DNA of 64,000 nucleotides from a virus (Duplodnaviria; Heunggongvirae; Uroviricota; Caudoviricetes): IMG/VR virus record IMGVR_UViG_3300037312_000757, one strand, 5' to 3'. Position numbers and translations under genes: made by a program. Below, piece by piece: positions 1-64,000 of this stretch. Within the stretch, counting starts at the first letter, position 1; each line of letters begins with the position of its first letter. The notes beneath the pieces were generated by a model. That model was given only the letters and a program-made list of their open reading frames with translations, made no database searches and had not been told where the DNA came from.

Positions 1-135
1 TGTTTCTTTTACTGTTGGATGATTGCGTTCAAGCCAGACTGCTAGTTCTGACTTGGGCTTCTCTTCAGCCACCAATAGCTTTGCGTACTTGCTCATCTTG
101 GGAGGGGGCGGAGTGGCTACCACCCCAATTACTTT

Positions 136-735
136 TCAGTCAGCTACTTGCAGACCGAACATCTTAACGAAGTCTTCCAGGCCCTTCTCAAAGCCTTCAC
201 CGACCGTCTTGAACGTCCAGTGACCATCGTTGTTACGCTTGATCTCGGCGAATGCGACCGCCGTTGCACGACCACCGTCTTCTTCGAGGTCAAAGCGGGC
301 GAGCTCTTCGCCACCCTTGTCCATGTCCATCAAGCGAATATAAGCGCCATCAACTTGACCGAACGTTTGCTTGCGTGCCACTGCGTCATAGATCGTGACG
401 ACGAAAGCAATTTCCTTAGCATTCTCAGGCAGTGCCGACAGACTCGGAATAACGATTGTTTCGAGGTCAGTTGCAACAGCACCACCAATCTTCTGGTCGC
501 CGCTATGCTTGATGACACCACCCGGGCAGCTTTGCTGGTGATAGAAGGCAACCCATTCTTCGCCAATCGACATTTCATCCGCGCCCAGCACGAATGCCGT
601 CAAGTCCAGGTCGAAGTCGGCTTGTGTGTCGTACTTCTTACCCTTCCAGCCAATAGCCACTGCAATATTGTTAAGCAGAGAGCCGTCCTCTTTGCGAAGC
701 TTGAGGCCTTCGCCCTTCTTGAGATTCAATGCCAT
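136..735 (-). CDS. terD: TerD-domain stress / tellurite-resistance family protein
   Basis: 199-aa ORF with near full-length TerD / general-stress-protein-16U pattern (MA.SL.KG...GW......D.DLD.S.F..G.......F..Q..FG.V.GAYIRL). ATG at 733-735. Confidence 0.85.
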   Translation of the reverse strand: MALNLKKGEGLKLRKEDGSLLNNIAVAIGWKGKKYDTQADFDLDLTAFVLGADEMSIGEEWVAFYHQQSCPGGVIKHSGDQKIGGAVATDLETIVIPSLSALPENAKEIAFVVTIYDAVARKQTFGQVDGAYIRLMDMDKGGEELARFDLEEDGGRATAVAFAEIKRNNDGHWTFKTVGEGFEKGLEDFVKMFGLQVAD

Positions 736-813
736 TTTATTCTTCTTTTGTTTTTGTTAGGCGGGGAATTACACCCCGCCGTTATTCTACAACTCTACTT
801 GCCAGTTGCAACC

Positions 814-1878
814 TTAGTTGGCAACTTGCTCCGTCTTGGCTTCAGCAATAGCATCAGCCTTGTTCGCACGAATTGAATGATAACCAGCAGCAACGATCAG
901 CACCGCACCGATCAGACCAGTGAACCATTCCGGCACTTCGTACGCAGTATTCACGAACATAATCGCAGCCAGGACACCAATAGCCCAGAACGCACCGTGT
1001 TCGAGATAACGCAACGTGTTCAGCACGCCACCTTCCGTCAAGTAGATTGTGAGGCTTCGTACAAACAGCGCACCAATACCCAGACCAGCAGCGATCACGA
1101 TAAAGTTATTCGACAGTGCAAACGCACCAATCACACCGTCAAAGCTGAACGACGCGTCGACAACTTCAATGTGAACTAGTGCCGCAATACCAGCCGATGC
1201 AGCAACACCAGTCGCAACGCCGCTTGCCATAGCCGCTTCATTTTGACCTTCCATCAGCTTCTTGATACCACCAACGAGTACGTTAGCAATGATACCAACC
1301 ATCGAAGCAATCACGAATTCGAATTTGTGATCGGCCGGAACGATCAGCGAGAACAGAGCAACCACGATCAGCGTAAATGCAACTTGCGCCATTTCGATCT
1401 TGCCGAGTGCAGCCAGCTTCGTTTCGATAAAGCCGACCCAGTGTTCGTCCTTTTCTTCGTCGATGAATTGCTCAGCGAACAGCATCATCAGGAACGCACC
1501 ACCAAATCCTGCGATTGTGATGTGTGCCGATTGTACGTGCGCAGCATATTCAGCTGGCTTTGCGATTGCGAGATGCAATGCTTCCAGCGGCGAGATCCAC
1601 GCAGTGACGCTGACGATCAAGATCGGGAACAGCAAACGCATAAACGCGACAGCGATCACCATACCCCAGACGAGGAACCACTTGCGTTGTTTCTCGTTCA
1701 TGTTTTCCAGCAGCGTTGCGTTGACTACCGCATTGTCAAACGACACACTGATTTCCAGGATGGCAAGAACGGTTGTTGCGACGAGACCACCTTCGATGCC
1801 GTAGAAAAACGCCATCAACGCGATGATGATCGGGGCGAGAAAAAGTTCCGCCTTAAAATACTTCCAAATCGTATTCAT
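814..1878 (-). CDS. TerC-family / DUF475-type integral membrane protein
   Basis: 354 aa with multiple TM helices and paired motifs (EISVSFDNAVVNA ; VDASFSFDGVIGAFAL) typical of TerC/DUF475 proteins. Adjacent to terD. Confidence 0.7.
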   Translation of the reverse strand: MNTIWKYFKAELFLAPIIIALMAFFYGIEGGLVATTVLAILEISVSFDNAVVNATLLENMNEKQRKWFLVWGMVIAVAFMRLLFPILIVSVTAWISPLEALHLAIAKPAEYAAHVQSAHITIAGFGGAFLMMLFAEQFIDEEKDEHWVGFIETKLAALGKIEMAQVAFTLIVVALFSLIVPADHKFEFVIASMVGIIANVLVGGIKKLMEGQNEAAMASGVATGVAASAGIAALVHIEVVDASFSFDGVIGAFALSNNFIVIAAGLGIGALFVRSLTIYLTEGGVLNTLRYLEHGAFWAIGVLAAIMFVNTAYEVPEWFTGLIGAVLIVAAGYHSIRANKADAIAEAKTEQVAN

Positions 1879-1896
1879 GATTTTTGATTTTTGAGA

Positions 1897-2619
1897 TTAG
1901 GCCGAAGCCGGGGCGAACTGCTTGATCCACGTGCAGAACTCTTCGTTCAGCAGCAATGCATAAAGCTGGTCGTCAGTCATGTTGTGAATGTCGGACAAAG
2001 CCGCAAACCCAACATTTGGTTCCGACTCTGCGAGATTCTGCAGGGTTTGGAAACGTTCACTACCAATGCCAAGGAACATCCAGTAAATGTTCTTGTCACG
2101 GGTGCTTGCGATCAGTTGCGCAGTGCGCTCAACGTCGCTATAGTCGTTTTCGCCGTCAGTGTTGAACATGACGAACATAGGCAGATTCGGATCAGTTGCG
2201 GCAACTTCTTTCTTGCCAAACAGTCGGCCAAGCAAACCTGGCTTGCTGCCACCATCCGGGTGATCGTATGCGTTGATCACGGCTTCGATCGCGCGTGAGT
2301 AAACAGTACCGCCACCGTGGAAGTGCGGAATGAGTTCCTTCTGAACATACGTGCCAAATGTGTCTGGCGTTGCATCAGCGAGCTTCTTAGCTGATGTGTT
2401 GAAGATGAACTGCTCGAGGCTTTGGTTGTCGTCGAAACGCACGGCAACAGCCAACGAACGGTCGACGGTTTCTTGCATCACACCGCTTTGATAAAGACCG
2501 CTCATGGAACCTGAGCCATCATTTACCATCACTACGCGTGCGATGAGGTTTTCTGGGACGTTGAACTTCTTGAGGCGGAGACCTACCAGTTCGGTCTTCT
2601 TCTGTAATGAAAGAGCCAC
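1897..2619 (-). CDS. von Willebrand factor A (vWA) domain protein, TerY-like
   Basis: 240 aa with MIDAS motif DGSGSM and later TDGE. GTG start preceded by AAGGA. Third gene of the ter-like cluster. Confidence 0.65.
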   Translation of the reverse strand: MALSLQKKTELVGLRLKKFNVPENLIARVVMVNDGSGSMSGLYQSGVMQETVDRSLAVAVRFDDNQSLEQFIFNTSAKKLADATPDTFGTYVQKELIPHFHGGGTVYSRAIEAVINAYDHPDGGSKPGLLGRLFGKKEVAATDPNLPMFVMFNTDGENDYSDVERTAQLIASTRDKNIYWMFLGIGSERFQTLQNLAESEPNVGFAALSDIHNMTDDQLYALLLNEEFCTWIKQFAPASA

Positions 2620-2695
2620 TTTTGTTTTTCCTTATTGTAGCAGCATGCTACGAGTTAATGCCAAACCGTAGTGTACAACAGTTTGGCAACCTTGC

Positions 2696-2878
2696 TTACG
2701 AAGCTGGTTTGAACTTGATACGAACTGGCTCTTCGTCTACGGAGAGACGATAGATGCGGGGCTCATGCCCTTGATTGACTAGATGATTAGCATATGACTG
2801 CGCATCTTCTTCATTTGCTCGATAACGCATGTTACCGATATTGAGGGCACCGCGATAGATTGACGTAACGAAATACAT
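2696..2878 (-). CDS. hypothetical small protein
   Basis: 60-aa ORF with no clear RBS. Upstream perfect palindrome GCCATATGTTatgAACATATGGC. Confidence 0.35.
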   Translation of the reverse strand: MYFVTSIYRGALNIGNMRYRANEEDAQSYANHLVNQGHEPRIYRLSVDEEPVRIKFKPAS

Positions 2879-2946
2879 TTGAATTGCCAGTTACGAAGAA
2901 AGCCATATGTTATGAACATATGGCAATCTTGTAAATGCAGAACTGG

Positions 2947-3264
2947 CTAAGCTGGTGGAAGCAGATGCTTGAAGTGAACGTAGTTGTCGATCACCCAATC
3001 ACGAGGCGAAACAAATTTGCCGCCTGTTGCGCTGCCGTTACGAACTTGATTGCTGTACGGCGGGATCTTCAGCAACAGATACATGGCCGCACCGTGGACG
3101 TATGGTACACCTGCATCTTCCCAAGCGTCCTTGTACTGTTCGACCTTGTCGCCATCGCAGGAGATTGCGCCCTGCACAGAATACAGATGTGTGGGGATCT
3201 CGAGGTTAGAGAAGAACGTGCCAAGATGTTCGTCCAGCCACTTGTAATGGTTGATATAAGCCAT
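2947..3264 (-). CDS. hypothetical protein
   Basis: 105 aa. RBS GGAAGTGGTG. TAATG overlap with the upstream gene. The plus-strand ORF 2935..3291 is an antisense shadow. Confidence 0.55.
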   Translation of the reverse strand: MAYINHYKWLDEHLGTFFSNLEIPTHLYSVQGAISCDGDKVEQYKDAWEDAGVPYVHGAAMYLLLKIPPYSNQVRNGSATGGKFVSPRDWVIDNYVHFKHLLPPA

Positions 3265-3551
3265 TACACCACTTCCAGTTCGTATGCTTGACCAAACGAG
3301 TGGTGATCATCGAACAGCTCTTCTTCGCAGCTCACGTGCGGACTGTTGAACTCCACGCTCAGCGATTCCCAGTCACGAGCACGCAAACCAACGGAACGCG
3401 TCCAGTTGACCTTGATTGTGGTTGATGTCGCCGGGTTATTGAACCGCATCGTCAGCTCGTCCACCTGCATGTCGTTGACAATCATGCGGATCATGTTGTA
3501 GAACTTCTGCGCTTCTTGCTTGGACAGGATGCGACCAACTTTCGTGTACAT
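3264..3551 (-). CDS. hypothetical protein
   Basis: Track ORF 3264..3593 trimmed to Met15 (MYTKVG) just downstream of AGGAGG. The first 14 codons are the translated promoter/leader repeat. Confidence 0.55.
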   Translation of the reverse strand: MYTKVGRILSKQEAQKFYNMIRMIVNDMQVDELTMRFNNPATSTTIKVNWTRSVGLRARDWESLSVEFNSPHVSCEEELFDDHHSFGQAYELEVV

Positions 3552-3605
3552 ACGCCCTCCTATTTGTTCACCATATAAACATGGTACGTTCATATGGTGA
3601 ACGAG

Positions 3606-4514
3606 TCAAGCGAGGCTGTCTTTATCAAGACAACCGAACATGCGGAGTGAAGCTTGGCGCATACGCTCACCCAGTACACGGTCATTGAACTTGTAAACGT
3701 TTATACGCATACGGCCGTAGGCGAACGGACCATCATCACCCACCAACAAGTCGACTTCACCTGTCTCTAGAGCTGCTACAGCGTCGTCAACGTCCCAGGA
3801 ATACGTGACCGATCGTTCTTGCTGGAACGGTATACTCTGTAGATGGCCGAGGTCAATGAAGAATTGTGCTTCATCCTTCAAACTCAGAAAGAACGTGGGT
3901 TCACCGTTGAAGTATCGATATACGTTGCCACGTTCGACGACTTCGAGCATGTTTTCACGCACGTATGTTGTACCACCTTCAACTTGGCGGTACTTGTTCA
4001 CACATTGTACACGATACGTGGTGATACGGTCGGAGCTGACATCGTCGTATTCAATGCTTTGCACAATGCCATATTCAAATTCACTGCGTCCACGGAAAGT
4101 GAACTTGATGAAGTCTCGTTCCCAAGCACGCGTAACAGGGAGATCAGCGATGAACGTTCGATTCTCGAGACGGTCGTCTACCACGTCGTGCCCTTCCGTG
4201 TTGCGTTCAGCGCGTGCATCGGAGAGTCGCCGATTGTATTCAGCCTTGTCAGTCATCGAGACTTTCCACATGTTGGGACTCGATGTGGTGCCGTCTTCCC
4301 ATTCGACGATAGCACCTCGGTCGATCTCGTAGATCCCAGGCTTTCGGGCCGAATAGCTGCCAATACGTGGTGAATAATGCAGAACGCGGTTCTTGCCGAC
4401 AATCACACCCTTCGTTCGATCCTTTACGGGGTCGCCTTTTTGCGCGTAATAGTCTTCACCACGATTGAAGATGACTTCGTCACCAACACGCATCACATTT
4501 TCAGTAAACGACAT
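3606..4514 (-). CDS. hypothetical protein (302 aa)
   Basis: Long ORF. RBS GGAGGTG before ATG. No recognised domain. Confidence 0.65.
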   Translation of the reverse strand: MSFTENVMRVGDEVIFNRGEDYYAQKGDPVKDRTKGVIVGKNRVLHYSPRIGSYSARKPGIYEIDRGAIVEWEDGTTSSPNMWKVSMTDKAEYNRRLSDARAERNTEGHDVVDDRLENRTFIADLPVTRAWERDFIKFTFRGRSEFEYGIVQSIEYDDVSSDRITTYRVQCVNKYRQVEGGTTYVRENMLEVVERGNVYRYFNGEPTFFLSLKDEAQFFIDLGHLQSIPFQQERSVTYSWDVDDAVAALETGEVDLLVGDDGPFAYGRMRINVYKFNDRVLGERMRQASLRMFGCLDKDSLA

Positions 4515-4515
4515 T

Positions 4516-4707
4516 TCACCTCCTGAAAGATTGACCGGCTTCGCGCAGCTTGACTTGATCGATGATAGCCGAAAGCTTGAAACCTTCTTCCATCACACGT
4601 CGTGTTTGCTCGTCGTCACGCATCAACCAGATTATGGTTGCGAAAGCCCCTCCTATCTCGATGATGCTGGCACCACCGAGAATGACGGGGAAGAGTAGGC
4701 TATTCAT
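4516..4707 (-). CDS. small membrane protein
   Basis: Start moved to MNSLLFPVILGG (hydrophobic helix) to avoid an ~70-nt overlap with the upstream gene. Weak RBS. Confidence 0.4.
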   Translation of the reverse strand: MNSLLFPVILGGASIIEIGGAFATIIWLMRDDEQTRRVMEEGFKLSAIIDQVKLREAGQSFRR

Positions 4708-4987
4708 AGCTGTATTCGGCCGGATCGACGAAACCAGCTGCGGCAACGAATAGATCATCAGCTTTGGCAAGGCTTTCGATGTGATCTTCCATTTCCAACC
4801 ATTCGAGCATACTCACGCCATCATGCTTGTCCATGGCGTCAATAGCGTGGCCACCGTTGAGGCGGGCGTCGATCTCTGCGCACACAACTTCATACATCGG
4901 ATGCATTTCGTTGGCCTCGATCTTGGCCAGCTCCAGGTCAGTCATCTTCTTGACCGACGTCAGTTGCTGGTAATCGAAATCGACCAT
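4700..4987 (-). CDS. hypothetical acidic protein
   Basis: Trimmed to Met17 (MVDFDYQQ) after GGAGAG. Promoter repeat upstream. Confidence 0.55.
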   Translation of the reverse strand: MVDFDYQQLTSVKKMTDLELAKIEANEMHPMYEVVCAEIDARLNGGHAIDAMDKHDGVSMLEWLEMEDHIESLAKADDLFVAAAGFVDPAEYSYE

Positions 4988-5055
4988 TTCTACTCTCCTT
5001 GAATGTTGTTCGCCACACGCAAATGGTAAGTTCATATGAGGGTGGCGTCAAGCGC

Positions 5056-5364
5056 TCACAGTTGAGTCTTCATCTTTCGCATCATCTGCGCAACGGAAAT
5101 GCATCCAGCTTCGCGCCCGCGTTGATCCACAATTGACATTCTGGCACGATCACCGCGCATTCCCGTACCGAATTCACGACCTCGTTCGGTTGCTTGCTTT
5201 GCAAGTTCCTCCAGAAGAAAGCCGGTAAACTTGCGCAGTTCATCCGTAACCATGATACGTTCACGGACACCCTGCGCCTCACCGTTTGCGTCGATGATGC
5301 CATCGGAGACATCGAAACCTGCTTGGCGGGCCAGTGCGAAAATGTCGATCTTCGTTGCCATCAT
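5056..5364 (-). CDS. hypothetical protein
   Basis: 102 aa. RBS GGAGAAC. Promoter repeat at 5370-5415. Confidence 0.55.
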   Translation of the reverse strand: MMATKIDIFALARQAGFDVSDGIIDANGEAQGVRERIMVTDELRKFTGFLLEELAKQATERGREFGTGMRGDRARMSIVDQRGREAGCISVAQMMRKMKTQL

Positions 5365-5415
5365 GTTCTCCTGTTCATTACCATATTCAAATAGTAAGTT
5401 CAGGTGAACATAACG

Positions 5416-6282
5416 TCAAGTGCCTGAAACAGCAGCGTAGAGGATTTCGATGCAGACGTCTTCAGTTTCGAAGTCAACGTCACGCTCTGGGTTGTATTCA
5501 ACCAACTCAAAACCGACTAACTTGGTTTTGTCCATGACTTCGAATGCCGTAACAACTTCCCACGCATCAAGCCCATTTTCTTCTGGAGAACCAACGCCAG
5601 GAGCTTGCTTCGGGTCAATCGAATCAACATCAAACGTGATACCAAATCCGATTGTGTTCTTTGTAACGATTTCTATTGCCTCGCCCAAGCAATAGAGAAA
5701 ACCTTTCTGTTGTACTTCTTCGATACGCATGACGCGAACACCCATGCTGGCAAGCAATTGTTCCTCGCCTGCTTCGCTGCTACGGGCGCCGATCACCACA
5801 ACGTTTTCTGGCTTGAACTTGGGCAGCGCATCAGCAATGCTAGTCAACTTATCATTGCCCTTACCTAGCAAGTGAGCCAAGGGCATACCATGAGGCGCAC
5901 CACTTTCTGATGTTTCAGGTGTATGGCTGTCCAAGTGTGCATCGATCCAAATCAGGCCGATGTCACCACGATCACGGTAGGTTTTCGCTATCGCACTCCA
6001 GGTACCAATAGCACAAGAATGATCGCCGCCGATCACGACAGGGAATACTTCCCGCTTCATCACTGCATCAACTGCTGATGCCAAGCGTGGCATGTAATCT
6101 TCGACAATAGCCATCTTGGATCCGAGCGACGCATCTGACGTGACCGTTTGGCCTAAGGCGATTGTAAGTTTGTGGGATTGAAGATCTTGAAGACGTTGCT
6201 GCAATGCAGCCGGGCCAGCTTTGCACTGGACAATTCGGGCACCTTCGCCAATCTCGGCGAAGACTACTTCGATATGAGACAT
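5416..6282 (-). CDS. arginase/agmatinase/formiminoglutamase-family ureohydrolase
   Basis: Ureohydrolase signature motifs GGDHS, DAHLD and FDVDSIDP present. Start set at MSHIEVV (GGGAG 5 nt upstream). Confidence 0.8.
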   Translation of the reverse strand: MSHIEVVFAEIGEGARIVQCKAGPAALQQRLQDLQSHKLTIALGQTVTSDASLGSKMAIVEDYMPRLASAVDAVMKREVFPVVIGGDHSCAIGTWSAIAKTYRDRGDIGLIWIDAHLDSHTPETSESGAPHGMPLAHLLGKGNDKLTSIADALPKFKPENVVVIGARSSEAGEEQLLASMGVRVMRIEEVQQKGFLYCLGEAIEIVTKNTIGFGITFDVDSIDPKQAPGVGSPEENGLDAWEVVTAFEVMDKTKLVGFELVEYNPERDVDFETEDVCIEILYAAVSGT

Positions 6283-6308
6283 TAGAACTCCCAGACGATG
6301 TATGGCAA

Positions 6309-6350
6309 TTGGCACGGACTCAAGTATAACAGTCCGTGCCAATTTTTTGT
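6309..6350 (+). terminator. hairpin plus T-run oriented on the plus strand in a minus-strand block
   Basis: TTGGCACGGACTcaagtataacAGTCCGTGCCAA plus TTTTTTG. No plus-strand gene upstream. May block antisense read-through or act bidirectionally. Confidence 0.4.
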
Positions 6351-6359
6351 TTGCCTTAT

Positions 6360-6818
6360 TTAGTTCACCTGGGGTTCATGCCCAACATGAAGGAATGTGA
6401 ACGGGACGATAATACTACGCATGCGCTTGTGTCCCCAGTACATGAACAGCATCTTCTTGCCGACTTCGTCAACAACAAAGTCGAACAGTTCGCGTTTGTT
6501 GATCTCGCGCATGTTTTGCGTCGACTCGACGGTGAACAACATGCGTTGATAACCAACTTCGTGGGTGTCTTCGTAGCGGAATGCGTTTACGCGGAACTGA
6601 ATAAAGTATTCGTTGATCAGCTTGCGTGACGACAGGTCGAAGACACGACTGTCATGTAGGCTGAACTCCGTGCCACCCAGCACGTTTTCAGTGTAATGTC
6701 GTAGGCTGGCGGTAGCAGCCCAGAACGCTTTGTATTCAGCGTTGACGTCCCCGGTATACTTCGGATCATTGAGCTTACGGTGAAGCTCTGCCGACGTCCG
6801 GGCGTATTGTTCGAGCAT
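6360..6818 (-). CDS. hypothetical protein
   Basis: 152-aa ORF. No recognised motif (not ThyX: no RHRxxS). Confidence 0.6.
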   Translation of the reverse strand: MLEQYARTSAELHRKLNDPKYTGDVNAEYKAFWAATASLRHYTENVLGGTEFSLHDSRVFDLSSRKLINEYFIQFRVNAFRYEDTHEVGYQRMLFTVESTQNMREINKRELFDFVVDEVGKKMLFMYWGHKRMRSIIVPFTFLHVGHEPQVN

Positions 6819-6827
6819 GCTTTCCCC

Positions 6828-7064
6828 TTACAGTGAAGAGATCACCATCAAAATGTCGTAGCCTGCATCACGACGACCTTGTTTCATAGCACCTTTCTGG
6901 CCCCACGGATCTTGACCCTGGTACCTTGGGTCGCTGTCATCGCGGGTGATGTCGAATGCTTTGCCCAGAAGCAATGTTGAGAAAAGTTTCAATTGTGCTT
7001 CGGCAAGCTCACTGTCTATCACCAAGTTTGCTTGGGCGGCAAGGGCCTTGAGGTCGATTTTCAT
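6828..7064 (-). CDS. hypothetical protein
   Basis: 78 aa. RBS GGAGAA. ATGA overlap with the upstream gene. Confidence 0.55.
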   Translation of the reverse strand: MKIDLKALAAQANLVIDSELAEAQLKLFSTLLLGKAFDITRDDSDPRYQGQDPWGQKGAMKQGRRDAGYDILMVISSL

Positions 7065-7258
7065 CAGTTCTCCTTGACTTTGCGGGTCCGAACTACTGCG
7101 CAGTGAAAGCCGGCCGTTTTTCTGTAACCATGTTGCTGGTTATAGCAATCAGCAAAGGCTTCGGCTTTTGCTTTGTCGTCAAACGTATCGAGAAGGGCAT
7201 AGTCAGGGCCGCCGATACGGTCGCCTTTCACTTTGTGATACACGTAGAACGTGGCCAT
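7064..7258 (-). CDS. hypothetical protein
   Basis: Trimmed to Met10 (MATFYVYH) after CAGGAGAAAG. Promoter repeat upstream. Confidence 0.55.
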   Translation of the reverse strand: MATFYVYHKVKGDRIGGPDYALLDTFDDKAKAEAFADCYNQQHGYRKTAGFHCAVVRTRKVKEN

Positions 7259-7332
7259 TTTTGCTTTCTCCTGTTCATCTACCATGCAAGCATGGTACTT
7301 TCATATGGCAACGAGTCAAGTACCAAATGATG

Positions 7333-7354
7333 AAAAGTCCCAAAGGAGACTTTT
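7333..7354 (-). terminator. intrinsic terminator
   Basis: Minus strand: AAAAGTCtcctttggGACTTTT plus TCATCATTT, after the stop at 7380. Confidence 0.55.
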
Positions 7355-7379
7355 CAATTGTAACGCCTGCTTCGTCAGA

Positions 7380-7733
7380 TTACTTTAAGAGAGCAGCCAC
7401 GATCGAACGAACTGTTGCACTGCTGACGCCATTTGCTTGCGCGATCTCGTAAGCAGTCTTATCGTCTATGGCTAGAACTGCTCGACCCGCTGCAAATGCA
7501 CGCTGAAGGCCAGCGAGGTCGAATGATGCACCGTGAGCCTGTTTCACATTGAGACCATACTCGTCAACTAACCAGCCCTCGAACGTAACCGCATTGGCGC
7601 ATTGAGCTTCTTGTTTGATGCGTCCCGTACCTTCGCAAACGAAACACTCTTGATCGGTACCAATATCAGGATCACGAACCATTCGTCCCGTACCGTTACA
7701 AGCAGAGCACACTTCACCAGTGTTTGCAGTCAT
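7380..7733 (-). CDS. DnaJ-type zinc-finger (2x CxxCxGxG) plus C-terminal HTH protein, putative regulator
   Basis: CSACNGTG and CFVCEGTG repeats. C-terminal helix-turn-helix-like TAYEIAQANGVSSATVRSIV. Start at MTANTG after CAGGAGAAC. Confidence 0.55.
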   Translation of the reverse strand: MTANTGEVCSACNGTGRMVRDPDIGTDQECFVCEGTGRIKQEAQCANAVTFEGWLVDEYGLNVKQAHGASFDLAGLQRAFAAGRAVLAIDDKTAYEIAQANGVSSATVRSIVAALLK

Positions 7734-7814
7734 ATTGTTCTCCTGAATGATTACCATGCCTCGCATTGTATATTCATTTGGCTAGACGTCAAGCTTTTTC
7801 ATGAATGAAAAAGC

Positions 7815-7839
7815 AAGAGCGGCCAAAACGGCCGCTCTT
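7815..7839 (-). terminator. intrinsic terminator
   Basis: GC-rich stem AAGAGCGGCC/GGCCGCTCTT followed by T5 on the minus strand, after the SBP gene. Confidence 0.6.
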
Positions 7840-7861
7840 GGATCACTACGTTCTAAAGGTC

Positions 7862-8791
7862 TTACTTCAGGTCATAGTAGGACCAAAGACCTTTGTTTCC
7901 AGCCTGCACAACTTGCCATTTCGGGTGCGTGCCGGTCGTGTCCTTCAGGTCCGGGAGTGCTTGCGCTTCGCATGCACGCAGACGTTTCAGTTGATCGATC
8001 TTCTGTGCGCTGTTGTACACACGCGACACGAGCAGAGCTTCAGTTGCGACCGTTTCGACACCGCGTTGGCCGAGGTTGCCATAGCTGACACGCGCGGGCT
8101 TGTACACTTTCGACAATGCTGCCGCTTGTTGCGGCGTCACCGTGAGCAGCTTGAAACGATTGTCGAGGCTTGCGACCGTCGAGAGCGGGGCGCCGCCGAC
8201 TGCTACGAACGCGTCGATCTTGCCGGCTTGCAGCGCTTGCGAAGCTTCGTCGTTGCTGTTGAACGTGATGATGTTGTAGTTGATCTTGGCGAGTGCCTTG
8301 ACCACTTCGGCAGTCAGCGCTGAGCCGCCCACCGCGCCAATGTTGCGGCCGTTCAGATCACCGATGTTGTTGAACACGACTTGCTTGCCGCCGATCGAGA
8401 AGCCACCGAGGCTCATGCCGCCTTCATGCACGCCGTCAGCTCGAGCGACGAAGTGAACTTCTTCGGGGAAAAGTGCCACGACAGTTCGCACGTTGTTCAG
8501 GTCGTCTTCGCTGCGTGCGCGCCAGAACAGTGCGTCGGTCTGCACGATGGCAGCGTTCACCTTGTTCTGCTCCAGCATGTCGAGGTTCGCGTTTGAGCCG
8601 TTCGACGGCACTTCTTGCAGTTGCACGCTACCGCAGCGCGATTGCAGTTCCTTGAACATGCGGCTGTAGGTCAGCTTCTGGTCACCCGTTGCAACCACCA
8701 GCGACTGTGCTTGAGCCACACCCGAGATCGCGACGATCATTGCCAGGCCCACCGATACACGCGTGATGAAACGTTTCATATTCATGTTCAC
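7862..8791 (-). CDS. periplasmic solute-binding protein, TAXI-family TRAP receptor-like
   Basis: Signal peptide (MKRFITRVSVGLAMIVAISGVAQA). ATGD..LTY...VQ.DAL pattern like TAXI/NMT1-type solute-binding proteins. GC-rich relative to neighbours. Confidence 0.6.
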   Translation of the reverse strand: MNMNMKRFITRVSVGLAMIVAISGVAQAQSLVVATGDQKLTYSRMFKELQSRCGSVQLQEVPSNGSNANLDMLEQNKVNAAIVQTDALFWRARSEDDLNNVRTVVALFPEEVHFVARADGVHEGGMSLGGFSIGGKQVVFNNIGDLNGRNIGAVGGSALTAEVVKALAKINYNIITFNSNDEASQALQAGKIDAFVAVGGAPLSTVASLDNRFKLLTVTPQQAAALSKVYKPARVSYGNLGQRGVETVATEALLVSRVYNSAQKIDQLKRLRACEAQALPDLKDTTGTHPKWQVVQAGNKGLWSYYDLK

Positions 8792-8811
8792 TACCTCCTG
8801 TAGTTGTTGAA

Positions 8812-9012
8812 TCAGTTGCGATTGTTGATCGAGAACCCGCTCATGCCGTTGTCATTCGACGGTTGCGGCGCAGGAGCCGACTGTTGCGTTGCTTGCGGTT
8901 GCGACTGCTGAACGGCCTCGCTGCTGCCGCTTTCCGTGTTGCCTTTCAGCATGTACGCGCCAATTGCCACGATAATGGCGAGCGCTGAGAAAATCAAACG
9001 AAATTTCATCAT
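8812..9012 (-). CDS. small secreted/membrane protein, Gln/Pro-rich
   Basis: 66 aa with N-terminal hydrophobic segment. RBS GGAGG. Co-oriented immediately upstream of the SBP gene. Confidence 0.5.
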   Translation of the reverse strand: MMKFRLIFSALAIIVAIGAYMLKGNTESGSSEAVQQSQPQATQQSAPAPQPSNDNGMSGFSINNRN

Positions 9013-9018
9013 GCCTCC

Positions 9019-9807
9019 TTATCGTTTCACCGCAACGGGGTCGGTGACATTCAGCAGACCTTCCAGTACGTCGCCGGTGTTGTTTTCGATTGCCGCTTGC
9101 GGCTGCACTTGCTTCATCTCGACGTCGATCACATCGTCGCCGACAGTGCTGTAGTCCAGTGCGATTGCGTTGTCGAGATCGGAGATCACGTCGTTCATCG
9201 CACTACGCACAGCATTGAGCGCTGTCTGTTGCTTGATGAACTCGATCGGGTCAGGCTGCTCGAACTTCTGCATGGCACTGTTAGCTGCTGCTGCCGCAAG
9301 GGCCATGTTCCATTCGGCTTCCGTTTCCTCGATCTTGTCGGAAAACTCGTCGAGCTTCTTCTTGCCCTTCTGCAGTCCGCTCAACTGCTTTTGCAAGACG
9401 TAGCGCATCTTCGCCAGCTGCTTCTGATACTGCGGCGCTTTCGCCGGATACTTGGTTGAGAATTCTTCGACCTTGTCGGCATAGTTCTGCGTTTCCGTGT
9501 TGAACGCTTTCACTGCAATCGCACGTTCTTCCAGCGCCTTCTTCTGCGCGATCCACTGATTTTGTAGTGTCTCGATAGGATTCTTGGCCGCTTCATGCTT
9601 GACTGCCTTTAGCCCCAAGTTCTTGAACTTCATCTCCACCCAAGGAGCGAAATTCACGATGGCCAAGCCGCCCACGATTGCAACACCAAGAGCAACCACG
9701 CCCTGAGCGGCGAGGACGATCACCGGCTCCAGAACTGCAATGGCACCGATCGCAAGGCCAAACTTGAGGGCAGTAGCAAGCTTAGTAGGTTTCGGATCTG
9801 CCACCAT
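9019..9807 (-). CDS. membrane-anchored coiled-coil protein
   Basis: Two N-terminal TM helices then a long heptad-like region. RBS GAGGAGG. Confidence 0.6.
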   Translation of the reverse strand: MVADPKPTKLATALKFGLAIGAIAVLEPVIVLAAQGVVALGVAIVGGLAIVNFAPWVEMKFKNLGLKAVKHEAAKNPIETLQNQWIAQKKALEERAIAVKAFNTETQNYADKVEEFSTKYPAKAPQYQKQLAKMRYVLQKQLSGLQKGKKKLDEFSDKIEETEAEWNMALAAAAANSAMQKFEQPDPIEFIKQQTALNAVRSAMNDVISDLDNAIALDYSTVGDDVIDVEMKQVQPQAAIENNTGDVLEGLLNVTDPVAVKR

Positions 9808-9929
9808 TGCCTCCTCTAAAATTGGTTAAACATTCAACAAGCCGCATTGTACACCTAAGTAGCCACTTGCAAAGACTGGCTGTTCATTTGTTGTTGCCAC
9901 GCTACAAATGAATCTTCACTTGACTTATG

Positions 9930-10571
9930 TTATGCCAACAGTGGCAACATTTCCTTGAACGTAGCTTTCACTCGGGAAAGGCTGCCGCTCTTCAGCGCTA
10001 TTGTAAAGCCAAGCTCAGTTTTGGCGTTCGACACCAAGCCATGTTCGCTGAACAGCTCTGCTTTCAGTTTCGCATTCTTTGCATCAAGAGCAGCTTGACG
10101 AACAGCCTTCGCTTGAGCTGCCCGTTCTTCCTTCAAAATAGTCTGTTCGAGATTATGAATAACGCTCTTCTCAAACTTCTCAAACGCATATGTGATGTCG
10201 CCATCGACAGTTGCCTTTGTAACCATAGTATGTGTGTTATAGTGATTGAACGAATAATTGTAGCGTTCGTAATGCTTCTCACCACGATAGCCAACACGCG
10301 TCGATTGCAGCATGATTTGATTGTTATTTGATTCCGTAATCTCCATCACCACATTGATCGTCTTGTCGTTGTGCTTAATGATGAATCGGAACGAACATTC
10401 CGCATGATTAGCCCATTTAGAATCTGGTTGAGAAAGTCTGAATGAACCATTAGGACGGATCACCGCTAACTTGCTGGCAAACGTCTTCTGATTGTCGCTG
10501 AGCGGTTTTTCTGTATTAGCCAGAATAGCCTGAAGCAGGCTCTGTTCTGCTGAGGTCGAGTTTGTTGTCAT
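9930..10571 (-). CDS. hypothetical protein, paralog family D
   Basis: 213 aa. N-terminus (MTTNSTSAEQSLLQAILAN) and C-terminus (..MLPLLA) resemble genes at 11343 and 12070. AT-rich module. Confidence 0.6.
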   Translation of the reverse strand: MTTNSTSAEQSLLQAILANTEKPLSDNQKTFASKLAVIRPNGSFRLSQPDSKWANHAECSFRFIIKHNDKTINVVMEITESNNNQIMLQSTRVGYRGEKHYERYNYSFNHYNTHTMVTKATVDGDITYAFEKFEKSVIHNLEQTILKEERAAQAKAVRQAALDAKNAKLKAELFSEHGLVSNAKTELGFTIALKSGSLSRVKATFKEMLPLLA

Positions 10572-11329
10572 TGTTGTTCTCGTTTTGCGTATGGATCACC
10601 TTTCAGGAACACTGCCAACTTTGCAAAGTCTCGTTCGATTTCACGACGTGACTTATTGTTCCAGTAGCTATCCGACTCCTTGGCCATCTCGTATGCTTTT
10701 TCTGTCACATCATTGATTTCAAAACCATGATTGTTAATGATTTCCTGCATTGTTTTGATCTCACGCAGCTTTTTTCGTTCTTCGCTCTTGCGCTCTGATT
10801 CTTCTAGGCGCTCAGTGCGAATGATTTCTGCGGCCGTCTGCTGAGCACATTGCTTTAGCATCACTTCGGGGTTAAGATCAGAGGCATTGTCATATCGCAC
10901 AGCCACCATGGCGTTACCGTGATAGAAATGATCAGATGTGGAATTGAAGTGAATCTTACCACCCTTGAACCCCGCACGAATACAGCTAATGTTGAGCTCC
11001 TTAACGATCGTTATCACTGAACCACGTCCCCAATTTTCGTCATCTTCGTCATCATCCCAGTAATCGTCATACAGACATGTTTTGATGTCGATCAGAACGG
11101 TCGCGTTGATGATTTTGGTTTCTTTGGTTTTCTTGTCGTAGTATTCAAGCTTGGTAATGAATTCCGCCTGCATGAGTTCATCAGTATCGTAATCAGGCAC
11201 ATCATTGATACGAATTGTACCTTCTCGTTTCTCTGCGATTTGCTGCAGAACACGCTTCAGGTCGCCATTAACCGGGTGTTGAGCCGTTAGAACAGCGGTG
11301 AGCAACTCACCTTCAAGTTTCTTTCCCAT
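10568..11329 (-). CDS. hypothetical protein (acidic DDYWDDDEDDE tract)
   Basis: 253-aa ORF overlapping its neighbours by 4 nt. AT-rich module. Confidence 0.6.
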   Translation of the reverse strand: MGKKLEGELLTAVLTAQHPVNGDLKRVLQQIAEKREGTIRINDVPDYDTDELMQAEFITKLEYYDKKTKETKIINATVLIDIKTCLYDDYWDDDEDDENWGRGSVITIVKELNISCIRAGFKGGKIHFNSTSDHFYHGNAMVAVRYDNASDLNPEVMLKQCAQQTAAEIIRTERLEESERKSEERKKLREIKTMQEIINNHGFEINDVTEKAYEMAKESDSYWNNKSRREIERDFAKLAVFLKGDPYAKREQQ

Positions 11330-11342
11330 TTTCTTCTTGTTA

Positions 11343-12002
11343 TTATTTGATTAAGTCAATCAACCTGCAGAACAGTTCGCGTTGATCATCAACGGTACCG
11401 TCATGTTCGTAATCCGAAACTATTTGGAGAATGTTTCGCGTCTTCTCGGTGTCTTCGAGATTGAAATGCTTCAACCACGCTTTGTAGCGACGTTGCATGA
11501 TCTTCAAATACTCAATCTCACGTTCAGCTGCTTGATGTTCTTGGAACTTGATTTTGTTGTATAGATCGAAGACTTCTTTCTCGAACATCTCAAACATTTC
11601 TTGGATATCAGCTTTATCAAGGTGATCAATACAATCAATATAACTGGAGATTTCTTCGTGAATATATCGCCCGTTACTTTTTGGATTGTACTTCTTCGAA
11701 CCAATTTTGATATAGTCGAGTTCTATGCCTATATCAGCTTCGACAGTTCCGTCGCTGTTGGGATATTGCCACACATTAAGAACCGCATGAATAGCCATGC
11801 TAATTCCGTTGTGCTTGGCGAGATATCTCACATTGACGTTTTCGTATGAACCGTCCCAGTCAGGGTCGTCGATTGAAATAAGCTCAAACGTCGCATTGCG
11901 AAGTTTTATGACTCGATTGAGTGTGGGGTAAAGGTAAACGTTGCCTGGCTCTGGATTCGACAGAATCAGAGCCAGCAGAGCTGTTTCATACTTGGTTGCC
12001 AT
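11343..12002 (-). CDS. hypothetical protein, paralog family D
   Basis: 219 aa. MATKYETALLALILSNPEPGN N-terminus is family-like. Confidence 0.6.
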   Translation of the reverse strand: MATKYETALLALILSNPEPGNVYLYPTLNRVIKLRNATFELISIDDPDWDGSYENVNVRYLAKHNGISMAIHAVLNVWQYPNSDGTVEADIGIELDYIKIGSKKYNPKSNGRYIHEEISSYIDCIDHLDKADIQEMFEMFEKEVFDLYNKIKFQEHQAAEREIEYLKIMQRRYKAWLKHFNLEDTEKTRNILQIVSDYEHDGTVDDQRELFCRLIDLIK

Positions 12003-12069
12003 TTCTAGTTGTTATTAATAGGCGTTGTGACTAAAATTCTAGCACAACGGTGGCAACTAAGTGTGAACG

Positions 12070-12738
12070 TTACTTCAGAAGTGGTAAGAGCTTTTGAATT
12101 GCGGTGCTGATACGCGCCAACGTACCGAGTGGGGCCACTGCTTCGTATAATGCATCAAACGTTGTATTGGGTGCCGTGATGTTGAAAAGCTGGTAGACCT
12201 CGGATTTTACATCGTCGCGCTTTTCTTGCAATTCCGCACGTCGTTCAGCGGTCAGCTTTTCCCGCTCTTCCCTGCGAGTACGCTCTTCTTCTATACGGCT
12301 TGCGACAACCCGCAGTTCGTAGTCACGCAGTTCGACCATCAACAACCTGAGGGCTTCGTCGAATGTTCGTTCACCGTTGACGAAGTAATATTGTGCAAGT
12401 GTACGCCGATCATATGGCGCATAGATCTTCTCAGACACATATCCGTATTTGATGAGTCTGATTTCGAGCCGATCGCCATTTACATATGGAAGGACTTCCA
12501 TTTTAACACGTCGGCCAGCTTCGGTTTCTGCAAAATATGAAAAATGAACGATCGGATACTTGTCATTGTCCGAATCTTTGCCATTGACAATTGGGATGAA
12601 TCGACCGTTTGGATATTCTTCTGCAAACTTGCGATAGACCGCTTTCACGTCACCCCGAGTTCCAACATTCATGGTGTTGAAGAGATCAGGATAAGTGAGA
12701 ATCAGCTTGACGAATGATTGTTCGGCCTTGCTCGTCAT
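12070..12738 (-). CDS. hypothetical protein, paralog family D (coiled-coil C-terminus)
   Basis: 222 aa. MTSKAEQSFVKLILTYPDLFN ... IQKLLPLLK. Confidence 0.6.
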   Translation of the reverse strand: MTSKAEQSFVKLILTYPDLFNTMNVGTRGDVKAVYRKFAEEYPNGRFIPIVNGKDSDNDKYPIVHFSYFAETEAGRRVKMEVLPYVNGDRLEIRLIKYGYVSEKIYAPYDRRTLAQYYFVNGERTFDEALRLLMVELRDYELRVVASRIEEERTRREEREKLTAERRAELQEKRDDVKSEVYQLFNITAPNTTFDALYEAVAPLGTLARISTAIQKLLPLLK

Positions 12739-13406
12739 GCCGCAATTCCTTGTGCGTTGATACTGCGGTAAATTCGCATCTGAGTCGTCAACATGAATTT
12801 GATGTTCTCGTAGACTGGTTCTTGCTCAGGAAAGTTGCGCCGTGCAAGCTTCAGGAATGTGAAGAAGTGTTCTTCCGTTTCGTCGCAGTATTTCACCTGT
12901 TTCTCTAGCGTGAACACACCAGCCATGGTTCGCATGTTGTGGACACGATCACTGCCCTTCACCACAGACACGCGGTAATTATCGGACAGTGGGCCAAAAT
13001 ACGCGTCAGGTGTTTTCTTCTCACCACGGTATTCTTTAGCCAGCAGTCTACAGTCAGTAGCAACGATTTCATCAGTCACTTCACCAATTTCTTCGAAGCT
13101 GATCTGATCGCCGTAGTCTTCACCCAGGTCGTGCAGTAGGGCATCAGCAATGGTGCGAGGAGCGTCTGTCAGCAGCTTCTCCATGGTCAGGAGATACAAC
13201 GCGATTTCAATCTGGTGTTGGAACTCGGGCGTCTTGCCGTCCTTGCGGAAACCTGTGTGATACTTCAGACCGAGATCAAGAGCACGAACAGCAATGAACC
13301 AAGCAGGATCGAGTGATGCACGCCCCATCAGCTGATAACGAAGAGCCATCTTGAGCTTTTCGTAGTGCAGGATTTCGGGGGTTACGATCTTCTGCTCGCT
13401 TGCCAT
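12735..13406 (-). CDS. HD-domain phosphohydrolase, RelA/SpoT-like (p)ppGpp-hydrolase-like
   Basis: HQIEIALYLL ... ALLHDLGEDY matches the H..HD..ED signature of SpoT/Mesh1 hydrolase domains. Start at MASEQK (GGAG 9 nt upstream). Confidence 0.6.
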   Translation of the reverse strand: MASEQKIVTPEILHYEKLKMALRYQLMGRASLDPAWFIAVRALDLGLKYHTGFRKDGKTPEFQHQIEIALYLLTMEKLLTDAPRTIADALLHDLGEDYGDQISFEEIGEVTDEIVATDCRLLAKEYRGEKKTPDAYFGPLSDNYRVSVVKGSDRVHNMRTMAGVFTLEKQVKYCDETEEHFFTFLKLARRNFPEQEPVYENIKFMLTTQMRIYRSINAQGIAA

Positions 13407-13452
13407 AGCAGGCTCCAAGGTTAGATTAGGTATGGCTGATGATAGCTTCGCG

Positions 13453-13481
13453 GTTGCCAGTTTGCAAGCACATCTGGCAAC
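13453..13481. promoter_or_regulatory. GTTGCCAG-N13-CTGGCAAC palindromic operator in divergent promoter region
   Basis: Inverted 8-mers between the minus-strand HD-hydrolase gene and the plus-strand gene at 13509. Confidence 0.45.
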
Positions 13482-13508
13482 GTAAATATTGAACTAAAAG
13501 GAGATAAC

Positions 13509-14030
13509 ATGAAAGACCCGTTGCTTGGCTACCTAGAATATGAAGCCAAAATCAAGCCTGAGATTGCTGCGCTCGTCGCTCGAGTTGATGACATGACAGA
13601 TGAAGAGATTGATGCGGCGCAAACACCACTGCCGTGGTTCAAGATCGCGTTAAAACGTTTGCGCGATACTCGCCGTTACGAGAAGATGCGTGGTGAGATA
13701 CTTGATGGCATGCAAGATGGGTTTTCACCCGACCCGATGGGTTATGCCGCTGAATGGAATGGTGGTGAAGTGTTCGTTAAAACGTCAGCGAACATGCTTA
13801 TAGAAGTCACGGATCGCACCTTGCTGTGGTTCCCTGACGCTGGTGGTATGTGGGTCGAAAGTACATACTGCTCGACCGTGGATGCTCGTATGGCCAGTCT
13901 AAAGTCGATTGGTCGTATGACTAAGAGTGAATATATGGTGAAGTACAAAGAACAGTTGCAGAAGCGACACGGTGTTTACCAATCACCCGAATCACAATCG
14001 TCTTCACCCTTTAGAGTATACCGCCACTAA
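13509..14030 (+). CDS. hypothetical protein (plus-strand insert)
   Basis: 173 aa with strong RBS AAAGGAGATAAC. One of very few plus-strand genes in the minus block. Next to the GIY-YIG gene. Confidence 0.6.
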   Translation: MKDPLLGYLEYEAKIKPEIAALVARVDDMTDEEIDAAQTPLPWFKIALKRLRDTRRYEKMRGEILDGMQDGFSPDPMGYAAEWNGGEVFVKTSANMLIEVTDRTLLWFPDAGGMWVESTYCSTVDARMASLKSIGRMTKSEYMVKYKEQLQKRHGVYQSPESQSSSPFRVYRH

Positions 14031-14186
14031 TTCAGATAAAACCTTACGGTATTGGTTAATGCGTATTTGAACCACTTCAATACTCAGTATTTGTTCTGAT
14101 GTGAGCTGAGGAAATGCTGCTTTAGCATGGCTGATAATGTGTTTAATACGCATGCCGTTAATTTCTAAACGTTCTTCTGGTGTCAT
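14004..14186 (-). CDS. small ORF, possible detached C-terminal fragment of the GIY-YIG endonuclease
   Basis: 60 aa directly downstream of the GIY-YIG ORF. No RBS. Confidence 0.3.
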   Translation of the reverse strand: MTPEERLEINGMRIKHIISHAKAAFPQLTSEQILSIEVVQIRINQYRKVLSELVAVYSKG

Positions 14187-14191
14187 AGTTG

Positions 14192-14545
14192 TTATACTTT
14201 TAATGCATTCTTTTCGTTAAGAAATCGGCTTGACACTACTGCGTTAAACTTGGTAATCCAAAACTGTTCCCGGCGCTTTAGGTCTTCAGCATTAGCAACA
14301 TATTCGAGCACCACACGTTCAAACTGCGTGATACCATAATGTTCAAAGATGCGCTTGAAGAACTTGCCAGAACCTCGGTAATCGTCTGTGGCTTTACCCT
14401 TGTGTGAGCCAATGTAGAACTTGTCTTCTGGAATGCATCGCCACATGTAAACGAAGCCCGCATACTCTGCGGGCGCCGTTACATTCAACGCTTGGATGTC
14501 TTGCAGCAACGGATTTTTATGGGTGGTGGAAACAATGGTCTTCAT
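14192..14545 (-). CDS. GIY-YIG nuclease domain protein (homing-endonuclease-like)
   Basis: GFVYMW...FYIGSHKG...YRGSG...E matches the GIY-YIG catalytic core. Only 117 aa, with no DNA-binding domain in frame. Confidence 0.7.
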   Translation of the reverse strand: MKTIVSTTHKNPLLQDIQALNVTAPAEYAGFVYMWRCIPEDKFYIGSHKGKATDDYRGSGKFFKRIFEHYGITQFERVVLEYVANAEDLKRREQFWITKFNAVVSSRFLNEKNALKV

Positions 14546-14582
14546 TCAACCATGTTATAGTCACCACCTTTGGTCTGTCAAA

Positions 14583-14801
14583 TTACTCCGTTGACGCAAT
14601 ACCGTACACTACTGCCCCAGCGACGTACATCAAAGGCCCTAGCAGAATGCCATAAAAGCACCAGCGTATGTATGTCCACGGTTTACCACGTAATGTGATA
14701 GAGATCGTCATCGGCAACAGGTTGAGCCGAAAGTTGTAATACAGAAAGCTTGTGAGGCCAATCAAGCCCCACACAAGCAGAAAAACAGCAAGAGGATGCA
14801 T
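14583..14801 (-). CDS. small membrane protein
   Basis: 72 aa with two predicted TM helices. Confidence 0.5.
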   Translation of the reverse strand: MHPLAVFLLVWGLIGLTSFLYYNFRLNLLPMTISITLRGKPWTYIRWCFYGILLGPLMYVAGAVVYGIASTE

Positions 14802-14904
14802 CAGAAATTACTCGAATCAGTTTCTTTGTAACCACGGAACCATACCCAGCCACCTAATGCTCCCAATACAATCACAGCTAGGAGCATATAGTCGTTTGTG
14901 GTCA

Positions 14905-15132
14905 TCACTTCCAGCCCCTGAAAAAGGACATCAACATCGCAAAAAATACACCGTAAGCGAATGTCATTGGACCGAACGCAAGCATGAGAATCACCGAGTC
15001 CAAAAACTTGAAAGGGTGTTCTGTAACCATTTGGCCTGTTCCCTTCCAGTTAATACTGGAAATGAAAAGCATGCCAATTGCACCGAGAGCGAGCCAGCAG
15101 ACAACAACCGTAGAGAGAATAGTATGCAGCAC
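14905..15132 (-). CDS. small membrane protein
   Basis: Track ORF trimmed to a GTG (VLHTIL...) 6 nt after GGAG, directly downstream of an intrinsic terminator. Confidence 0.45.
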   Translation of the reverse strand: MLHTILSTVVVCWLALGAIGMLFISSINWKGTGQMVTEHPFKFLDSVILMLAFGPMTFAYGVFFAMLMSFFRGWK

Positions 15133-15153
15133 AATAGGCTCCAATGAAAAATG

Positions 15154-15170
15154 CCAGTCTAACAGACTGG
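15154..15170 (-). terminator. intrinsic terminator
   Basis: CCAGTCTgttAGACTGG plus CATTTTTC on the minus strand. Confidence 0.5.
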
Positions 15171-15197
15171 CAACCTTCTGCAACCTAATGTGGCAAC

Positions 15198-15557
15198 TTA
15201 CTGCCGACCGCTGAGGGGAACAGTTTCCTTGCCCATACGCGCACGGAGTGCATTCTTCTCTTCTGCAATCTCGATCAGCTGGCGCCAGTAATGCATGATT
15301 TTGGAGCGCACTTTCTGCATATGAAAGTCGTCGAGTGTGCCATTGCGCAGGGCCCACTGTGCAGCCATCGTCATGTACTTCGCATCGTTTGCACGGAAAC
15401 CGATCGTGTTGTGATGCTTGGTTTCCCGATTGCGCTGTTCATCTTCCGTTTGGCGCTGGTAAATGCAGATCAAAGCACGCACAACGGCCTTGTCGTTGTT
15501 CAGCAGCAGCGAGTGAATTTCAGCTTTCTTCGCGTTCAGTGCTTGCGTCTTGTTCAT
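15198..15557 (-). CDS. hypothetical protein
   Basis: Trimmed to Met11 (MNKTQAL) after CAGGAGAGC. Promoter repeat upstream. Confidence 0.6.
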   Translation of the reverse strand: MNKTQALNAKKAEIHSLLLNNDKAVVRALICIYQRQTEDEQRNRETKHHNTIGFRANDAKYMTMAAQWALRNGTLDDFHMQKVRSKIMHYWRQLIEIAEEKNALRARMGKETVPLSGRQ

Positions 15558-15633
15558 TGTGCTCTCCTGTGTGTCTACCATGTTCACAGTATGTGTTCAT
15601 TTGAACGCACAGTCAAGCACTAAATGAACATGG

Positions 15634-15906
15634 TTACTTCAACGGAGTGCCGTCACGCATTTTGACGGGTTCATACAGGTCCCAGCCCACGATGTAGATC
15701 GGAACGATGATAGTTTCGCACAGCAGAATACCGACGATAACACTGCCTGCCGACAGTTCGTAGATCACATTGGGGTCGCGTTTTGCTTCTTGGTTGGCAA
15801 GACCAAATGCTTCGTAGGTCGTACCGTTGATGCGTGTGTCCCGCGCACAGCCGCTGAGGAAAGCGGCCATAACTAGGACCATAAAGGCTGCAAGGATCTT
15901 TTTCAT
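15634..15906 (-). CDS. putative lipoprotein
   Basis: Signal peptide with lipobox (AAFLSGC) plus a C-terminal TM helix. No clear RBS. Confidence 0.55.
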   Translation of the reverse strand: MKKILAAFMVLVMAAFLSGCARDTRINGTTYEAFGLANQEAKRDPNVIYELSAGSVIVGILLCETIIVPIYIVGWDLYEPVKMRDGTPLK

Positions 15907-15972
15907 GTTTTGTTCTTATAGTGAATGGCAAGTTGCCAAACACTAAGATACGCCTTGCTGCCTACAAGTCAA

Positions 15973-16485
15973 TTATTTGAGACGAGAGATGGCTGCCCAT
16001 TCTGAGTTGCTGAACTCCACACGAGCGCCGTTGGCGAACTCGATCACGATGTCTTCTGCGTCGCAGCTGATTTGCAGCGAGTCATTGGCATCGTAGACTG
16101 TCAAAGCGCGACGCACAGTGTTGTCATGATCCAACTCTTCCTGATACACGGCAACAGCAATGTCGCCAAACACTTGCTGAACTGCTGGCAAAGAGTCATC
16201 GCGCTTGATAAATGCTTTCTTGAGCTGGCCGTGACGGAAGCCACCAACTTCAGCGATCTTCTTGCTCAGGCGTTCCCGACGAAGGTTGAGATAATATTCG
16301 CGACGCTTGCTGATTTCACCCCAGAGTTCATCATACACTGAGCTGCTGAGACCTTGATAGACAGTTAGTTCGAACAGCCGCTCACTGAGCTCCTGCACTT
16401 GCTTCTCGTTCATGAATTGAATATCGTGCATGACTTCGTCCATGCGCTTACCTTGAAACAGTTGCTGAGCGTAATGCAATTCCAT
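15973..16485 (-). CDS. hypothetical protein
   Basis: Trimmed to Met15 (MELHYAQ) after ATAGGAGAAG. Confidence 0.6.
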   Translation of the reverse strand: MELHYAQQLFQGKRMDEVMHDIQFMNEKQVQELSERLFELTVYQGLSSSVYDELWGEISKRREYYLNLRRERLSKKIAEVGGFRHGQLKKAFIKRDDSLPAVQQVFGDIAVAVYQEELDHDNTVRRALTVYDANDSLQISCDAEDIVIEFANGARVEFSNSEWAAISRLK

Positions 16486-16555
16486 GTGGCTTCTCCTATG
16501 AATTTGCCACATGATATGCTGGTTCAACTATTGAATCAAGCGCCAAATGGCAAAA

Positions 16556-16574
16556 GGCTCCCTTTTCGGGAGCC
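16556..16574 (-). terminator. intrinsic terminator
   Basis: GGCTCCCgaaaaGGGAGCC plus TTTTGCC on the minus strand. Confidence 0.55.
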
Positions 16575-16593
16575 AGACCACTGCAATAATCAA

Positions 16594-17178
16594 TTACTTG
16601 AAAACTGCTACTGATGCCTTTGTGTTCAGACCGACATTATTTTCAGAATGAACCATTTCGTTATCCTTGAACTGCGCAATGTTCAGAACAGTGTACATAC
16701 CTTTTGATGCATGAGTTTGGTCGTGGAATGCTTCATATGTTTCGCCAACTTTAGCACCAACACCACCACCCGCTGACACTACAAAGAGAATGCGATTGCG
16801 ACCATTCTCTTCTTTACCGCAAATATAAACAGTGCCGCTACCCCACTCTGAAATAGCTTCAGGCAACGTTACCACACGCTTGCCATACAGTTCCATAGTA
16901 GCTGGTAGAATGATCCAACCACGTGACATACGGTCCCAGCTTGCTTCATCAAGCTCGTCCATGTCGTCGTCAACTAGATCACTACGTGTGAGGTCAGCTA
17001 CGCTGAAGCTATGATCGCCATCAAACATACGCACGACTGCGAAATACTTCTTTGAGTCGAAACCAACGATCTCACCAACTTCACCTTGGCCAAAGACATT
17101 ACCAGTTACCTTGACTTCGTCACCAATGTTCAACTCGTCTGGGTTGTATGATTCAGAAATGATTTCAAAATATCGCAT
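16594..17178 (-). CDS. hypothetical protein
   Basis: 194 aa. RBS GGAGAT. Terminator hairpin downstream. Confidence 0.6.
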   Translation of the reverse strand: MRYFEIISESYNPDELNIGDEVKVTGNVFGQGEVGEIVGFDSKKYFAVVRMFDGDHSFSVADLTRSDLVDDDMDELDEASWDRMSRGWIILPATMELYGKRVVTLPEAISEWGSGTVYICGKEENGRNRILFVVSAGGGVGAKVGETYEAFHDQTHASKGMYTVLNIAQFKDNEMVHSENNVGLNTKASVAVFK

Positions 17179-17264
17179 AAAGATATCTCCTTGTGCGATT
17201 ATTTATGTTGGGATATAAAGATGGCTCCTACAGGAGCCAATGCGGAATTACTTCGGGAAGAGCA

Positions 17265-17888
17265 CTATTTCGACGTGACGTTGCGCTCTTCGTCACGTGC
17301 TACCATGTCCCACTTATAGTCAAACAGGTAGTTGTGGGCGTTGCCCTTGAGGTTGTAGATCTGATCTGATACGGATATCTTAACAAACGTGCGATACCCC
17401 GCCACAGCTCTTGTGGACGTGCGGTGAACTATTTGGTTATCAAGCCGCAGCAATGACTTAGGCGAATATGTGACGACGTTGCCTTCATCAGCTTGCGCAG
17501 ACATATCAAGCATCGACTGATGCTCGTCTTCGCTTATGTCAAACGTCTGGTTGCAAAACTCGGTGCTATTTTCCGGTGCGCCGTCATACCATATGTAATT
17601 CAGGTCATCAGTACCGAATCCATCGATATGCCATCCCGGACGATTACCCAGGTTTTCAGGAGTGACATAAAGGTGCTTGGCGGTGATGTAGATGTATGGA
17701 TCGAAGATGAACCTGGTCTCCGCAGCATCACACATCGCTCTGTTGATCAAGGGCTTGAAACACAACAGATTGTCTGGTATGCGAATACCCTTACCAGGGA
17801 TCTGAATAGGCAGATACTGCACAAACATCATCTCGGCTTCGTCGCACTCAATAATGCCCATATCCCGAGGAAGTCCACCAACAATCAT
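17265..17888 (-). CDS. hypothetical protein, possible 2OG-Fe(II)-oxygenase-like (HxD...H)
   Basis: 207 aa. WHIDGFGTDD ... IVHRTS could be an HxD/H facial triad. Weak call. Confidence 0.45.
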   Translation of the reverse strand: MIVGGLPRDMGIIECDEAEMMFVQYLPIQIPGKGIRIPDNLLCFKPLINRAMCDAAETRFIFDPYIYITAKHLYVTPENLGNRPGWHIDGFGTDDLNYIWYDGAPENSTEFCNQTFDISEDEHQSMLDMSAQADEGNVVTYSPKSLLRLDNQIVHRTSTRAVAGYRTFVKISVSDQIYNLKGNAHNYLFDYKWDMVARDEERNVTSK

Positions 17889-17952
17889 TTGTTCACCCCT
17901 TATTAGTTGCCATGTTCAAATGGTACAACCACCTGAACATGGTAGCAAGACC

Positions 17953-18159
17953 TCACTGAGGATTTACCTCCTTGCCAACTTCACGGTAAAACTTCTTCAT
18001 GACCTGCTCGACCGTCAGGTGCGAGAAATCCGGATACTCGAACCCAGGAAACATGGCGTTGAGCGCTGATGCAAACTCCGGGTCCTCGTCGTAAATCTCC
18101 GCCACAGTGAGGAACGGCAAGTAATCATCCACCACCTTCCAAGCTTCATGCAGTGTCAT
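17953..18159 (-). CDS. hypothetical protein
   Basis: Start at MTLHEAW after GGGGGAG. Degenerate promoter repeat upstream. Confidence 0.5.
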   Translation of the reverse strand: MTLHEAWKVVDDYLPFLTVAEIYDEDPEFASALNAMFPGFEYPDFSHLTVEQVMKKFYREVGKEVNPQ

Positions 18160-18171
18160 GATCACTCCCCC

Positions 18172-18426
18172 TTAATAAAGATGAACGTTGGAACACAAAA
18201 ATTCATCAACCGCTTCAAAACCATTGTCCTTCTCCGCCTGAGCAATCAACTCCTCAACTTCCTTACCAGGAGCACCCAGAAACATGGACAACCGGTTAGC
18301 ATCCAATACCATCTCGATGGCTTCATCGTTACCATCACACTCGTCTACGTCCGGAGCAATGGCCTGCCATACTTGCTGCATAGGACCACGTACCTTCTTG
18401 AGAAACTCCCCATCAAGCTTGATCAT
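18172..18426 (-). CDS. small acidic protein
   Basis: Trimmed to MIKLDGEF after GGAGAGG. Confidence 0.5.
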   Translation of the reverse strand: MIKLDGEFLKKVRGPMQQVWQAIAPDVDECDGNDEAIEMVLDANRLSMFLGAPGKEVEELIAQAEKDNGFEAVDEFLCSNVHLY

Positions 18427-18632
18427 CTCGTCCTCTCCTATGTCGTCTACCATATCATTATGGTACGTTCATATGAACCATCTATCAAGGCATTCTTCAG
18501 GAATAATTCATGGAGGTTATTAACTTTATCTAAGGAACACCATGATCCTATAGGCAAAGTATATGGAACCCAGGCAGAACTCTGAAAACATGATGGCACC
18601 CAATGGGTGCCATCATGTCATGTTGATACTGC

Positions 18633-18824
18633 TTAGAGATCGCCGCGGAGCCAGCCCTTGAGACGTAGTTCTTCTTCCTGCTCTTCGTTTATCTTCAGGG
18701 CGATATTCGTGTAGTTACCGACCGGGTTTGCTATTGACACGACGGCGTCAGCCAGGTTATGTCCATTGACGAACGCTTGAACGTTGAACCAGTTGCCCGG
18801 TACTGTGATGACGACTAGCTTCAT
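18633..18824 (-). CDS. hypothetical small protein
   Basis: 63-aa ORF overlapping the next by 4 nt. Confidence 0.45.
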   Translation of the reverse strand: MKLVVITVPGNWFNVQAFVNGHNLADAVVSIANPVGNYTNIALKINEEQEEELRLKGWLRGDL

Positions 18825-19018
18825 GCCGGCACCAAATCAACAGCAGCGACTTCGATGATGTCGATGAACGGAACACGACCGATGCGAACTTGGTAAAACT
18901 CCATGCCCTGGCGTTTCATACAGCGCATCTTGATGGAGCCCGTTCGACCTAGCATATTGCCGTAATCCTTCACCGTGTCGGTGGCGATCTTGACGATTGC
19001 ATTTTCCTTGAAGGTCAT
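18821..19018 (-). CDS. hypothetical small protein
   Basis: 65-aa ORF. Confidence 0.45.
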   Translation of the reverse strand: MTFKENAIVKIATDTVKDYGNMLGRTGSIKMRCMKRQGMEFYQVRIGRVPFIDIIEVAAVDLVPA

Positions 19019-19030
19019 CTGTTCTCTCCT

Positions 19031-19213
19031 TTATTCGTCGTTGGGGTCGCGATAGTTCTTCATCGCGTTGTATGTTTCAGAACAGCAGAAAGAACAGCAT
19101 ACAGGAGCGCCGCAAAGCAAGCATCCCATCTCACGATACGAGTACACGGTGTTGTGCCCGCAGTGCTCACACTCTTCGCCCGTGCCCTTCTTCTCTTCCG
19201 TGATCGTTGCCAT
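19031..19213 (-). CDS. Cys-rich zinc-finger-like small protein
   Basis: CEHCGH ... CLLCGAPVCCSFCC. Confidence 0.5.
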   Translation of the reverse strand: MATITEEKKGTGEECEHCGHNTVYSYREMGCLLCGAPVCCSFCCSETYNAMKNYRDPNDE

Positions 19214-19222
19214 GTTTTCTCC

Positions 19223-19399
19223 TTATTGAGTGAACGTGTAGAAGATGCCGAACAAATTCAGCTCTTCAATGTAGGCGCGAGCGTCGAGTGTGAAGAACTT
19301 GCCCTTGCTCATCATGATGTTTTCATGCAGACGAACGTTGTCCGCACACACGTTGAACTTGGACATCTGGGACATATTAATCGACAGTGTACCAGCCAT
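19223..19399 (-). CDS. hypothetical small protein
   Basis: Trimmed to MAGTLSI 6 nt after GGAG. Promoter repeat upstream. Confidence 0.45.
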   Translation of the reverse strand: MAGTLSINMSQMSKFNVCADNVRLHENIMMSKGKFFTLDARAYIEELNLFGIFYTFTQ

Positions 19400-19487
19400 G
19401 TTCATCTCCTGTTCATCTACCATGTTTCATATGGTATGTTCAAATGAACAGAAGAGCAAGCGGTATTTTTGCCAGAATGAAAAAAAG

Positions 19488-19877
19488 AAGGATCATGTGC
19501 AGGAGGACATGATCCTTCAGAGGCCTTGCTGAAGTTACCAGACGGGCATGCCTGGTAGAAACACGATACAGTCACGCAATACGTGGCGCAAGCATAAAAA
19601 GAGGGCCATAGCGTTTATTCTATGGCCCTTGTACCTACGCGTGTGCGGGAGCTACTCCACACGTTACCAGCGTAACGCTATGAAAATGCGAAATCAATAC
19701 AAACCTGTCATAAAAAGGAGACCATGACTTTCATCATGGTCTACGCAAGGGATCTTCGCTGTACGTGTGGAACGTACAAGACAACAATAATATTTTTGCA
19801 ATCAATTGTCAAGGCGACATGAAAATGAACCGTCTAGCGCAAAAAAAGAGGGATCATGTTTACATGATCCCTTTTAG
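19488..19877 (-). ncRNA. array of four tandem intrinsic-terminator units, candidate sRNA genes
   Basis: Four related hairpins at 19488-19517, 19601-19630, 19717-19744 and 19848-19877. Each is preceded on the plus strand by an A-run plus GAGGG, so on the minus strand each reads stem-loop then T5-7. Spacing is 113-131 bp with structured unique segments between them. No ORF in the 480-bp region. Confidence 0.4.
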
Positions 19878-19936
19878 GTTCCGGTTGTTCAGAAACTATC
19901 ACGACTTGTCCCTGGCCGTGACAACTTACTGTACAG

Positions 19937-20416
19937 CTAGTCTTGCTCGAAATCAACGTTGTTTTCTTCAATCACGTCAATTACTTCACTAGTAAAATTC
20001 TCAATCCACAGCGCAATCATTTTGCAAGCTAAAACAATCGAATGCGGCATGTTCCAGCATTCCTTCTTCACTTCATCAAAGTCGCTGTTGAACATTTCAA
20101 TATGGTCGTCAAGCTCATTCTTCCATGATTCTGGTGTTGCCGCGATTGTATTGCCAGGGTAGTTCGCATTCCACTCATGACGCTTTGCTTCAGTGTAATT
20201 GTTCTCTATACGCTGTACAGTTACGTCATACCACGTGTCAAGAACACCATCGACTAGTGAGTGCTCAGATTCATCACCATCCATGTGGCCGTCACTATAT
20301 CGAAACCACACTTCTTGATTTTCAACATAGACAGAGATGCCAGTTGCGTGATATGAACCGCAGCATTCACAGTCTTGCAGAGGTCCTTCGTAGTTCACGA
20401 TTTTGATTGTTGTCAT
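19937..20416 (-). CDS. hypothetical protein (CxxC pair near N-terminus)
   Basis: 159-aa ORF with no SD. A TATAAT sits immediately upstream of the ATG. Confidence 0.55.
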   Translation of the reverse strand: MTTIKIVNYEGPLQDCECCGSYHATGISVYVENQEVWFRYSDGHMDGDESEHSLVDGVLDTWYDVTVQRIENNYTEAKRHEWNANYPGNTIAATPESWKNELDDHIEMFNSDFDEVKKECWNMPHSIVLACKMIALWIENFTSEVIDVIEENNVDFEQD

Positions 20417-20439
20417 TATTATAACCGTGCAAAGAAAAA

Positions 20440-20458
20440 GCCAGTCTACATGACTGGC
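20440..20458. terminator. bidirectional intrinsic terminator
   Basis: GCCAGTCtacatGACTGGC flanked by an A5 run and TTTTATTTTG. Confidence 0.6.
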
Positions 20459-20489
20459 TTTTATTTTGTGTAAATGTGATGCTTACTTA

Positions 20490-20741
20490 TTAGTTGTCTC
20501 CCTCGCCATCTTCATCATCTTCATCATCTTCATCTTCGTCGTTTTCATCGCGGATGAGAGCGTTGAGCACGAGGTCATCAAAAGCGTAACGAGGCTCTTC
20601 AACATCAAAGTCCAGGAGCTTGCCGAAAATACCCGAGTCATCACCAACACCAGATCGACCTAACACTTCTTTGTCGAGCGGATACTTCTTCAGAATTGCC
20701 AAGGCCGCTTCCATCTTTGCAATCAGTTCACCGTTCACCAT
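20490..20741 (-). CDS. small protein with poly-acidic C-terminal tail
   Basis: Start MVNGELIAK after AAGGAGA. DEDEDDEDDEDGE tail. Confidence 0.5.
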   Translation of the reverse strand: MVNGELIAKMEAALAILKKYPLDKEVLGRSGVGDDSGIFGKLLDFDVEEPRYAFDDLVLNALIRDENDEDEDDEDDEDGEGDN

Positions 20742-20802
20742 GTTCATTCTCCTTTGTTTACCGTGTTCTTATGGTAATTTCAAATGAACATGATTACAAG
20801 CG

Positions 20803-21417
20803 TTATTTGAACTTATCAGTTACTTCAACGCGACGACCATCTTCAACCGTGAAGACCTTCAGGTTGTCGAACACGCGAGCGAAGCCGTAATCATAGTCGA
20901 CGGGATACCCCAGAACATGCTTGATAAGCCGTTCGTAATAAGCGCGACCACGCGAGTCTTCGTCCGTGCTTTCGGCTGACGTGAGACCCCACACTTCCTT
21001 GGTATCAGTTGACAGCTTCTCCCAGTGGTCTACGAAAATGTCGTGCATGATTTCTGCGTAGACTTCGAAGTCATGTTCTTCGTTGCCCATGCCTGGGTCT
21101 TCCCGCGAGTTTGTGCTACTGAAGAGGTGGGCAAGTTCGATGTAGAAGTCGAGATCTTCTTCTGTGAGATTGGTGAGCACTTGCGTCTTGTAGTTGTCAG
21201 CATCGTTTTCCCACGTCTCGATACGCAGTTCGTACCCGCCTTTCGCAAGCAGATCGCTCACCGGCGGAACATCCCGGCAGAAGCTCGCATTGCCAGTCAG
21301 ATTGCGAACTTTCTCGATGATCTCTTCAGCGACTGCACCATCCGGATAACAGCTTTCACGACTGGCGACTTCATTCAGAACGGCTTGAATGATACGAAAT
21401 TGCTCTTTGACTTCCAT
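20803..21417 (-). CDS. hypothetical protein
   Basis: 204 aa. RBS GGGGG. Confidence 0.6.
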   Translation of the reverse strand: MEVKEQFRIIQAVLNEVASRESCYPDGAVAEEIIEKVRNLTGNASFCRDVPPVSDLLAKGGYELRIETWENDADNYKTQVLTNLTEEDLDFYIELAHLFSSTNSREDPGMGNEEHDFEVYAEIMHDIFVDHWEKLSTDTKEVWGLTSAESTDEDSRGRAYYERLIKHVLGYPVDYDYGFARVFDNLKVFTVEDGRRVEVTDKFK

Positions 21418-21495
21418 CGTGCCCCCGTAAAAGAAAAAGCCATTCTAACTGAATGGCTTTCATTCTGCGTGCAAAATTGGCTAAATTAGCTTCTT

Positions 21496-21636
21496 TATGC
21501 GCCTTCTCTTTGATCCTCAACCCCTGCGGCGATGAGGTTTAATGCTACTCGCTTGACTGCATCTTCGTATATACCAAGACCAGTTGTAGACCACAAACGA
21601 ATCAATTCAAAAATGTCTTCTGCTGCGTGTGACACT
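21496..21636 (-). CDS. small ORF (46 aa), GTG start
   Basis: Below the ORF-track cutoff. AGGAGA 7 nt upstream of GTG. Followed by a terminator hairpin at 21439-21458. Coordinates ±1. Confidence 0.35.
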
Positions 21637-21950
21637 ACGTTGTCTCCTAGTTACCAATCAACTTATGTATTATGGTATGGAGCTAGATATGCCAACGCAA
21701 GCGCATTCTACTTAGTGTTTTCGCTTACGTGCTAATAGCTACAGTAAGAATTACTTAGATGGCTATGCGATTTATGAGACGTTATGGGCCCGAAACGGTT
21801 GCAGTTGAAATAAACCAACTTAGGTTTCCCGTCGTACATGACTGATGTGCAATATTCTGCACCTTTGGTACTTGACGAATAAAAATCTGCACTCAGAAGC
21901 ACATTCACCATGTTCCCGAAAATTTTCGGTTAGTTCAACTCATCAACATT

Positions 21951-21981
21951 GGAAAAGCCATTCAAATTGAATGGCTTTTCC
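21951..21981 (-). terminator. intrinsic terminator
   Basis: GGAAAAGCCATTCaaattGAATGGCTTTTCC. Confidence 0.55.
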
Positions 21982-22001
21982 ACAACGAATACGATTGCAT
22001 G

Positions 22002-22244
22002 TTACTTACTGTACATGATTTCTGTTGTTCGTTTTCTAGACAGTTGATTGATAATTTGATCCAAGCGCTCTTTAGCTTCGCAGTATTCTTTCCAAGCGGG
22101 AATCAACGTGATGACGTCTGGATCTGGGTGATTGTTGAACATGGTCCAATCAGTGGGTGGTACATACAAAATTTGTACCTGAGCATGTAATTTGAGTAAT
22201 CGTGGGATCGATACCTTTGATGATTCTTTTACATTGATCGCCAT
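22002..22244 (-). CDS. hypothetical protein
   Basis: 80 aa. RBS AGGAGAA. Terminator hairpin downstream at 21951-21981. Confidence 0.55.
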   Translation of the reverse strand: MAINVKESSKVSIPRLLKLHAQVQILYVPPTDWTMFNNHPDPDVITLIPAWKEYCEAKERLDQIINQLSRKRTTEIMYSK

Positions 22245-22348
22245 TGTTGTTTCTCCTTAGACGTTCAAATTGTAAGGTTCACACTTACAGAACATATATG
22301 AATAGTATGTTCATATTACTATATAATGCAAGCGAAGAATCAAAAGAA

Positions 22349-22372
22349 AAGGCCTCAGCGAAAGCTGAGGCC
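22349..22372 (-). terminator. intrinsic terminator downstream of the tRNA cluster
   Basis: AGGCCTCAGCgaaaGCTGAGGCCT followed by TTTTCTTTTG on the minus strand. Confidence 0.6.
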
Positions 22373-22405
22373 TAAATTCATCATGGTAAACGATGAAGGA
22401 GAAAA

Positions 22406-22482
22406 CTGGTCTCGGGTGTGGGATTCGAACTCACGTCACCTGGTCCCAAACCAGGCACACTAACCAGGCTGTGCTAACCCGA
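22406..22482 (-). tRNA. tRNA-Pro (anticodon UGG)
   Basis: Hand-folded cloverleaf: acceptor CTCGGGT/ACCCGAG, D-arm GCAC/GTGT, anticodon stem CCTGG/CCAGG with loop TTTGGGA, T-loop TTCGAAT, encoded CCA. Confidence 0.8.
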
Positions 22483-22611
22483 GATATGTAGTTCCGTGTT
22501 CATGGTTGTATCACAATCGTCTACAGCATACATGAACAGAGTGTCGACCCTCTTGGAACTACGGGGGTGGAAGTTCCGCATCCGCGTAGACTTGGAACTT
22601 CCGATCACTGT

Positions 22612-22623
22612 GGGGGGGGGGGG
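22612..22623. repeat. G12/C12 homopolymer tract inside the tRNA cluster spacer
   Basis: 12 consecutive G on the plus strand between tRNA-Pro and tRNA-Ala, within a highly structured ~165-nt spacer. Confidence 0.7.
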
Positions 22624-22651
22624 CCAGCTTTCGCCAGCGCCCTTAAAATCT

Positions 22652-22727
22652 TGGTGGAGGTAGACGGGATCGAACCGACGACCTTTAGCTTGCAAAGCTA
22701 CTGCTCTCCCAGCTGAGCTATACCCCC
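22652..22727 (-). tRNA. tRNA-Ala (anticodon UGC)
   Basis: GGGGGTATAGCTCAGCTGGGAGAGC... with G3:U70 Ala identity pair, anticodon loop TTTGCAA, T-loop TTCGATC, CCA. Confidence 0.8.
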
Positions 22728-22728
22728 A

Positions 22729-22804
22729 TGGTACATCCTGACGGGATCGAACCGCCGACCTTCGCCTTGTAAGGGCGTTGCTCTACCAGCTGAGCTAAGG
22801 ATGC
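22729..22804 (-). tRNA. tRNA-Val (anticodon UAC)
   Basis: GCATCCTTAGCTCAGCTGGTAGAGC..., anticodon loop CTTACAA, T-loop TTCGATC, CCA. Only 1 nt from tRNA-Ala. Confidence 0.75.
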
Positions 22805-22857
22805 ATTTTCAGAGACGCAACAATGACTGCTTTGCTGCTGTTCCGTAAGTGTTTCAC

Positions 22858-22886
22858 ATTCTATTTAGTTCTGTGCCAGTAGTCAA
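22858..22886 (-). promoter_or_regulatory. sigma70-like promoter for the tRNA cluster (TTGACT-17-TAGAAT)
   Basis: On the minus strand, TTGACT (22881-22886), a 17-nt spacer, then TAGAAT (22858-22863), ~50 nt upstream of tRNA-Val. Confidence 0.55.
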
Positions 22887-22965
22887 CAACTATTTTCAAT
22901 CGTTTCAAAAATATTTACCAACTGGCTTGGTTCGCGCTGCTAACACGTCACATAGTACAGCGCAA

Positions 22966-23790
22966 TCAGAACGACAGCAATTTACCCACAGCGCTTTCCA
23001 GCATGCGATGCAGCTCGAAGCCAATACCACGTTCCAGCTTTGCAATCTCTTCGTTCAGCTTCTCGGGCGTGCAATGTTCTTGCGCCTTCATGAAGAAGTG
23101 TTCGACACAGCCGTACACTTCTTCACGCCACCAAATGCTGTGCTTGGCCTTTTCGCCCAAAGTCGAGTGTAGCATATCGATCCGTTGGCCCCAGTCTTCC
23201 ACACGAAGCAGCTTGATTTTACCGGTGATTACGTACTGTGCAAGCAATTCACCCAAGAAGTCCAGATCATTCTCCAGCATGCCCATCCGTGCAGAGCGCA
23301 TCGTGCAAAGCATTATCAACAAAGCGTTGGGATGCTTGCCGAATCCGTTGATGCGACCACGTTCAAGCTTAGGTTCTTCGCCCGTCATGTGCTTGTAGCC
23401 TTCGCCAATCTCAGAGATTAAGTTGTATTCAGACACTTGACCACCAGCTTGGATTGCATGCGCCATACGGTGAACCATTGTCCACGCATTCATCGGCATA
23501 GCATTAGGGCCAGTAACATTAGTCGTGTGGCACAAATTGACACAGTCGGGACGGATGAGCTCATCGGGGCGGATCACATCACCACGCAAGCGGTCACCTT
23601 CCGCATGCACAAGATACGTGCCCAAGTGAATGTTGATGTTGAACTTGAAGGGCGTTACGTCGAACTGCCGATGAATCTTGGCTAACCCGGCTTCTGAGTG
23701 CAACAGCGCAACATCGGCATTGGACCAGCCTGCGCCTTTGCTTACACAGTTGTTCTTGTCACCATGAACGCCGAGATGTACCAAACTCAT
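22966..23790 (-). CDS. hypothetical protein (274 aa)
   Basis: Long ORF with GGAGAA RBS. No confident domain. Possibly a hydrolase. Confidence 0.65.
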   Translation of the reverse strand: MSLVHLGVHGDKNNCVSKGAGWSNADVALLHSEAGLAKIHRQFDVTPFKFNINIHLGTYLVHAEGDRLRGDVIRPDELIRPDCVNLCHTTNVTGPNAMPMNAWTMVHRMAHAIQAGGQVSEYNLISEIGEGYKHMTGEEPKLERGRINGFGKHPNALLIMLCTMRSARMGMLENDLDFLGELLAQYVITGKIKLLRVEDWGQRIDMLHSTLGEKAKHSIWWREEVYGCVEHFFMKAQEHCTPEKLNEEIAKLERGIGFELHRMLESAVGKLLSF

Positions 23791-23856
23791 CTTGTTCTCC
23801 TGTTAATCACCACAAACCAAGTTTAAGTTCATTTGGCGCAGGAATCAACAGATGAA

Positions 23857-24012
23857 TCAGTCGTTGGAATAAAAGAAAATGCGGTCTTTGCCGACAAACA
23901 TGTGGAGATGGATACCATTACGGTACTTGATACGGTCGTGTGCAATCACACCTAGGATACCAACGATGAGAACAGTACCAACAGCAAGACCGCAGCCAAG
24001 AACGAGCTCCAT
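23857..24012 (-). CDS. small membrane protein (51 aa)
   Basis: MELVLGCGLAVGTVLIVGILGVIAH... GGAG 8 nt upstream. The plus-strand ORF 23879..24073 is its antisense shadow. Confidence 0.4.
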   Translation of the reverse strand: MELVLGCGLAVGTVLIVGILGVIAHDRIKYRNGIHLHMFVGKDRIFFYSND

Positions 24013-24074
24013 GACGTTGCTCCAAAGTTATGACATTCAGATGATACTACCAAGTTTGGCAAGTATCAAGTGAA

Positions 24075-24293
24075 TTACTTTGGCTGCACAGTCAGGGAAA
24101 ACTTGATCATGAGGGCTTGTTGACGAGCGTTTTCAAGCTCAAAGATGTCGGACTTGAAGCAGAAGTCTGGTGAATCTTCCTGCTCACGTGTGAGGAAGGC
24201 AATACATTCATCGACGAATTGGTCGATGTCTTCTATGGTCGCATTGGGATCATATCCCATGTCCTTGATGCGATCAACGATTTTGGTCTGCAT
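24075..24293 (-). CDS. hypothetical small protein
   Basis: 72-aa ORF with weak RBS. Confidence 0.4.
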   Translation of the reverse strand: MQTKIVDRIKDMGYDPNATIEDIDQFVDECIAFLTREQEDSPDFCFKSDIFELENARQQALMIKFSLTVQPK

Positions 24294-24771
24294 GGTTGGT
24301 GTAATTCTTCAGCTTGGTTGCCAGTTTAATTCGTTTGACTTTCAAGCCATAAGCCTGTGCGGACGACGAAAGTTCCCCATATTTATAGCCTGCAAAACGT
24401 GTCAGTAGGGTGAGCATAATGTGCATGAAAATGCCACCATGCTCTTCGCTATCCTTCTCATCAATCATGTTGCAGAGAGTATGGGCCAATTCGTGAAGAA
24501 CAATTATATTGTTGCGAGACCACTTTGGGAGGTGTATCTCAGTATGGAAATTGCGAGCGTAATTACTACCACGACCATCAACCACTTTAGGCGCGGTGCC
24601 CTTCATATTCAGGGCTTTCCAGCATTCTTTTACCAATTCACGGCATTGCTTTAGGGTGATGATTGCTTCATCGCGGAAGGTGAAACGGGACGATTCCCAT
24701 GAATAACAGAGTTGCGTTTGGCCCGCAAAGTCACCCGCGCTTGGGGAATTGGCAGCACGTAGGTTGCTCAT
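24274..24771 (-). CDS. putative zinc metallopeptidase (HExxH)
   Basis: IVLHELAHTL motif. Start at MSNLRAAN, with AGGAG 8 nt upstream. Confidence 0.55.
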   Translation of the reverse strand: MSNLRAANSPSAGDFAGQTQLCYSWESSRFTFRDEAIITLKQCRELVKECWKALNMKGTAPKVVDGRGSNYARNFHTEIHLPKWSRNNIIVLHELAHTLCNMIDEKDSEEHGGIFMHIMLTLLTRFAGYKYGELSSSAQAYGLKVKRIKLATKLKNYTNHADQNR

Positions 24772-24850
24772 AATGCGGGCTCCTGTTATAATTGGCATCG
24801 ACCACGCAAATATTTAGTGGTGAAAAACGCCAATTAACAGCGCACACAAG

Positions 24851-25039
24851 ATGAGCGACAATAAAGATAAAAAGGCTTCATTGTGGGAAGCCACGAACAT
24901 GGGCTTCAACGACCGAGACACCGCCAAGTCACCAGAAGACGTTCTGGCAGCCCTCCAGTTGATTCGAGAGGCCCGGAAGCAGCTTGATGCGGCAGAGGCC
25001 CTATTGCTCGGAATTCAAGCCAAACTACAGGTGAAGTGA
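24851..25039 (+). CDS. hypothetical small protein
   Basis: 62-aa plus-strand ORF overlapping the next by ATGA-type junction. Confidence 0.45.
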   Translation: MSDNKDKKASLWEATNMGFNDRDTAKSPEDVLAALQLIREARKQLDAAEALLLGIQAKLQVK

Positions 25040-25260
25040 TGGACTACAGAATTGAGATCAAGGTCTCAGGGCCAGGTATGACGATCAACACTGAAATGGC
25101 ATTGATCGAAAAAGCGCTGCGTGATGCAGGCATTCCTGTGGATGTGGTGAACGAACACCCGGACTCACCGACCAGCAATCAGCTGAGTGAGAGTCACATC
25201 GAGTATTGCAGGAAGCGAGGTGTGAAGCTGGTGGCTAATCACTGCCCTTGGGGTGGTTGA
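25036..25260 (+). CDS. hypothetical small protein
   Basis: 74 aa. RBS AGGTGA. Followed by a GC hairpin plus T-run at 25270-25299. Confidence 0.5.
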   Translation: MMDYRIEIKVSGPGMTINTEMALIEKALRDAGIPVDVVNEHPDSPTSNQLSESHIEYCRKRGVKLVANHCPWGG

Positions 25261-25269
25261 AACACTGAC

Positions 25270-25288
25270 GGCGTCCCCTGGGGACGCC
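25270..25288. terminator. terminator between convergent genes
   Basis: GGCGTCCCCtggGGACGCC, with T-rich sequence downstream on the plus strand. Confidence 0.5.
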
Positions 25289-25309
25289 GTACTTACTTTT
25301 GGAAAGGAA

Positions 25310-25609
25310 TTACTGGTGTCGGACCATCTCGGGAGCCGGCATCAAGCCGTTGGGAGCACCATCGTTTACAACCCCTCCCATGTACTCCGGGTACAAAACC
25401 TGAAACTCGAGCAGCTTGTCCTTCAACTCGTCGTTTGACATGCGGTCGAACCCCGCACTCTTCGGATCACTCTTGATCTGATCACCCAGCAGCTTCAGCG
25501 CAACCTCCCGCGCGAACACCCACTTGAAACCGGCCGGTACAGTCATCGGCACCAGGTCAGGATAAACGGGATCATTCAGGAACTCTGCTACTTGCTTCTC
25601 TGCATTCAT
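25310..25609 (-). CDS. hypothetical protein, paralog family E (GGVVND motif)
   Basis: 99 aa. RBS AGGTGAG. Shares a VYP..VP...F.FAR.VA...L...GGVVND..NG pattern with the next gene. Confidence 0.55.
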   Translation of the reverse strand: MNAEKQVAEFLNDPVYPDLVPMTVPAGFKWVFAREVALKLLGDQIKSDPKSAGFDRMSNDELKDKLLEFQVLYPEYMGGVVNDGAPNGLMPAPEMVRHQ

Positions 25610-25895
25610 AACTCACCTGTGGTGTTTGAAATGCGTTAATGAAACCGTTCGTAACATCGTCGTTGACAACTCCACCGTATAGGTGGTAAGGAACAGCGCC
25701 CTCAGCTAGAAGGCATTCACCCAATTCCGCGTTGTTCATCGTTGAATACGTGAGTCGCAGATCTTCAGGCATGTCATCTTGCAACATTTCTAATACGAAG
25801 ATAGCAACAGTGCGGGCGAAAACAAAACACCCTTGGTTTGCGTCGCGGATAGGGATGGAGGTCGGATACACTAGATCATGTTCTTCCAAACTCAT
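25572..25895 (-). CDS. hypothetical protein, paralog family E
   Basis: Tandem paralog of 25310..25609. Start uncertain (Met1 or Met6). Confidence 0.5.
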   Translation of the reverse strand: MSLEEHDLVYPTSIPIRDANQGCFVFARTVAIFVLEMLQDDMPEDLRLTYSTMNNAELGECLLAEGAVPYHLYGGVVNDDVTNGFINAFQTPQVSYECREASSRVPE

Positions 25896-25955
25896 CACCT
25901 CATACAACAAAGGCTGACCCGCCGTGGGTCAGCCTTGTGTCAGTAGCAGCATAGC

Positions 25956-26798
25956 TTACGCGCTCTGCGTGCCTTCGTCCTTCTGCTTCTTCGTGCTGGC
26001 CTTCTTGACAGCAGCAGTCGTGCTCTTCGCCGCCGCCTTGGCCGCAGGGGTGTTCGCAGCTTCCGCCGCGGTTTCAGCAGCTTGGGCTTCACCGTTTGCT
26101 TCACCAGCTGCCGTGATCGCTTGTTCTTCAGCGCTCAGACCGAAGTGCTTGGCGAGTTCGTCCGCGCTCGACTGTACCGTCGTGTCGCCTGCCGACGTTT
26201 CCGAGGTTTCGGTCACGTTCGTTTGCGGTTCAGCTTGCGTGTCAGTCGTGGGTGCTGCCGGCGCTTCAGGCTGCGTAGCAGCTTCCGTCTTCTTGCCCTT
26301 CGACTTACCGCCCGTCGCTTTCTTTGCGGCCGGCTTGGCTGCCTTTTCCGTCTTTTCCTTTGCAGCTTTCGCCGGTTTCTCGGCCTTTTCAGCCTTGGCG
26401 GGCTTTTCGGCCGGCTCTTCCTTCGCGTCCGCCTTCACCGCAGTTTTCATCAGCGCGGAGTCGGCGACGATCAGCGTGGGCGTTGCGTCAGTTGCATCGT
26501 CCGGCAGTTCGCGCAGCGTGAACCAGCCGTAGCCTTCGTCGTTGAACAGGAACGACGCGCCGAGATCGGGACGGGTGTACTTGAGCTCTTTCAGGTAGCC
26601 AGCGGGAATTTCGACCAATGTCGCGCCGCTTTCAGCTTTTGCAGTGCGTGCCTGCAGGTTCTTTCCCGACACGCGGTAGCTGGGCCGCAACGCCAGGTAT
26701 TCGACACCACCGCGCTTCTTGATGTTCACACGAAGACGCGTGATGCCTTGCAGCAGTTCAACTGCCGCGCCATTGAATTGCAAAACCAACGAGGTCAT
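25956..26798 (-). CDS. Lys/Ala-rich histone-H1-like (AKP-repeat) DNA-binding-type protein
   Basis: ~110-aa N-terminal domain followed by ~170 aa of KAEKPAKAAKEK.../AAKAAAKSTTAAVKK low-complexity tail. GGAGAA RBS. GC-rich. Confidence 0.65.
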   Translation of the reverse strand: MTSLVLQFNGAAVELLQGITRLRVNIKKRGGVEYLALRPSYRVSGKNLQARTAKAESGATLVEIPAGYLKELKYTRPDLGASFLFNDEGYGWFTLRELPDDATDATPTLIVADSALMKTAVKADAKEEPAEKPAKAEKAEKPAKAAKEKTEKAAKPAAKKATGGKSKGKKTEAATQPEAPAAPTTDTQAEPQTNVTETSETSAGDTTVQSSADELAKHFGLSAEEQAITAAGEANGEAQAAETAAEAANTPAAKAAAKSTTAAVKKASTKKQKDEGTQSA

Positions 26799-26957
26799 GT
26801 GTAATTCTCCTTAAATCTTCATCTGGTCCTGGGGCAAAAAGCTTGCACAAAAATATTTGTGTAAATGAACTTTAACATCATCTGCTCACCTACACAAGCG
26901 CTTTATGAACATTCTTTTAGCAAACGAACAACACTTTCATTTAAAACTGGTAAAAAC

Positions 26958-27635
26958 TTATACAACAGAAAAACGTGAAATTACTTCTTTAATCCCCAAA
27001 ACCTCAATACCAGAGCGGTCCTCCGGGAACACAATCATGCCAAGTACGGAGAACGGATCAGAAACATCTACTTCTGGTTTTAAGCCAGGTTCAAAAAGCA
27101 TTTGCATCGCATTTCGATATTTCGCACCACAAAATTGGTAATTCATTACCGAAATACTTGGATCATAACCAGCCCATACCAATTTGGCATACGTCTTCAT
27201 GTCGACTAAAGCAGCGCGCGTGATGGCTTCAAGCGGAACACTGTCCTGATAGCCACACGTTCCGAGCGCTTTTAAGCTTTGCCGCCAGTCATACATGTGA
27301 GCGCGTTCACGATAGTACATCGTTCGCTCTTCCATGGTTCCTGGCACATCATCTTTGCCGCGATTCGTCTGCTCCACAGCATCTTCATCTGCGCAGAGCA
27401 TGAATTCATTCAGCATGTCGGTGTCGATCTCTAGCACGACTAGACGATCATCATGTTCTTCCTCACAAGCTTGCGCCGAGAAATACAGCGCATATGAGTC
27501 AGTCAGGTAGACCGTTTCATGATTGCTAGGGATACTGTGATCCCAGTTGCTCACCTGTGTTTGGTTCCGCGGGGTGAGCCCGTTCTTCAGGATACTGGGA
27601 AGATGACGGCTTGCTGTGCCGTGATAGAGAATCAT
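26958..27635 (-). CDS. KptA/Tpt1-like NAD-binding (ADP-ribosyltransferase-fold) domain protein
   Basis: N-terminus MILYHGTASRHLPSILKNGL closely matches the conserved LYHGT...IL.EGL segment of Tpt1/KptA. Lacks the Tpt1 N-terminal domain. ATGA-coupled to the upstream Zn-ribbon gene. Confidence 0.5.
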   Translation of the reverse strand: MILYHGTASRHLPSILKNGLTPRNQTQVSNWDHSIPSNHETVYLTDSYALYFSAQACEEEHDDRLVVLEIDTDMLNEFMLCADEDAVEQTNRGKDDVPGTMEERTMYYRERAHMYDWRQSLKALGTCGYQDSVPLEAITRAALVDMKTYAKLVWAGYDPSISVMNYQFCGAKYRNAMQMLFEPGLKPEVDVSDPFSVLGMIVFPEDRSGIEVLGIKEVISRFSVV

Positions 27636-27952
27636 GCTTTCGTCGCGAGCAGTTCGAGAGCTTCGGGGTCGAGAACGCAGAGATCGCCGTCCGGGAAATC
27701 GCGGTTTGCGCGGTTCAGCATATGAGCACAGTCACCGCAGTAGAACGCATATGAACCACGGTTCCACCACACAGCGCCAGGTCTCTGGCACGCGGTACGG
27801 TTGCAGCTACCCGCCTTCTTGCCCTTGTCTGCTTTCTTTTCGGGCTCCGTGTGAGCGATCAGCCCACGTGGGCCTGCGTTGGTGAGGAACATACCACGCA
27901 GGCTGGAATTTCGTGCAGACGGGATACCTTGGCGACGCGCCATTGATTTCAT
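27632..27952 (-). CDS. zinc-ribbon protein
   Basis: CNRTAC...CGDCAH four-Cys ribbon. GGAG at the start. Promoter-repeat variant upstream. Confidence 0.5.
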   Translation of the reverse strand: MKSMARRQGIPSARNSSLRGMFLTNAGPRGLIAHTEPEKKADKGKKAGSCNRTACQRPGAVWWNRGSYAFYCGDCAHMLNRANRDFPDGDLCVLDPEALELLATKA

Positions 27953-28013
27953 CTCCTGTTCGTTTACCGTATTCAGATGATATGTTCGTATGAATATGGT
28001 GTAAAGCGAATTT

Positions 28014-28370
28014 TCAGCTGTTTTGAGCCAGAATGATCGCGTACAATTTATGGCTCACCATTCGCAATTTGTCGGCGTCGACCTTCAAGTGTGCAAGTGC
28101 CCGCGCGATTTCATCAACTTCGAGGGCACGACGAGCCATCCGAACGACCGTGTAATCTTGCAGATCATCACGTTCAACTTCATCAAGCAAGTCCTCATAT
28201 TGCTCGTAGGTGAGCTTGAAGCCTTGCTTCTGCTGGCGATACTGGCAGTAGAACGCATGCTTGTTGATGTCGCCATTGATCTGCGGATCGGAAAGCTTGC
28301 AGTAAACGCACCGATAATACGGATTGCCTCCACCAATCGGTTCGGTGGGATAGTTGTGATCGTATGCCAT
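28014..28370 (-). CDS. hypothetical protein (CxxC...C pair)
   Basis: 118 aa. RBS GGAGAAAAC. Confidence 0.55.
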   Translation of the reverse strand: MAYDHNYPTEPIGGGNPYYRCVYCKLSDPQINGDINKHAFYCQYRQQKQGFKLTYEQYEDLLDEVERDDLQDYTVVRMARRALEVDEIARALAHLKVDADKLRMVSHKLYAIILAQNS

Positions 28371-28418
28371 GTTTTCTCCAAATGGAGAGAGCCCCCTTGG
28401 GAGCCCTTCCGCGCCGAC

Positions 28419-28787
28419 TTACTTTGCCTTGTACGTCTTCACCTTTTTGCGGCGAGCAGCGATACGCGGACGCTTGACCTTCACATCGCGAACGTCGAAC
28501 GACAGCTTGATCTTCGCAGCGTCCGTCTCGTCGGACAAGTACACCTTGTCCACGTAGATGATCTTGTTTTCGAATTCCTTCGGGCGACCCTTGACGCGCG
28601 TCGAATCCTTGTGCGTATAGCACACCACCTTGTAGTAGCCCTTCGCGTTCTCGCGGAGCCATGTCAGCACGTCTTCCGGAGCAAGCTGGCTGTTACCAAA
28701 CCAGAAACGCACCGGGAATGCGTAGTAGTGGCTGATGTCGCCAAAGCGTTCACTGTGGCGGCCGAAGTCTTTGATCGTTGTGGACAT
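28419..28787 (-). CDS. hypothetical protein with basic C-terminal tail
   Basis: Trimmed to MSTTIKD after GAGGAGG. KRPRIAARRKKVKTYKAK tail. Confidence 0.55.
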   Translation of the reverse strand: MSTTIKDFGRHSERFGDISHYYAFPVRFWFGNSQLAPEDVLTWLRENAKGYYKVVCYTHKDSTRVKGRPKEFENKIIYVDKVYLSDETDAAKIKLSFDVRDVKVKRPRIAARRKKVKTYKAK

Positions 28788-28862
28788 TCTGTACCTCCTC
28801 ACGTTGTTTACCATAACCAGATGATAAGTTCACATGAATATGGCGTCAAGCGTTTTGTTCAC

Positions 28863-29099
28863 CTAACTTTGCGGCACCCCGTCTGTGTACCCGAAGGGAC
28901 CATATCCACGAATGCTCACCAGGTACGTATCCCAGCCGCAACGATCGTCGAAGCCCTGAGGCAAGAAGCCAACGTCGTCCGGGCCAAAATGCGTCGCCAT
29001 GCGTTCGTTGATCTCTTTCAGCAAGTCTTCCTTCGTCTCAAAGTTGAAGACCGTGGCCAGTGATTCCGCTAGGTTACCGCGATGTTCACGTGCTCTCAT
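28863..29099 (-). CDS. hypothetical small protein
   Basis: 78 aa. AAGGAAGGG upstream. TAAATG junction. Confidence 0.5.
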   Translation of the reverse strand: MRAREHRGNLAESLATVFNFETKEDLLKEINERMATHFGPDDVGFLPQGFDDRCGWDTYLVSIRGYGPFGYTDGVPQS

Positions 29100-29464
29100 T
29101 TACAAAACCCTTCCTTTTGCGCAATGCGGCGCGTCATCGTCAGCACCGTAGTATCGAGAATGTCTTCGTGGCGATGCATACCGCTGCCTGTATAGGCCAC
29201 CACCTCGAAGTACGTTTGGTCACGACCACCAGTGAAATTACCCTGCTTGTAGTGGTAGTTGATGATCAGTTGCCGTTCGCTGTCGAAGATGAACGCAACT
29301 TGTGCAGTTTGATTGCCTGCACGATGCTGGTCCACTCGATGTACCACCTTCGATGCGCCAATTTCGTTGGCCAAGCTTTTGATGCCTTTAACATCGATCA
29401 AAAAGCAGTCATAGCTGGTTTCTTTCACAGCTTTGCGAACTTCACGCTTGTATTCAACTGTCAT
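29096..29464 (-). CDS. hypothetical protein
   Basis: 122 aa. RBS GGAG. Promoter repeat upstream. Confidence 0.55.
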   Translation of the reverse strand: MTVEYKREVRKAVKETSYDCFLIDVKGIKSLANEIGASKVVHRVDQHRAGNQTAQVAFIFDSERQLIINYHYKQGNFTGGRDQTYFEVVAYTGSGMHRHEDILDTTVLTMTRRIAQKEGFCK

Positions 29465-29469
29465 TTTGA

Positions 29470-29520
29470 TCTCCGCTGTTTACCATGTTCAAATGATACG
29501 TTCAAATGAACACGGTAGCA
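29470..29520 (-). promoter_or_regulatory. conserved promoter/operator/leader repeat copy
   Basis: tttaccatgttcaaatgatacgttcaaatgaacacggtagcaagcg. Confidence 0.55.
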
Positions 29521-29527
29521 AGCGAAT

Positions 29528-29983
29528 TCATTCATCTTGTCCACGACTTTTCATCGCACGTTGCACTTCTCGCTTCACTTCGCGATCCTTGATCGCTTCG
29601 CGCTTGTCGTGCTGCTTCTTGCCCTTAGCAAGCCCGATTTCAACTTTGACCCGCCCACGATGATAGTGCAGGTTCAGTGGCACTACGGTGTAGCCAGCGG
29701 TTGCCACTTTGCCCGAGAGCTTGTCGATCTCGCTCTGATTCAGCAGAAGCTTCCTGGTGCGTACCGGATCAGGCTTGATGTGCGTGGAGGCTTCCGGCAA
29801 CGGGCTGATGTGAGAGCCCAACAGGTAGAACGCACCGTCACGGAAGAACACGTAGGCTTCCTGAAGCGAAGTACGCCCAGCGCGGATGGCTTTCACTTCC
29901 CAGCCCTCCAACACGAGACCAGCTTGAAACTTGGTCTCGATGAAGTAGTCGTGGAAAGCTTTTCGATTTTCAACGATCGACAT
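29528..29983 (-). CDS. smpB: SsrA-binding protein SmpB
   Basis: Full-length match to the SmpB pattern ([26 protein letters not shown]...L.EAY......LLG.HISP.......DP.RTRKLLL...EI.KL......GYT.VPL.L....R.KVE..LAKGKK.HDKRE) including the basic C-terminal tail. Confidence 0.85.
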
Positions 29984-29989
29984 TTACAG

Positions 29990-30205
29990 TCAGAGCCCCG
30001 TATCGAATAGAATGTCAGACCACTTGTGGCCGGTTTCATCATCTTCCCGCGCGTTGAGTGGGGAGACGCTTTTGACCTGGTTGCTGAAGCCGTTGTGCTC
30101 GACCCACACTTCAGTGGGATCACCAATGTTGTCGGTTTCCGGCCAGTCCTTTATGAGCTCCTTCAGCTCCTTGACAGTCAGCCCGTTGGGAAATTGAACG
30201 ATCAT
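29990..30205 (-). CDS. hypothetical small protein
   Basis: Track ORF trimmed to MIVQFPNGLTVKEL (AGGA upstream). The longer N-terminal extension is low-complexity overlap. Confidence 0.45.
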   Translation of the reverse strand: MIVQFPNGLTVKELKELIKDWPETDNIGDPTEVWVEHNGFSNQVKSVSPLNAREDDETGHKWSDILFDTGL

Positions 30206-30206
30206 G

Positions 30207-30455
30207 TTAGTCCTTGACGTTGCGGTTGCGGTAGGCATCGCCACGGTAAGCATTACGGCGACGGGCGGCGTAAGCACGTCCACGGTTGTTGACGACGGGC
30301 TCGATCTTACCGGTGACGCTGTTGATGATCGCGACCGGGATGTCACCGAACGTCTTGATGAATGAGAAACGACGGCGGGCCTTAGCGCCCTTGATAGCAC
30401 GAACATGCACCTGCTTCTCGATAATCGGCACTGCAATGTCTTGCCAGATAACCAT
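30207..30455 (-). CDS. small basic (Arg-rich tail) protein
   Basis: Trimmed to MVIWQDIAVP after AAAGGAGGAAAG. Promoter repeat upstream. Confidence 0.5.
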   Translation of the reverse strand: MVIWQDIAVPIIEKQVHVRAIKGAKARRRFSFIKTFGDIPVAIINSVTGKIEPVVNNRGRAYAARRRNAYRGDAYRNRNVKD

Positions 30456-30516
30456 CTTTCCTCCTTTGTTTACCATTGCCCAGATGATACGTTCACCTGA
30501 GCAAGGCTGCAACTGA

Positions 30517-30831
30517 TTACTGAGCGGCTTGCGCTTTTTTAGCTGCGTTGCGCTGACGGGTGTCGAACGCTTTGAAGCGACGCACAAGCTCCTTTTTGAC
30601 AGCTTGCGAGTTTTCCGAGCGATATGCGCCAGAATTGACTGCCATGTCGAGCGCTTGCATTGCACCCTTGTGTGTGCAGCGGAGTTTGGCGTCTTCCTGC
30701 TCTTCGGACGGTGTCTCGAGCAGAGCAGCGAGGTACTCTTCGCCATACTGGCCGACGTTTGCGCATTCCTTGCGGATGAGTTGGGCAAGTTCGTTCAGCG
30801 TCATCTTCTTCAGCTCGTCTTGCGTCAGCAT
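30517..30831 (-). CDS. hypothetical protein
   Basis: Trimmed to MLTQDELKK. The MVNNTEEQQ prefix is the translated leader. Confidence 0.55.
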   Translation of the reverse strand: MLTQDELKKMTLNELAQLIRKECANVGQYGEEYLAALLETPSEEQEDAKLRCTHKGAMQALDMAVNSGAYRSENSQAVKKELVRRFKAFDTRQRNAAKKAQAAQ

Positions 30832-30905
30832 CTGTTGCTCCTCTGTGTTGTTCACCATGTAAAGATGATAGTTTCATATGAACAAACAGTCAACGTTCAA
30901 ATGAA

Positions 30906-30931
30906 TTTAGGGGCGAAATATTTCGCCCCTA
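30906..30931 (-). terminator. intrinsic terminator
   Basis: TTAGGGGCGAAAtatTTCGCCCCTAA. Confidence 0.5.
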
Positions 30932-30954
30932 ATGTTTACTGCTGAAGCAGCAGC

Positions 30955-31350
30955 TTAGAAGCTGAAGTCGTGATACGTTTCGCGCGAGCCAATGCGAACA
31001 CCACCACACGTCGACTTCTTCCAGCGACCAGTTTCCGGGCTCTTGTACACTCGTTCCCACATTCCGTTTGTGGCAGTGCGGAACGTTTCCGTGCGGCCAT
31101 TCGCGTTCGGCGAGTATTCGTAGTCTTGACACTCGCTCATGCCGTTCTTGTCGATGCGCTTCGAGTGATCTTCTTGAACCGTGATGTACATCTTGCCGCG
31201 GATCGTTTCCACCTTCGTGATCGTACCAGCATGGCGATCCGTGTAGGACAGCAGAGTAGCGCCCATGCCAACTTCCGGGGTCGGTTGTCCCTTCACACCA
31301 CGTGCATAAAGGTGATTGACCAGGCTGCCAGTTTGTTGTGCGTAGCTCAT
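30955..31350 (-). CDS. hypothetical protein
   Basis: 131 aa. RBS AAAGGAGAAACG. Confidence 0.55.
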   Translation of the reverse strand: MSYAQQTGSLVNHLYARGVKGQPTPEVGMGATLLSYTDRHAGTITKVETIRGKMYITVQEDHSKRIDKNGMSECQDYEYSPNANGRTETFRTATNGMWERVYKSPETGRWKKSTCGGVRIGSRETYHDFSF

Positions 31351-31502
31351 TGCGTTTCTCCTTTGCTGTTTACCATGTTCCTATGGTATGTTCATTTGAA
31401 CATGATTACAAGCACCAAATGAATTATTTTTCTGCTTGATGAACATTCATCTGGTATGTTAACCTGAAAGTAGCCAGCTTTTCACCATGATGAGCTCAAA
31501 AG

Positions 31503-31529
31503 AAAACGGGAAGCAATGCTTCCCGTTTT
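31503..31529. terminator. bidirectional intrinsic terminator
   Basis: AAAACGGGAAGCaatGCTTCCCGTTTT. Confidence 0.6.
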
Positions 31530-31546
31530 CACAACGTTCGTTTGAT

Positions 31547-32371
31547 TTACTTCTTGGCTACATCAATTACCTTTGCCACCCCGCCAATGTTATCGGCTTG
31601 TGTTTGGGCCGCGTTGGCGTTGCGCCACGCGATCACTTGTTCGGGCGTGAGATGCGCAGCATCAGCAGCGGCTCGAAGTGCTTCTGCGTCAATTGACGCT
31701 TTCTGCCGAGCAAGTTCCTTGCGTTGTGCAATCAGCGCAAGTTCAGCAGCATTGCTCTCTCGCTCTGCGTTGAACGACGCAACCTTGTTCACCTGTTGCT
31801 GAATAGAATCTGGCAACTTAAAGTGTGTCGTCGTAACGTTCACTGACAAAAACGCATCAGGATAACGTTGATCCAGCAATCGTTTGAATTCAGCTGATGC
31901 TTTCTCGTCATACGCTTGTGTATTTTTGGCAATAGCAACCGGATTGTCAGTTTCAGTTACCGTTTGCATCACACCAGGTGCCCACTGTTTGATGGCCTCA
32001 AGCCCGATCGTTGTATATTCTCGATTGCTACCATCTTTGTATGTGTCAAGTTCATGTGTGGTAGAATAGAACTGTGATACATGCTGTGGATTGAGCGTAT
32101 AAGTGACAATGATATCAAGATCATCCACAGGCACGCCATCAGCATCTTTTGGTGTCAGGTTATTTACCACTACCCTTGTGGGTGTGGTGTCGACTTCGGC
32201 GAGGATCGAATCGAAGAACATCCAGTGAAATCCAGGTGTAGCGACCTCAGGGTCGATCTTGCCACCCCAATGCTTGACGATGCCAATATTACCTGATTCA
32301 ATCCGCGAGCATCCACTCATCGCAAGAATGATGGTTGCAAGCGCAGCAAAAAGTGCTAGAGTGCGTTTCAT
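31547..32371 (-). CDS. SPFH/band-7 (prohibitin/HflKC-like) lipoprotein
   Basis: Start at MKRTLALFAALATIILAMSGC (lipobox) after ACGGAGGT. GIVKHWGGKIDPEVATPGFHW... SPFH-type core plus an Ala/Glu coiled-coil tail. Confidence 0.55.
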   Translation of the reverse strand: MKRTLALFAALATIILAMSGCSRIESGNIGIVKHWGGKIDPEVATPGFHWMFFDSILAEVDTTPTRVVVNNLTPKDADGVPVDDLDIIVTYTLNPQHVSQFYSTTHELDTYKDGSNREYTTIGLEAIKQWAPGVMQTVTETDNPVAIAKNTQAYDEKASAEFKRLLDQRYPDAFLSVNVTTTHFKLPDSIQQQVNKVASFNAERESNAAELALIAQRKELARQKASIDAEALRAAADAAHLTPEQVIAWRNANAAQTQADNIGGVAKVIDVAKK

Positions 32372-32420
32372 TATACCTCCGTAGATTGTTTGGTGCGCCA
32401 TTATATATGAATGGCAAATG

Positions 32421-32447
32421 AAAAGCGGGAGTATTGCTCCCGCTTTT
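32421..32447. terminator. bidirectional intrinsic terminator
   Basis: AAAAGCGGGAGtattgCTCCCGCTTTT. Confidence 0.6.
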
Positions 32448-32459
32448 GCCACTTACCGC

Positions 32460-33116
32460 TTACCAGCCGAAACGATCGCGCAGCTCTTTGCGACGTGCGC
32501 GCGTATCAGCACGTTTCGCACCAGCGTCAGCAGCTTCCGCCTTGTGCGCGTTGTAGCACGCGTCCAGCTCGACGTTGAATCCCTGCTTCTGCTTCATCTT
32601 GATCGTCACACCAGCGTGCTCGTAGCGCACCCAGCCCATGCGCGAGCCGACGCGCGTGTACGACGTGGTAGTGCGGAAGCCCTTCAGCTTGCATTGCTTG
32701 TAGTCGACTTCACACACCTTGAAGTCGTATTCATCATCAGCAGTGATGACCGTTACAATGTCGCCAGGACGCACGTCGTTGCCGGCCAGGTTCTCCTGGT
32801 ACTTTGCTTCGCGCTTCTTGTAGTCAGCTTGCAGCTTGTCGATTACCTTCTTACGCGAGGCGGCCGTTGCCTGTTTCGCGATTTTCATGACCTTTGCCAG
32901 CTTGGCGGCAGTGTCGACACCGTATTCGATGCGCATCTTCCACCAGTACGAGGAGCCGGGATTCTTGCCGCCCAAGCTTTCGAAGTTATACGTGACAAAC
33001 GTGCGCGTGCGTTCGATCGACACGAGACGGGAGCGACCATACTTCACATCGTACTTCGTGTTCGCTTCGTATTCGACTTCAGCGCCAACGACGAACAGTT
33101 CCGAATTCTTGGTCAT
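32460..33116 (-). CDS. hypothetical protein
   Basis: Trimmed to MTKNSELF after the leader. Confidence 0.6.
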   Translation of the reverse strand: MTKNSELFVVGAEVEYEANTKYDVKYGRSRLVSIERTRTFVTYNFESLGGKNPGSSYWWKMRIEYGVDTAAKLAKVMKIAKQATAASRKKVIDKLQADYKKREAKYQENLAGNDVRPGDIVTVITADDEYDFKVCEVDYKQCKLKGFRTTTSYTRVGSRMGWVRYEHAGVTIKMKQKQGFNVELDACYNAHKAEAADAGAKRADTRARRKELRDRFGW

Positions 33117-33223
33117 TTGCTGCTCTCCTGTGTTGTTTACCATGTGTCACATTATGTGTTCATTTGGCTACGTTTGCAAGCACTTGTTGAATTAAATGAA
33201 CAATTATTTTTGTGCATATGAAA

Positions 33224-33248
33224 AAAGAGCCCACACAGTGGGCTCTTT
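33224..33248 (-). terminator. intrinsic terminator
   Basis: AAAGAGCCCACacaGTGGGCTCTTT plus T6 on the minus strand. Confidence 0.6.
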
Positions 33249-33249
33249 C

Positions 33250-33414
33250 TCAATCCTTATCTGGATCGAACCGCTCAGTCTTCTTGCGCGGTAGCTGCTT
33301 GAGATCGTACGTCTTAGAGCGGTCATACGACTCGCGCCAGCGTTTGTACACCCGCTTGATCTTAGCACTATTGCAGCCGCAACCACGCAGGCGTTTCAGT
33401 CCTCGACGTTTCAT
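33250..33414 (-). CDS. small highly basic protein (54 aa, GCGC motif)
   Basis: Below the track cutoff. GAGGAGG 6 nt upstream of ATG. Terminator 33224-33248 downstream. The track ORF 33204..33386 is a different frame. Confidence 0.45.
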   Translation of the reverse strand: MKRRGLKRLRGCGCNSAKIKRVYKRWRESYDRSKTYDLKQLPRKKTERFDPDKD

Positions 33415-33479
33415 GGTTCCTCCTCAGGTTAAATTCACCTAGGGGAAACCGTCCTCTGCTTGTTTCATGTTGCCTCCTT

Positions 33480-33824
33480 TTACGGCTTCAACAGATCGGC
33501 GAGATCGTCGAAGTAGTTGGCGACTTCCGAGTAACCTGAACTATGACCATGTTCCCATGCGATATCGAACGCGCGGTTCGCCTTCGGGTGGGCAGTCACA
33601 CCATGTTCATCGAACAAGTCAGCCTTGAATTCCCGTTCCAGCGCGTTCTGCAGATCGCGGTACTTGCGCGTTTCTGCGTAATAGGCATCCTTGTCGAAGT
33701 CTTCTTCGATGATGCAGCCAGCGTCTCGATATTCCTTCAGTGCATTGGCATCGATCTTGTTCTTTGCTACGCCATTCACGATCGTCTTGCCCTTGCTGTA
33801 GACGAACAGGCTTCGCAGCGTCAC
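33480..33824 (-). CDS. hypothetical protein (GTG start coupled to a 21-codon leader ORF)
   Basis: 114 aa. The only in-frame start is a GTG overlapping the TGA of an upstream 21-codon ORF that carries the promoter-repeat RBS. Confidence 0.5.
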   Translation of the reverse strand: MTLRSLFVYSKGKTIVNGVAKNKIDANALKEYRDAGCIIEEDFDKDAYYAETRKYRDLQNALEREFKADLFDEHGVTAHPKANRAFDIAWEHGHSSGYSEVANYFDDLADLLKP

Positions 33825-33894
33825 CGGTTCGGGTAAGCCATCGGAACAGCATTGTAGTAATCGAAATTCTTGAGACCCATCTTCATTTCTCCTT

Positions 33895-33945
33895 GAGTTT
33901 GTTTACCATGTTCAAATGGTAAATTCACCTGAAGAATGAATCAAG
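33895..33945 (-). promoter_or_regulatory. conserved early-promoter/operator/leader repeat (consensus copy)
   Basis: Plus-strand tgTTTACCATgttcaaATGGTAAAttcacctgaa...tcaagtg. On the coding strand this reads cTTGAyT-N17-TACCAT then TGAACATGGTAAACA, then GGAGA-N5-8-ATG. One of at least 40 copies (listed in the findings). Confidence 0.6.
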
Positions 33946-34204
33946 TGTTTTTCACTACGTTGTCAGAAAATGTCAGCTTGAACTGCATGGCGATCAACTC
34001 ATCGCGGAATGCATAGACGTTGATCAGATGCACAAAGTCATCACTTTGGCATTGTGCAGCCAGCCATGCCTGAGCCTCGTCCTTAACACGCGGCGCAATG
34101 AGTTGATACTGGAATGGATAATGGCGCCGCAGAAGCGTGGCGCTGTTTTCGTTGGGTTTGCGGGGTTGAGCTTTAACAAAGTCAACCCATTCTAATGGAG
34201 TCAT
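33941..34204 (-). CDS. paralog family A small protein (C-terminal F..LTF motif)
   Basis: 87 aa ending ...DELIAMQFKLTFSDNVVKNT. ATGA-coupled. Confidence 0.5.
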   Translation of the reverse strand: MTPLEWVDFVKAQPRKPNENSATLLRRHYPFQYQLIAPRVKDEAQAWLAAQCQSDDFVHLINVYAFRDELIAMQFKLTFSDNVVKNT

Positions 34205-34518
34205 GCGATACCGTAAGTTAATTTAAACATTGCTGCGTCACCAAGTTCCTCGAAACACCAAATAGCACTGATGCCTTTGGGCGTCGATACGATGGCACCG
34301 AATTCACCTGTCGTGTTGTTATCGAGAAATTCGTCCAGGTCAGCGGTCTTGCGACCAGCTTCACGGAAAGCTCGGCGGTGATCATCGGTCAGCACCACAT
34401 AGCCTTCAGGGACAAAACCGAGATCATCAACACCACGGATGATAGCTGGCCAGAAAACGTCACGAATGTTCGCGTCTGCGAGGACCTGTTCTAGCCTCTT
34501 CATCTGCGCTTGGTTCAT
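34201..34518 (-). CDS. paralog family A small protein
   Basis: 105 aa ending ...ELGDAAMFKLTYGIA. RBS GGAGAGAG. Promoter repeat upstream. Confidence 0.55.
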   Translation of the reverse strand: MNQAQMKRLEQVLADANIRDVFWPAIIRGVDDLGFVPEGYVVLTDDHRRAFREAGRKTADLDEFLDNNTTGEFGAIVSTPKGISAIWCFEELGDAAMFKLTYGIA

Positions 34519-34571
34519 ATCTCTCTCCGTGGTTTACCGTAGCCAGATGATACTTTCACTTGAACCAAGAA

Positions 34572-34880
34572 TCAACACCACGTCAGCTTGAATATAGCAG
34601 CTTCGGACAGGTCTTCAAACACCATCACCATAGCGATATCGGTGAATGCCGGTGAGGTTAGTCGGTGAAATTCACCTTTAACGTTATCAGCCATCCAATC
34701 AAAGAAATAGTCAACAGTTAGGTTCGGGAATGTTTCGTTGCTGATGACTACAAATCCCTGTGGTTTGAATGGCAACGCTTTCAAAATCTTCTCGAAGGTT
34801 TCAAGCTCCCAATCACGTTGGCTGAACATGGTGGGCTTGCAACCGTAAAACTCGTTGAGGGTCTCAGTCAGAGTTTTCAT
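34572..34880 (-). CDS. paralog family A small protein
   Basis: 102 aa ending ...DLSEAAIFKLTWC. TGAATGA junction. Confidence 0.55.
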   Translation of the reverse strand: MKTLTETLNEFYGCKPTMFSQRDWELETFEKILKALPFKPQGFVVISNETFPNLTVDYFFDWMADNVKGEFHRLTSPAFTDIAMVMVFEDLSEAAIFKLTWC

Positions 34881-35140
34881 TCAAATGCAAGCTTGCAAGC
34901 AATAGCATCGGCCATCGACTCAAAGTAGATGCCGTTGCAGAACTGGGGATTGAAATACCGACTCGCCAAGCTGTCGAACCATTCCTTGTTATCCCGCACT
35001 AACTTGACTGCGGCCGTATTGTAGCAGCGCAATACACAAGCAGGAGTCCAGCAAATCGTGGTAAGTTTGAGTCTGCGTACTTCTTTCACATTAGGACGTT
35101 CATCAATGAAATCCTCTACTGTCATTATTTTAAGCGCCAT
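34877..35140 (-). CDS. paralog family A small protein
   Basis: 87 aa ending ...MADAIACKLAFE. Confidence 0.5.
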   Translation of the reverse strand: MALKIMTVEDFIDERPNVKEVRRLKLTTICWTPACVLRCYNTAAVKLVRDNKEWFDSLASRYFNPQFCNGIYFESMADAIACKLAFE

Positions 35141-35417
35141 CGACTAGCCATGTAAGTTTGAACATCAGTGCAACATTTTCATCAGTGAAGAACCAATACT
35201 TGTCGCTTTTTCGTTGAGCGTTTCGCCCTGTTCTTTGCACCAGTTGCGCATATTCTTTAATGCCCCACGGGTCCAAATTCCTGACACGTAGAACAATCGT
35301 GACATTGTGTTCCAGCAAGCGTCTGGCGAGTTCTGGACGATGTGCTGGGTTTTGATAGCGCACGTAATCAAGAACAGGAATTACAGCGCTGCCATCGTCG
35401 TTTAATGTGATTGCCAT
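35130..35417 (-). CDS. paralog family A small protein
   Basis: 95 aa ending ...ENVALMFKLTWLVDGA. Begins 10 nt after an intrinsic terminator. Confidence 0.5.
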   Translation of the reverse strand: MAITLNDDGSAVIPVLDYVRYQNPAHRPELARRLLEHNVTIVLRVRNLDPWGIKEYAQLVQRTGRNAQRKSDKYWFFTDENVALMFKLTWLVDGA

Positions 35418-35427
35418 ATGGTGAAAA

Positions 35428-35445
35428 GGGGAACTTTTGTTCCCC
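35428..35445 (-). terminator. intrinsic terminator
   Basis: GGGGAACaaaaGTTCCCC plus TTTT on the minus strand. Immediately precedes the ATG of the gene at 35417. Confidence 0.55.
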
Positions 35446-35460
35446 TAGTGTAGCACAGCA

Positions 35461-35480
35461 CTGGCAACCTTAGTTGCCAG
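35461..35480. promoter_or_regulatory. CTGGCAAC-ctta-GTTGCCAG perfect palindrome
   Basis: Same 8-mer half-sites as at 13453. Near-copy at 802-828 and single half-sites at 9880-9950, 15170-15200, 15920-15940, 36550-36560, 58845-58915 and 59560-59600. Confidence 0.45.
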
Positions 35481-35487
35481 TTGTGGC

Positions 35488-35847
35488 TTAGTGACGCGTG
35501 TTCAGCTTACCCTTCGACATGTCGGAGTAGAAGTGCTTCGTCACGTCGGCCACGAGATTCGGGCACAGCGTCATTTGCATCGCCGGCGAAGCAACCGGGG
35601 TGTACACATCACCACCATCCGTGCGGCCACCGATCTTTTCTGCCCACTTTTCCATCACGGCGCCCAGCTCGCTCAGGAAGCGCGTCTTGAACTTCAGCTT
35701 GCCGTTACGCCGACCCCAGAAGTTGACCAGCTTGCCGTCGATCTTCGCGATGCCCCAGATTTTGTCATTAGAAGCAGCACCGCCTGCGTTGCCACGTGCG
35801 CCTTCGTTGTAGAAGTGACCAAACTTGAGGATTTCGACGTTTGCCAT
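35488..35847 (-). CDS. paralog family B protein (GRRxGKLxFKT core)
   Basis: Start MANVEIL. Shares M.VEI...GH...G.RG..GG.SKD.V.G.A......GRRGG.L.FKT with 39657 and 45470 genes. Conserved 5'-UTR hairpin upstream. Confidence 0.6.
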   Translation of the reverse strand: MANVEILKFGHFYNEGARGNAGGAASNDKIWGIAKIDGKLVNFWGRRNGKLKFKTRFLSELGAVMEKWAEKIGGRTDGGDVYTPVASPAMQMTLCPNLVADVTKHFYSDMSKGKLNTRH

Positions 35848-35880
35848 GTTCATTTCTCCTTAAAGTTGTTGCAGCGTTTT

Positions 35881-35899
35881 GTTTGCTGCGTTGCGTCTA
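35881..35899 (-). promoter_or_regulatory. conserved 5'-UTR hairpin of paralog family B mRNAs
   Basis: GCAGCgttttgtttGCTGC between the promoter repeat and the RBS. Equivalents at 40083-40097 and 46014-46034. Confidence 0.4.
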
Positions 35900-35958
35900 C
35901 CATGTATCACATTCTACATTCATTTGGTAGGCAGTCAACAACTAAATGAACATTTTTG

Positions 35959-36186
35959 TCATTCTTTTTGCGCCAGCTTTACTTGCTGTTTGTAGCGTTC
36001 CTCCCACGCTGCCATCGGCCATGCTACCGACAGCAAGCAAATCAAGCAGAAGCCCTGGAACACACGAACGCCGCTGTCGCCGACGTACCATGAGCCCCCA
36101 ACGCCCCAGATCATTTGGCTGACGCCACACAGCATCGCAATCCACGACGTTGCGATAACAACTCCCAGCAAGATTTTGAGCTTCAT
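35959..36186 (-). CDS. small membrane protein
   Basis: 75 aa with two TM helices. RBS GGGGAA. Confidence 0.5.
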   Translation of the reverse strand: MKLKILLGVVIATSWIAMLCGVSQMIWGVGGSWYVGDSGVRVFQGFCLICLLSVAWPMAAWEERYKQQVKLAQKE

Positions 36187-36214
36187 TCTATTCCCCTATA
36201 CAGTTGTTGTTCGA

Positions 36215-36553
36215 TCACTTTTCCCAAGACCAGTTCGCGTTATGCAAGCGGGCGGCCACAATGCTGGCATCGCTGTAACACACCAAATAATGATGTCCTT
36301 CTTCTTTGACGACTAGTTGAGGATTTGAAGAGCACTGCACGTTCACGGTCGTTGCGCGTTGAAAGTCTTCCAGCGTGCGATGGCGTCGCCGTATGTCAGG
36401 AATCTGCGCATACAACATTTCGGTCACAGTCGGGTAGTAGCGCTCAGCCGCATCAGCTTGGATGCTCTTGCAGGGGGATAGACCGTATGTCATCGAGACT
36501 GAATAGGGATACGTATCCCTATTCAGTGCCGTGGTGGCAATTACCGTAATCAT
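36215..36553 (-). CDS. hypothetical protein (contains 30-bp perfect palindrome)
   Basis: 112-aa ORF with weak RBS. GTTGCCAG motif 15 nt upstream of the ATG. Confidence 0.5.
   Translation of the reverse strand: MITVIATTALNRDTYPYSVSMTYGLSPCKSIQADAAERYYPTVTEMLYAQIPDIRRRHRTLEDFQRATTVNVQCSSNPQLVVKEEGHHYLVCYSDASIVAARLHNANWSWEK
36498..36527. repeat. perfect 30-bp palindrome ACTGAATAGGGATAC|GTATCCCTATTCAGT inside a CDS
   Basis: Read directly from the sequence. Lies within the coding region of the 36215..36553 gene. Confidence 0.7.
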
Positions 36554-36620
36554 GTTGTTTTAGTTGCCAGAGATTTACAAACTTCCGATGCTAACTTCAT
36601 CGCAAGCACGGCGTCAACGT

Positions 36621-36782
36621 TTAAACCCGCGTGGCTATGATGGGATTGCCATGTATGCCGAAGTCGCCTTCGATGCCAAGTGCCTTGAAACCGGCTTCGA
36701 TCAATGCCTCTTGCTCATCTCCTACTTCGACAGTCATCTTGAAACCATCGTCGAATTCGACTTCGTATTCTTGCAAGCTCAT
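36621..36782 (-). CDS. small acidic protein (53 aa)
   Basis: Below the track cutoff. GGAG 7 nt upstream, directly after a promoter repeat. The plus-strand ORFs 36564..36827 and 36631..36903 are shadows. Confidence 0.45.
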   Translation of the reverse strand: MSLQEYEVEFDDGFKMTVEVGDEQEALIEAGFKALGIEGDFGIHGNPIIATRV

Positions 36783-36842
36783 GTCATGCTCCGGTTGTTA
36801 CCATGTTCAAATGGTAACATCAAATGAAATGCCAATCAAGCA

Positions 36843-37049
36843 TCAAATGATTTCGATCTCGTCACGTTTGACAGTACAAGCCGTATTGTTGGCTTCAAAG
36901 TGATACTCGCCGTTGCCCTTATCGATCAGCAGATCGCTCACCGTACCCTTCTTCAGCACGTCGCCGTTATCCAGTTTGATACGCTTCTTGAGCTTGGCTT
37001 TGAGCTTCGTATTGCTGGTGTACGCACGGACCATGTCGCTCAGTTTCAT
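36843..37049 (-). CDS. hypothetical small basic protein
   Basis: 68 aa. RBS AAAGGAGAAC. Confidence 0.5.
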   Translation of the reverse strand: MKLSDMVRAYTSNTKLKAKLKKRIKLDNGDVLKKGTVSDLLIDKGNGEYHFEANNTACTVKRDEIEII

Positions 37050-37079
37050 GTTGTTCTCCTTTAACCAAGAATGCGCCGC

Positions 37080-37364
37080 TTAACGCAGGTGCTCGAGGCC
37101 AGGGTGCTCGAATGCGCGTTCGAAGATCCAGCATTCGCCGTCTTCACGACGGTAGGTGCCAACGTGCTCTTCCGTCGACCCATGCTTGTCTTTCACGTCG
37201 CCAACATAGTAATACAGGAACAAGCCGTGCGTAACCCCGGGTTCGTTGCCTTCCTCGTCGTAAGAGCGCTTGACGATGTTCACGCCAGGGAATGTGTCAG
37301 CAACCAGTTCATCGAATGCTTGCGCCGTCAGTTTACCGCTAAACAACATTCCAATACGGGGCAT
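37080..37364 (-). CDS. hypothetical protein
   Basis: 94 aa. RBS AAGGAGAAC. Promoter repeat upstream. Confidence 0.55.
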   Translation of the reverse strand: MPRIGMLFSGKLTAQAFDELVADTFPGVNIVKRSYDEEGNEPGVTHGLFLYYYVGDVKDKHGSTEEHVGTYRREDGECWIFERAFEHPGLEHLR

Positions 37365-37467
37365 GCTTGTTCTCCTTGTTGTTTATCATGTTCAAAGAAT
37401 ATAGCCAAATGAAACAACAATCAAGCGGAAAAGCCACCGAAGTGGCTTTCTTTGTTTGCGTTTTCGC

Positions 37468-38025
37468 TTATGCTTGCTGCACAACCTTGCGTGCGGCAAG
37501 ATGATATGCGTTGGCGGCGTTAATCATCACCAGCATCGTCAGGCCGCCGAAGCTCAGTGCTTCATGATGTGCAAACACCAACACACCTTCCAGCAGGATC
37601 GTGAAGCCCCAAGCTTTGTAAACGTTGCCACACCACTTTTCTGCCCAGCTTGCAACCGACGGAGCCGAGAACATCAGCGCCGCAGCAACCAGAATCCAGA
37701 GCAGCGGTTGTTGAGCTGCTTCGTGGTGTGCGATCACAAAACTTGCAATCGGGAGAAAACCACTTGCGATCGCAGCAACGAACTGGCCGATCGTGCGCTT
37801 TTGTGCAGCGTTGATCTTGATCGGGGCGGCCGTCGGTTGCTTGCGCGAACCAGTGCGCTTCGACGCTTGCGGTTGTGCAACCTTCGGCTTATCAACTGCC
37901 GGTTTTGCGTCCTTCAGCGCTTGTGCAGCAGCACGACGAGCACGGCTACGAACAGCGCTGGGCGACATCGACAATTGCTTGTCCGACTTTGCTGCCAGTT
38001 CCACCACGTTAGCTGCGTTTGCCAT
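37468..38025 (-). CDS. protein with basic Lys/Ala-rich N-terminal region and C-terminal membrane domain
   Basis: Trimmed to MANAANVV. The C-terminal ~100 aa are hydrophobic. Confidence 0.6.
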   Translation of the reverse strand: MANAANVVELAAKSDKQLSMSPSAVRSRARRAAAQALKDAKPAVDKPKVAQPQASKRTGSRKQPTAAPIKINAAQKRTIGQFVAAIASGFLPIASFVIAHHEAAQQPLLWILVAAALMFSAPSVASWAEKWCGNVYKAWGFTILLEGVLVFAHHEALSFGGLTMLVMINAANAYHLAARKVVQQA

Positions 38026-38093
38026 GTTTGCTTCTCCTTTGTTGTTTACCATGTATCAAATGATATGCTCAGGTGAATGTGGTTGCAAGCGCT

Positions 38094-38396
38094 TTATGGA
38101 ATAAATGTGGCGAGTGGTTTGAGAAAGAACGCGCCTAATACATCAAGCTGCGTGTTGGCGAAACCAACCTGGAACCAATGGTAGCCCAGATAACCATCAA
38201 CGAGAATGTCTACCTCCACGTTGTCGTTTTTGTAGCGGATATTCGTCTCAGTTTTCTCATACCAATCTCGGTCGAGATCAAGATCACAATAAGTCTTGAA
38301 GAACTCGTCTACTGCCACTTTTGTTTGTGGAAGATCGTAAGAAATCAGCATTCGGTTTTCTGGTATCGGTATGTTGGGTACCGGCCCAAAATTCAT
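38094..38396 (-). CDS. hypothetical protein
   Basis: 100 aa. ATGA-coupled to the upstream gene. Confidence 0.5.
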   Translation of the reverse strand: MNFGPVPNIPIPENRMLISYDLPQTKVAVDEFFKTYCDLDLDRDWYEKTETNIRYKNDNVEVDILVDGYLGYHWFQVGFANTQLDVLGAFFLKPLATFIP

Positions 38397-38674
38397 GTTT
38401 TAGTAACCGCGTTGAGGATCATGTCCAGCGCGTGCAGGAATTCATCACTCTGCATGCGTTCAGAACCGCGCAGGAGCCTCACCGTGATGATGGCGTTTTC
38501 AAGATCGCTGTTGGTATAGTCAACCCCATTCCACAGCGCGATGGCGCCGTCTTGCGTTTCGTGGGGTTTGCTTTGATGGCCGCAGAAATGGCATTTCAGA
38601 AAAAACTTGCCAATCTGGTGTACGTGAATGGTCTCTTGATTACCGCACTTGCAGGCTTTGAAGGATGAGGACAT
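38393..38674 (-). CDS. zinc-binding small protein
   Basis: CKCG...CHFCGH. RBS AGGAG. Confidence 0.5.
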   Translation of the reverse strand: MSSSFKACKCGNQETIHVHQIGKFFLKCHFCGHQSKPHETQDGAIALWNGVDYTNSDLENAIITVRLLRGSERMQSDEFLHALDMILNAVTKT

Positions 38675-38739
38675 AGCATACTCCTAAGACAGTTGCCATA
38701 TCCCCATACTATTGCAGAAAAATTATGGCATCAAGAATT

Positions 38740-39216
38740 TTACTTGATGTGTTGCTTGATTGCATTCACCAATGCGACACGCATGGCATTGCGATGCGCT
38801 TCAGCGGCTTCAGCGTCGGTGCGAGCGTCTTCGACCGTCGCATTCTCAAGTGCCGTGATCGCATTCATGATGTCTTCGGGAATGTCGAACTTCTTCGCCA
38901 TATCCACCTTTGCTTTGGTGATCTCGGCTGCGATCTGACGCAGTTCATCCGGCCCACCAACGGTGAAGTTAACAGTCACATCGCTTTCCAGCGAGCCATA
39001 TTGAATGAAGCAGTTAAACACACCTGCCTTGATGATTTGTGCGCCGTAACCACCGTCCGACATGACAGCTTTACATTCGCCCAACATATGCACACCTTCT
39101 GCACTCCAGATACCACCCATTTGTGGGTGGTCGGGTTTGATCAGTTCACCATGTTGCCGAATGTACTGATACAGGGCGTTGAAAACTTGCGCCAGTTGAA
39201 TGTTATGCACTTTCAT
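38740..39216 (-). CDS. hypothetical protein
   Basis: Trimmed to MKVHNIQ after CGAGGAGAAC. Confidence 0.55.
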   Translation of the reverse strand: MKVHNIQLAQVFNALYQYIRQHGELIKPDHPQMGGIWSAEGVHMLGECKAVMSDGGYGAQIIKAGVFNCFIQYGSLESDVTVNFTVGGPDELRQIAAEITKAKVDMAKKFDIPEDIMNAITALENATVEDARTDAEAAEAHRNAMRVALVNAIKQHIK

Positions 39217-39277
39217 CTTGTTCTCCTCGTCGGTTACCATGTTCTTATGGTAACTTCACCTGAACCTGGCTACAAGC

Positions 39278-39538
39278 CTAATGCACGACATAAAGATGGT
39301 TGAACATGCTGTCGTCAAACAGTTCGTCACGTTCTTGGCATTCACGTGCGAAATTGAACCGCACAAGCATACACAGATACAGCACATCATCTGCTGTTAG
39401 CTTGAAGTGAGAACCATCAAATGGCAAGCCAGAAATGCGAAGGAGTCGAAGAAGCTCGTCATCTGTGAGGCGATGATCCCGTTTCACGTTGCGTACTTCA
39501 ATCGACCCCACAAACCGTCCGTCTTCTCGTGTCAGCAT
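39278..39538 (-). CDS. hypothetical protein
   Basis: 86 aa. RBS AGGAAAC. Confidence 0.5.
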   Translation of the reverse strand: MLTREDGRFVGSIEVRNVKRDHRLTDDELLRLLRISGLPFDGSHFKLTADDVLYLCMLVRFNFARECQERDELFDDSMFNHLYVVH

Positions 39539-39611
39539 AACGTTTCCTGATCGTCTTAATGTTCACATTGTTGTTTCATATGAACATTAAGTCAAGCAGG
39601 AAGCCAGTTGG

Positions 39612-39642
39612 CAAAAGGGCCCGGGATTGCTCACGGGCCTTT
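39612..39642. terminator. bidirectional intrinsic terminator
   Basis: AAAAGGGCCCGggattgctcaCGGGCCTTTT. Confidence 0.6.
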
Positions 39643-39656
39643 TGCGCATCACGGAC

Positions 39657-40058
39657 TTATTCCGCTGCGGCAGCCTTCGCCGGCTTCGTCGAACGCGTGT
39701 TCACCTTGCCTTCCTTCTGCGCTGCGGCGAAGCCCTTCGCGACGTCTTCCATGATCGTCGGGCAGGTCTGCTTGATCGCCTTCGCCGACGTGATGTCCAC
39801 GTACTGGATGCCCTTCACGTCCTTGCCTTCGAGCTTCAGCGCGAACAGTTCGAGAGCTGCGTCGAGCTCCGTGCGCTTCTCGGTCTTGAAGCGCAGCTTG
39901 CCACCACGGCGACCGTAGAACTTGACGAGGCGCTGTCCCTTGCCTGCGCCGATGTAAGCCAGACCCCAGACGCTGTCCTTCGACGGCTTGCCGCCCTTCT
40001 CGCCGCGTTCGCCATCGACCAGTGCGTGTCCCAGACGGATGATTTCGACTTGTGCCAT
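39657..40058 (-). CDS. paralog family B protein
   Basis: MAQVEIIRLGHALVDGERG...GRRGGKLRFKT. RBS GGAGAAG. 5'-UTR hairpin GCTGCgttttGCAGC. Confidence 0.6.
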   Translation of the reverse strand: MAQVEIIRLGHALVDGERGEKGGKPSKDSVWGLAYIGAGKGQRLVKFYGRRGGKLRFKTEKRTELDAALELFALKLEGKDVKGIQYVDITSAKAIKQTCPTIMEDVAKGFAAAQKEGKVNTRSTKPAKAAAAE

Positions 40059-40183
40059 TGTTCACTTCTCCTTTAAAAGTTAGCTGCGTTTTGCAGCAGT
40101 ACCTACCATGTGTCAAATGATAGGATCACCTAATTACCACGTCAACACCTTTTTCAGAAAATTTTTGACTTTTTGAACGAGGT

Positions 40184-40240
40184 TACTGGTTTACTAACAA
40201 GGTTCAGAACTGGTAAGGCTTTCCCTGAAATTACTGGTTA
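40184..40240. repeat. three direct (T)TACTGGT(T/A)A iteron-like repeats
   Basis: ttactggttt / aactggtaag / ttactggtta spaced ~23 bp apart in a noncoding gap next to an AT-rich TTTTCAGAAAATTTTTGACTTTTTGAA tract. Confidence 0.4.
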
Positions 40241-40533
40241 CCAAAGGTCAAATAAGCATTCAACGCATCGTTGTATTTTCCATACACTGTTGCAAGAATT
40301 CCACCAAATACAGTCTTGGTTGCCTTGATCTTATTGACGGCCTGCCAATTGTGAAACGCCTTGGTATCAATGGCGGAGCGGTCGAACAACACTATGTACC
40401 TCGAAGCGTCAAATTTCTTATTGGCGTTCGCCATTCTCGAATAAAACTGCCGCACAGCAAGCTCAGCTTTGCTGTGAAGCTGGTCCTCAGGCATCAGGAA
40501 CCAAGTTTCAAACTGACGTATGATTGCAGTCAT
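40231..40533 (-). CDS. small protein, family A-like
   Basis: Trimmed to MTAIIRQ. Ends ...ALNAYLTFGNQ. Confidence 0.45.
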   Translation of the reverse strand: MTAIIRQFETWFLMPEDQLHSKAELAVRQFYSRMANANKKFDASRYIVLFDRSAIDTKAFHNWQAVNKIKATKTVFGGILATVYGKYNDALNAYLTFGNQ

Positions 40534-40534
40534 G

Positions 40535-40864
40535 TCAGCACCAAGTAAAGTGGAACGCGAGTGCGTCGTTGAAGTTCTCGAACAGTGCAACACGATTGAT
40601 AAACCGTAGCGACCATCCGCCAGTGCAGTTCTCTTTCGCCCATCGATAGATGGGACTTGTTCTAGCTTTGTCTGTCTCCAAACGCAACGGTTTTGCCTTG
40701 GTTGCCAAGTCGAACATAACTAGATCACCAACAGCATATGCCGGTGCGAAGTCATGCTGTTTTTGCACCAACTCGAAGAGCTCCTGGCGCATTCTCGAAC
40801 TACCACATTGGATGAGATCTGGGTACGCAATCCAGTCATCTATTTTGAAAAGGCGTGCGGACAT
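40535..40864 (-). CDS. paralog family A small protein
   Basis: 109 aa ending ...FNDALAFHFTWC. Confidence 0.5.
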   Translation of the reverse strand: MSARLFKIDDWIAYPDLIQCGSSRMRQELFELVQKQHDFAPAYAVGDLVMFDLATKAKPLRLETDKARTSPIYRWAKENCTGGWSLRFINRVALFENFNDALAFHFTWC

Positions 40865-40865
40865 A

Positions 40866-41156
40866 TTAGAACCAGGTCATGTAGACAAGCAGAGCGTCAG
40901 TGTACTCTGCAAAGAACATGGCTTCATTGGAAATGTTCAGGAAATGACGACCTGTCATGTTCCCTTCAAACCATTGACGCAATGTTGACCACTGCTCGTA
41001 GATTGGGTCTGGCTCAAAGCCGTATATCATGTACACCGGTACGAAATGTGCGACCTTCCACACGTGGTCGATCACATAATGTCTACCACGAGACCCAACC
41101 ATTTCTGAGTGTGGCTCGGCTACCCAGTCTTCAACCTTGAGTAGCCGTACCGTCAC
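40866..41156 (-). CDS. paralog family A small protein
   Basis: 96 aa ending ...YTDALLVYMTWF. GTGA junction. Confidence 0.5.
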   Translation of the reverse strand: MTVRLLKVEDWVAEPHSEMVGSRGRHYVIDHVWKVAHFVPVYMIYGFEPDPIYEQWSTLRQWFEGNMTGRHFLNISNEAMFFAEYTDALLVYMTWF

Positions 41157-41476
41157 AGTTTGTCACCGTGTGTCATGTAAAACTTGATCGCGTCGATCTC
41201 ACGTTCGAAGAACACTACGAACACGCCCGTACCGTTGCGTGAGCGGGCGATCATCTCCTGACGACCTTCGCACTGGCCATCCAACCATTCAACCAGTTCC
41301 GTCATCGCCCACTTGCGTTTGTGGTTGAATGCGATAACGAGAGCGCAAGCGATCGGGAACGTCATCGACTCAACACCGTTCAGGAACCAGCTGCCAGCAT
41401 GTTCGACATCACCGTACAGGTGATCGAGTTTGCCAAGCTCGTTGAAGACGTGGGGTTTGAAGATTTGTACGTTCAT
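41153..41476 (-). CDS. paralog family A small protein
   Basis: Trimmed to MNVQIF (ATGA junction). Ends ...EIDAIKFYMTHGDKL. Confidence 0.5.
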   Translation of the reverse strand: MNVQIFKPHVFNELGKLDHLYGDVEHAGSWFLNGVESMTFPIACALVIAFNHKRKWAMTELVEWLDGQCEGRQEMIARSRNGTGVFVVFFEREIDAIKFYMTHGDKL

Positions 41477-41673
41477 TCGGCAAGGTATGGACTGAACCAC
41501 AACCCCTCGTGTTGAGCGTTGAACTTACCTGCCTTGTACATTGCACCAGCTTCGTTGTACCCGACGAACGCGTCAGCCGGGTTAGGGCTTAGCCATTGCT
41601 CACCAGCCTTGCCGGTGTAGTACAGTTTTTCGCCAGTTTGCTTGTTTTCTGCCACTACACCATGCGTACTCAT
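41473..41673 (-). CDS. hypothetical small protein
   Basis: Trimmed to MSTHGVV after GGGAGAA. Confidence 0.45.
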   Translation of the reverse strand: MSTHGVVAENKQTGEKLYYTGKAGEQWLSPNPADAFVGYNEAGAMYKAGKFNAQHEGLWFSPYLAE

Positions 41674-41733
41674 TATTATTCTCCCGCACAAAGGTTATTG
41701 GACTTCAGATGATACGTTCATATGAACATACAG

Positions 41734-42006
41734 TCAACCCCAAGTCAGCAACCACAACATTGCTTCATTTTCGTCTTCGAAGTAGATAGCAGGTGGGATA
41801 AAGTCAACACCAGGGTTTGTGCCTACCTGCTTCTTTATTTGTTCGTGCCGCCAATCAGGACATACTGCGTAAAAGTGAAGATGATGGTCGGTCAACAATA
41901 CTGATGATGGCTTGAACAGGACATTGCCCATGTTGCGCGACATCCAATTCTGCACTCGGTTTTCACCATACATCTCGATGAAGTCAGGGAACGAAACCAG
42001 CTTCAT
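41734..42006 (-). CDS. paralog family A small protein
   Basis: 90 aa ending ...ENEAMLWLLTWG. Confidence 0.5.
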   Translation of the reverse strand: MKLVSFPDFIEMYGENRVQNWMSRNMGNVLFKPSSVLLTDHHLHFYAVCPDWRHEQIKKQVGTNPGVDFIPPAIYFEDENEAMLWLLTWG

Positions 42007-42007
42007 G

Positions 42008-42253
42008 TTACTGACCCTTCTTACCCAAGCGAATGGTCATCGTCTCCCGTAATTTTTCAACTTCGAAGGTTTCGCCCTCGAAATAGCTGATGAAATCCTC
42101 CGGAAGCTGTTGCAAGACGAGGTCTGTTTCGTAGACCGAAGTGTACGGCATGAAACCACCACGACCACCCTCTTCGGTGGTGATGACCTGGATGACTGCG
42201 TCTTCAGGAAATTGATCGAGCCACTTTTGCAATTCGAGTCGCGTCACACTCAT
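42008..42253 (-). CDS. hypothetical small protein
   Basis: 81 aa. RBS CAGGAGAAC. Promoter repeat upstream. Confidence 0.5.
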   Translation of the reverse strand: MSVTRLELQKWLDQFPEDAVIQVITTEEGGRGGFMPYTSVYETDLVLQQLPEDFISYFEGETFEVEKLRETMTIRLGKKGQ

Positions 42254-42259
42254 CTCGTT

Positions 42260-42305
42260 CTCCTGTCGTTACCATGTTCATATGGTAAGTTCAAATGAAC
42301 AATCA
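42260..42305 (-). promoter_or_regulatory. conserved promoter/operator/leader repeat copy
   Basis: ttaccatgttcatatggtaagttcaaatgaacaatcagtcaagcgc. Confidence 0.55.
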
Positions 42306-42602
42306 GTCAAGCGCAAGATAGAATTGCATAGCATCAGAATGATTCTGGAAATACGCAAAACCAAGTCCGTCCAATGCATACTGCTGAATGCCTTGGTTCT
42401 TCAGAATTTTTTCGTAAACACTGGGCGCTTCAATAGCAGACGCGACAACGAATTCAATCGTTATCTTGTTTTGGCGCTCCAATCGTCCTATGTCAATGCG
42501 GCGTTTTTTGCGCGTCTCGCGTGATGCACGCTGCTTCAGAAAATTGCCCTTGAAGTCGTACTCGACGCCGACAAAATCTTCAACGGTAAAGAGCTCAGCC
42601 AT
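42303..42602 (-). CDS. paralog family A-like small protein
   Basis: 99 aa ending ...HSDAMQFYLALD. Confidence 0.5.
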   Translation of the reverse strand: MAELFTVEDFVGVEYDFKGNFLKQRASRETRKKRRIDIGRLERQNKITIEFVVASAIEAPSVYEKILKNQGIQQYALDGLGFAYFQNHSDAMQFYLALD

Positions 42603-42662
42603 GACGATCCCCTAGCATAATATCTAGGGGAAGTGTAACTGTAACAGGCAAGCTCGTAAAGC

Positions 42663-43169
42663 TTACGCCTTCTGCTGTAGTGCTTCGAGGACCAGCGGGT
42701 GAATGTACTTTGCGACTTTCACTTCCCAGTTGTCGAAGCCGACAAACCCGCGCACCGCTGATGAACTGATACGAGTTTTGTCTTCGGGCGGGATAACGAA
42801 AACATGGTCGATTTCGCTTTCGATATCCATGTTGAACCCTTGAATGTCTTTCTCGTAATCGAAATCGACACCGTTCCGAATACCGCGCATGATTGTGGTA
42901 ACGCCCAAGCGCTTCGCCACGCTGACGGTGAATTCATTTTCGACAACTACAAACTTCAGCTTTGCGAACAGTTCAGGTGTCAGAGAATCAGCTAGTACAC
43001 GACGAGCCAGGTCTTCACGCTCAACAGCATTGAACATGCCCTTCTTTGCTGGATTGTAGGCGATTGCAAAGTAGACTTCATCGAATGTCTTGCAAGCTCG
43101 TTCGACCATCCACTCATGGCCACGGGTGATGGGGTCGAATGACCCCGTTGTCATACCAATCGTGTACAT
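42663..43169 (-). CDS. coaD: phosphopantetheine adenylyltransferase (CoaD/PPAT)
   Basis: TGSFDPITRGHEWMVERA ... RGIRNGVDFDYE ... ISSSAVRGF aligns along the full length of CoaD (T/HxGH motif and ISSS motif). TAATG-coupled to coaE. Confidence 0.8.
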   Translation of the reverse strand: MYTIGMTTGSFDPITRGHEWMVERACKTFDEVYFAIAYNPAKKGMFNAVEREDLARRVLADSLTPELFAKLKFVVVENEFTVSVAKRLGVTTIMRGIRNGVDFDYEKDIQGFNMDIESEIDHVFVIPPEDKTRISSSAVRGFVGFDNWEVKVAKYIHPLVLEALQQKA

Positions 43170-44404
43170 TAGATCCAACGCCCCCATTTCTTGATGATGT
43201 TGTTTACGTTGCGCTTCGCGTTGTCCTCGAATTGCGAGAAGTGCGGCGAATGGAAAATCCGTTCACGATCAGCAAACGTCTTCATTGCCACGACTCGACC
43301 ACGAGCAAATGTGATGACGTCGTATTGGTCTTTGAATTCTTGATACACCGCTTCGTCGAACGCATTAGCTTCTGCTTCAGTTCCGCCGAGCATCATCAAG
43401 TCCACGTCCAAGAACAGTTCGCAATCAGCTTTCAGTTCAGGATTCGAAAGCAAGTATGGAGACGTGATCGCATGGCCTTTAGTCGCCATGATGAATTCGG
43501 CAACCGTGGCCAGTGTCGGTATACCAGCTTCAATCTCGAAGCCCAGTGCTTCTGGCAGATGCTCCCTGAACTGTTCCATCATGAACTTGACACTCCACGC
43601 TTCGTTGAAGGCGTACAGGTCCTTGTAAGCGCTGTAGACAGCGTCGTGATAGATGATTGCCAGTCCCGCAATGCCCGGATAGTTAAACTTTTCGACGTTG
43701 TTCATGAACCAGCGGTACATCTGGCGTGGATGATCAGCGTTATGCCAGTGCCGACTCGTATCGAAATACTGCTTCATTGCATTGTCGAACAGAACACCAG
43801 CTTCCTTTTCGTGACCGTAGAATGCACCCTGGAAAAACAAACGCAGATCTTGCAGCGAGATACGATCAGCAATGCGCTTCGCCTCGTCCTCCAGATCCTC
43901 GAGAGAAATGTTGGTATCAACCGTGTCGTCGGCCATTGCGATCTTGACACGCGTGCTCAGTTGCGCTGCGCGGATGCGTTCGATCTTCTCCTGCGTGAAG
44001 CCATCTCGCGCCATCACACGCTGCATCTGCACGTCATCTGCGCAGTGACACGTGATGACAAAGTCATACTTGCCGCTCTTGCCCATTTCGTACAGAAGCG
44101 GGAACTCCATCACCAGATGTTTCTTGTAGTCGTAGTTCGCCAGCTTCCAACGCATTGTGTCCTTGGTCAGGTCTTCCAACCACAGACGATCGGCCGAGTT
44201 GTTGAACACGATGTCCGACACCTTCTTGCGGTCGGACGTGCCGAAGCGATTCTCGAGATCAAGCTTGAACGCTTTGTCGTTGTAGAGGTCGCGAACCATG
44301 TCGTCGATGCTTGCGTGCTCGTAGTTTGCCGCCAAGTGTTTCAGCAGCAACTTCGTGAATGTTGTCTTGCCACAGCCGATGTTGCCAGTGATGGCTACTC
44401 GCAT
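43169..44404 (-). CDS. coaE: dephospho-CoA kinase (CoaE) fused to a C-terminal HD-domain phosphohydrolase
   Basis: N-terminal MRVAITGNIGCGKTT P-loop and CoaE-like blocks (IDDMVRDL, FPLLYE, DDTVDTN). C-terminal HWHNADHP...IIYHDAVY HD motif. RBS GGGAGA. Confidence 0.8.
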   Translation of the reverse strand: MRVAITGNIGCGKTTFTKLLLKHLAANYEHASIDDMVRDLYNDKAFKLDLENRFGTSDRKKVSDIVFNNSADRLWLEDLTKDTMRWKLANYDYKKHLVMEFPLLYEMGKSGKYDFVITCHCADDVQMQRVMARDGFTQEKIERIRAAQLSTRVKIAMADDTVDTNISLEDLEDEAKRIADRISLQDLRLFFQGAFYGHEKEAGVLFDNAMKQYFDTSRHWHNADHPRQMYRWFMNNVEKFNYPGIAGLAIIYHDAVYSAYKDLYAFNEAWSVKFMMEQFREHLPEALGFEIEAGIPTLATVAEFIMATKGHAITSPYLLSNPELKADCELFLDVDLMMLGGTEAEANAFDEAVYQEFKDQYDVITFARGRVVAMKTFADRERIFHSPHFSQFEDNAKRNVNNIIKKWGRWI

Positions 44405-44473
44405 GAATGGTCTCCCGTAAATGAGGCCATTCTATATTCGTTTGTGACTACCGTAAAGTCTATCAACAAATTG

Positions 44474-44499
44474 AAAAGGCTCCCAGTTGGGAGCCTTTT
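44474..44499. terminator. bidirectional intrinsic terminator
   Basis: AAAAGGCTCCCagttGGGAGCCTTTT. Confidence 0.6.
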
Positions 44500-44501
44500 C
44501 A

Positions 44502-45071
44502 TTACCACGGAAAATCAGCCTTCTTGATCTTGACTAACCGACCATCAGGGTGCCACCAAACGACACCTTCAATCGGCTTATCACGCAGATATTCCATGAT
44601 GCCATCAAACGTGCGTGGGCAGTCTTCCAAGATATCCTTGCCGTGCGGGACAAGAATGTGCTCGGTCAAGCCTTCCGGATTAGCACCGTGCCGCGTCCCA
44701 ATCTTGGGGCCACAAGCCTCGTAAGTGCCATCAGGAATGCCATCAGCATACTTACCCTTCAAAGCCCATTCAACAGCTTCGCGAATCCACTTCGAATCCG
44801 GACCATCAGTAGGTACCCAGCCTGGCCAGTGACCAGACTTGGGATCCGGGTTAGGTTGGGCAGGGATGAAGTCCACGGGAGGGGTTCTCCCAGCCTTAGC
44901 GTCGTAACGCTTAAAGACTCGACCATCCTTTACCAACACGGCCACGCCATCCCACTTACGAGTGGCGTAACCTTCCCCAGAAACAACCCATTCAGTTCCG
45001 GGCGTAACTTCGTCACGAACCTTACGGTCACCATCGTAGTTACGAACAAACAACGAAACGGTCTTCTTCAT
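44502..45071 (-). CDS. minimal nucleotidyltransferase of the ligase superfamily (KxDG), RNA/DNA-ligase-like
   Basis: Start MKKTVSLF after AAGGAG. Motif I RKWDG, motif IV EGVVWW, motif V LVKIKK. Confidence 0.5.
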   Translation of the reverse strand: MKKTVSLFVRNYDGDRKVRDEVTPGTEWVVSGEGYATRKWDGVAVLVKDGRVFKRYDAKAGRTPPVDFIPAQPNPDPKSGHWPGWVPTDGPDSKWIREAVEWALKGKYADGIPDGTYEACGPKIGTRHGANPEGLTEHILVPHGKDILEDCPRTFDGIMEYLRDKPIEGVVWWHPDGRLVKIKKADFPW

Positions 45072-45193
45072 GTACTGCTCCTTAAAAGTGATGAGATAGT
45101 TTTCGAGTCCCATCAACGCCACCTTTAAGGCTTACTGCAACTTCCTTTACTGCTAAGCCATATTGTATATATGGCTCATACTACAGTCAAGCA

Positions 45194-45409
45194 CTACTCG
45201 CTAGGGCAATCGGCATAAGGTGCCAAATCAATTCGAATCTTGCCGTTTGTTGCCACTACATGTTCGTAGACCTCTCCACTTTGCGTGAATTTCCGCAAGC
45301 GTTCAGGATAGAACTCGGGTATTCTTGCGCATAGCCATTCGGTAGCCGCCACGCAACCCATCCTACGTCTTTTCGACCCCCATTCTTCAATGGCTGCATC
45401 TAAAGTCAT
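45194..45409 (-). CDS. hypothetical small protein
   Basis: 71 aa. RBS GGAG. Confidence 0.45.
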   Translation of the reverse strand: MTLDAAIEEWGSKRRRMGCVAATEWLCARIPEFYPERLRKFTQSGEVYEHVVATNGKIRIDLAPYADCPSE

Positions 45410-45469
45410 GATTACTCCGGAAATGACGATGGCTAGGTTTTACCCTAGCCATCTTGCTATGCCATCAGC

Positions 45470-45976
45470 TTACGCTGCCAGCTTTGCTGCTTGCGCTGCC
45501 GCGATCGAAGCTTGCGTCGGGAACGCGAACACCTTCTTCGGGTCCGGAGCCTTGTACTTCGGAGCCTTCGGGGCCTTTGCTGCCTTTGCTTCGGCGCCCT
45601 TCGCCGTTTCACGCGTGTTCAGCTTCTTGTTCGTCGATGCCTTGTGGAACATCTTGCCAAGCGTGTCTGCGAAGTCTGCACCCAGCACTTCGTCGCGTGC
45701 TGCTGCGTCGAGATCCTTGTACGCGAAGCCCTTGTCCTTGCCCGTCAGCTTCACGTCCGTGTAGAACGCGAGGACCTTGTCCATGTCTGCCTTCTTGTAC
45801 GTCTTGAAGCGCAGCATGCCACCGCGACGACCACCGAACGTTGCCAGCGTCGTCACCACGCCGAAGTTGATCAGCGCAATACCAAACACGCTGTCCTTCG
45901 ACGGTGCGCCACCGTTGTCACCACGCTTGCCAGCAACCAGTGCGTGACCAACACGAACGATTTCGATCTTTGCCAT
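45470..45976 (-). CDS. paralog family B protein with AKAPKAPKYKAPDPKK histone-like tail
   Basis: MAKIEIVRVGHALVAGKRG...GRRGGMLRFKT. 5'-UTR hairpin GCAGCGctttgtcttCGCTGC. Confidence 0.6.
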   Translation of the reverse strand: MAKIEIVRVGHALVAGKRGDNGGAPSKDSVFGIALINFGVVTTLATFGGRRGGMLRFKTYKKADMDKVLAFYTDVKLTGKDKGFAYKDLDAAARDEVLGADFADTLGKMFHKASTNKKLNTRETAKGAEAKAAKAPKAPKYKAPDPKKVFAFPTQASIAAAQAAKLAA

Positions 45977-46142
45977 GTTCATTTCTCCTTAAAGTTGTTT
46001 ACCAGTTTTGTTTGCAGCGCTTTGTCTTCGCTGCGTCGTCTACCATGTCGCTATATTATGTTCATCTGAAACTTGAATCAACAGCTAAATGAACAAATTT
46101 TCAACTTTTTTCATCTGTTGTGGCAACACAACATGGTTCAAA

Positions 46143-46595
46143 TTATCTGCAACCGTAGTCGTATGCTACCAAACGTCCATGACGATTGAATCCTACTTGA
46201 CCTCCGTCAACACTCCAAGTCCAGTCAGACTCGCCAGGAGGCGTACCCAAGTGCTCTTCTACTTCTCGTACTGAAGCATGGCGAACGCATTCCATAAAGA
46301 CTATGGCAATGTCACCAACATAGACAAGACGTGTTCGCGCGTATTGCACATACTGGGGATCACCATAATTCTCACCGTTGGAAACGGATCCTTCCCAGTC
46401 ATTATCAGCAACACCATCCCAGTTCATGGGAATCTTCACGACATAGTTGGTGAAAACGAATACCATACGGTTGCGGCCGCACAAAACATCCGGAGTTCTG
46501 GTTGCATAACGCAACGCCAAGTTTTTCACTGTTTCATTGACTTCCGAATCATGAAATTGAATCCAGTCGTCAAGATTTGAAATATCAGCAGTCAT
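46143..46595 (-). CDS. hypothetical protein
   Basis: 150 aa. RBS GGTGGTGA. Confidence 0.55.
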   Translation of the reverse strand: MTADISNLDDWIQFHDSEVNETVKNLALRYATRTPDVLCGRNRMVFVFTNYVVKIPMNWDGVADNDWEGSVSNGENYGDPQYVQYARTRLVYVGDIAIVFMECVRHASVREVEEHLGTPPGESDWTWSVDGGQVGFNRHGRLVAYDYGCR

Positions 46596-46906
46596 ACATA
46601 TTCACCACCAAAGCGGAAGTAGAACGCAAGTGCATCAGCGTGTTTCAAGAACATGTAGATGCCAATACGGGTGATTGCAGCGTATTCCGTGCGCACCCCG
46701 GGCACGTCAGACACATTGTCCATGCACCAGTCAATCATGTCACACCAGCCGTTAAGCGACGTGGCTTCTTTGCCGGTGATATGCACGACATAGATGGTGT
46801 CAGGACTACGCATGCCACGTATGGCCTTTCGGATCTGTGTCCAATACTCCTTCTCGAAGCCATGCACGAAGGCGTCGATATCCTTGATCTCGGTTACGCT
46901 AGACAA
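46592..46906 (-). CDS. paralog family A small protein (start uncertain, possibly TTG)
   Basis: Ends ...HADALAFYFRFGGEYV. The track N-terminus overlaps the upstream gene. TTG preceded by GGGGGA. Confidence 0.4.
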   Translation of the reverse strand: MSSVTEIKDIDAFVHGFEKEYWTQIRKAIRGMRSPDTIYVVHITGKEATSLNGWCDMIDWCMDNVSDVPGVRTEYAAITRIGIYMFLKHADALAFYFRFGGEYV

Positions 46907-47195
46907 ATCGAGTCCCCCAAGTAAGATAAAAGTGCAAAGCGTCAGTGTATTCTTTGAAAAAGAAGAAACCAAGGTCATCGTCAGTCAAGTATCGGCCATC
47001 CATGTACTCGATAAGCCAATCGGTGATCTCTTCCCTGTTAGATACAACAATGACTGTGTCGACATCGACCAGATACACGGTTGATGGGAAATCACGCAAA
47101 GACTGTTTCATCTTTGCGTAATCTTCCATGAAATAAAACGTGTTGAGCAGCTTGTTCAACTCATACTGGTCAAGCTGCCTTATCTGCGTGCTCAC
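46899..47195 (-). CDS. paralog family A small protein
   Basis: 98 aa ending ...YTDALHFYLTWGTRFV. GTG start, GTGA junction. Confidence 0.5.
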   Translation of the reverse strand: MSTQIRQLDQYELNKLLNTFYFMEDYAKMKQSLRDFPSTVYLVDVDTVIVVSNREEITDWLIEYMDGRYLTDDDLGFFFFKEYTDALHFYLTWGTRFV

Positions 47196-47413
47196 TTGAT
47201 TGCCTTTTGCAGTGCAGCGATCATCATCTGGAGTCGATCTTTCGACTGGTGACGCGCCAGAAGTTGAGCAGCTTGTTCCATGTGAACCTTCGCAGTTTCT
47301 TCGGAGCTGCCGAAGATCTCGAAACCATATTCTTGGAATTCGAGCAAGGCGCGTTGCGTTTCCGTGCGACGTTCTTCTTGAGCTGCTTGATAACGTTGTG
47401 CGCTGTTCATCAT
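47192..47413 (-). CDS. hypothetical small protein
   Basis: Trimmed to MMNSAQRY after GGAGAAC. Confidence 0.5.
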   Translation of the reverse strand: MMNSAQRYQAAQEERRTETQRALLEFQEYGFEIFGSSEETAKVHMEQAAQLLARHQSKDRLQMMIAALQKAIK

Positions 47414-47483
47414 GTTCTCCTGTTCATCTACCATGTTCCTATAGTAGTTTCATATGAAACACGAATCAAGCACAGAATGAACG

Positions 47484-47504
47484 AAGGCCCCATAAAGGGG
47501 CCTT
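47484..47504 (-). terminator. intrinsic terminator
   Basis: AAGGCCCCataaaGGGGCCTT. Confidence 0.5.
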
Positions 47505-47523
47505 GCTATGCTGTTGCTGATGT

Positions 47524-47697
47524 TTACAGCAAACCGCGTTCTCGAATATTCACCACTTCTACAAAGGTCCATTCAGACTTAATGGCTTCGGCGGCGGTCT
47601 GAGCCTGTTCTTCAGTCTCGTGTGTGGATTTGACGTCGCTCAATCCACCCCAAGGGTAATATTGATTCACCCCAATAACCCACCAAATCTTGTCCAT
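47524..47697 (-). CDS. hypothetical small protein
   Basis: Start MDKIWWV 8 nt after AAGGAG. Confidence 0.4.
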   Translation of the reverse strand: MDKIWWVIGVNQYYPWGGLSDVKSTHETEEQAQTAAEAIKSEWTFVEVVNIRERGLL

Positions 47698-47729
47698 TAT
47701 TTGATCTCCTTTCTTGGAACCAAAGTCCA

Positions 47730-48044
47730 CTAACTCATGCGATCCAGGTGGGTTAGATAAAACTGAATCGCGTCGACGTGGTCAGTAAAGAAATAAAGAC
47801 CAACATCAGATTGTGCGAAATACAATTGCGCGGGAACGTTTGATGCTAACCAAGTCAGCATTGATTCTTGCGCATCAGCAATCCAAGCACGCTCATTGCA
47901 ATCGACCACGAACACTTTGTCACCACAGATATCACGCACCGCTTGCAGTACCATAGCGATGTCTTCATCACCAACATTGAACTTCAGAAATAGCCTGAAG
48001 TCCTGGCTGTCGATAACGTATTCCCTGACTTGGTTACTCGCCAT
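47730..48044 (-). CDS. paralog family A small protein
   Basis: Ends ...HVDAIQFYLTHLDRMS. Start set at MASNQV. Confidence 0.5.
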   Translation of the reverse strand: MASNQVREYVIDSQDFRLFLKFNVGDEDIAMVLQAVRDICGDKVFVVDCNERAWIADAQESMLTWLASNVPAQLYFAQSDVGLYFFTDHVDAIQFYLTHLDRMS

Positions 48045-48264
48045 CGCAGGAGCACTCAACATCAGACTTCTTGAAGCCCAATGCCTTGCGGACTTCCTTC
48101 TCCGTTACTTCATCGACCTTGATCGAGAAGCCATATCCGCAGTGCCGACCGTTTTCACCTTCATACACGCGAGCTTGCTTGATCAGTTGCATGAGGTTGT
48201 GAAACTCCCGGGAGTCTTCACACCACACTTCCATCTCCAGCTTGATGCCCTTCACTTGTGCCAT
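48034..48264 (-). CDS. hypothetical small protein (CxC motifs)
   Basis: 76 aa. RBS AAAGGAGCG. Promoter repeat upstream. Confidence 0.5.
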   Translation of the reverse strand: MAQVKGIKLEMEVWCEDSREFHNLMQLIKQARVYEGENGRHCGYGFSIKVDEVTEKEVRKALGFKKSDVECSCDGE

Positions 48265-48327
48265 CTTGCGCTCCTTTGTTTACCGTATTCATATGGTACA
48301 TTCACATGAAGCATGAATCAAGTGTGC

Positions 48328-48693
48328 TTACTTGTCAGCGTGGCGAGTGATGAAATTCACTCGCATGTGCTCAGGTGCAAAATACTTGTTCACCATGTCA
48401 ATCACAGTTTGCGTGTTGTATGACTTGCACGAAAAAACGTCGAAGTAACTTGTTCCGTCAAGTTCCATGAAGTGGCCACAGATGTTTGATGTTGTGATGA
48501 GCTGCATCAAGCTATAACCCTGCTTTGGATCGCCTGGGAGTAGATACTCGATGATAGGCTCGCCGTGCGCTTCCATATCGATAGCGACGACCAACTCTTT
48601 GATGAAGTTGTAGATTGCTTCCTTGCTGGCAATGCCGTTTTCGACCTTGCAACCAGCACAGTCGAGCATAAGGTGGTAACCGAAATATTTCAT
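48328..48693 (-). CDS. S-adenosylmethionine decarboxylase-like (SpeH/pyruvoyl-enzyme fold) protein
   Basis: Start MKYFGYH. G.HL..D..GC ... GYSLMQLITTSNICGHF ... DVFSC parallels the bacterial SpeH layout. Confidence 0.55.
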   Translation of the reverse strand: MKYFGYHLMLDCAGCKVENGIASKEAIYNFIKELVVAIDMEAHGEPIIEYLLPGDPKQGYSLMQLITTSNICGHFMELDGTSYFDVFSCKSYNTQTVIDMVNKYFAPEHMRVNFITRHADK

Positions 48694-48740
48694 AATAACC
48701 CCGTTCAAATTAAGGAACGTTTTAATTCGTTCGGGGTTAT
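48694..48740 (-). promoter_or_regulatory. stem-loop sequestering the RBS of the AdoMetDC-like gene
   Basis: ATAACCCCG...(28-nt loop with inner GAACG/CGTTC stem)...CGGGGTTAT. The 3' arm is the GGGG Shine-Dalgarno located 6 nt before the ATG. Confidence 0.4.
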
Positions 48741-48772
48741 TTATGACTACTCTATGGCTGTTACTTTTTCTT

Positions 48773-49213
48773 CTATTTTGCCATGCATTCGAGGTCTTTC
48801 TGCGTGACCGTCAGCGCAAGCGCTATCTTGAAGTGATCGACTGCACCAGCTAGGAATGCAGTCAGCTTCATCTTTTCGCCAGCAATGTACACATGATTCT
48901 GGCCGCCGCCTGCCGTTCCGCCTTCATACTTCTCCCAGCGGAACAGCGGCTTGCCATTCGGCGCAAGTTCAGCCGTTGTTGCGTTGAACGTGGTAAGACG
49001 AACATGATGATCCGACCAGGAATTGTAAGCAGGCGAACCTTCATACGTGCTACCAACCACACGCGCCAGCTTCAGATCGAATTGCGCGAGAATCGCCTTG
49101 ATCCTCTGATAGTTGTCGGTTTGCTTGTGAAAGTTGTGCGTTTCGGGATCACAATCGAACGAACCGAGCGGAATACCATTATCACGGCTGGGTTTCAGAT
49201 TGAAGCGCGACAT
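48773..49213 (-). CDS. hypothetical protein, paralog family C
   Basis: Start MSRFNLK. ...FRWEKYEGG...HVYIAGEKM...KIALALT shared with 49625..50065. Confidence 0.55.
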   Translation of the reverse strand: MSRFNLKPSRDNGIPLGSFDCDPETHNFHKQTDNYQRIKAILAQFDLKLARVVGSTYEGSPAYNSWSDHHVRLTTFNATTAELAPNGKPLFRWEKYEGGTAGGGQNHVYIAGEKMKLTAFLAGAVDHFKIALALTVTQKDLECMAK

Positions 49214-49286
49214 CGCTTTCTCCTTCAAGTTGTTTACCATGTTCAAATGATAAGGTCAAATGAACATGGTGTCAACTCCTTTTTAC

Positions 49287-49535
49287 CTACAGTGAATGTG
49301 CGAGGCGCATCAGCTTTTTCTTCACGTCGATGCGAACTTCCTTTTGAATCACGGGCACCGTTGTCACTGCCAGAGAGTCGGCAATAGCCTGGAAGTCACT
49401 CACTCGCACCAATTTGGTACGCTTCACGATATCACGCATGATCGTTTCCAAATGTGCTTCACACGTGAAGTGAATGCCCTTGAAATCATCCGAGCGATCA
49501 TTCGGAAAAAGATAAATTTTTACTCGTGTTTTCAT
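49287..49535 (-). CDS. hypothetical small protein
   Basis: Start MKTRVKIY after AGGAGAA. Confidence 0.5.
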   Translation of the reverse strand: MKTRVKIYLFPNDRSDDFKGIHFTCEAHLETIMRDIVKRTKLVRVSDFQAIADSLAVTTVPVIQKEVRIDVKKKLMRLAHSL

Positions 49536-49624
49536 ATTTCTCCTAGCCAATAATGGTGGCATTATTTTTGGCTTCAGCATATTGACCATAATTTTTCATA
49601 TGGTATGTTAGCCTGGCTGGCGAA

Positions 49625-50065
49625 TCAAGATACTTTCTTCTTGCGTTGCTGCCGTTCTTTTTCCGTATCAGTCAGCAGTATTGCCAGCTTGAACGGATCA
49701 CGTTCGGCCAAAGCAATGAATTCCGAAGTACGCAACATCTGGCCCGACACATACACGCGGTTTTGTGCGCCGCGTGGGTTGTTGCCTTCGTATTTCTCCC
49801 AGATGAACTGAGGGTAGTTGACATCCCCTGCGATGACAACAAACCGCATTTGACGCAGTTGTTGATCGTCAGGTTGACGCGGGCACGCGCTCATGAGCGT
49901 GAGCTCGATGCCGTGAAGCCCTAGCACCTCTTTGAGCTTTTGGTAGTTGTTGAGTTGCTGCTTGAAGTTGAAGCGTTCCGGGTGGCCGAAGAAATGGCCC
50001 TTCGGAACCATGATTGAGCGGCGTCCGCCGATAGGCAAACGGTCGGGGAACGTGTTCTCACGCAT
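49625..50065 (-). CDS. hypothetical protein, paralog family C
   Basis: Start MRENTFPD after AAGGAG. ...FIWEKYEGNN...RVYVSGQML...KLAILLT. Confidence 0.55.
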   Translation of the reverse strand: MRENTFPDRLPIGGRRSIMVPKGHFFGHPERFNFKQQLNNYQKLKEVLGLHGIELTLMSACPRQPDDQQLRQMRFVVIAGDVNYPQFIWEKYEGNNPRGAQNRVYVSGQMLRTSEFIALAERDPFKLAILLTDTEKERQQRKKKVS

Positions 50066-50119
50066 GCAAGCTCCTTGTGAAATTATCGCCTTAGATGATA
50101 ATTTCACATGGTGTACAAA

Positions 50120-50899
50120 TCAACTCTTGTACGTGAGGTTTGTGTAGATGTCAGCGTCGCACAGTTCTTGCCCAACGCTTTTGAATACATGCACCATACG
50201 ACCAGCAGCACGAAGTTGATCTGCGATTTCATCAACTCTTTCGTGTACGATAGCACCGTTAGAAGTGAGTAGAGGGTTGAGTGTGATGGACCACTTACGA
50301 TCGCCCCATGCAGCTAAACCTGCTATGTCATCTTCACTGTCGTTCAGACCAGCTTGAAGCACATAGTTGATACGGATATTGCAGAATTTTTCTTCACACA
50401 GTGAAACATAGGTCGCCAAGTATAATGCATGCGGTGTATCACACATGATGTTTGCACGCTTCTCTAAGTCGGCCGCGTGTAGAGATATCTGCAATTCTGT
50501 GAGGTACTGATGTGTCGGAAGCTCTTTGATACGCCAGGGTGCAAGCCCGCTAGTTGAGAAGCGTAGGCCCCCTATAGGCAAGCCAGAACGCGATAATTGT
50601 TCAACTACCTTAGTCACATTGGGAATGTTTGCCGTGACTTCACCTTCACCCGTGAACGAAAGCAGAAACGGTTCACCAGGAGCGTGGGCCGTTACAAGAC
50701 GAACCATTTCATCAGCCGTCAAGTTACGTCCAAATGGTTGCTCTGATGAAACGCAAAACTTACATTTCACCGGGCAACCGATCTGGGTGGGAATACTAAG
50801 AATCCGCTGTCCCGTCGTATTGATCGACAATACCGGCACTTCATATGCTTTCTTGTCTATCAATCGCTTGACTGGGATATGGCGAAGGTCAACATTCAC
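50120..50899 (-). CDS. radical SAM methyltransferase of the RlmN/Cfr family (RNA adenine C-methyltransferase-like)
   Basis: CPVKCKFC (CX3CX2C) and successive RlmN/Cfr blocks: FTGEGE (cf. MGMGEP), FSTSG, ELQISLHAADLEKR (cf. ALAISLHAPNDEIR), INYVLQAGLNDSEDDIAGLA. Lacks the RlmN N-terminal extension. GTG start. Confidence 0.75.
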   Translation of the reverse strand: MNVDLRHIPVKRLIDKKAYEVPVLSINTTGQRILSIPTQIGCPVKCKFCVSSEQPFGRNLTADEMVRLVTAHAPGEPFLLSFTGEGEVTANIPNVTKVVEQLSRSGLPIGGLRFSTSGLAPWRIKELPTHQYLTELQISLHAADLEKRANIMCDTPHALYLATYVSLCEEKFCNIRINYVLQAGLNDSEDDIAGLAAWGDRKWSITLNPLLTSNGAIVHERVDEIADQLRAAGRMVHVFKSVGQELCDADIYTNLTYKS

Positions 50900-51078
50900 T
50901 TGGCTGGCCCTGACGAACAGAACAAGGTTACAATGCCGTCCTTTTCACGTGTGACGATCGACTGTGCTGACTTCACCGCCTGCATGCAAACTTCCATGCT
51001 GGGCTCGGGATAGGTACGATCATACGTGCCATAGCCAGGGGAGGTGATCACGTACACCAAGTATGCGGCGGCCAGCAT
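50896..51078 (-). CDS. hypothetical small protein
   Basis: Start MLAAAYL (GGGAAG upstream). TAATG-coupled. Confidence 0.4.
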   Translation of the reverse strand: MLAAAYLVYVITSPGYGTYDRTYPEPSMEVCMQAVKSAQSIVTREKDGIVTLFCSSGPAK

Positions 51079-51251
51079 TACAGCTTCCCGTCGATCTTTG
51101 CGATCGCGTCGTCTTGCGTATGAACGCCGAGATGCTTGTAGATCGCATGCAGGTTGCGATGATTCTTCCCGAACCATTTGTCGCACTTCATGCCAACGAA
51201 AAAACCGACAGCCAGGATTGCGAGCTCACTGAGACCCAGAAACAAAAACAT
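51078..51251 (-). CDS. small membrane protein (57 aa)
   Basis: MFLFLGLSELAILAVGFFVG... with AGAGGAAAT RBS. Replaces the out-of-frame track ORF 50896..51186. Confidence 0.4.
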   Translation of the reverse strand: MFLFLGLSELAILAVGFFVGMKCDKWFGKNHRNLHAIYKHLGVHTQDDAIAKIDGKL

Positions 51252-51272
51252 GATTTCCTCTTGTAGTTGAGA

Positions 51273-51665
51273 TTACTTCTTCTTGTTATTCAGGTCACGA
51301 GCAAGCTCGTCCAACGCTTCAATCTCGAGTCGCGCATTGCGCTCATCTAGATCGAGGTCAAGCATCCGATCAAGCTCCAGCGCTGTTGTGATCGCACCCG
51401 GACCGTAGAACGCATTGATCGCAAGACCACCGTGATCGTTCTCGAGGTAATAACGTACAAGCTGATAACGCTGTGAGTTCTCGAGATGTGGAGTCGTTGC
51501 AGAAATCATCGTTTCAATGTGTTGGTTGTTTTCCAACACCGCTTGTTCAAGTTCAGTAAGCTCACCATCGATTTCTTCTTCTGCTTCGATTCGTCCGTTC
51601 AACTTGCCCCACACATAGCCAAATACGATCCCCGCAATCACAGCCATCAGAATAGCGGCGCACAT
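51273..51665 (-). CDS. membrane-anchored acidic coiled-coil protein
   Basis: Start set at MCAAILMAV (TM helix) downstream of the terminator at 51705-51729. Confidence 0.5.
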   Translation of the reverse strand: MCAAILMAVIAGIVFGYVWGKLNGRIEAEEEIDGELTELEQAVLENNQHIETMISATTPHLENSQRYQLVRYYLENDHGGLAINAFYGPGAITTALELDRMLDLDLDERNARLEIEALDELARDLNNKKK

Positions 51666-51704
51666 CAATGATACATCGTTCACTTTGTTCTTCTTATAAA
51701 ATGA

Positions 51705-51729
51705 AAAGGTGCCATATTGTGGCACCTTT
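51705..51729. terminator. bidirectional intrinsic terminator
   Basis: AAAGGTGCCAtattgTGGCACCTTT. Confidence 0.55.
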
Positions 51730-51759
51730 CCAGTATGGCAACAAGCGCGATTTGCCAGC

Positions 51760-51912
51760 TTATTGCTCAGCCGTTTCCTTTGATTCTGCCTGAAGCTGCT
51801 TTAGCGCGATTTTGCGGAAGAAACCCTCGAGGTCTTGCCGGCGCATTGCTTCGTAATATTGATTGCGCAGCTCTCGGATTCGTTCGTTCACTTCGGTGTA
51901 ATGCAGTGCCAT
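51760..51912 (-). CDS. hypothetical small protein (50 aa)
   Basis: Start MALHYTEV after CAGGAGAAC. Confidence 0.45.
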   Translation of the reverse strand: MALHYTEVNERIRELRNQYYEAMRRQDLEGFFRKIALKQLQAESKETAEQ

Positions 51913-52030
51913 GCCAGTTCTCCTGTAGTGTACCCGGCATGATTCTACACTCATATGAAAGCCTCCTGTGGGGCTGTTGCCATTACGCAACAAACAGGAG
52001 GCTGGCTGCTAACGAGACGTGAAAAACCTG

Positions 52031-52231
52031 TTACACGAGTGACTCGCGGGGCTTGTAATCATCCAGCTTGCAGATCTTGTACTGCTGTTGTTCAGGCAAA
52101 CCCTGTGTTATCTGACGCACCCTGCACTTCACATACATCATGCAAGTAGTCCAACCAGCTTGACCGATTTCATCTACTGCTATGCGATACGCGTTAAGTT
52201 CTAAACGCTCATCATCACTCAGATGTGTCAT
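52031..52231 (-). CDS. hypothetical small protein
   Basis: 66 aa. RBS GAGGGGG. Confidence 0.5.
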   Translation of the reverse strand: MTHLSDDERLELNAYRIAVDEIGQAGWTTCMMYVKCRVRQITQGLPEQQQYKICKLDDYKPRESLV

Positions 52232-52548
52232 TTGTCCCCCTCATTGTTGACCGCTCTCACGGTGTATCAATTGTAAGCAAACAAAATTGCTTTTGTGTTG
52301 CGAGCGCGAAAATATTTTGCGAAATCTAAAGCAATAAGGCATTGACTTTTCCTTCAAGAGTTGGTGCCTAGTATCCACCGCACTGTTAAAGTGTGGTGGG
52401 CCCATATACCCCGACGGGTATTCATTTACTGTTAAACGGTGAAAGTAATACTGATACTACTAGTTGGAAAAATGATGACTTCTGCCTGGGTTTCGAACTA
52501 TCAGGGTGGTAGTAGATAACCTCCATGAATTATTCGTTGAATACTGGC

Positions 52549-52800
52549 TCAGACTTTGGTTACGGGGATAAACAGTTTATCAACGAGTTCTTTCACATAT
52601 GGTGTAAAGGAGGACTCGATTAATACGAGTGGTTTGAACTCAGTACCGTACTCAAGTGTTTTAAGTTGGTGTGTAGACGTGTCTATGGTAAGAAAGTTGC
52701 ATGAATCCCACAGAGCTATAGCCACGTATTCGCCTTCACCGAAGTACCATCCGTTATGGTGCAGTTTTTCTTTCTTGATTGGTTTGCTTTGCGATTTCAT
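52549..52800 (-). CDS. hypothetical small protein (AT-rich module)
   Basis: 83-aa ORF in a low-GC block. Confidence 0.45.
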   Translation of the reverse strand: MKSQSKPIKKEKLHHNGWYFGEGEYVAIALWDSCNFLTIDTSTHQLKTLEYGTEFKPLVLIESSFTPYVKELVDKLFIPVTKV

Positions 52801-53230
52801 TGTCGATCCACAATTTGAATTTCACGATATCCATTTGTGGGTGATCGCCGAATTCGACTCTAAGTGCAGCCAGAACTTGGAGATCGATATAACCGCCGTT
52901 TCGTTTCAGGAAGTGGTTGAGGAGGAATGATAATCGTTCGTGATCTTTTACGCATTCAATTGCAAACCGTTCTTGAGCTGCTTTGGTAGCTTCGTTCAAT
53001 TGAATTCGTTCATTCACTATTGTTTGTTCTTCATTTGCTTTATCCCAGCCGCTATACCACAGTTCCTTAGCTTCTTTTTCGAAGGTTTGTTTAGCTAGTC
53101 TAGTGTAAAACAGGCGTTGTGAAAGTGTGAAGGAGAAGCCTGTTTTGTAGGGATTTTGTTCACGAAGTTGGTTATTTTCACGTGCTTGATGCCCTTGGTT
53201 GAAGAATGTTGCTCGTTGTTCTTGTTTCAT
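52754..53230 (-). CDS. hypothetical protein (AT-rich module)
   Basis: 158 aa. RBS GAGGTGA. ATGA-coupled. Confidence 0.55.
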   Translation of the reverse strand: MKQEQRATFFNQGHQARENNQLREQNPYKTGFSFTLSQRLFYTRLAKQTFEKEAKELWYSGWDKANEEQTIVNERIQLNEATKAAQERFAIECVKDHERLSFLLNHFLKRNGGYIDLQVLAALRVEFGDHPQMDIVKFKLWIDNEIAKQTNQERKTAP

Positions 53231-53541
53231 TCATCACCTCGTGTGTAGCCGCGCGAAATCAACCATTGTTGCACTTCATGTAGATGAAAGATGGGGCCTG
53301 AACGGAGGTCTGCTATGGGCTTGGGGAAGTTGATGTCACGTGCCCTCCAGTTGCTAACAGCTTGACGGGAGGTGTGACACAATTCGGAGATTTCCGCGAT
53401 GCCAACCAGGGTTTGTTCACCGATCTTTTGGTTGAATGCCTCCTCCAGGTCGCGGTAGTCCTGGAACTTTACATACTCACCAATTCTGCTTTCATCCATC
53501 TCATAAGCGCGATACATGGATGGATTGTATCTTTTAACCAT
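53227..53541 (-). CDS. AlpA/excisionase-like (MerR-superfamily) HTH DNA-binding protein
   Basis: VGIAEISELCHTSRQAVSNWRARDINFPKPIADL...VQQWL resembles AlpA-type phage regulators. Start MVKRYNP after AAAGG. Confidence 0.5.
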   Translation of the reverse strand: MVKRYNPSMYRAYEMDESRIGEYVKFQDYRDLEEAFNQKIGEQTLVGIAEISELCHTSRQAVSNWRARDINFPKPIADLRSGPIFHLHEVQQWLISRGYTRGDE

Positions 53542-53869
53542 ATTTGCCTTTGGCGTCATTATAAGACGGCGTGGCGCTTACCATGAGCGACCATACGTTC
53601 CGCGTATATGCCGTGATATGAGACGCTTGAGCGGCCATCTGGCCAGTGGCAACAACAGGCATGAGTTTATAGCCGTTGAAGATTGAACCGTTCATCAAGT
53701 CACGAGCGAAGCTGAGCGACAATGTTGCTTCGAGGTACTTGCATCGTTCCTCTAGTGCTTTATAGTCGCTCAGCTTCACAAATTTGCCGTCACTATCATT
53801 TATCATGACGGCATACGTCATCTTGAATGTGGTTTCGACCCGCAGTGCAGGCGAGTAACGGTGAACCAT
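53534..53869 (-). CDS. hypothetical protein
   Basis: Trimmed to MVHRYSP after GAGGG. Confidence 0.45.
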   Translation of the reverse strand: MVHRYSPALRVETTFKMTYAVMINDSDGKFVKLSDYKALEERCKYLEATLSLSFARDLMNGSIFNGYKLMPVVATGQMAAQASHITAYTRNVWSLMVSATPSYNDAKGKYG

Positions 53870-53880
53870 GCAACCCTCGG

Positions 53881-54519
53881 TTAGATTTTCCGAGCAGCCG
53901 CTCCTATCGTAAGGGCACGCATAACCAAATCGACGACACACTGTTTGTCGCTTTCGTACATGCTGACATTGCCACAGACTGCCCCAACAACGAACGGCGC
54001 TTTGACGATTACCTGCTCACGAGGAACTTTGTCCCCACAGCCTTCTATGGTAATACCGTTGATGCGGCATACGTTGTCGAGATAGTCGTCATCGACAAAA
54101 AGACGTTCCGGTTCTTCAAGCACGAACGACAGCGGGTCCTTCTTGTCACGCGGCTGCTTCAGCTTTTCCATCCTCAGCTTGAGGCCTGCTTGCACGTTTG
54201 CCTTCAGCTCAGCCAGCCGGCGAGCCCGTTCTTCCGCGGCGAGCTGTGCCTTCATTGCTTCAGCTTGTGCCATCCGTTCCTCGAACGAAAGCTTTGGACC
54301 GGGACGGTTCGCAATCACGTAACGTTTCAGCTCCAGGTAGCCACGGATGAACTTTTCCTTCCACACTTGCGAACTGGCCCAGTGCGGTTTACCTGCCCCA
54401 CGTTTGCTGCTGGTGAGTACTGCCGTACGATACGTCTTCATCGTGCGCTCGGCGAACGAGAATGCGGCTTCTTCGCCTTGCGTTTCCTTCACCGAGTTGA
54501 TGCGGTCGATTTCTGCCAT
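53881..54519 (-). CDS. hypothetical protein (Ala/Glu/Arg coiled-coil centre)
   Basis: 212 aa. RBS GGGGG. Confidence 0.55.
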   Translation of the reverse strand: MAEIDRINSVKETQGEEAAFSFAERTMKTYRTAVLTSSKRGAGKPHWASSQVWKEKFIRGYLELKRYVIANRPGPKLSFEERMAQAEAMKAQLAAEERARRLAELKANVQAGLKLRMEKLKQPRDKKDPLSFVLEEPERLFVDDDYLDNVCRINGITIEGCGDKVPREQVIVKAPFVVGAVCGNVSMYESDKQCVVDLVMRALTIGAAARKI

Positions 54520-54768
54520 TTAACCCCCTGAAACGATTGTGCTGTCGCTGCCTTCGAGGACCGTGCTTTCTTCCCCATAGCCGAACATTCGTTGTTCGCG
54601 ATGAACGAGCTTCACGCTGACGCGGACTTCGTTATCACGTTGCTCAAACGGCGCCCCGTTATCTACCCTTACCTCCAGGCTCATATTGTCCCGGATGAAG
54701 CCGACGAGTCGGTTTTGGAAGCGCTCATCTTCGAAGAGTGCGTCGAGAAATTCGTTGTTGATATCCAC
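54520..54768 (-). CDS. hypothetical small protein (GTG start)
   Basis: GGAG plus 6 nt, then GTG. Confidence 0.45.
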   Translation of the reverse strand: MDINNEFLDALFEDERFQNRLVGFIRDNMSLEVRVDNGAPFEQRDNEVRVSVKLVHREQRMFGYGEESTVLEGSDSTIVSGG

Positions 54769-54818
54769 TTTCTGCTCCTGTTCTGTACCATTGCCGTTAT
54801 GGTACATTCATATGAATA

Positions 54819-55247
54819 TTAGAGCAAGCCGGTCAGCAGATTAAAACCTGTTGATTGACTGAAGGTGGCAGCTATGTACATAGCTGCGCCGCGAATTGGC
54901 TTAACAATGCGTTCTTCACAATGGCCATCCGAATACAGACGATCATCGCCATCTTTCTTGAACATCATCGAGCAGAACGGCAGATATTTCATACCCCATC
55001 CACCATACTTTTCTTTGTAGTCTTCCATGTCAAACACAACGGTCCATCGCGGACCAACTGGTTTGCCATATTTGTTCAACTCACGGAATTGATCACCCTT
55101 TTGCAGGTGCTTGAGCTGGACTCGTTCCGCTCGGTTGACATCTTTCCACCACATCATCTCGCGTGGTGTATAGCGCCAAGGAATGTTTAAGAGCTTGCGC
55201 TCTTTCGAGGACAAGCTCTTGGGTTTGCAACTTTGCTCGAGCAGCAA
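54819..55247 (-). CDS. hypothetical protein (start uncertain, TTG)
   Basis: 142-aa ORF with TAATTG junction to the small upstream ORF. Confidence 0.5.
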   Translation of the reverse strand: MLLEQSCKPKSLSSKERKLLNIPWRYTPREMMWWKDVNRAERVQLKHLQKGDQFRELNKYGKPVGPRWTVVFDMEDYKEKYGGWGMKYLPFCSMMFKKDGDDRLYSDGHCEERIVKPIRGAAMYIAATFSQSTGFNLLTGLL

Positions 55248-55358
55248 TTACAGACCACCTCCGAAGTTGCGGCGTGCCAGCGAGTTCACGTACAGGACGA
55301 TTACTGCTGCGCCGACGGTCGTTGCCATGATCATTGCTGCGTGTGCGATTGCGTGCAT
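55248..55358 (-). CDS. small membrane peptide (36 aa)
   Basis: MHAIAHAAMIMATTVGAAVIVLYVN... GGAG RBS directly after a promoter repeat. Coordinates ±1. Confidence 0.35.
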   Translation of the reverse strand: MHAIAHAAMIMATTVGAAVIVLYVNSLARRNFGGGL

Positions 55359-55374
55359 TTCTGTTACTCCGTTG

Positions 55375-55430
55375 TGTTGTTTACCATGTATCAAATGATA
55401 CGTTCACTTGAACATGGTTGCAAGCACTTT
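55375..55430 (-). promoter_or_regulatory. conserved promoter/operator/leader repeat copy
   Basis: tttaccatgtatcaaatgatacgttcacttgaacatggttgcaagcac. Confidence 0.55.
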
Positions 55431-55435
55431 TTGAT

Positions 55436-55648
55436 TTAATCGTTGGGTTCCATGCGACACAACCGACCAGCAGATTGCTCGCCGAATTCGATTGTCAGTT
55501 CGGCCGGTTTCGGTTCGACGATCGACGTGCTCTTGCACTTTTCGCACTCGACGATGAGTCGAAAGCCATATGGCTGATCTTGATGAAAGATCCTGAAGCT
55601 GCCACTTCCGCAGTTGCCGCATGCCATCGGCTCAACGTTTGTTAGCAC
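55436..55648 (-). CDS. zinc-ribbon small protein
   Basis: CGNCGS...CEKCKS. GTG start 4 nt after AAGGAGAG. Confidence 0.45.
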   Translation of the reverse strand: MLTNVEPMACGNCGSGSFRIFHQDQPYGFRLIVECEKCKSTSIVEPKPAELTIEFGEQSAGRLCRMEPND

Positions 55649-55658
55649 GGTGCTCTCC

Positions 55659-55865
55659 TTACTTGATAACTGCGTATTTCAGGAACAATGTCGAAAAGAC
55701 ACGTTTCTCGTTGCCGTTCTTGTCAAGCATGACAACGTGCGGTTCGTTGTGATCGTCGCCATTTTCCTTAACCATGGTTTCGCGCACGAACTGAACGTGG
55801 CCATAGGGGCCATACGACACTGCGGTGCCTTCCTTCATGTCGCACAGTTGTTCTTTGGTGATCAT
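55659..55865 (-). CDS. hypothetical small protein
   Basis: 68 aa. RBS CAGGAGATGG. Confidence 0.5.
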   Translation of the reverse strand: MITKEQLCDMKEGTAVSYGPYGHVQFVRETMVKENGDDHNEPHVVMLDKNGNEKRVFSTLFLKYAVIK

Positions 55866-55925
55866 GCCATCTCCTGTTGTTTACCATGCTCACATGATAC
55901 GCTCATATGAGCGCAGTATCAAGCA

Positions 55926-56198
55926 TCACTTGTAATGCTTCAGCTTTGCGGCCACAGTCAGCGCAACGACTTGAACTGGCTTCACGTGTCTGTGCTTTAC
56001 GTGCATGAGATCGACGATATTTCCGTTCGGATCGTATGCAGTGCAGACGCCAGGGTTAGTGTCAATGACTGTGTAACGGCCACCAGTAGCTTTGCCGTTG
56101 CGATCGAGCAAGCGGAACTGCTCCCCTTCCTCCATGCACGCCAGGGTGACGTTTTTGGGGATGGTGTTGTCGAGTGTGTGAATGAGACCTACGAACAT
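55926..56198 (-). CDS. hypothetical small protein
   Basis: 90 aa. RBS AAGGAGGATC. Confidence 0.5.
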   Translation of the reverse strand: MFVGLIHTLDNTIPKNVTLACMEEGEQFRLLDRNGKATGGRYTVIDTNPGVCTAYDPNGNIVDLMHVKHRHVKPVQVVALTVAAKLKHYK

Positions 56199-56210
56199 GA
56201 TTGATCCTCC

Positions 56211-56474
56211 TTACTTGAGAACAAGGTAGCGATTTTCATCGTCTTCAACGCCAACGAACTTCGAATCGCCAGTGGTGTCACCCGGGTGACCTACAAACAG
56301 CACAGGCTCGACGTTATCGGCCGGCTTGCCGAGCGCGTAGACCTTTTCAATTTCAATGTTAGGAGGTACATGGTAGGTGCCCCAGTAGGGGCCACCATCC
56401 TTCTCGATAACGACGAGCGGGTTACCTTCGATTGCCTGCAGCATTGCAATCAGATCGTTTTTGCGAATAAGCAT
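56211..56474 (-). CDS. hypothetical small protein
   Basis: 87 aa. RBS AAGGAGGTGG. Confidence 0.5.
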   Translation of the reverse strand: MLIRKNDLIAMLQAIEGNPLVVIEKDGGPYWGTYHVPPNIEIEKVYALGKPADNVEPVLFVGHPGDTTGDSKFVGVEDDENRYLVLK

Positions 56475-56483
56475 ACCACCTCC

Positions 56484-56804
56484 TTACACTTGTTCCTTCC
56501 AGTCGCCATCCAGGTATGCGGTGCGTTTGTTTACATCTGCGCGAACAAACTTACCATCCGGGTACAACCAACCAGCGCAGTCGCGCGTGCTGAGTGCAAC
56601 GGCGAGAACACGCTTACCATCTTTGGTCGCGTAGTAGATCTTACGTGCATGCCAGCCAAACTTGGCCATTTTTTCCAACGAAACCATCTGCGCTTCTGAT
56701 ACGTGGTCGGCGAAGTTGTAAACATAGTTGCTATTGCGCATTGTGTTTTGTACGTGCAACTTGGCGAGAACAGCTTCTACACGATCATACACATCCAGAT
56801 TCAT
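56484..56804 (-). CDS. hypothetical protein
   Basis: Trimmed to MNLDVYD after ACGGAGCG. Confidence 0.5.
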   Translation of the reverse strand: MNLDVYDRVEAVLAKLHVQNTMRNSNYVYNFADHVSEAQMVSLEKMAKFGWHARKIYYATKDGKRVLAVALSTRDCAGWLYPDGKFVRADVNKRTAYLDGDWKEQV

Positions 56805-56896
56805 TTTGCGCTCCGTAACGTTTACCATGTTCATATGGTAAATTCACCTAGTGCCTTTTGCAAGCGCTAGGTGAACATGGTTACAAACTTTGTTGC

Positions 56897-57466
56897 TTAG
56901 TCGGCGTCGAACGACGATACGAACACGCGTTGCCCGACCAAGCGCTCCAGCTCGTAGCTGGCCTTGATATTTTCCGGAAAGCGCTCGCGTCGGAAGCTGA
57001 TGGTGAAGTTGTAACCAGTGCCGAACCCCGACGGGAAGTAGCAGTACGTTTCACCGCGCTTGAGCTTGTCCACCATCGCTTGCTTTGCTTCGTCGGTCAT
57101 GAACAGCGCAACAGGTCCCAGGTCAACGCGTTGGCTCTTCACCAGCACCGCTTGACGTTCCTTCGCGCGTTCAACTTGCTCAGCAAACTGCTCGGGCAGC
57201 TTTGCAAGCGTTTCGTAATAGAAGCTGTCTTCGACGCCGAGACGATTGAACGTGAACGTGCGACCATGCGCCTTGTAGTTGGTTGTACACATGGGACTGG
57301 TGCTGTCTCCGAAGAACTCGAGCAGGATTTCGACACCGTCGTTCACCGGGAGCTCCATCTTCAGCGTGGTATTCTTGTTACCTTGCGTTCGCGTTACAGT
57401 GCCTTGCAGGATCTTTGCGAACGCTTCCATCTTCTTCTGGATGCTGTCGATGTTTGCCTTTGCCAT
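56897..57466 (-). CDS. hypothetical protein
   Basis: Trimmed to MAKANIDS after the leader. Confidence 0.6.
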   Translation of the reverse strand: MAKANIDSIQKKMEAFAKILQGTVTRTQGNKNTTLKMELPVNDGVEILLEFFGDSTSPMCTTNYKAHGRTFTFNRLGVEDSFYYETLAKLPEQFAEQVERAKERQAVLVKSQRVDLGPVALFMTDEAKQAMVDKLKRGETYCYFPSGFGTGYNFTISFRRERFPENIKASYELERLVGQRVFVSSFDAD

Positions 57467-57553
57467 CTCAACTTCTCCTGTGTTGTTCACCATGTCGTTA
57501 TTCTGCGTTCATATGAACAAACAGTCAAGCACCAAATGAACGAAAAGTTGAAG

Positions 57554-57580
57554 AAAAAGCCCGCATTGTGCGGGCTTTTT
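57554..57580. terminator. bidirectional intrinsic terminator
   Basis: AAAAAGCCCGCattgtGCGGGCTTTTT. Confidence 0.6.
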
Positions 57581-57598
57581 ACTGCGTTGCGTTGCTGC

Positions 57599-57928
57599 TT
57601 ACTTGAACACCCAGATCGGATGTGCCGTGTGCAGACCTTGGTTGTTCTCGTGCGACACGATCTTGCCACCCTGGATGTTGATGACGTTCACGATCTCGAC
57701 ACGCGACATCATTTTGCGCGTTTGGTCGTGAATCGCGTAATGCACTTTGCCGATCACGAAATCGTCGCCCAGAGGGCCACAGCTTGAGAGGAACACCAGC
57801 TTATCGTCGTTTTTGCGCGCGACGTAGACCGTGCAACGATCCCAAATTTCGCTGAAACGGTTAACGCGTACTGCACGCAAGTTGAACAGCGATTGCGTTG
57901 CGGGAAGCAGTGCGAGGTTTTGTCCCAT
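57599..57928 (-). CDS. hypothetical protein
   Basis: Trimmed to MGQNLALL after AAGGAGAG. Confidence 0.55.
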   Translation of the reverse strand: MGQNLALLPATQSLFNLRAVRVNRFSEIWDRCTVYVARKNDDKLVFLSSCGPLGDDFVIGKVHYAIHDQTRKMMSRVEIVNVINIQGGKIVSHENNQGLHTAHPIWVFK

Positions 57929-57993
57929 GTCTAACTCTCCTTGTTGTCTACCATGTTTCAAATGATACATTCATTTGGCAGAAAATCAAGCGA

Positions 57994-58182
57994 TTATTCG
58001 TCGCTCGGGAGAATCAAAGCATCCAGCACCATGCGGCGGCGCGACTGTTCGACCAACGTTTTGATGTCCACACGCGGAAGGCCCCTCACATCAGTCATCG
58101 GAAGAGATTCAGGCAGACGTACTTCAACAACTTCCCAGCCAGCTTGCTGTGCGATTTGCTTCATGATGGCCGACTTAGTCAT
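57994..58182 (-). CDS. hypothetical small protein
   Basis: Start MTKSAIMKQ after ACGGAG. Confidence 0.45.
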   Translation of the reverse strand: MTKSAIMKQIAQQAGWEVVEVRLPESLPMTDVRGLPRVDIKTLVEQSRRRMVLDALILPSDE

Positions 58183-58234
58183 GTTCATCTCCGTTGTTTA
58201 CCCAAGCCAGATGGTACATTCATCTGGCTAGGTA

Positions 58235-58789
58235 TCAAGCTTTTTTCGTTCGCGTTTTCGTGATGACAAACTGGAAGTAGCTTGATTGCTGATCAATCGA
58301 TTTGCCATTTACGATGGGATACTTCGTGTCCCATTCGTACTTCACCTTCTTGGGATTCCGCGCATATGGATCCTGGTACATGTCGAGTCGATGATAGTGA
58401 CCTAGACTGCGCCACGTGCGTACTGCCATTTCACCAATACAGGTGCTGCTGTGGATCTTTTTCAACACGTGAGCGGCGCCGAGATAGAGAACTGTTCCGA
58501 GCCCACGTCCACGGTAGCCGCGCTTCAGATAGACTGCGTACACCCCGTAACCGATCTTGCGCTCTTTTTTCTTGTTGAGCGATATGATACCGACGATCTG
58601 CTTGTCGCGATTACGCTGCAAATAAACGTATTGACTCCAGCGCGTACCTTTGTCCAGGTGAAAGAGCGTCAGTCCGTCTTTTGTGCCGAGATTAGTGGCT
58701 TCGTTGCCGTTTGCTACGGCTTCTTTAATTTCGTCCTTGAGATTGTTGAAGCCCCACAGGTCGTAATTTTCGCCTTTTGTAATGTACAT
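58235..58789 (-). CDS. GNAT-family N-acetyltransferase
   Basis: Motif A ...GVYAVYLKRGYRGRGLGTVL... Start set at MYITKG. The track N-terminus is low-complexity. Confidence 0.55.
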   Translation of the reverse strand: MYITKGENYDLWGFNNLKDEIKEAVANGNEATNLGTKDGLTLFHLDKGTRWSQYVYLQRNRDKQIVGIISLNKKKERKIGYGVYAVYLKRGYRGRGLGTVLYLGAAHVLKKIHSSTCIGEMAVRTWRSLGHYHRLDMYQDPYARNPKKVKYEWDTKYPIVNGKSIDQQSSYFQFVITKTRTKKA

Positions 58790-58943
58790 TGCCAAATCAA
58801 TATTGTTATTGTTATGGGAACTGCTGAGCGCATGATACATATGGCAACTGAAGCGTCAAGGTGCCAAATGACTATTTCACGTCTATTCTGGTTAACTGGC
58901 AACCTGTTGTAGAATGGCAACTATTCATTTACGAGTTAAAACA

Positions 58944-59348
58944 ATGAAAATCAAACTCCTTGCTGTTGTGCTCATCGGCGCAGTCGCCCTGACAGGTTGT
59001 GAAGAAAGTGAACATGCCAAAGCTCTCATGGCCAACCCTGAGATCACGGTTGTTGGCACGTTCGACGGTTGCACGACAAAATATGTCAACCGTGGCTACG
59101 ACAATCTCTCATTCTATCAATCGAAATGCGGTGACACTGTGGCTACGACGTCGAACTTCACCGTGTCACACGGCAAGTCGAGTTCGTTTGAACGTCGTGT
59201 GGCCATCACACAACAAATCGCCAAGCTTCAAGAAGAACAGAAAGCAATCGACGCTGACCTCGCTGTTCGTCATGAAGCGCTCAGCAAACTAAGCCCCGCA
59301 GAACGCTCCGCACTGGGTCTGGCAGCGAGCGACGCGCAAGGTCAATAA
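58944..59348 (+). CDS. lipoprotein
   Basis: MKIKLLAVVLIGAVALTGC lipobox. First gene of the plus-strand block. Confidence 0.55.
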   Translation: MKIKLLAVVLIGAVALTGCEESEHAKALMANPEITVVGTFDGCTTKYVNRGYDNLSFYQSKCGDTVATTSNFTVSHGKSSSFERRVAITQQIAKLQEEQKAIDADLAVRHEALSKLSPAERSALGLAASDAQGQ

Positions 59349-59536
59349 TGAAGAAGCTGCTCGGACTACCCGTTCTGGTATTTGGTTACCTTGGGTTCTG
59401 TTTGGCAACCCTGTTCGTGTTCATAGGGTCATTCTTCTATTGGCTCGGTTGCCCAGCCACCGCTCATGCGTTTGATAGCGTGTTTGACTGGTACCTGATT
59501 CGTTTTCTTCGCACTATGAAATGGTGTATGGAATGA
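59348..59536 (+). CDS. small membrane protein
   Basis: 62 aa with two TM helices. TAATGA junction. Confidence 0.45.
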   Translation: MKKLLGLPVLVFGYLGFCLATLFVFIGSFFYWLGCPATAHAFDSVFDWYLIRFLRTMKWCME

Positions 59537-59635
59537 ACGGATGGTTTGACGGTAACCCGTATGAAATTGCCGTGTTTGCTGTTATAATGGCAATCTATTG
59601 CTGGGCCAAATTCTCAAAACCAAAACAAAAACAAA

Positions 59636-60175
59636 ATGAAAAAACTGATCGCTCTTCTGGCAGCTAGTCTTGCCATTATCACTGCTCCTGCATACGCTGT
59701 TCAAATGGGTGTGCAATGTGCAGCTGACGTTGAATTCAGCCCGAATGGTGGCGGCGAGCAATTGGTCGTTCGTGCGATTCATTCGGCGAAGCACCAAATT
59801 CTCGTACAAGCATACAACTTCACCGACCCCGCAATCCTGCAGGCTTTGTATGATGCAAAGACAAAGGGTGGTGTTGATGTACGACTCATTCTCGACAAGA
59901 GCAATGAGCAAGCGCGTTACGCAAACCTGATCAAGCCGTTCCTGGCTGCCGGTGTTCCAGTGTCGACTGATTATTCAGTGGCAATTGCGCACAACAAAGT
60001 GATGGTGATTGACGGCACCGACGTCATCACCGGAAGCTTCAACTTCACGACAAGTGCGCAGAAGCGTAATGCTGAAAACGTAGTATGGTTCGCTCGTTGT
60101 CCTGCTATGGCGGGCCCGTACACGCAAAACTGGAACAATCGTCTTGCTGTATCTCGCCCGTACCAGGCACAATGA
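59636..60175 (+). CDS. secreted phospholipase-D-family (Nuc-like) endonuclease
   Basis: Signal peptide. HNKVMVIDG...GSFNFT HKD motif. Confidence 0.75.
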   Translation: MKKLIALLAASLAIITAPAYAVQMGVQCAADVEFSPNGGGEQLVVRAIHSAKHQILVQAYNFTDPAILQALYDAKTKGGVDVRLILDKSNEQARYANLIKPFLAAGVPVSTDYSVAIAHNKVMVIDGTDVITGSFNFTTSAQKRNAENVVWFARCPAMAGPYTQNWNNRLAVSRPYQAQ

Positions 60176-60300
60176 TTTCAATCTTTGCTTTCATCATTAT
60201 CGCTGCTGCGGTATATGGCGTAATTCAAGCCATTGCATCAGAGATGATTGATGGTCTTATGGAGTTGGTTAAAACAAAATGTCAACATTTCTCGAAATAA
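60172..60300 (+). CDS. small membrane peptide (42 aa)
   Basis: MISIFAFIIIAAAVYGVIQAIASE... ATGA-coupled to the nuclease gene. Confidence 0.35.
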   Translation: MISIFAFIIIAAAVYGVIQAIASEMIDGLMELVKTKCQHFSK

Positions 60301-60854
60301 TCGCCCCCAATATCAATTTGGAAAGCGACCATGATCACTTCTCAGCACTCGAAGTGAAGTACGATTTGGCCAAAAATGTCAAAGGATTGGAGATCATCCG
60401 ACACACGCCTGCTCTGATCTCAGATCATGGTAAGCACTCGCCGGAAGTCGTGACAGCTGAAGTTCTGAAGCTCATTCGTAGCTTGCCTGCCCGTGAAGCA
60501 ACATATAAGGGTGATGACGAGAACTTTGCTAATTACATGGCCCTGCAGGCGTGCCAGTCAGCTAACCATATCGGCGCAAAGAATCACCGTGGGGCTGGCA
60601 CGTGTGCAATTGTGTCAGTAAACATGTTCTACATGATTCAAACCCACAACGTGGCGATGGACGTCAATATCCGAGCAGATGAGAATCTGCGAGATGACGA
60701 GATGATCGTCACATATCATCGCGATGTAAATGAATCTGTGGTTGACGGTGGCTTGGCTGTTGTCAAGCTCCCCGACGGTGATGCGATGTTGTGTCAGTTA
60801 CCAAACTGGGAGAATTACTACGAATATGTCAATTTCAGCAGATCACGGATCTAA
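60279..60854 (+). CDS. hypothetical protein, paralog family F
   Basis: 191 aa. C-terminal ...LPDGDAMLCQLPNWENYYEYV shared with the next gene. Confidence 0.5.
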   Translation: MSTFLEIIAPNINLESDHDHFSALEVKYDLAKNVKGLEIIRHTPALISDHGKHSPEVVTAEVLKLIRSLPAREATYKGDDENFANYMALQACQSANHIGAKNHRGAGTCAIVSVNMFYMIQTHNVAMDVNIRADENLRDDEMIVTYHRDVNESVVDGGLAVVKLPDGDAMLCQLPNWENYYEYVNFSRSRI

Positions 60855-61464
60855 TCCGAATTACATGATCATTGATACTGAATGCCACTACATCAAGGGT
60901 CTTGCATCACCGTACCCACTTTCTGAAGATGTGGGGACCATCTATCACTTGGAGATGGCACAGCATGGTAGTGGTCGCGTTGGCTTGCAAATCACCAGTA
61001 CCGAGCTTGAATCGGCCGCAGCGTTCAGTGGTAGTGATTATAGCAAGATTGCTGATACTATCCTTTGCATCATCTTGACCAGTGCTAGGAAAGAGTCGAG
61101 GACATACGATGTGAAGCAAGCCATCACAATCGAACAGTTTTTGACTTGCAGTTCAAATTCAGCCCGAACTTTGACTGGACATTATTCGAAACGGTCAGCC
61201 GCAAATAACTTGGTGATGTCTAAGAACCTAGCAAAGTCATTCGCACAACTTGAGCTGTACAATGGTGTCACCATTTACGTCTGTGATCAGATGCCAGATA
61301 ATCAGTTCCTCGCGTGCTATAAGTCTGACAATCAGGTTATTGACAGCGGTATCAAGTTGGCTGAGACGCCTGACGGTATGTATCATGCGTGCTTCATGCC
61401 GGGCTGGGAGAATTACTACCTGCTGATGACGCTTGACTATGAGGGTGATCTTCGCCTAGAATGA
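60826..61464 (+). CDS. hypothetical protein, paralog family F
   Basis: Start MSISADHG. C-terminal ...TPDGMYHACFMPGWENYYLLM. Confidence 0.5.
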   Translation: MSISADHGSNPNYMIIDTECHYIKGLASPYPLSEDVGTIYHLEMAQHGSGRVGLQITSTELESAAAFSGSDYSKIADTILCIILTSARKESRTYDVKQAITIEQFLTCSSNSARTLTGHYSKRSAANNLVMSKNLAKSFAQLELYNGVTIYVCDQMPDNQFLACYKSDNQVIDSGIKLAETPDGMYHACFMPGWENYYLLMTLDYEGDLRLE

Positions 61465-61488
61465 AGTAACTCATTCTGGGAGAGTGCC

Positions 61489-61683
61489 GTGTACACGATG
61501 ATAATCATGGGTGCGGCTGCGTCTTCGCTGGTTGGCAATGGGGTGTCGTTTGAGAACCAATCGCTGTGTGACCGGGCGGCAGATGCAATACTGCACTCGA
61601 TTCCCGTTGAACAAGCCAAGCAAACACAAATCATCTGCGCTCCGCAAGGTAATGTCTATCAACCACCCGCACGTGGAAAGTGA
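61489..61683 (+). CDS. hypothetical small protein
   Basis: 64 aa. Followed by a bidirectional terminator. Confidence 0.4.
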   Translation: MYTMIIMGAAASSLVGNGVSFENQSLCDRAADAILHSIPVEQAKQTQIICAPQGNVYQPPARGK

Positions 61684-61684
61684 A

Positions 61685-61712
61685 AAAGAGGAACGCTAAT
61701 GCGTTCCTCTTT
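61685..61712. terminator. bidirectional intrinsic terminator ending the plus-strand block
   Basis: AAAGAGGAACGCtaatGCGTTCCTCTTT plus TATTTG. Confidence 0.6.
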
Positions 61713-61822
61713 TATTTGTGGACTACGGTAAGCAGAATGTAGCAGTTGATTGTCAGAGCTGCAATGGCTGCTGATGTACGAACCATTTCCATACCGATTC
61801 TGAATTTTGTCATCTTGTCCAT
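61712..61822 (-). CDS. small hydrophobic peptide (36 aa), isolated minus-strand gene
   Basis: MDKMTKFRIGMEMVRTSAAIAALTINCYILLTVVHK. GGAGA 5 nt upstream. Its 3' end abuts the bidirectional terminator. Confidence 0.3.
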   Translation of the reverse strand: MDKMTKFRIGMEMVRTSAAIAALTINCYILLTVVHK

Positions 61823-61896
61823 AACCATCTCCTTTTCTAATATTTATTGGCAAGATGCCATTCGTGTATAATTCCATAAAACTATAACAAGAAATC

Positions 61897-62190
61897 ATGG
61901 AAACGTGCGGTATTTGTGGTAGGGAATTGGGTGACATCAATGTTGATGAACACCACCTTGTCCCTAAAACATTCAAGGGCAGAGAAAAATTCAAAGTACA
62001 TAGAATCTGCCATACCAAAGTTCACAGCGTATTTTCTGAGCGTGAGCTTTTCAACTACTATCATACATTTGAACGCATTCGCGATCACAGTGAAATGCAG
62101 AAGTTCATCAAGTGGGTTGAAAAGAAAGATCCTGGTTTCTACGATAAAAACAAAGAAACGAACGAGAGAAATGGGAAACGTAGGCGTTAG
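61897..62190 (+). CDS. HNH endonuclease
   Basis: CGICG...DEHHLVPK...HRICHTKVH (Cys4 plus HNH). Promoter TTATTG-17-TATAAT upstream. Confidence 0.7.
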   Translation: METCGICGRELGDINVDEHHLVPKTFKGREKFKVHRICHTKVHSVFSERELFNYYHTFERIRDHSEMQKFIKWVEKKDPGFYDKNKETNERNGKRRR

Positions 62191-62413
62191 AGAAGCTGCA
62201 ACTTGGTTGCAAGATCATGCGATGCTCATAATCGTATGTGTTAGTTTTGTGACAGTGTTCACTATAGCATTTGCTGAATTGACTGGTATTGCCGACAAGT
62301 ATGCGTCAAAGACAGCAATTAGAAAAGCATACATTGATCCAACAAATGGCCAATGCTACATGTACCAAGGCACAAAGCTTATTCCTTGCCCTGTGCCAGC
62401 CACATCAAAGTAG
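62171..62413 (+). CDS. small membrane protein
   Basis: MGNVGVREAATWLQDHAMLIIVCVSFVTVF... Internal start within track ORF 61916..62413. Confidence 0.35.
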   Translation: MGNVGVREAATWLQDHAMLIIVCVSFVTVFTIAFAELTGIADKYASKTAIRKAYIDPTNGQCYMYQGTKLIPCPVPATSK

Positions 62414-62472
62414 CATTTGGAATTCAGTTCATTTGCTGTTATCATGCTGATGTTCAAAGTACAGGAGGGATT

Positions 62473-62715
62473 ATGGCAGCAAATGAATTGAAGATGCGGT
62501 GGGTGGCTAAAGACGGCTCCGTGTTTGTAGAAGATACCACGGCGGTAAAGCTGGAGGGCCAGAAAAAGACAATCATGGTGCAAAAAGCGATTGCCTTCAA
62601 CGTGGGTAAGGAAATGGCAGATTACATCGTGAATCTGCATAACGAAAGCCTGCTTCAAAACCATACGAACAGCGGGACGGCACATCAAAAGACAGTAGCG
62701 GCATTACGCCAATAA
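62473..62715 (+). CDS. hypothetical small protein
   Basis: Start MAANELKM after AGGAGGG. Confidence 0.5.
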   Translation: MAANELKMRWVAKDGSVFVEDTTAVKLEGQKKTIMVQKAIAFNVGKEMADYIVNLHNESLLQNHTNSGTAHQKTVAALRQ

Positions 62716-62746
62716 CCCTTTATTGCAGTAAACAAAGGAGAGTTTT

Positions 62747-63292
62747 ATGCTCTCCTTTTCGTACCAATATAAGAATAATAAAATGGATTGGGATCAGTAT
62801 TTTATCAGCATGTGCTACTTCGTAGCCATGAAAAGCAAAGACCCGTCAACAAAAGTTGGCTGCGTTATCGTGGGGGAAGATAACGAAGTAGTCTCAACAG
62901 GCTTCAACAGTTTCCCCCGCTTGCTCAACGACAATATCCCAGAACGCGCCCATAGACCCCTCAAGTACATGTTCATTGAGCATGCCGAGCGGAATGCGAT
63001 CGCAAACGCCGCGCGTATTGGAGCGTCAACCAAAGACTGCAAGATGTATATGCTCTGGTACCCTTGCGTTGAGTGTGCGCGAATGGTTATCCAGAGCGGT
63101 ATCAAGGAAGTGATCATTCACCAAGAGTTTCCCGGCAACGATCAGCATGTCGGCCACTGGCAAGAAAGCATGGTTGTAGGCCAGCAAATGCTGCAAGAAT
63201 GCGGAGTCACGATTCGTTGGTGGTCGGGCGAAGCAATCACGCCAGTCGCAACATATCAGGGAAATTCGTTCCCACTCAACTCCCTCAAGTAA
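62747..63292 (+). CDS. dCMP (deoxycytidylate) deaminase
   Basis: HAERNAI ... PCVECARMV zinc-binding CDA motifs with dCMP-deaminase-type spacing. RBS AAAGGAGAG. Confidence 0.85.
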   Translation: MLSFSYQYKNNKMDWDQYFISMCYFVAMKSKDPSTKVGCVIVGEDNEVVSTGFNSFPRLLNDNIPERAHRPLKYMFIEHAERNAIANAARIGASTKDCKMYMLWYPCVECARMVIQSGIKEVIIHQEFPGNDQHVGHWQESMVVGQQMLQECGVTIRWWSGEAITPVATYQGNSFPLNSLK

Positions 63293-63309
63293 TTAACATA
63301 GCAGTTAAT

Positions 63310-63350
63310 AGCCATTGGCGGACGCTAAATCCACCAATGGCTTTTTGTTT
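63310..63350 (+). terminator. intrinsic terminator after the dCMP deaminase gene
   Basis: AGCCATTGGcggacgctaaatCCACCAATGGCT plus TTTTTGTTT. Confidence 0.55.
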
Positions 63351-63400
63351 ATTGGAAGTGCTAAATAAACATATCATTTAACCCTTTTCCGAGGTATTTC

Positions 63401-64000
63401 ATGGCAAACCCAACAATGCGCAGCTATGTCAAGCTGCTCGAGTCCGCACTGCGCGGCGAAGAAGTTAACGAAGCTGGCGCATTCGGCGCCGAAACAGAAC
63501 GTGACGCAGATGGACGTCTCGTACACCCAGACGTTTCATACGACGTCAAGGGCGGTAAGTCACCAAAGATCACAGCTACTCTTGGTAGCCATACATCAGC
63601 GATGTTCACCAAGATGGCTCAAAACGTTCAGAAGGCCAAGATGATGGCTGAAGAACTGAAGTCATTGGAAGAAGACATCAAGGCAGAAGCACGTGACATG
63701 ATCGGTGATCTGTTTGCTCCTGCTGACGAAGCTATGATGCGCGTAGTTGAAACTGTTTCATTTGCGATCGAACTGAAGAAGGCCGCTAAGGACGTTCCAT
63801 CAACCAAGTATGCATCAGTACTGGAAGAATTTGCAACCCACCTGACACCAGAACTACTGAAGGTTCTTGAGTCACTGAAGGCAAAGTACACATCATACGC
63901 TGACAAGGCAGGCGCACTATCAATCTCAGCAAAGACAGAAAGCGTTGAACTGGACGAAGGTTTGACTGACAAGTTTGCAGCATTCTTCGCAAAGCTGGCA
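63401..64000 (+). CDS. hypothetical protein (3'-truncated by window end)
   Basis: ORF open to the end of the window. RBS GAGGTA. Promoter-like TTATTG-17-TATCAT upstream. Confidence 0.5.
   Translation, partial: MANPTMRSYVKLLESALRGEEVNEAGAFGAETERDADGRLVHPDVSYDVKGGKSPKITATLGSHTSAMFTKMAQNVQKAKMMAEELKSLEEDIKAEARDMIGDLFAPADEAMMRVVETVSFAIELKKAAKDVPSTKYASVLEEFATHLTPELLKVLESLKAKYTSYADKAGALSISAKTESVELDEGLTDKFAAFFAKLA

Follow-up and report, generated by a model that had tools for sequence, protein, structure and literature searches.

Three genes, named B1, B2 and B3 in coordinate order, are found on the minus strand of the window, the whole stretch of 64,000 nucleotides that was analysed and whose source contig measures 524 kb (Table 1). 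As the first-pass annotation had noticed, all three encode the pattern M.VEI..GH....G.RG..GG.SKD..G.A...GRRGG.L.FKT. For B1 and B3, the starts adopted there (35847 and 45976) agreed better with the homologs (MA.VEI) and with the Shine-Dalgarno (SD) spacing than did the first in-frame ATG. The likeness had been described as a shared N-terminal domain of about 60 residues; that region is indeed shared, but the similarity is not confined to it and extends over the full length (37-43% identity), including a C-terminal K.NTR motif. It was concluded that B1-B3 are true paralogs. B1 belongs to a type-1 subfamily (FWGRRNG motif; pI 9.7, net charge +7), B2 to a type-2 subfamily (FYGRRGG; pI 9.8, +10) and B3 to a type-3 subfamily (FGGRRGG; pI 10.0, +15), so that all are strongly basic, with the charge concentrated in residues 1-62. 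These three subtypes are conserved across the family (hereafter family B), and this genome carries one of each.

Table 1. Coordinates of the B1-B3 cassettes and of the other genes discussed in the text
Feature	Position	Strand	Details
B1 gene	35488..35847	-	119 aa from ATG 35847; first in-frame ATG 35853
B1 Shine-Dalgarno	35856..35861	-	AAGGAG, inside CAACTTTAAGGAGAAATGAAC; 8 nt before ATG
B1 leader hairpin	35871..35889	-	GCAGC-AAACAAAAC-GCTGC (9-nt loop)
B1 promoter, sigma-70-type	35905..35938	-	TTGACT 35933-35938, 16-nt spacer, TAGAAT 35911-35916; conserved initial sequence CATGGTAGAC downstream; A-rich element upstream, to about 35965
B1 3' hairpins (two)	35423..35481	-	fold z = -5.7
Second B1 3' hairpin	35423-35446	-	GGGGAAC-AAAA-GUUCCCC + UUUU, intrinsic-terminator type
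B2 gene	39657..40058	-	133 aa
B2 leader hairpin	40083..40097	-	GCTGC-AAAAC-GCAGC
B2 promoter	40117..40174	-	TTGACG 40140-40145, 17-nt spacer, TATCAT 40117-40122
B2 upstream A-rich element	40159-40174	-	AAAAAGTCAAAAATTT
B2 3' hairpin	39609..39648	-	GC-rich, right behind the stop codon; fold z = -3.9
B3 gene	45470..45976	-	168 aa from ATG 45976
B3 leader hairpin	46014..46034	-	GCAGCG-AAGACAAAG-CGCTGC (9-nt loop)
B3 promoter	46053..46110	-	TTGATT 46076-46081, 17-nt spacer, TAATAT 46053-46058
B3 upstream A-rich element	46095-46110	-	AAAAAGTTGAAAATTT
B3 3' hairpin	45428..45453	-	GAUGGCUAGG-GUAAAA-CCUAGCCAUC, 10 bp; fold z = -4.0
RNA ligase gene	44502-45122		phrog_14301, E 2e-82
'AKP' gene	25956..26798	-	280 aa
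'AKP' terminator	about 25904-25935

B1, B2 and B3 are separate single-gene expression cassettes. Their promoters are of the consensus type and are preceded by A-rich elements found only at the B genes; a strong SD, in a ribosome-binding site (RBS) of the form AACTTTAAGGAG, lies before each gene and strong 3' hairpins lie behind it. Each leader combines the promoter repeat of the window with a small GC hairpin and with the element (C)TTTAAGGAGAA (TTCTCCTTAAAG on the plus strand), as had been annotated.

The Lys/Ala/Pro-rich tails ascribed to two of the genes were recovered unequally: B3 possesses a K/A/P-rich tail of 46 aa, that of B2 is limited to 13 aa (K/A) and B1 has none. The B3 tail contains a conserved PKYKAPDPKKVFAFPT motif, a short conserved non-repeat motif within it being PKYKAPNPKKVFAFPT. 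It was modelled with pLDDT values of 78-92 and is thus not simply low-complexity sequence. Measured over the 120 best homologs, tails have a median length of 1, 10 and 13.5 aa in the three subtypes. A further gene, unrelated to family B and here called 'AKP', had been credited with a tail of about 170 residues typical of histone-H1-like proteins. The gene exists, but its basic K/A/E/P-rich stretch covers about 57 residues (116-172, net +9) and overlaps the last helix of the N-domain, which is globular and rich in beta structure (residues 1-126, pLDDT about 85). Behind it the sequence turns acidic for 78 residues (173-250, net -13) and basic again for the last 30 (251-280), and the whole protein has a net charge of +2 and a pI of 8.5. 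Residues 128-237 are predicted to be disordered, with low-confidence C-terminal helices behind them. The RBS of this gene resembles TTTAAGGAGAA, and the gene has its own terminator. In two more distant relatives, P0192 and the L002 ORF, the tail is acidic; the long 'AKP' tail is an insertion, for the most part acidic, that is specific to its lineage.

Histone-H1-like bacterial proteins such as AlgP and Hc1 are characterized by long Lys/Ala/Pro repeats. When this class is taken as strongly basic proteins with at least about 100 aa of such repeats, the B tails (0, 13 and 46 aa) fall outside it, as does the 'AKP' protein with its 57-aa basic stretch, acidic 78-residue block and net charge of +2. 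The likeness comes down to short Lys/Ala/Pro-rich stretches in the B3 tail and in 'AKP' residues 116-172; long H1-like tails are no trait of family B. Since the family tails are mostly short, the B3 tail holds a conserved motif and the 'AKP' protein is near-neutral, the proposed histone H1/AlgP relationship is not supported.

Structure prediction pointed to another fold for the shared N-domain. An AlphaFold2 model of a family-B protein (pLDDT 90.5, pTM 0.72) displayed an antiparallel sheet packed against a helix, which is the WGR topology. When it was compared with the PDB by Foldseek, the top 18 matches were all PARP1/PARP2 chains including the WGR domain (probability up to 0.96). In BFVD, the two best matches both bear the name 'WGR domain-containing protein': the first belongs to Agrobacterium phage Atu_ph07 (probability 1.00, target-normalised TM 0.61), the second to an uncultured Caudovirales phage (probability 0.99).

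At the sequence level, B1-B3 remained below the gathering threshold of Pfam WGR (PF05406, 22 bits) and gave no Pfam match, to WGR or otherwise, even at E <= 1; hhalign of family B against a single PARP1 WGR sequence yielded a probability of 1.5%. Nevertheless, WGR was the Pfam family matched most by family-B members (5/71, best E 0.002). A profile search with family B led to a sister family of proteins of about 110 aa, to which it is linked by hhalign with 99.5% probability (E 4e-22). The sister-family alignment A5 reached at best 21.3 bits against PF05406, just below the cut-off, and one close relative bears the JGI label 'predicted DNA-binding WGR domain protein'. Furthermore, one of the larger distant matches hit WGR with an E value of 4e-7, and in the distant match P0169 (487 aa) a family-B-like module is fused to an ATP-dependent DNA ligase domain. 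In the alignment, FGGRRGG is in register with PARP1 SWGRVGT. The Gly-Arg pair (G51 and R52 in B3) is invariant across family B; the central Trp is retained in type 1 (B1) only, with B2 carrying Tyr and B3 carrying Gly at this position. A glycine-rich insertion, G.RG..GG, lies within the WGR-like domain of the B proteins, and a helical C-terminal subdomain follows, at the end of which the K.NTR motif is located. On these structural and profile comparisons, the N-terminal 80 or so residues are assigned to a WGR-type sheet-plus-helix fold. The trio, distantly related to the nucleic-acid-binding WGR domain, represents a new subfamily within a known fold rather than a histone-H1-like system.

Family B comprises at least 183 homologs (E <= 1e-3), all unnamed and metagenomic; the largest contig that carries one measures 523,837 bp. 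Its relatives in IMG/VR lie on viral contigs of 87-480 kb, most of them of 277-480 kb; none was found among 185,579 GTDB species genomes, and searches of family B against Pfam, PHROG and NCBIfam gave no match. The family is so far confined to metagenomes and viral contigs, a phage-type distribution, and the genome carrying B1-B3 looks like that of a huge phage.

The minimum-energy structure of each B1-B3 leader is its hairpin. The arms are swapped in B2 relative to B1 and B3, and the B3 ortholog of a sister phage has GCAGTGC-AAAGAAA-GCACTGC at the equivalent site. The hairpins had been placed right next to the SD; this position has to be corrected, as they end 11, 11 and 25 nt upstream of GGAG in B1, B2 and B3, respectively, and are nearer the predicted transcription start. 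They begin about 14-16 nt past the start predicted from the -10 hexamer, and 13-15 nt after the conserved CATG (5-8 nt in several orthologs). No leader matched the Rfam 15 covariance models at E <= 1.

Taken singly, the window hairpins are thermodynamically unremarkable (fold z -0.7 to -1.4), so their support is comparative. They might be functionless short GC palindromes, inherited with duplicated leaders or arisen by chance in A/C-rich leaders. This explanation, which we consider unlikely, draws on these z values, on stems of merely 4-7 bp, on the five further GCAGC/GCTGC hairpins within coding regions of the window and on the close relatives without a hairpin. Against it, 20 of 29 family-B leaders (about 70%) possess a hairpin, compared with 3 of 33 (below 10%) other leaders sharing the promoter type, one of these three being a mis-called B2. 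The Fisher p value is about 1e-6, which is optimistic given that orthologous leaders are non-independent samples. Over 24 leaders the mean fold z is -1.0 (t = -3.2), and for 12 of them an equally GC-rich perfect stem appeared in fewer than 5% of dinucleotide shuffles. The median distance from CATG to SD is 45 nt in family B vs 14 nt in other genes. Moreover, pairing is kept across at least eight different stem sequences and with arms swapped between orthologs, which rules out simple inheritance of one sequence. Thus, the leader hairpins are real and specific to family B. Their conservation in orthologs is nonetheless partial: beside the 20 related leaders that have them, 8-9 do not. Loss from orthologs, which the first-pass annotation had named as refuting its idea, is thereby half borne out. 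The hairpin is absent from L012, L022, L036, L040, L041, L042 and L045; in L001 a stem of 3 bp is left. L045 is the closest B1 ortholog (protein 87% identical) and L036 the closest B2 ortholog. A whole distant clade lacks the hairpin in every leader, although the protein is present.

Because pairing is kept while stem sequence and orientation differ, the hairpin would operate at the RNA level. As regards its role, autoregulation, the suggestion of the first-pass annotation, is possible. T4 gp32, gp43 and RegA regulate their own mRNAs in operator fashion, and the B proteins could likewise bind their own leader hairpin, by which translation would be repressed or mRNA decay altered. The extended hairpin leader is peculiar to family B among genes with the same promoter type and is retained in several phages and in each of the three paralog types, whose divergence is ancient, with GCWGC stems in most copies. 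In addition, the B proteins are predicted nucleic-acid binders, and at B1 and B2 a bound protein could reach the ribosome-binding region from the hairpin 11 nt before GGAG. However, loop length (3-14 nt) and loop sequence, stem sequence and the distances to the start and to the SD (about 5-30 nt) all vary, which is unusual for a specific operator. The loss of the hairpin from L036 and L045, where the proteins are intact, and from the distant clade also speaks against it. We therefore regard a specific operator as rather improbable and less likely than a passive role. The hairpin most likely acts passively, in mRNA stabilisation or RBS insulation, which would resemble the 5' hairpins of the T7 gene 10 and ompA leaders; the leader is ordered as small GC hairpin, A/C-rich spacer and AACTTTAAGGAG RBS. 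The distance from the predicted start, greater than in the classical type, is a point against a 5'-terminal stabiliser.

The inverted repeats, which sit just downstream of the promoters, might otherwise be DNA operators, the B proteins being sequence-specific MolR-like WGR transcription factors. A transcription-factor role has been proposed for a few jumbo-phage WGR proteins by Iyer et al. (PMC7824862). We hold this to be very improbable for family B: the half-sites flip (GCAGC..GCTGC vs GCTGC..GCAGC), their spacing ranges from 3 to 14 bp, and certain stems (GTAGAC, GCGCG) have nothing in common with the rest in sequence, a poor fit to a dimeric double-stranded-DNA operator. Furthermore, the presence of three monocistronic cassettes of high expression points to amounts that are stoichiometric rather than catalytic.

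Our overall explanation, to which we give an even chance, is that the three cassettes encode abundant early nucleic-acid binders of WGR fold, with a leader hairpin that is most likely passive. Paralogy, fold class, charge, phage-type distribution and cassette layout are regarded as established. The proteins are further predicted to bind nucleic acid; host RNA polymerase would transcribe their genes early in infection, giving large amounts of product. WGR domains of PARP1-3 recognise DNA breaks and P0169 fuses a WGR module to a ligase domain; the most likely ligand, by this analogy, would therefore be an end or discontinuity in nucleic acid, or failing that DNA in general. The RNA ligase gene follows about 350 nt downstream of B3, and the same proximity in L001 and L036 may reflect a conserved gene order among related phages. 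It is conceivable, if quite improbable, that the trio forms a huge-phage-specific chromatin-like or break-marking system, possibly with the RNA ligase and self-tuned via leader stem binding. The targets recognised by the abundant early proteins would then be nicks, ends or junctions, in nucleic acid of the phage or of the host.

Annotations of stand-alone WGR proteins exist for both bacteria and jumbo phages, and we know of none whose function has been tested. Family B, so far found only in very large phages as a conserved trio apparently built for very high expression, offers small basic proteins as a tractable entry point, together with an RNA element in which compensatory changes are already seen in natural variants. 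Recognition of breaks or ends would bear on genome protection or processing in huge phages; were break marking with self-tuning true, it would give a stand-alone WGR protein a defined role for the first time and provide the first RNA feedback loop based on WGR.

Among known systems, the T7 gene 10 leader, which combines a 5' hairpin with TTAACTTTAAGAAGGAG, and the ompA 5' UTR hairpin belong to high-expression leaders, and their stabiliser hairpins stand at or within a few nt of the mRNA 5' end. The B leaders resemble them in the small hairpin near the 5' end, the unstructured A-rich spacer, AACTTTAAGGAG before the start codon, the strong promoter and the own terminator; they differ in that the hairpin begins about 14-16 nt past the predicted start.

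In PARP2 bound at a break, Trp151 makes a stacking contact with the 5' ribose, and the 3'-side phosphate is bound by Arg153 (PMC6294510). The invariant Gly-Arg of the B proteins aligns with the G-R of W-G-R in PARP1, but no counterpart of the 5'-phosphate-binding Tyr201 of PARP2 could be mapped onto family B, sequence identity is 10-14%, and the B proteins lack a catalytic or regulatory domain. Bacterial ATP-dependent DNA ligases that carry a WGR domain at the N terminus have been described (PMC7470946); the fusion in P0169 and the position of B3 recall them, whereas the B proteins stand alone and the neighbouring gene encodes an RNA, not a DNA, ligase.

The small stand-alone WGR proteins (PF05406) have the same size class and architecture as the B proteins. 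The Atu_ph07 protein (A0A2L0UZX9, 99 aa), from an Agrobacterium jumbo phage, likewise shares their fold and comes from a very large phage. The FWGRRGG..FK and K..KGY-type motifs of these proteins are those of the sister family, whose profile is linked to family B. Compared with them, B1-B3 fall below the Pfam threshold, add the G.RG..GG.SKD insertion between the first two strands, have a C-terminal helical module that is longer and closes with K.NTR, replace Trp by Tyr or Gly in two of three subtypes, and occur as a conserved subtype trio.

The three ORFs assigned to family B by the first-pass annotation (B1, B2 and B3, numbered in coordinate order) were all present in the window. Their products had been described as sharing an N-terminal domain of ~60 aa; the quoted motif was found, but the similarity was not restricted to the N-terminus, as the proteins are 37-43% identical over their full length, including a C-terminal K.NTR motif. 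For B1 (35847) and B3 (45976), the second ATG is the likely start codon, because homologs start with MA.VEI and an AAGGAG stands 8 nt before it. The coordinates of the genes and elements discussed here are collected in the following table.

Coordinates of the genes and sequence elements in the window
Feature	Coordinates	Strand	Description
B1	35488-35847	-	family B, type 1
B2	39657-40058	-	family B, type 2
B3	45470-45976	-	family B, type 3
B3 tail motif PKYKAPNPKKVFAFPT(Q/A)ASVA	about 45515-45562		residues 140-155; modelled with pLDDT 78-92
'AKP' gene	25956-26798	-	280-aa protein, unrelated to family B
Promoter repeat, examples	15595-15616, 18467-18488, 41716-41737, 42289-42310, 57507-57528	-	consensus match
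Promoter copy with lengthened palindrome	39520-39626	-	just past the B2 3' hairpin; fold z = -5.9
Three-tRNA cluster	22407-22804	-	Pro-TGG, Ala-TGC, Val-TAC
RNA ligase gene	44502-45122	-	between B2 and B3; phrog_14301, E 2e-82; Pfam RLIG1, 27.8 bits
411-aa protein	43169-44404	-	dephospho-CoA kinase domain at N-terminus; C-terminal half without assignment
Cytidylyltransferase-like protein	42663-43187	-	
Enzyme run, B2-B3 interval	42663-45122	-	order identical in sister phage contig L036
Small-ORF paralog family	34201-35417, 40535-42602, 46592-47195	-	~85-130 aa; C-termini are A..FKLTW / FYLTWG variants

Searches of Pfam, PHROGs and NCBIfam with the window proteins gave nothing significant, and a profile built from B1, B2 and B3 found 183 unnamed homologs. 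Three subtypes were distinguished among these, of which the window holds one each: type 1 carries FWGRR and is tailless, type 2 carries F[YF]GRR with a ~10-aa tail, and type 3 carries F[GSN]GRR. The tail motif PKYKAPNPKKVFAFPT, continued by (Q/A)ASVA, is conserved in 10 of the 46 type-3 proteins, with the homologs P0007, P0052, P0084, P0087, P0101, P0116 and P0119 among its carriers; it looks more like a docking or partner-binding peptide than a low-complexity tail.

Structure prediction, which had been proposed for the shared N-domain, gave a confident model, and fold searches with it pointed to the WGR fold. The AlphaFold2 model of B3 (pLDDT 90.5, alignment of 71 sequences) consists of four strands plus a short helix, followed by a long helix (residues 5-78) and more helices. 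When compared with the PDB by Foldseek, the best 18 matches were all PARP1/PARP2 chains with a WGR domain, at probabilities up to 0.96, none of them reaching E <= 0.001. Among predicted viral structures, the best two matches were annotated WGR proteins, one of the ~490-kb jumbo phage Atu_ph07 of Agrobacterium (probability 1.00) and one of an uncultured phage (0.99). WGR was also the Pfam family most often touched by family-B members (5/71). Furthermore, an exhaustive profile search reached a sister family, whose ~110-aa proteins show the motifs FWGRRGG..FK and K..KGY and which was aligned to family B by hhalign with a probability of 99.5%; its members score just below the WGR threshold, and one bears the JGI name of predicted DNA-binding WGR domain protein. 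The invariant G-R of family B stands in register with the G-R of the PARP1 W-G-R; the hhalign alignment of family B to a single PARP1 WGR sequence, which shows this register, has a probability of 1.5% and serves for the motif register only. Sequence-profile searches of the PDB with family B and with the sister family gave nothing significant. PDB entry 2ra8 presumably contains a WGR domain, for which a literature look-up gave no confirmation. From motifs and models together, we conclude that family B is a divergent WGR-like subfamily, set apart by an insertion rich in glycine and by a C-terminal module of helices; it was filed as a WGR variant, not a member, because it falls below Pfam's threshold.

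The separate 'AKP' protein had been credited with a ~170-residue histone-H1-like/AlgP tail. This description did not hold: a Lys/Ala/Glu/Pro-rich part of ~57 residues is followed by 78 acidic residues, the whole protein is near neutral, and it is unlike AlgP. Its residues 1-126 form a conserved, beta-rich N-domain (model pLDDT ~85), residues 128-237 are predicted to be disordered, and the C-terminal helices were modelled with low confidence. Only five homologs were found, all of 176-184 aa, four with short basic tails; acidic tails occur in the fifth (P0192) and in an extra ORF of L002, an 87-kb viral contig. The 'AKP' gene has the TTTAAGGAGAA ribosome-binding site in common with family B, and its own terminator. 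In L002 (3007-3402 and 4705-5556), a family-B gene is followed 1.3 kb downstream by an 'AKP' homolog; in the window, the 'AKP' gene and a family-B gene are ~9 kb apart. This linkage could be functional or merely syntenic.

Each of the family-B genes of the window has its own promoter with near-consensus -35 and -10 boxes, preceded 5' of the -35 by an A-rich element that is absent at the other window promoters. The promoter is followed by the conserved initial sequence CATGGTAG, a small GC hairpin, an A/C-rich spacer and (C)TTTAAGGAGAA. These leaders far exceed those of neighbouring genes in length and contain a strong Shine-Dalgarno sequence (SD). Strong hairpins stand directly after the three stop codons (fold z-scores, z, -3.9 to -5.7), that of B1 being a canonical terminator. 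AACTTTAAGGAG resembles the ribosome-binding region of T7 gene 10, TTAACTTTAAGAAGGAG, and the T7 gene 10 leader also starts with a hairpin. From sequence, we infer that this anatomy is that of genes made in large amounts, abundance and timing being predicted.

The sigma-70-type promoter repeat is present in ~30 copies in the window, its pattern giving 48 matches against 4.9 expected. The extended consensus of the minus-strand copies is TTGAC-N5-GTTCA-NN-TGAAC-N-TAnCAT-nTGAa-CATGGTA(A/G)AC, in which the first transcribed bases are conserved. The promoter spacer contains the palindrome GTTCAnnTGAAC, a candidate operator inside the promoter at which a dimeric regulator would act; the family-B promoters have degenerate versions of it. 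In the copy past B2, the palindrome is lengthened to ~14 bp (TTAATGTTCATATG / CAATGTGAACATTAA); Rfam miRNA-family matches there were weak and meaningless.

The leader hairpin had been placed between promoter repeat and ribosome-binding site in each leader, which was confirmed, and right next to the SD, which was not, since the distance from its end to the GGAG downstream is 11, 11 and 25 nt in B1, B2 and B3. None of these three hairpins stands out by itself (z -0.7 to -1.4), and nothing in Rfam matched the family-B leaders. Homolog leaders were gathered from 47 loci and assessed by shuffle and control-leader tests, which were preferred to pair counts on a hand-built alignment, circular for hairpins chosen as hairpins. 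In the CATGG-promoter clade, most leaders carry a GC-rich hairpin of 4-7 bp, starting 5-18 nt past the conserved CATG, with at least eight stem sequences (GCAGC/GCTGC, GCTGC/GCAGC, GCAGCG/CGCTGC, GCAGTGC/GCACTGC, GCAG/CTGC, GTAGAC/GTCTAC, GCGCG/CGCGC and GCGC/GCGC). Compensatory changes were observed for B3 (GCAGCG..CGCTGC against GCAGTGC..GCACTGC in the sister-phage ortholog) and for B2 (GCTGC..GCAGC against GCAGC..GCTGC in a B2-type relative). The mean fold z across 24 leaders was -1.0 (t = -3.2). A hairpin was found in 20 of 29 family-B leaders, whereas only 3 of 33 other leaders with the identical promoter pattern had one, one of these three being a mis-called B2 (Fisher p ~1e-6, the orthologs not being independent); the median CATG-to-SD distance was 45 nt in family B and 14 nt in the other genes. 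Conservation in orthologs extends to the majority of the related clade, but not to the leaders of L012, L022, L036, L040, L041, L042 and L045, and the orthologs nearest to B1 and to B2 are among the hairpin-less ones; L001 is down to a 3-bp stem, and every leader of a distant clade with a different promoter and a short leader lacks the hairpin.

The leader hairpin is judged to be a genuine RNA element peculiar to family B, with an uncertain role. Because it varies in position, in loop length and in sequence, a passive RNA structure that would stabilise the mRNA or insulate the ribosome-binding site is favoured over a specific operator. Autoregulation through the hairpin is the less probable rival, for which the family-specificity of the element speaks. 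Other candidates were rejected: a double-stranded-DNA operator fits poorly, half-site orientation and spacing being variable; the B2 hairpin, flagged by a scan as an attenuator/terminator, shows no more than a weak T-run, and A-rich sequence stands after the other copies; an RNase III site would need longer stems; and the B2 hairpin is similar in shape to lambda boxB (5-bp stem, 5-nt A-rich loop), but loops are of 3-14 nt elsewhere.

The window genes are mostly small, and nearly all of them are encoded on the minus strand. The small ORFs ending in A..FKLTW or FYLTWG variants are presumably the 'family A' of the first-pass annotation. The B1, B2 and B3 proteins are present in a protein collection on a JGI contig of 523,837 bp, and the IMG/VR viral contigs with family-B relatives measure 87-480 kb, mostly 277-480 kb. 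No close relative was detected among 50,697 deposited phage records (megablast and tblastn, with the region and B3 as queries), and no family-B relatives in a scan of 185,579 GTDB species genomes. For these reasons, the window probably comes from an uncultivated huge phage. The CoaE-like neighbour had weak Acinetobacter phage matches only.

B1, B2 and B3 have a pI of 9.7-10.0, with positive charge mainly in the WGR-like part. In PARP2, the WGR domain by itself recognises 5'-phosphorylated breaks, its Trp stacking on the 5' ribose and its Arg binding the 3'-side phosphate (PMC6294510). In bacteria, ATP-dependent DNA ligases occur with a fused WGR domain (PMC7470946), and a distant relative, P0169, is such a fusion of a WGR-type module. 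In addition, a few jumbo-phage WGR proteins have been put forward as candidate transcription factors in a comparative study (PMC7824862). Given this charge and these precedents, our best inference is that the three proteins would bind nucleic acid, perhaps breaks or ends. The first-pass observation was largely right once corrected, and its interpretation partly so: the suggested set of nucleoid-remodelling or DNA-coating proteins is plausible as a nucleic-acid-binding family, with a WGR-like fold instead of H1-like tails as the means. B3 lies ~350 nt upstream of the RNA ligase gene, a proximity seen again in L001 and L036, which may reflect only the shared gene order of related phages. Family B is an uncharacterised, divergent branch of a known fold, occurring in huge phages, and is unusual for its conserved trio and for a leader of its own.

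Follow-up and report, generated by a model that had tools for sequence, protein, structure and literature searches.

Two predicted genes for the end of coenzyme A synthesis

What do two adjoining genes that resemble coaD and coaE do on a genome that is probably viral, and why does one of them carry an additional domain? The genes lie on the minus strand of a stretch of 64,000 nucleotides (hereafter the window). We consider it likely that they form a two-gene operon which finishes coenzyme A (CoA), with a third, hydrolase domain that is linked to the same pathway. The features on which the analysis is based are the following.

42663..43169, minus strand: predicted CoaD (phosphopantetheine adenylyltransferase, PPAT), 168 aa; TIGR01510, PF01467 and PDB matches
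43169..43171, minus strand: TAA stop of the fusion gene, base 43169 doubling as the A of the coaD ATG; direct reading
43172..43849, minus strand: putative PDE-like metal-dependent phosphohydrolase domain of the HD superfamily, residues 186-411 of the 411-aa ORF; fold and metal ligands
43850..44404, minus strand: predicted CoaE (dephospho-CoA kinase, DPCK) domain, residues 1-185 of the 411-aa ORF; PF01121, TIGR00152 and PDB matches
44416-44411, minus strand: Shine-Dalgarno sequence GGGAGA, 5' of the fusion gene; direct reading
44429..44457, minus strand: promoter-like site TTTACG-17-TAGAAT, 5' of the fusion gene; consensus scan, 9/12 matches
44472..44501, minus strand: terminator-like hairpin with a 13 bp stem, 7 GC pairs and a T-rich tail, between the RNA-ligase-like gene and the CoA operon

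The 411-aa ORF occupies 43169-44404 (coding from 44404 to 43172, TAA stop at 43171-43169) and shares a single base with the 168-aa ORF at 42663-43169. The junction reads ...ATC TAATG TAC..., and from this 1-nt overlap we infer translational coupling of the fusion gene and coaD. TAATG-type overlaps or tight spacing were seen again in relatives, e.g. in locus L002 at 11236 and in L009 at 7257-7260. An alternative upstream ATG at 43187 would extend the coaD product to 174 aa. The ATG at 43169 is favored, since it is the start in independent gene calls made for an identical contig and the PPAT alignments begin there. The hairpin upstream of the fusion gene suggests that the two CoA genes are transcribed as a unit of their own. 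Promoter-like sites in the region numbered six, compared with 2.9 ± 1.7 expected; they are consensus matches only and show no clear enrichment. On the plus strand, a 462-aa ORF (43139-44527) runs antisense to the fusion gene and was taken as a shadow ORF.

Genomic context and viral origin

The initial annotation had described the genes as phage-encoded. PHROG matches, a jumbo-phage-like neighbor and homologous modules in IMG/VR agree with this, but the window holds no structural hallmark gene. The genome that carries the module is very large (524 kb) and probably viral, and we infer its phage origin from circumstantial evidence. Eighteen PHROG families were matched among the 54 larger window ORFs. 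More than 100 ORFs were counted in the window; they are short and mostly co-directional, few have a Pfam match, and there are tandem paralogue families. Genes of Ralstonia and Burkholderia jumbo phages match the upstream neighbor at 65-70% identity (70% for Ralstonia phage RP12). This neighbor, at 44502-45113, is RNA-ligase-like (PF17720 RLIG1, E 1.4e-6, just above the cut-off) and is called 'RNA ligase' in RP12. At the corresponding position RP12 has no CoA genes, and a phage-wide tblastn returned no RP12 match to the fusion. Syntenic contigs of 294-307 kb carry Phage_g100, HNH and GIY-YIG genes, and the closest CoaE relatives lie on IMG/VR viral contigs of 290-425 kb.

Alternatively, the two genes might be ordinary cellular coaD and coaE, and the 524-kb contig a megaplasmid, a chimeric assembly or a chromosome from some unusual cell. 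In line with this, capsid, terminase and tail genes were not found in the 64-kb window, and the 54 larger ORFs contain no virion or packaging hallmark except a weak match to Gp23 (E 3e-4). TerD/TerC/TerF, arginase, SmpB and tRNAs give the window a partly cellular look, and one related fusion (L109) lies on a contig of 1.46 Mb. Neither the locus nor the related locus L006 had a DNA match to INPHARED phages in megablast, and tblastn with two other window ORFs against isolated phages found nothing. However, the short co-directional ORFs, the PHROG families, the RP12-like neighbor, the homing endonucleases and Phage_g100 on syntenic contigs and the viral CoaE relatives all point the other way. A scan of species-representative genomes recovered ordinary coaE only, at 25-33% identity, and no fusion. 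Moreover, cellular coaD and coaE are almost never adjacent: coaD was next to coaE in 2 of 80 cellular coaE loci, and a member of the hydrolase family in none of the 80. We therefore regard a non-phage origin as rather unlikely.

Identity of CoaD and CoaE

The assignment of the 168-aa ORF to CoaD in the initial annotation was borne out by all profile searches. TIGR01510 gave 135.5 bits (cut-off 103.3, E 1.5e-39) and PF01467 gave 48.2 bits. The CoaD motifs TGSFDPITRGH, RGIRNGVDFDYE and ISSSAVR are present and were aligned to solved PPATs, and all 34 PDB sequence matches are PPATs that align end to end. Scores for NadD, NadR, citrate-lyase-ligase and RibF were 12-23 bits with NCBIfam cut-offs of 112-341, and an identity as NadD, TagD or another nucleotidyltransferase was ruled out by the NCBIfam scores. 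Judged from its sequence, the 168-aa protein is an unambiguous candidate for a phosphopantetheine adenylyltransferase.

The N-terminal 185 residues of the 411-aa ORF were likewise recovered as CoaE. TIGR00152 scored 82.5 bits (cut-off 65.55, E 3.4e-23), and PF01121 scored 82.2 bits over residues 3-168 (cut-off 27). The P-loop GNIGCGKTT that had been quoted for this ORF is present. The best 14 PDB matches are all dephospho-CoA kinases, led by 8dv0 at E 3e-17; a putative adenylate kinase in fifteenth place falls short of significance (E 0.47). The entire CoaE motif set (P-loop, Asp after strand 2, PLLxE and QxxRxxxR lid) was found when the domain was aligned with solved DPCKs. Residues T6-G-N-I-G-x-G-K13-x-T15 of the P-loop, D34, E100-x-P102-L103-x-x-E106, Q126, R129 and R133 are invariant in 11 homologues. 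A generic P-loop kinase (dNK, thymidylate kinase or AAA) was rejected, since only CoaE models exceed their cut-offs; the dNK, AAA_18, PRK and tRNA_lig_kinase models all remained under their own. The N-terminal domain is a predicted dephospho-CoA kinase. An assignment of the two ORFs to other subfamilies, which the initial annotation had named as the outcome that would speak against it, was looked for with both proteins, and the CoaD/CoaE reading was not refuted.

Distribution of the module

The CoaE-hydrolase fusion was found in at least 54 protein clusters. CoaD adjoins it in 11 of 13 distinct full-length fusion contexts with readable flanks; on two short fusion contigs (L108 and L111), CoaD was not found within the short flank available. 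The gene stands directly beside the fusion in the window and in L002-5, L006/L107, L007, L009, L098, L099, L104-106, L109 and L115. Most of the long fusion contigs measure 220-525 kb and are phage-like. Other arrangements exist as well. Adjacent but unfused CoaE and CoaD are encoded on related IMG/VR contigs of 350-425 kb (L011-13). In L010 and L113, CoaE and CoaD form a single polypeptide, which ties the kinase functionally to the PPAT. In the sub-lineage of L109, L111 and L115 the hydrolase domain lacks the metal ligands and is a catalytically dead form, and in others the domain is absent; hydrolase activity therefore appears dispensable for the CoaE/CoaD pair.

The initial annotation had also held that CoA genes of this kind are not commonly described in phages. 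This does not apply to the single genes, because coaD and coaE are among the viral AMGs of earlier reports and several jumbo phages have an annotated CoaD, but it does apply to the fusion. Neither the CoaE-hydrolase fusion nor its strict linkage to CoaD is reported in the searchable literature. A tblastn search of INPHARED phages gave no homologue of the C-terminal half of the fusion.

A PDE-like hydrolase domain with conserved metal ligands

The C-terminal domain had been proposed to be an HD domain. The quoted pattern is indeed present (H221-N-A-D-H225 ... Y-H253-D254), but a match to an HD sequence model was not obtained. PF01966, the family suggested for it, did not match the window domain even at E<=10, and neither did other HD models. 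The stand-alone relative P0101 reached E 0.0026 with an HD model, which is under the cut-off. Membership of the HD superfamily rests on the conserved metal-ligand pattern together with the fold: H...HD...D is found on an all-helical fold, and structure comparison identified the catalytic-domain fold as specifically class-I-PDE-like. The C-terminal domain on its own drew no match in a word-indexed protein database, and its profile gave nothing meaningful against PDB sequences. Family members were retrieved by exhaustive HMM search. The family comprises about 14,300 clusters, has no Pfam or NCBIfam model and occurs in bacteria, fungi and phages, mostly as a stand-alone protein in cellular genomes, fungi included. 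Stand-alone relatives in phages are phrog_19425, two BFVD proteins at TM 0.76 and L097. No characterized relative was found, and literature searches on COG4339, on an HD/dephospho-CoA kinase fusion and on CoA-depleting phage defense yielded nothing relevant. Four contexts without fusion to CoaE were examined. In two of them the family member stands among cobalamin-biosynthesis genes, and thus the family is not specific for CoA.

In 54 fused members the putative metal ligands H221, H225, H253, D254, D333 and D335 show 100% conservation, and the same holds for 106 stand-alone members. From these ligands, the third domain is a putative metal-dependent phosphohydrolase of the HD superfamily that is predicted to be catalytically intact.

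The fold resemblance could mean that the domain is an anti-defense or signaling phosphodiesterase for cAMP or cyclic (oligo)nucleotide immune signals, with no pathway link to CoaE. Enzymes for the breakdown of cyclic-nucleotide signals are known from phages, 3',5'-cyclic nucleotide phosphodiesterases came out as the top matches by structure, and the family has the stand-alone phage relatives named above. However, without a common pathway one can hardly account for the fusion to CoaE in at least 54 clusters, with CoaD beside it in nearly all contexts examined. In addition, the domain is only 11-16% identical to class I PDEs (PDE1-9, yeast PDE2; PF00233) and about 100 residues shorter. PF00233 did not match it, and the HDxxHxGxxN signature is absent, the sequence reading H253-D-A-V-Y-S where HDxxHxG would stand. 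The mostly stand-alone occurrence of the family in cellular genomes points to housekeeping chemistry. We consider a signaling role unlikely.

It is equally unlikely that the domain is non-catalytic here and serves the kinase as a scaffold, an oligomerization module or a CoA-sensing regulator. L109, L111 and L115 do keep the domain after loss of the metal ligands, and the full-length predicted model of the 411-aa protein is confidently rigid (pTM 0.83). Nevertheless, neither the putative ligands nor some ten other polar residues vary in the window protein or among the 54 high-scoring fusions, and stand-alone members show exactly the same invariance. Such a pattern marks an active site that has been maintained.

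RNA end-healing, with the fusion as a polynucleotide kinase/2',3'-phosphatase (T4 Pnkp or bacterial HD-Pnk type) and 'CoaD' as a co-opted nucleotidyltransferase, which would work with the adjacent RNA ligase on tRNAs cut by host anticodon nucleases, is very unlikely: the kinase exceeds the CoaE equivalog cut-off with tRNA_lig_kinase under its own (E 0.031), its partner is unambiguously a full-length PPAT that shares one polypeptide with the kinase in L010 and L113, no RNA ligase stands beside the module in L006, L007, L009, L098 and L104, and the terminator-like hairpin separates the RNA-ligase-like gene from the operon in the window. The observations on its side are the architecture of a kinase with a metal phosphoesterase, which recalls Pnkp, and the RNA-ligase-like gene immediately upstream, which is kept in L002-5. 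Furthermore, one of 54 pooled window ORFs (ORF unspecified) matched phrog_14301 (RNA ligase) at E 1.8e-82, in L011 there is an RtcB ligase 1.4 kb upstream of the pair, and the distant fusion P0087 also matches the tRNA-ligase kinase model (E 1.9e-6).

Proposed role of the operon

As the finishing operon for CoA that we favor, the two genes would act in sequence. CoaD would adenylylate 4'-phosphopantetheine to dephospho-CoA, and the CoaE domain would then phosphorylate the 3'-OH of dephospho-CoA to give CoA. In this way the 4'-phosphopantetheine pool of the host could be converted to CoA by phage enzymes, bypassing the feedback-controlled CoaD step of the host, and metabolism that depends on acetyl- and acyl-CoA might be sustained through a long infection. 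Among the cofactor pathways that phages encode, those for NAD+ are the most familiar, and they act against host immunity; to our knowledge, CoA in phages has hardly been considered except in lists of annotations. Many huge-phage-like genomes have the module, and its repeated remodeling (CoaE with CoaD, one-chain CoaE-CoaD, CoaE-hydrolase with CoaD, dead hydrolase) argues for selection, during infection, on the replenishment of CoA from 4'-phosphopantetheine.

Because it nearly always occurs with CoaE and CoaD, the hydrolase most likely cleaves a phosphoester bond in some metabolite that belongs to the pathway or borders on it. Further CoA, ACP or PPTase genes were not seen in the 64 kb, and a regex scan gave no ACP-like small ORFs. 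Our preferred guess, a tentative one, is that the domain has an accessory role, in supply or in clean-up, and acts on an ester of an adenine nucleotide or of phosphopantetheine. As a supply step, it might free 4'-phosphopantetheine that is bound as a phosphodiester, for instance in holo-carrier protein. As a clean-up step, it might remove the 3'-phosphate from CoA, pAp-type nucleotides or aberrant intermediates, by analogy with the DUF89 domain of PANK4. More doubtful still is that the domain represents a previously unrecognized step of CoA/phosphopantetheine metabolism, namely an AcpH-independent holo-carrier phosphodiesterase or a CoA/pAp 3'-phosphatase. The former activity, together with CoaD and CoaE, would turn the prosthetic group of host ACP into CoA and shut down host fatty-acid synthesis; the latter would tune the CoA/dephospho-CoA ratio. 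If the hydrolase acts on an ester of the CoA pathway, a textbook pathway gains a new enzyme; if it does not act there, the module is a well-documented auxiliary metabolic operon. For the large orphan family of PDE-like HD hydrolases, the strict fusion and linkage offer an initial hint at function through guilt by association.

Comparison with known systems

As CoA enzymes the window proteins are ordinary. They resemble bacterial monofunctional CoaD and CoaE in their scores above the equivalog cut-offs, in end-to-end alignments with solved PPATs and DPCKs and in the family motifs. They are only 25-35% identical to the cellular enzymes, and the window kinase carries an extra hydrolase domain of 226 aa. 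Bacterial coaD and coaE are normally unlinked (adjacent in 2/80), whereas the window genes overlap by 1 nt on a phage-like genome.

With COASY, the eukaryotic PPAT-DPCK fusion, the module shares the physical coupling of the last two CoA steps, which in L010 and L113 also reside on one polypeptide. The domain order of COASY is PPAT followed by DPCK. In contrast, the single-chain phage form has DPCK followed by PPAT, and in the window the kinase is fused to the hydrolase and the PPAT is a separate adjoining gene. The long actinobacterial CoaE (NF002879, PDB 6n39) is likewise about 400 aa long and carries, behind its DPCK part, a C-terminal GrpB/UPF0157 domain. This architecture was rejected for the window protein: only residues 2-178 match 6n39, NF002879 scored 41 bits with a cut-off of 215, and the C-terminal domains are unrelated. 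AcpH, the acyl carrier protein phosphodiesterase of the HD superfamily, releases 4'-phosphopantetheine, the substrate of CoaD, and would be a logical third step of the module as a mechanistic idea only. Membership of the window domain in the AcpH family was rejected (no PF04336 match; hhalign probability 0.3% with E. coli AcpH).

In viruses, coaD and coaE were reported as abundant AMGs of snow viromes (PMC11097641), and a PPAT was annotated in phage PhiMa05 (PMC8093824). PPAT is also annotated in Brevundimonas phages and Mx1, and tblastn gave CoaD matches in unannotated Lak phage records. These earlier reports are at the level of annotation and do not mention a hydrolase fusion; the window has that fusion. 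The best functional analogy is PANK4 of animals, in which a pantothenate-kinase-like domain is joined to a DUF89 metal-dependent phosphatase that acts on 4'-phosphopantetheine (PMC9633907). In both proteins a CoA-pathway kinase fold is fused to a metal-dependent phosphatase. The likeness is functional only, since PANK4 differs in its kinase (PanK instead of CoaE), in the fold of its phosphatase (DUF89 instead of HD/PDE-like) and in the pathway step.

Identity and layout of the CoA operon

The initial annotation described a phage-encoded CoaD gene coupled to a CoaE-HD fusion at 42663-44404, and this pair was confirmed by coordinates and family assignments. ORF reading gave two genes.

43169-44404 (stop included), minus strand, CoaE-hydrolase fusion ORF, 411 aa
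within 42663-44404, minus strand, coaD ORF, 168 aa from the ATG at 43169 (174 aa from the first ATG)

Direct reading of the junction, ...TGG ATC TAATG TAC..., revealed that the TAA of the fusion gene and the ATG at 43169 have one base in common. Therefore, the product is the 168-aa protein as first described. Gene calling on an identical contig, recovered from a different sample, chose the same start, and alignments with solved phosphopantetheine adenylyltransferases (PPATs) also begin there. From the overlap we infer translational coupling of the fusion gene to coaD. The sequence contains GGGAGA seven bases before the ATG of the fusion gene, a sigma-70-like site (TTTACG-17-TAGAAT) preceding the gene, and a 13-bp GC-rich hairpin with a T-rich tail between it and its upstream neighbour. 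Since these elements set the fusion gene and coaD apart, the two look like a separate bicistronic unit. A 462-aa plus-strand ORF (43139-44527) lies antisense to the entire fusion gene and is presumed to be a shadow ORF.

The short protein (168/174 aa) fell in PF01467 and scored 135.5 bits against the NCBIfam CoaD equivalog TIGR01510 (cut-off 103.3). Models for NadD, NadR, citrate-lyase-ligase and RibF gave just 12-23 bits, with cut-offs >100. All 34 matches in a PDB sequence search were PPATs aligned end-to-end, and the TGSFDPITxGH, RGxRxxxDFxYE and ISSSxxR blocks of solved PPATs are kept. Residues 1-185 of the 411-aa protein scored 82.2 bits against Pfam CoaE, PF01121 (cut-off 27), and 82.5 bits against TIGR00152 (cut-off 65.55); every other P-loop kinase model remained under its own cut-off. 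The top 14 PDB matches of this protein were dephospho-CoA kinases (DPCKs), and the sole remaining match was insignificant. Thus the profile searches identify CoaD and CoaE, and placed the pair neither in another nucleotidyltransferase subfamily nor in an unrelated kinase family, the outcome named beforehand as contradicting the assignment. The first interpretation was essentially correct.

The hydrolase domain

Residues 186-411 had been called an HD domain. This holds at the level of superfamily and fold, because the metal-site pattern is present though the PDE signature is absent; the proposed PF01966 (HD) search gave no match at E<=10. The same was true for PF00233 (PDE) and PF04336 (AcpH), and indeed for every Pfam or NCBIfam model at this threshold. 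The sole family match was a PHROG family labelled 'phosphohydrolase' (E 2e-13). Across 11 full-length homologues (30-64% identity), Y213, R218, H221, H225, H253, D254, N267, E268, S271, T308, H311, D333, D335, E356, R370 and R380 are invariant. The resulting H-x3-H ... HD ... D pattern agrees with the metal site of the HD superfamily. In contrast to class I PDEs, the domain does not carry the signature HDxxHxG. It is PDE-like and lies outside every modelled family. An anti-defence PDE unrelated to CoA is a rival reading of the domain, and it is not favoured.

Genome context and probable viral origin

The window is part of a 523,837-bp JGI contig. It holds >100 short ORFs, mostly co-directional and few with Pfam matches, together with three tRNAs and tandem paralogue families. 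Its 54 larger ORFs matched 18 PHROG families. The following features were assigned.

136-735, minus strand, TerD
814-1878, minus strand, DUF475/TerC-family membrane protein
1897-2529, minus strand, vWA TerF-like protein
5416-6282, minus strand, arginase-family protein
22407-22804, tRNAs Pro-TGG, Ala-TGC and Val-TAC
31547-32401, SPFH/Band 7 protein
44502-45113, minus strand, RNA-ligase-like gene directly upstream of the CoA operon, PF17720 RLIG1 barely above cut-off
58235-58840, minus strand, GNAT acetyltransferase (PF00583, E 2.4e-6), 14 kb from the CoA operon
probably 62747-63292, plus strand, dCMP deaminase

The first three genes form a tellurite-resistance-type cluster (136-2529, minus strand) in this phage-like genome. 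The arginase-family protein, the tRNAs, the Band 7 protein and the dCMP deaminase are likewise of cellular type, as are genes for SmpB, a PLD-like protein and a RelA/SpoT-type HD_4 protein. Seven minus-strand paralogues of 90-128 aa flank the operon within 40535-42602 and 46592-47195 (40535-40864, 40866-41156, 41153-41500, 41734-42006, 42303-42602, 46592-46978 and 46899-47195). They share the C-terminal motif F..x..DA(L/M)xF(Y/H)(L/M)TWG, and the four members scanned had no Pfam match. A second minus-strand paralogous pair (39657-40058, 133 aa; 45470-45982, 170 aa), likewise with no Pfam match for either product, has near-identical N-termini, M..(V/I)EI(I/V)R(L/V)GHALV.G.RG..GG.PSKDSV.G..., and Lys/Ala/Pro-rich, histone-H1-like tails. 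These two proteins may bind DNA.

The product of 44502-45113 is 65-70% identical to genes of the Ralstonia jumbo phages RP12, RP31 and FLC1-1B and of Burkholderia phage FLC9, with 70% identity to the 'RNA ligase' of RP12 and RP31. Phage RP12 has no CoA genes at the matching position. Syntenic contigs of 294-307 kb hold Phage_g100, HNH and GIY-YIG genes. Searches of INPHARED gave no DNA match for the CoA locus and no protein match for two other window ORFs, and a weak Gp23 match was the only trace of virion genes in the window. Weighing the jumbo-phage similarities against these negative results, we do not favour a non-viral origin of the module; viral origin of the contig is likely.

Linkage of the fusion to CoaD

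CoaD directly adjoins the fusion, in either gene order, at the window locus and its identical copy L001, at the retrieved loci L098, L099, L104-106, L109 and L115, and at the following loci.

L002-5, contigs of 294-307 kb, fusion with adjacent CoaD, 41% identity
L007/L008, fusion with adjacent CoaD, 30% identity
L009, IMG/VR contig of 292 kb, fusion with adjacent CoaD
L006 (same record as L107), 222 kb, fusion with adjacent CoaD

No CoaD was present within the flanks at hand of the short contigs L108 and L111. Other forms occur on related contigs of 350-425 kb from IMG/VR and metagenomes: in L011, L012 and L013, CoaE and CoaD are separate genes that overlap, and L010 and L113 encode one 349-aa CoaE-CoaD polypeptide. 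Judged from these sequences, the one-chain form links the kinase in function to PPAT, and it argues most strongly against a non-CoA role of the kinase. An RNA end-healing module, as the RNA-ligase-like neighbour kept in L002-5 might suggest, is not favoured; a terminator-like hairpin divides that gene from the CoA genes.

The cellular comparison pointed in the opposite direction. It covered 80 coaE loci from cells, 847 kb of sequence altogether. Only two, each on a contig of a DPANN archaeal MAG, had coaD next to coaE, and no locus carried a member of the hydrolase family. A scan of species-representative genomes found ordinary coaE genes only (25-33% identity). The two archaeal contigs (Nanoarchaeota and Woesearchaeota) carry bacterial-type CoaE and CoaD; this pairing could stem from a salvage-only CoA route or from bins contaminated by viral or bacterial DNA.

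In L109, L111 and L115 the C-terminal domain is retained with its metal ligands lost (H225Y, D254A/L, H311L/M, D335A/M), making it a predicted pseudo-enzyme; in L109 and L115 CoaD still follows. L112 and L116 keep just a remnant of the domain. The hydrolase activity therefore appears to be an accessory that some lineages discarded. A purely structural domain would fit the ligand-less copies, and is not favoured for the window protein, whose predicted site is fully intact. The L109 locus (4001-5944) lies among ORFans on contig Ga0308158_10000004 (1,463,929 bp); for this 1.46-Mb contig a cell, a giant virus and a misassembly are candidates.

Contexts of the hydrolase family

When 1.84 billion cluster representatives were searched exhaustively with the profile, 14,304 clusters matched at E<=1e-3, of which 9,949 reached E<=1e-10. 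The majority stand alone, with lengths of 200-240 aa; one is fungal. The best 150 clusters and earlier matches included 54 CoaE fusions (380-451 aa). Putative catalytic residues are equally conserved in fused and stand-alone members, and therefore the chemistry is probably the same throughout. Four members not fused to CoaE were inspected. In L096 (4610-5609), from a bacterial contig of 1.07 Mb, a stand-alone hydrolase gene shares bases with the stop of a CobU-like ORF. Another is a 598-aa hydrolase-tetrapyrrole methylase fusion within a cbi cobalamin cluster with CbiA, CobD, CbiX, CbiC and CbiG (L103, 5001-6797). The third has ORFan neighbours. The fourth comes from a viral contig, where the adjacent genes look Nudix- and HAD-like by sequence motifs only. 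Because such members sit in other contexts, including cobalamin, the family is not restricted to CoA. Nucleotide-type phosphoesters encountered during cofactor assembly may be its substrates, and it might supply a phosphatase step in building the cofactor nucleotide loop.

Proposed role and comparison with known systems

The operon would convert 4'-phosphopantetheine to CoA. PPAT is a feedback-controlled step of the CoA pathway, and 4'-phosphopantetheine accumulates in E. coli. A phage PPAT/DPCK pair could let the infected cell tap this pool, and the GNAT acetyltransferase would be one potential CoA-dependent (acetyl-CoA) consumer in the same genome. Three roles are conceivable for the hydrolase. 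It may free 4'-phosphopantetheine by cutting a phosphodiester, e.g. that of holo-ACP. The HD-family enzyme AcpH cleaves this bond, but the window domain has no detectable similarity to it. Alternatively, it may act as a 3'-phosphatase or in damage control, with CoA, pAp or aberrant intermediates as substrates. Two points make this option attractive. In adenine and guanine nucleotides, the bond that PDEs cleave is P-O3'. In addition, PANK4 joins a CoA-pathway kinase fold to a metal phosphatase (PMC9633907). Finally, it may remove a by-product. The module would gain weight if the hydrolase proved to carry out a reaction of CoA or phosphopantetheine metabolism not recognised so far.

The literature search retrieved no description of a CoaE-HD fusion, this hydrolase family or CoA-directed phage-host conflict, and the hydrolase half had no homologue in any INPHARED phage. 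CoaD and coaE have been reported among the abundant viral auxiliary metabolic genes of snow viromes, with a purpose called unknown (PMC11097641), and a PPAT is annotated in the jumbo cyanophage PhiMa05 (PMC8093824). Brevundimonas phages and Mx1 also have an annotated CoaD, and unannotated records of Lak megaphages gave CoaD-like tblastn matches. Both CoA enzymes are thus ordinary family members in an unusual, tightly coupled viral setting already reported at annotation level. New are the fusion of CoaE to a PDE-like hydrolase, its strict association with CoaD in numerous huge-phage-like genomes, and the module's plasticity over evolution.
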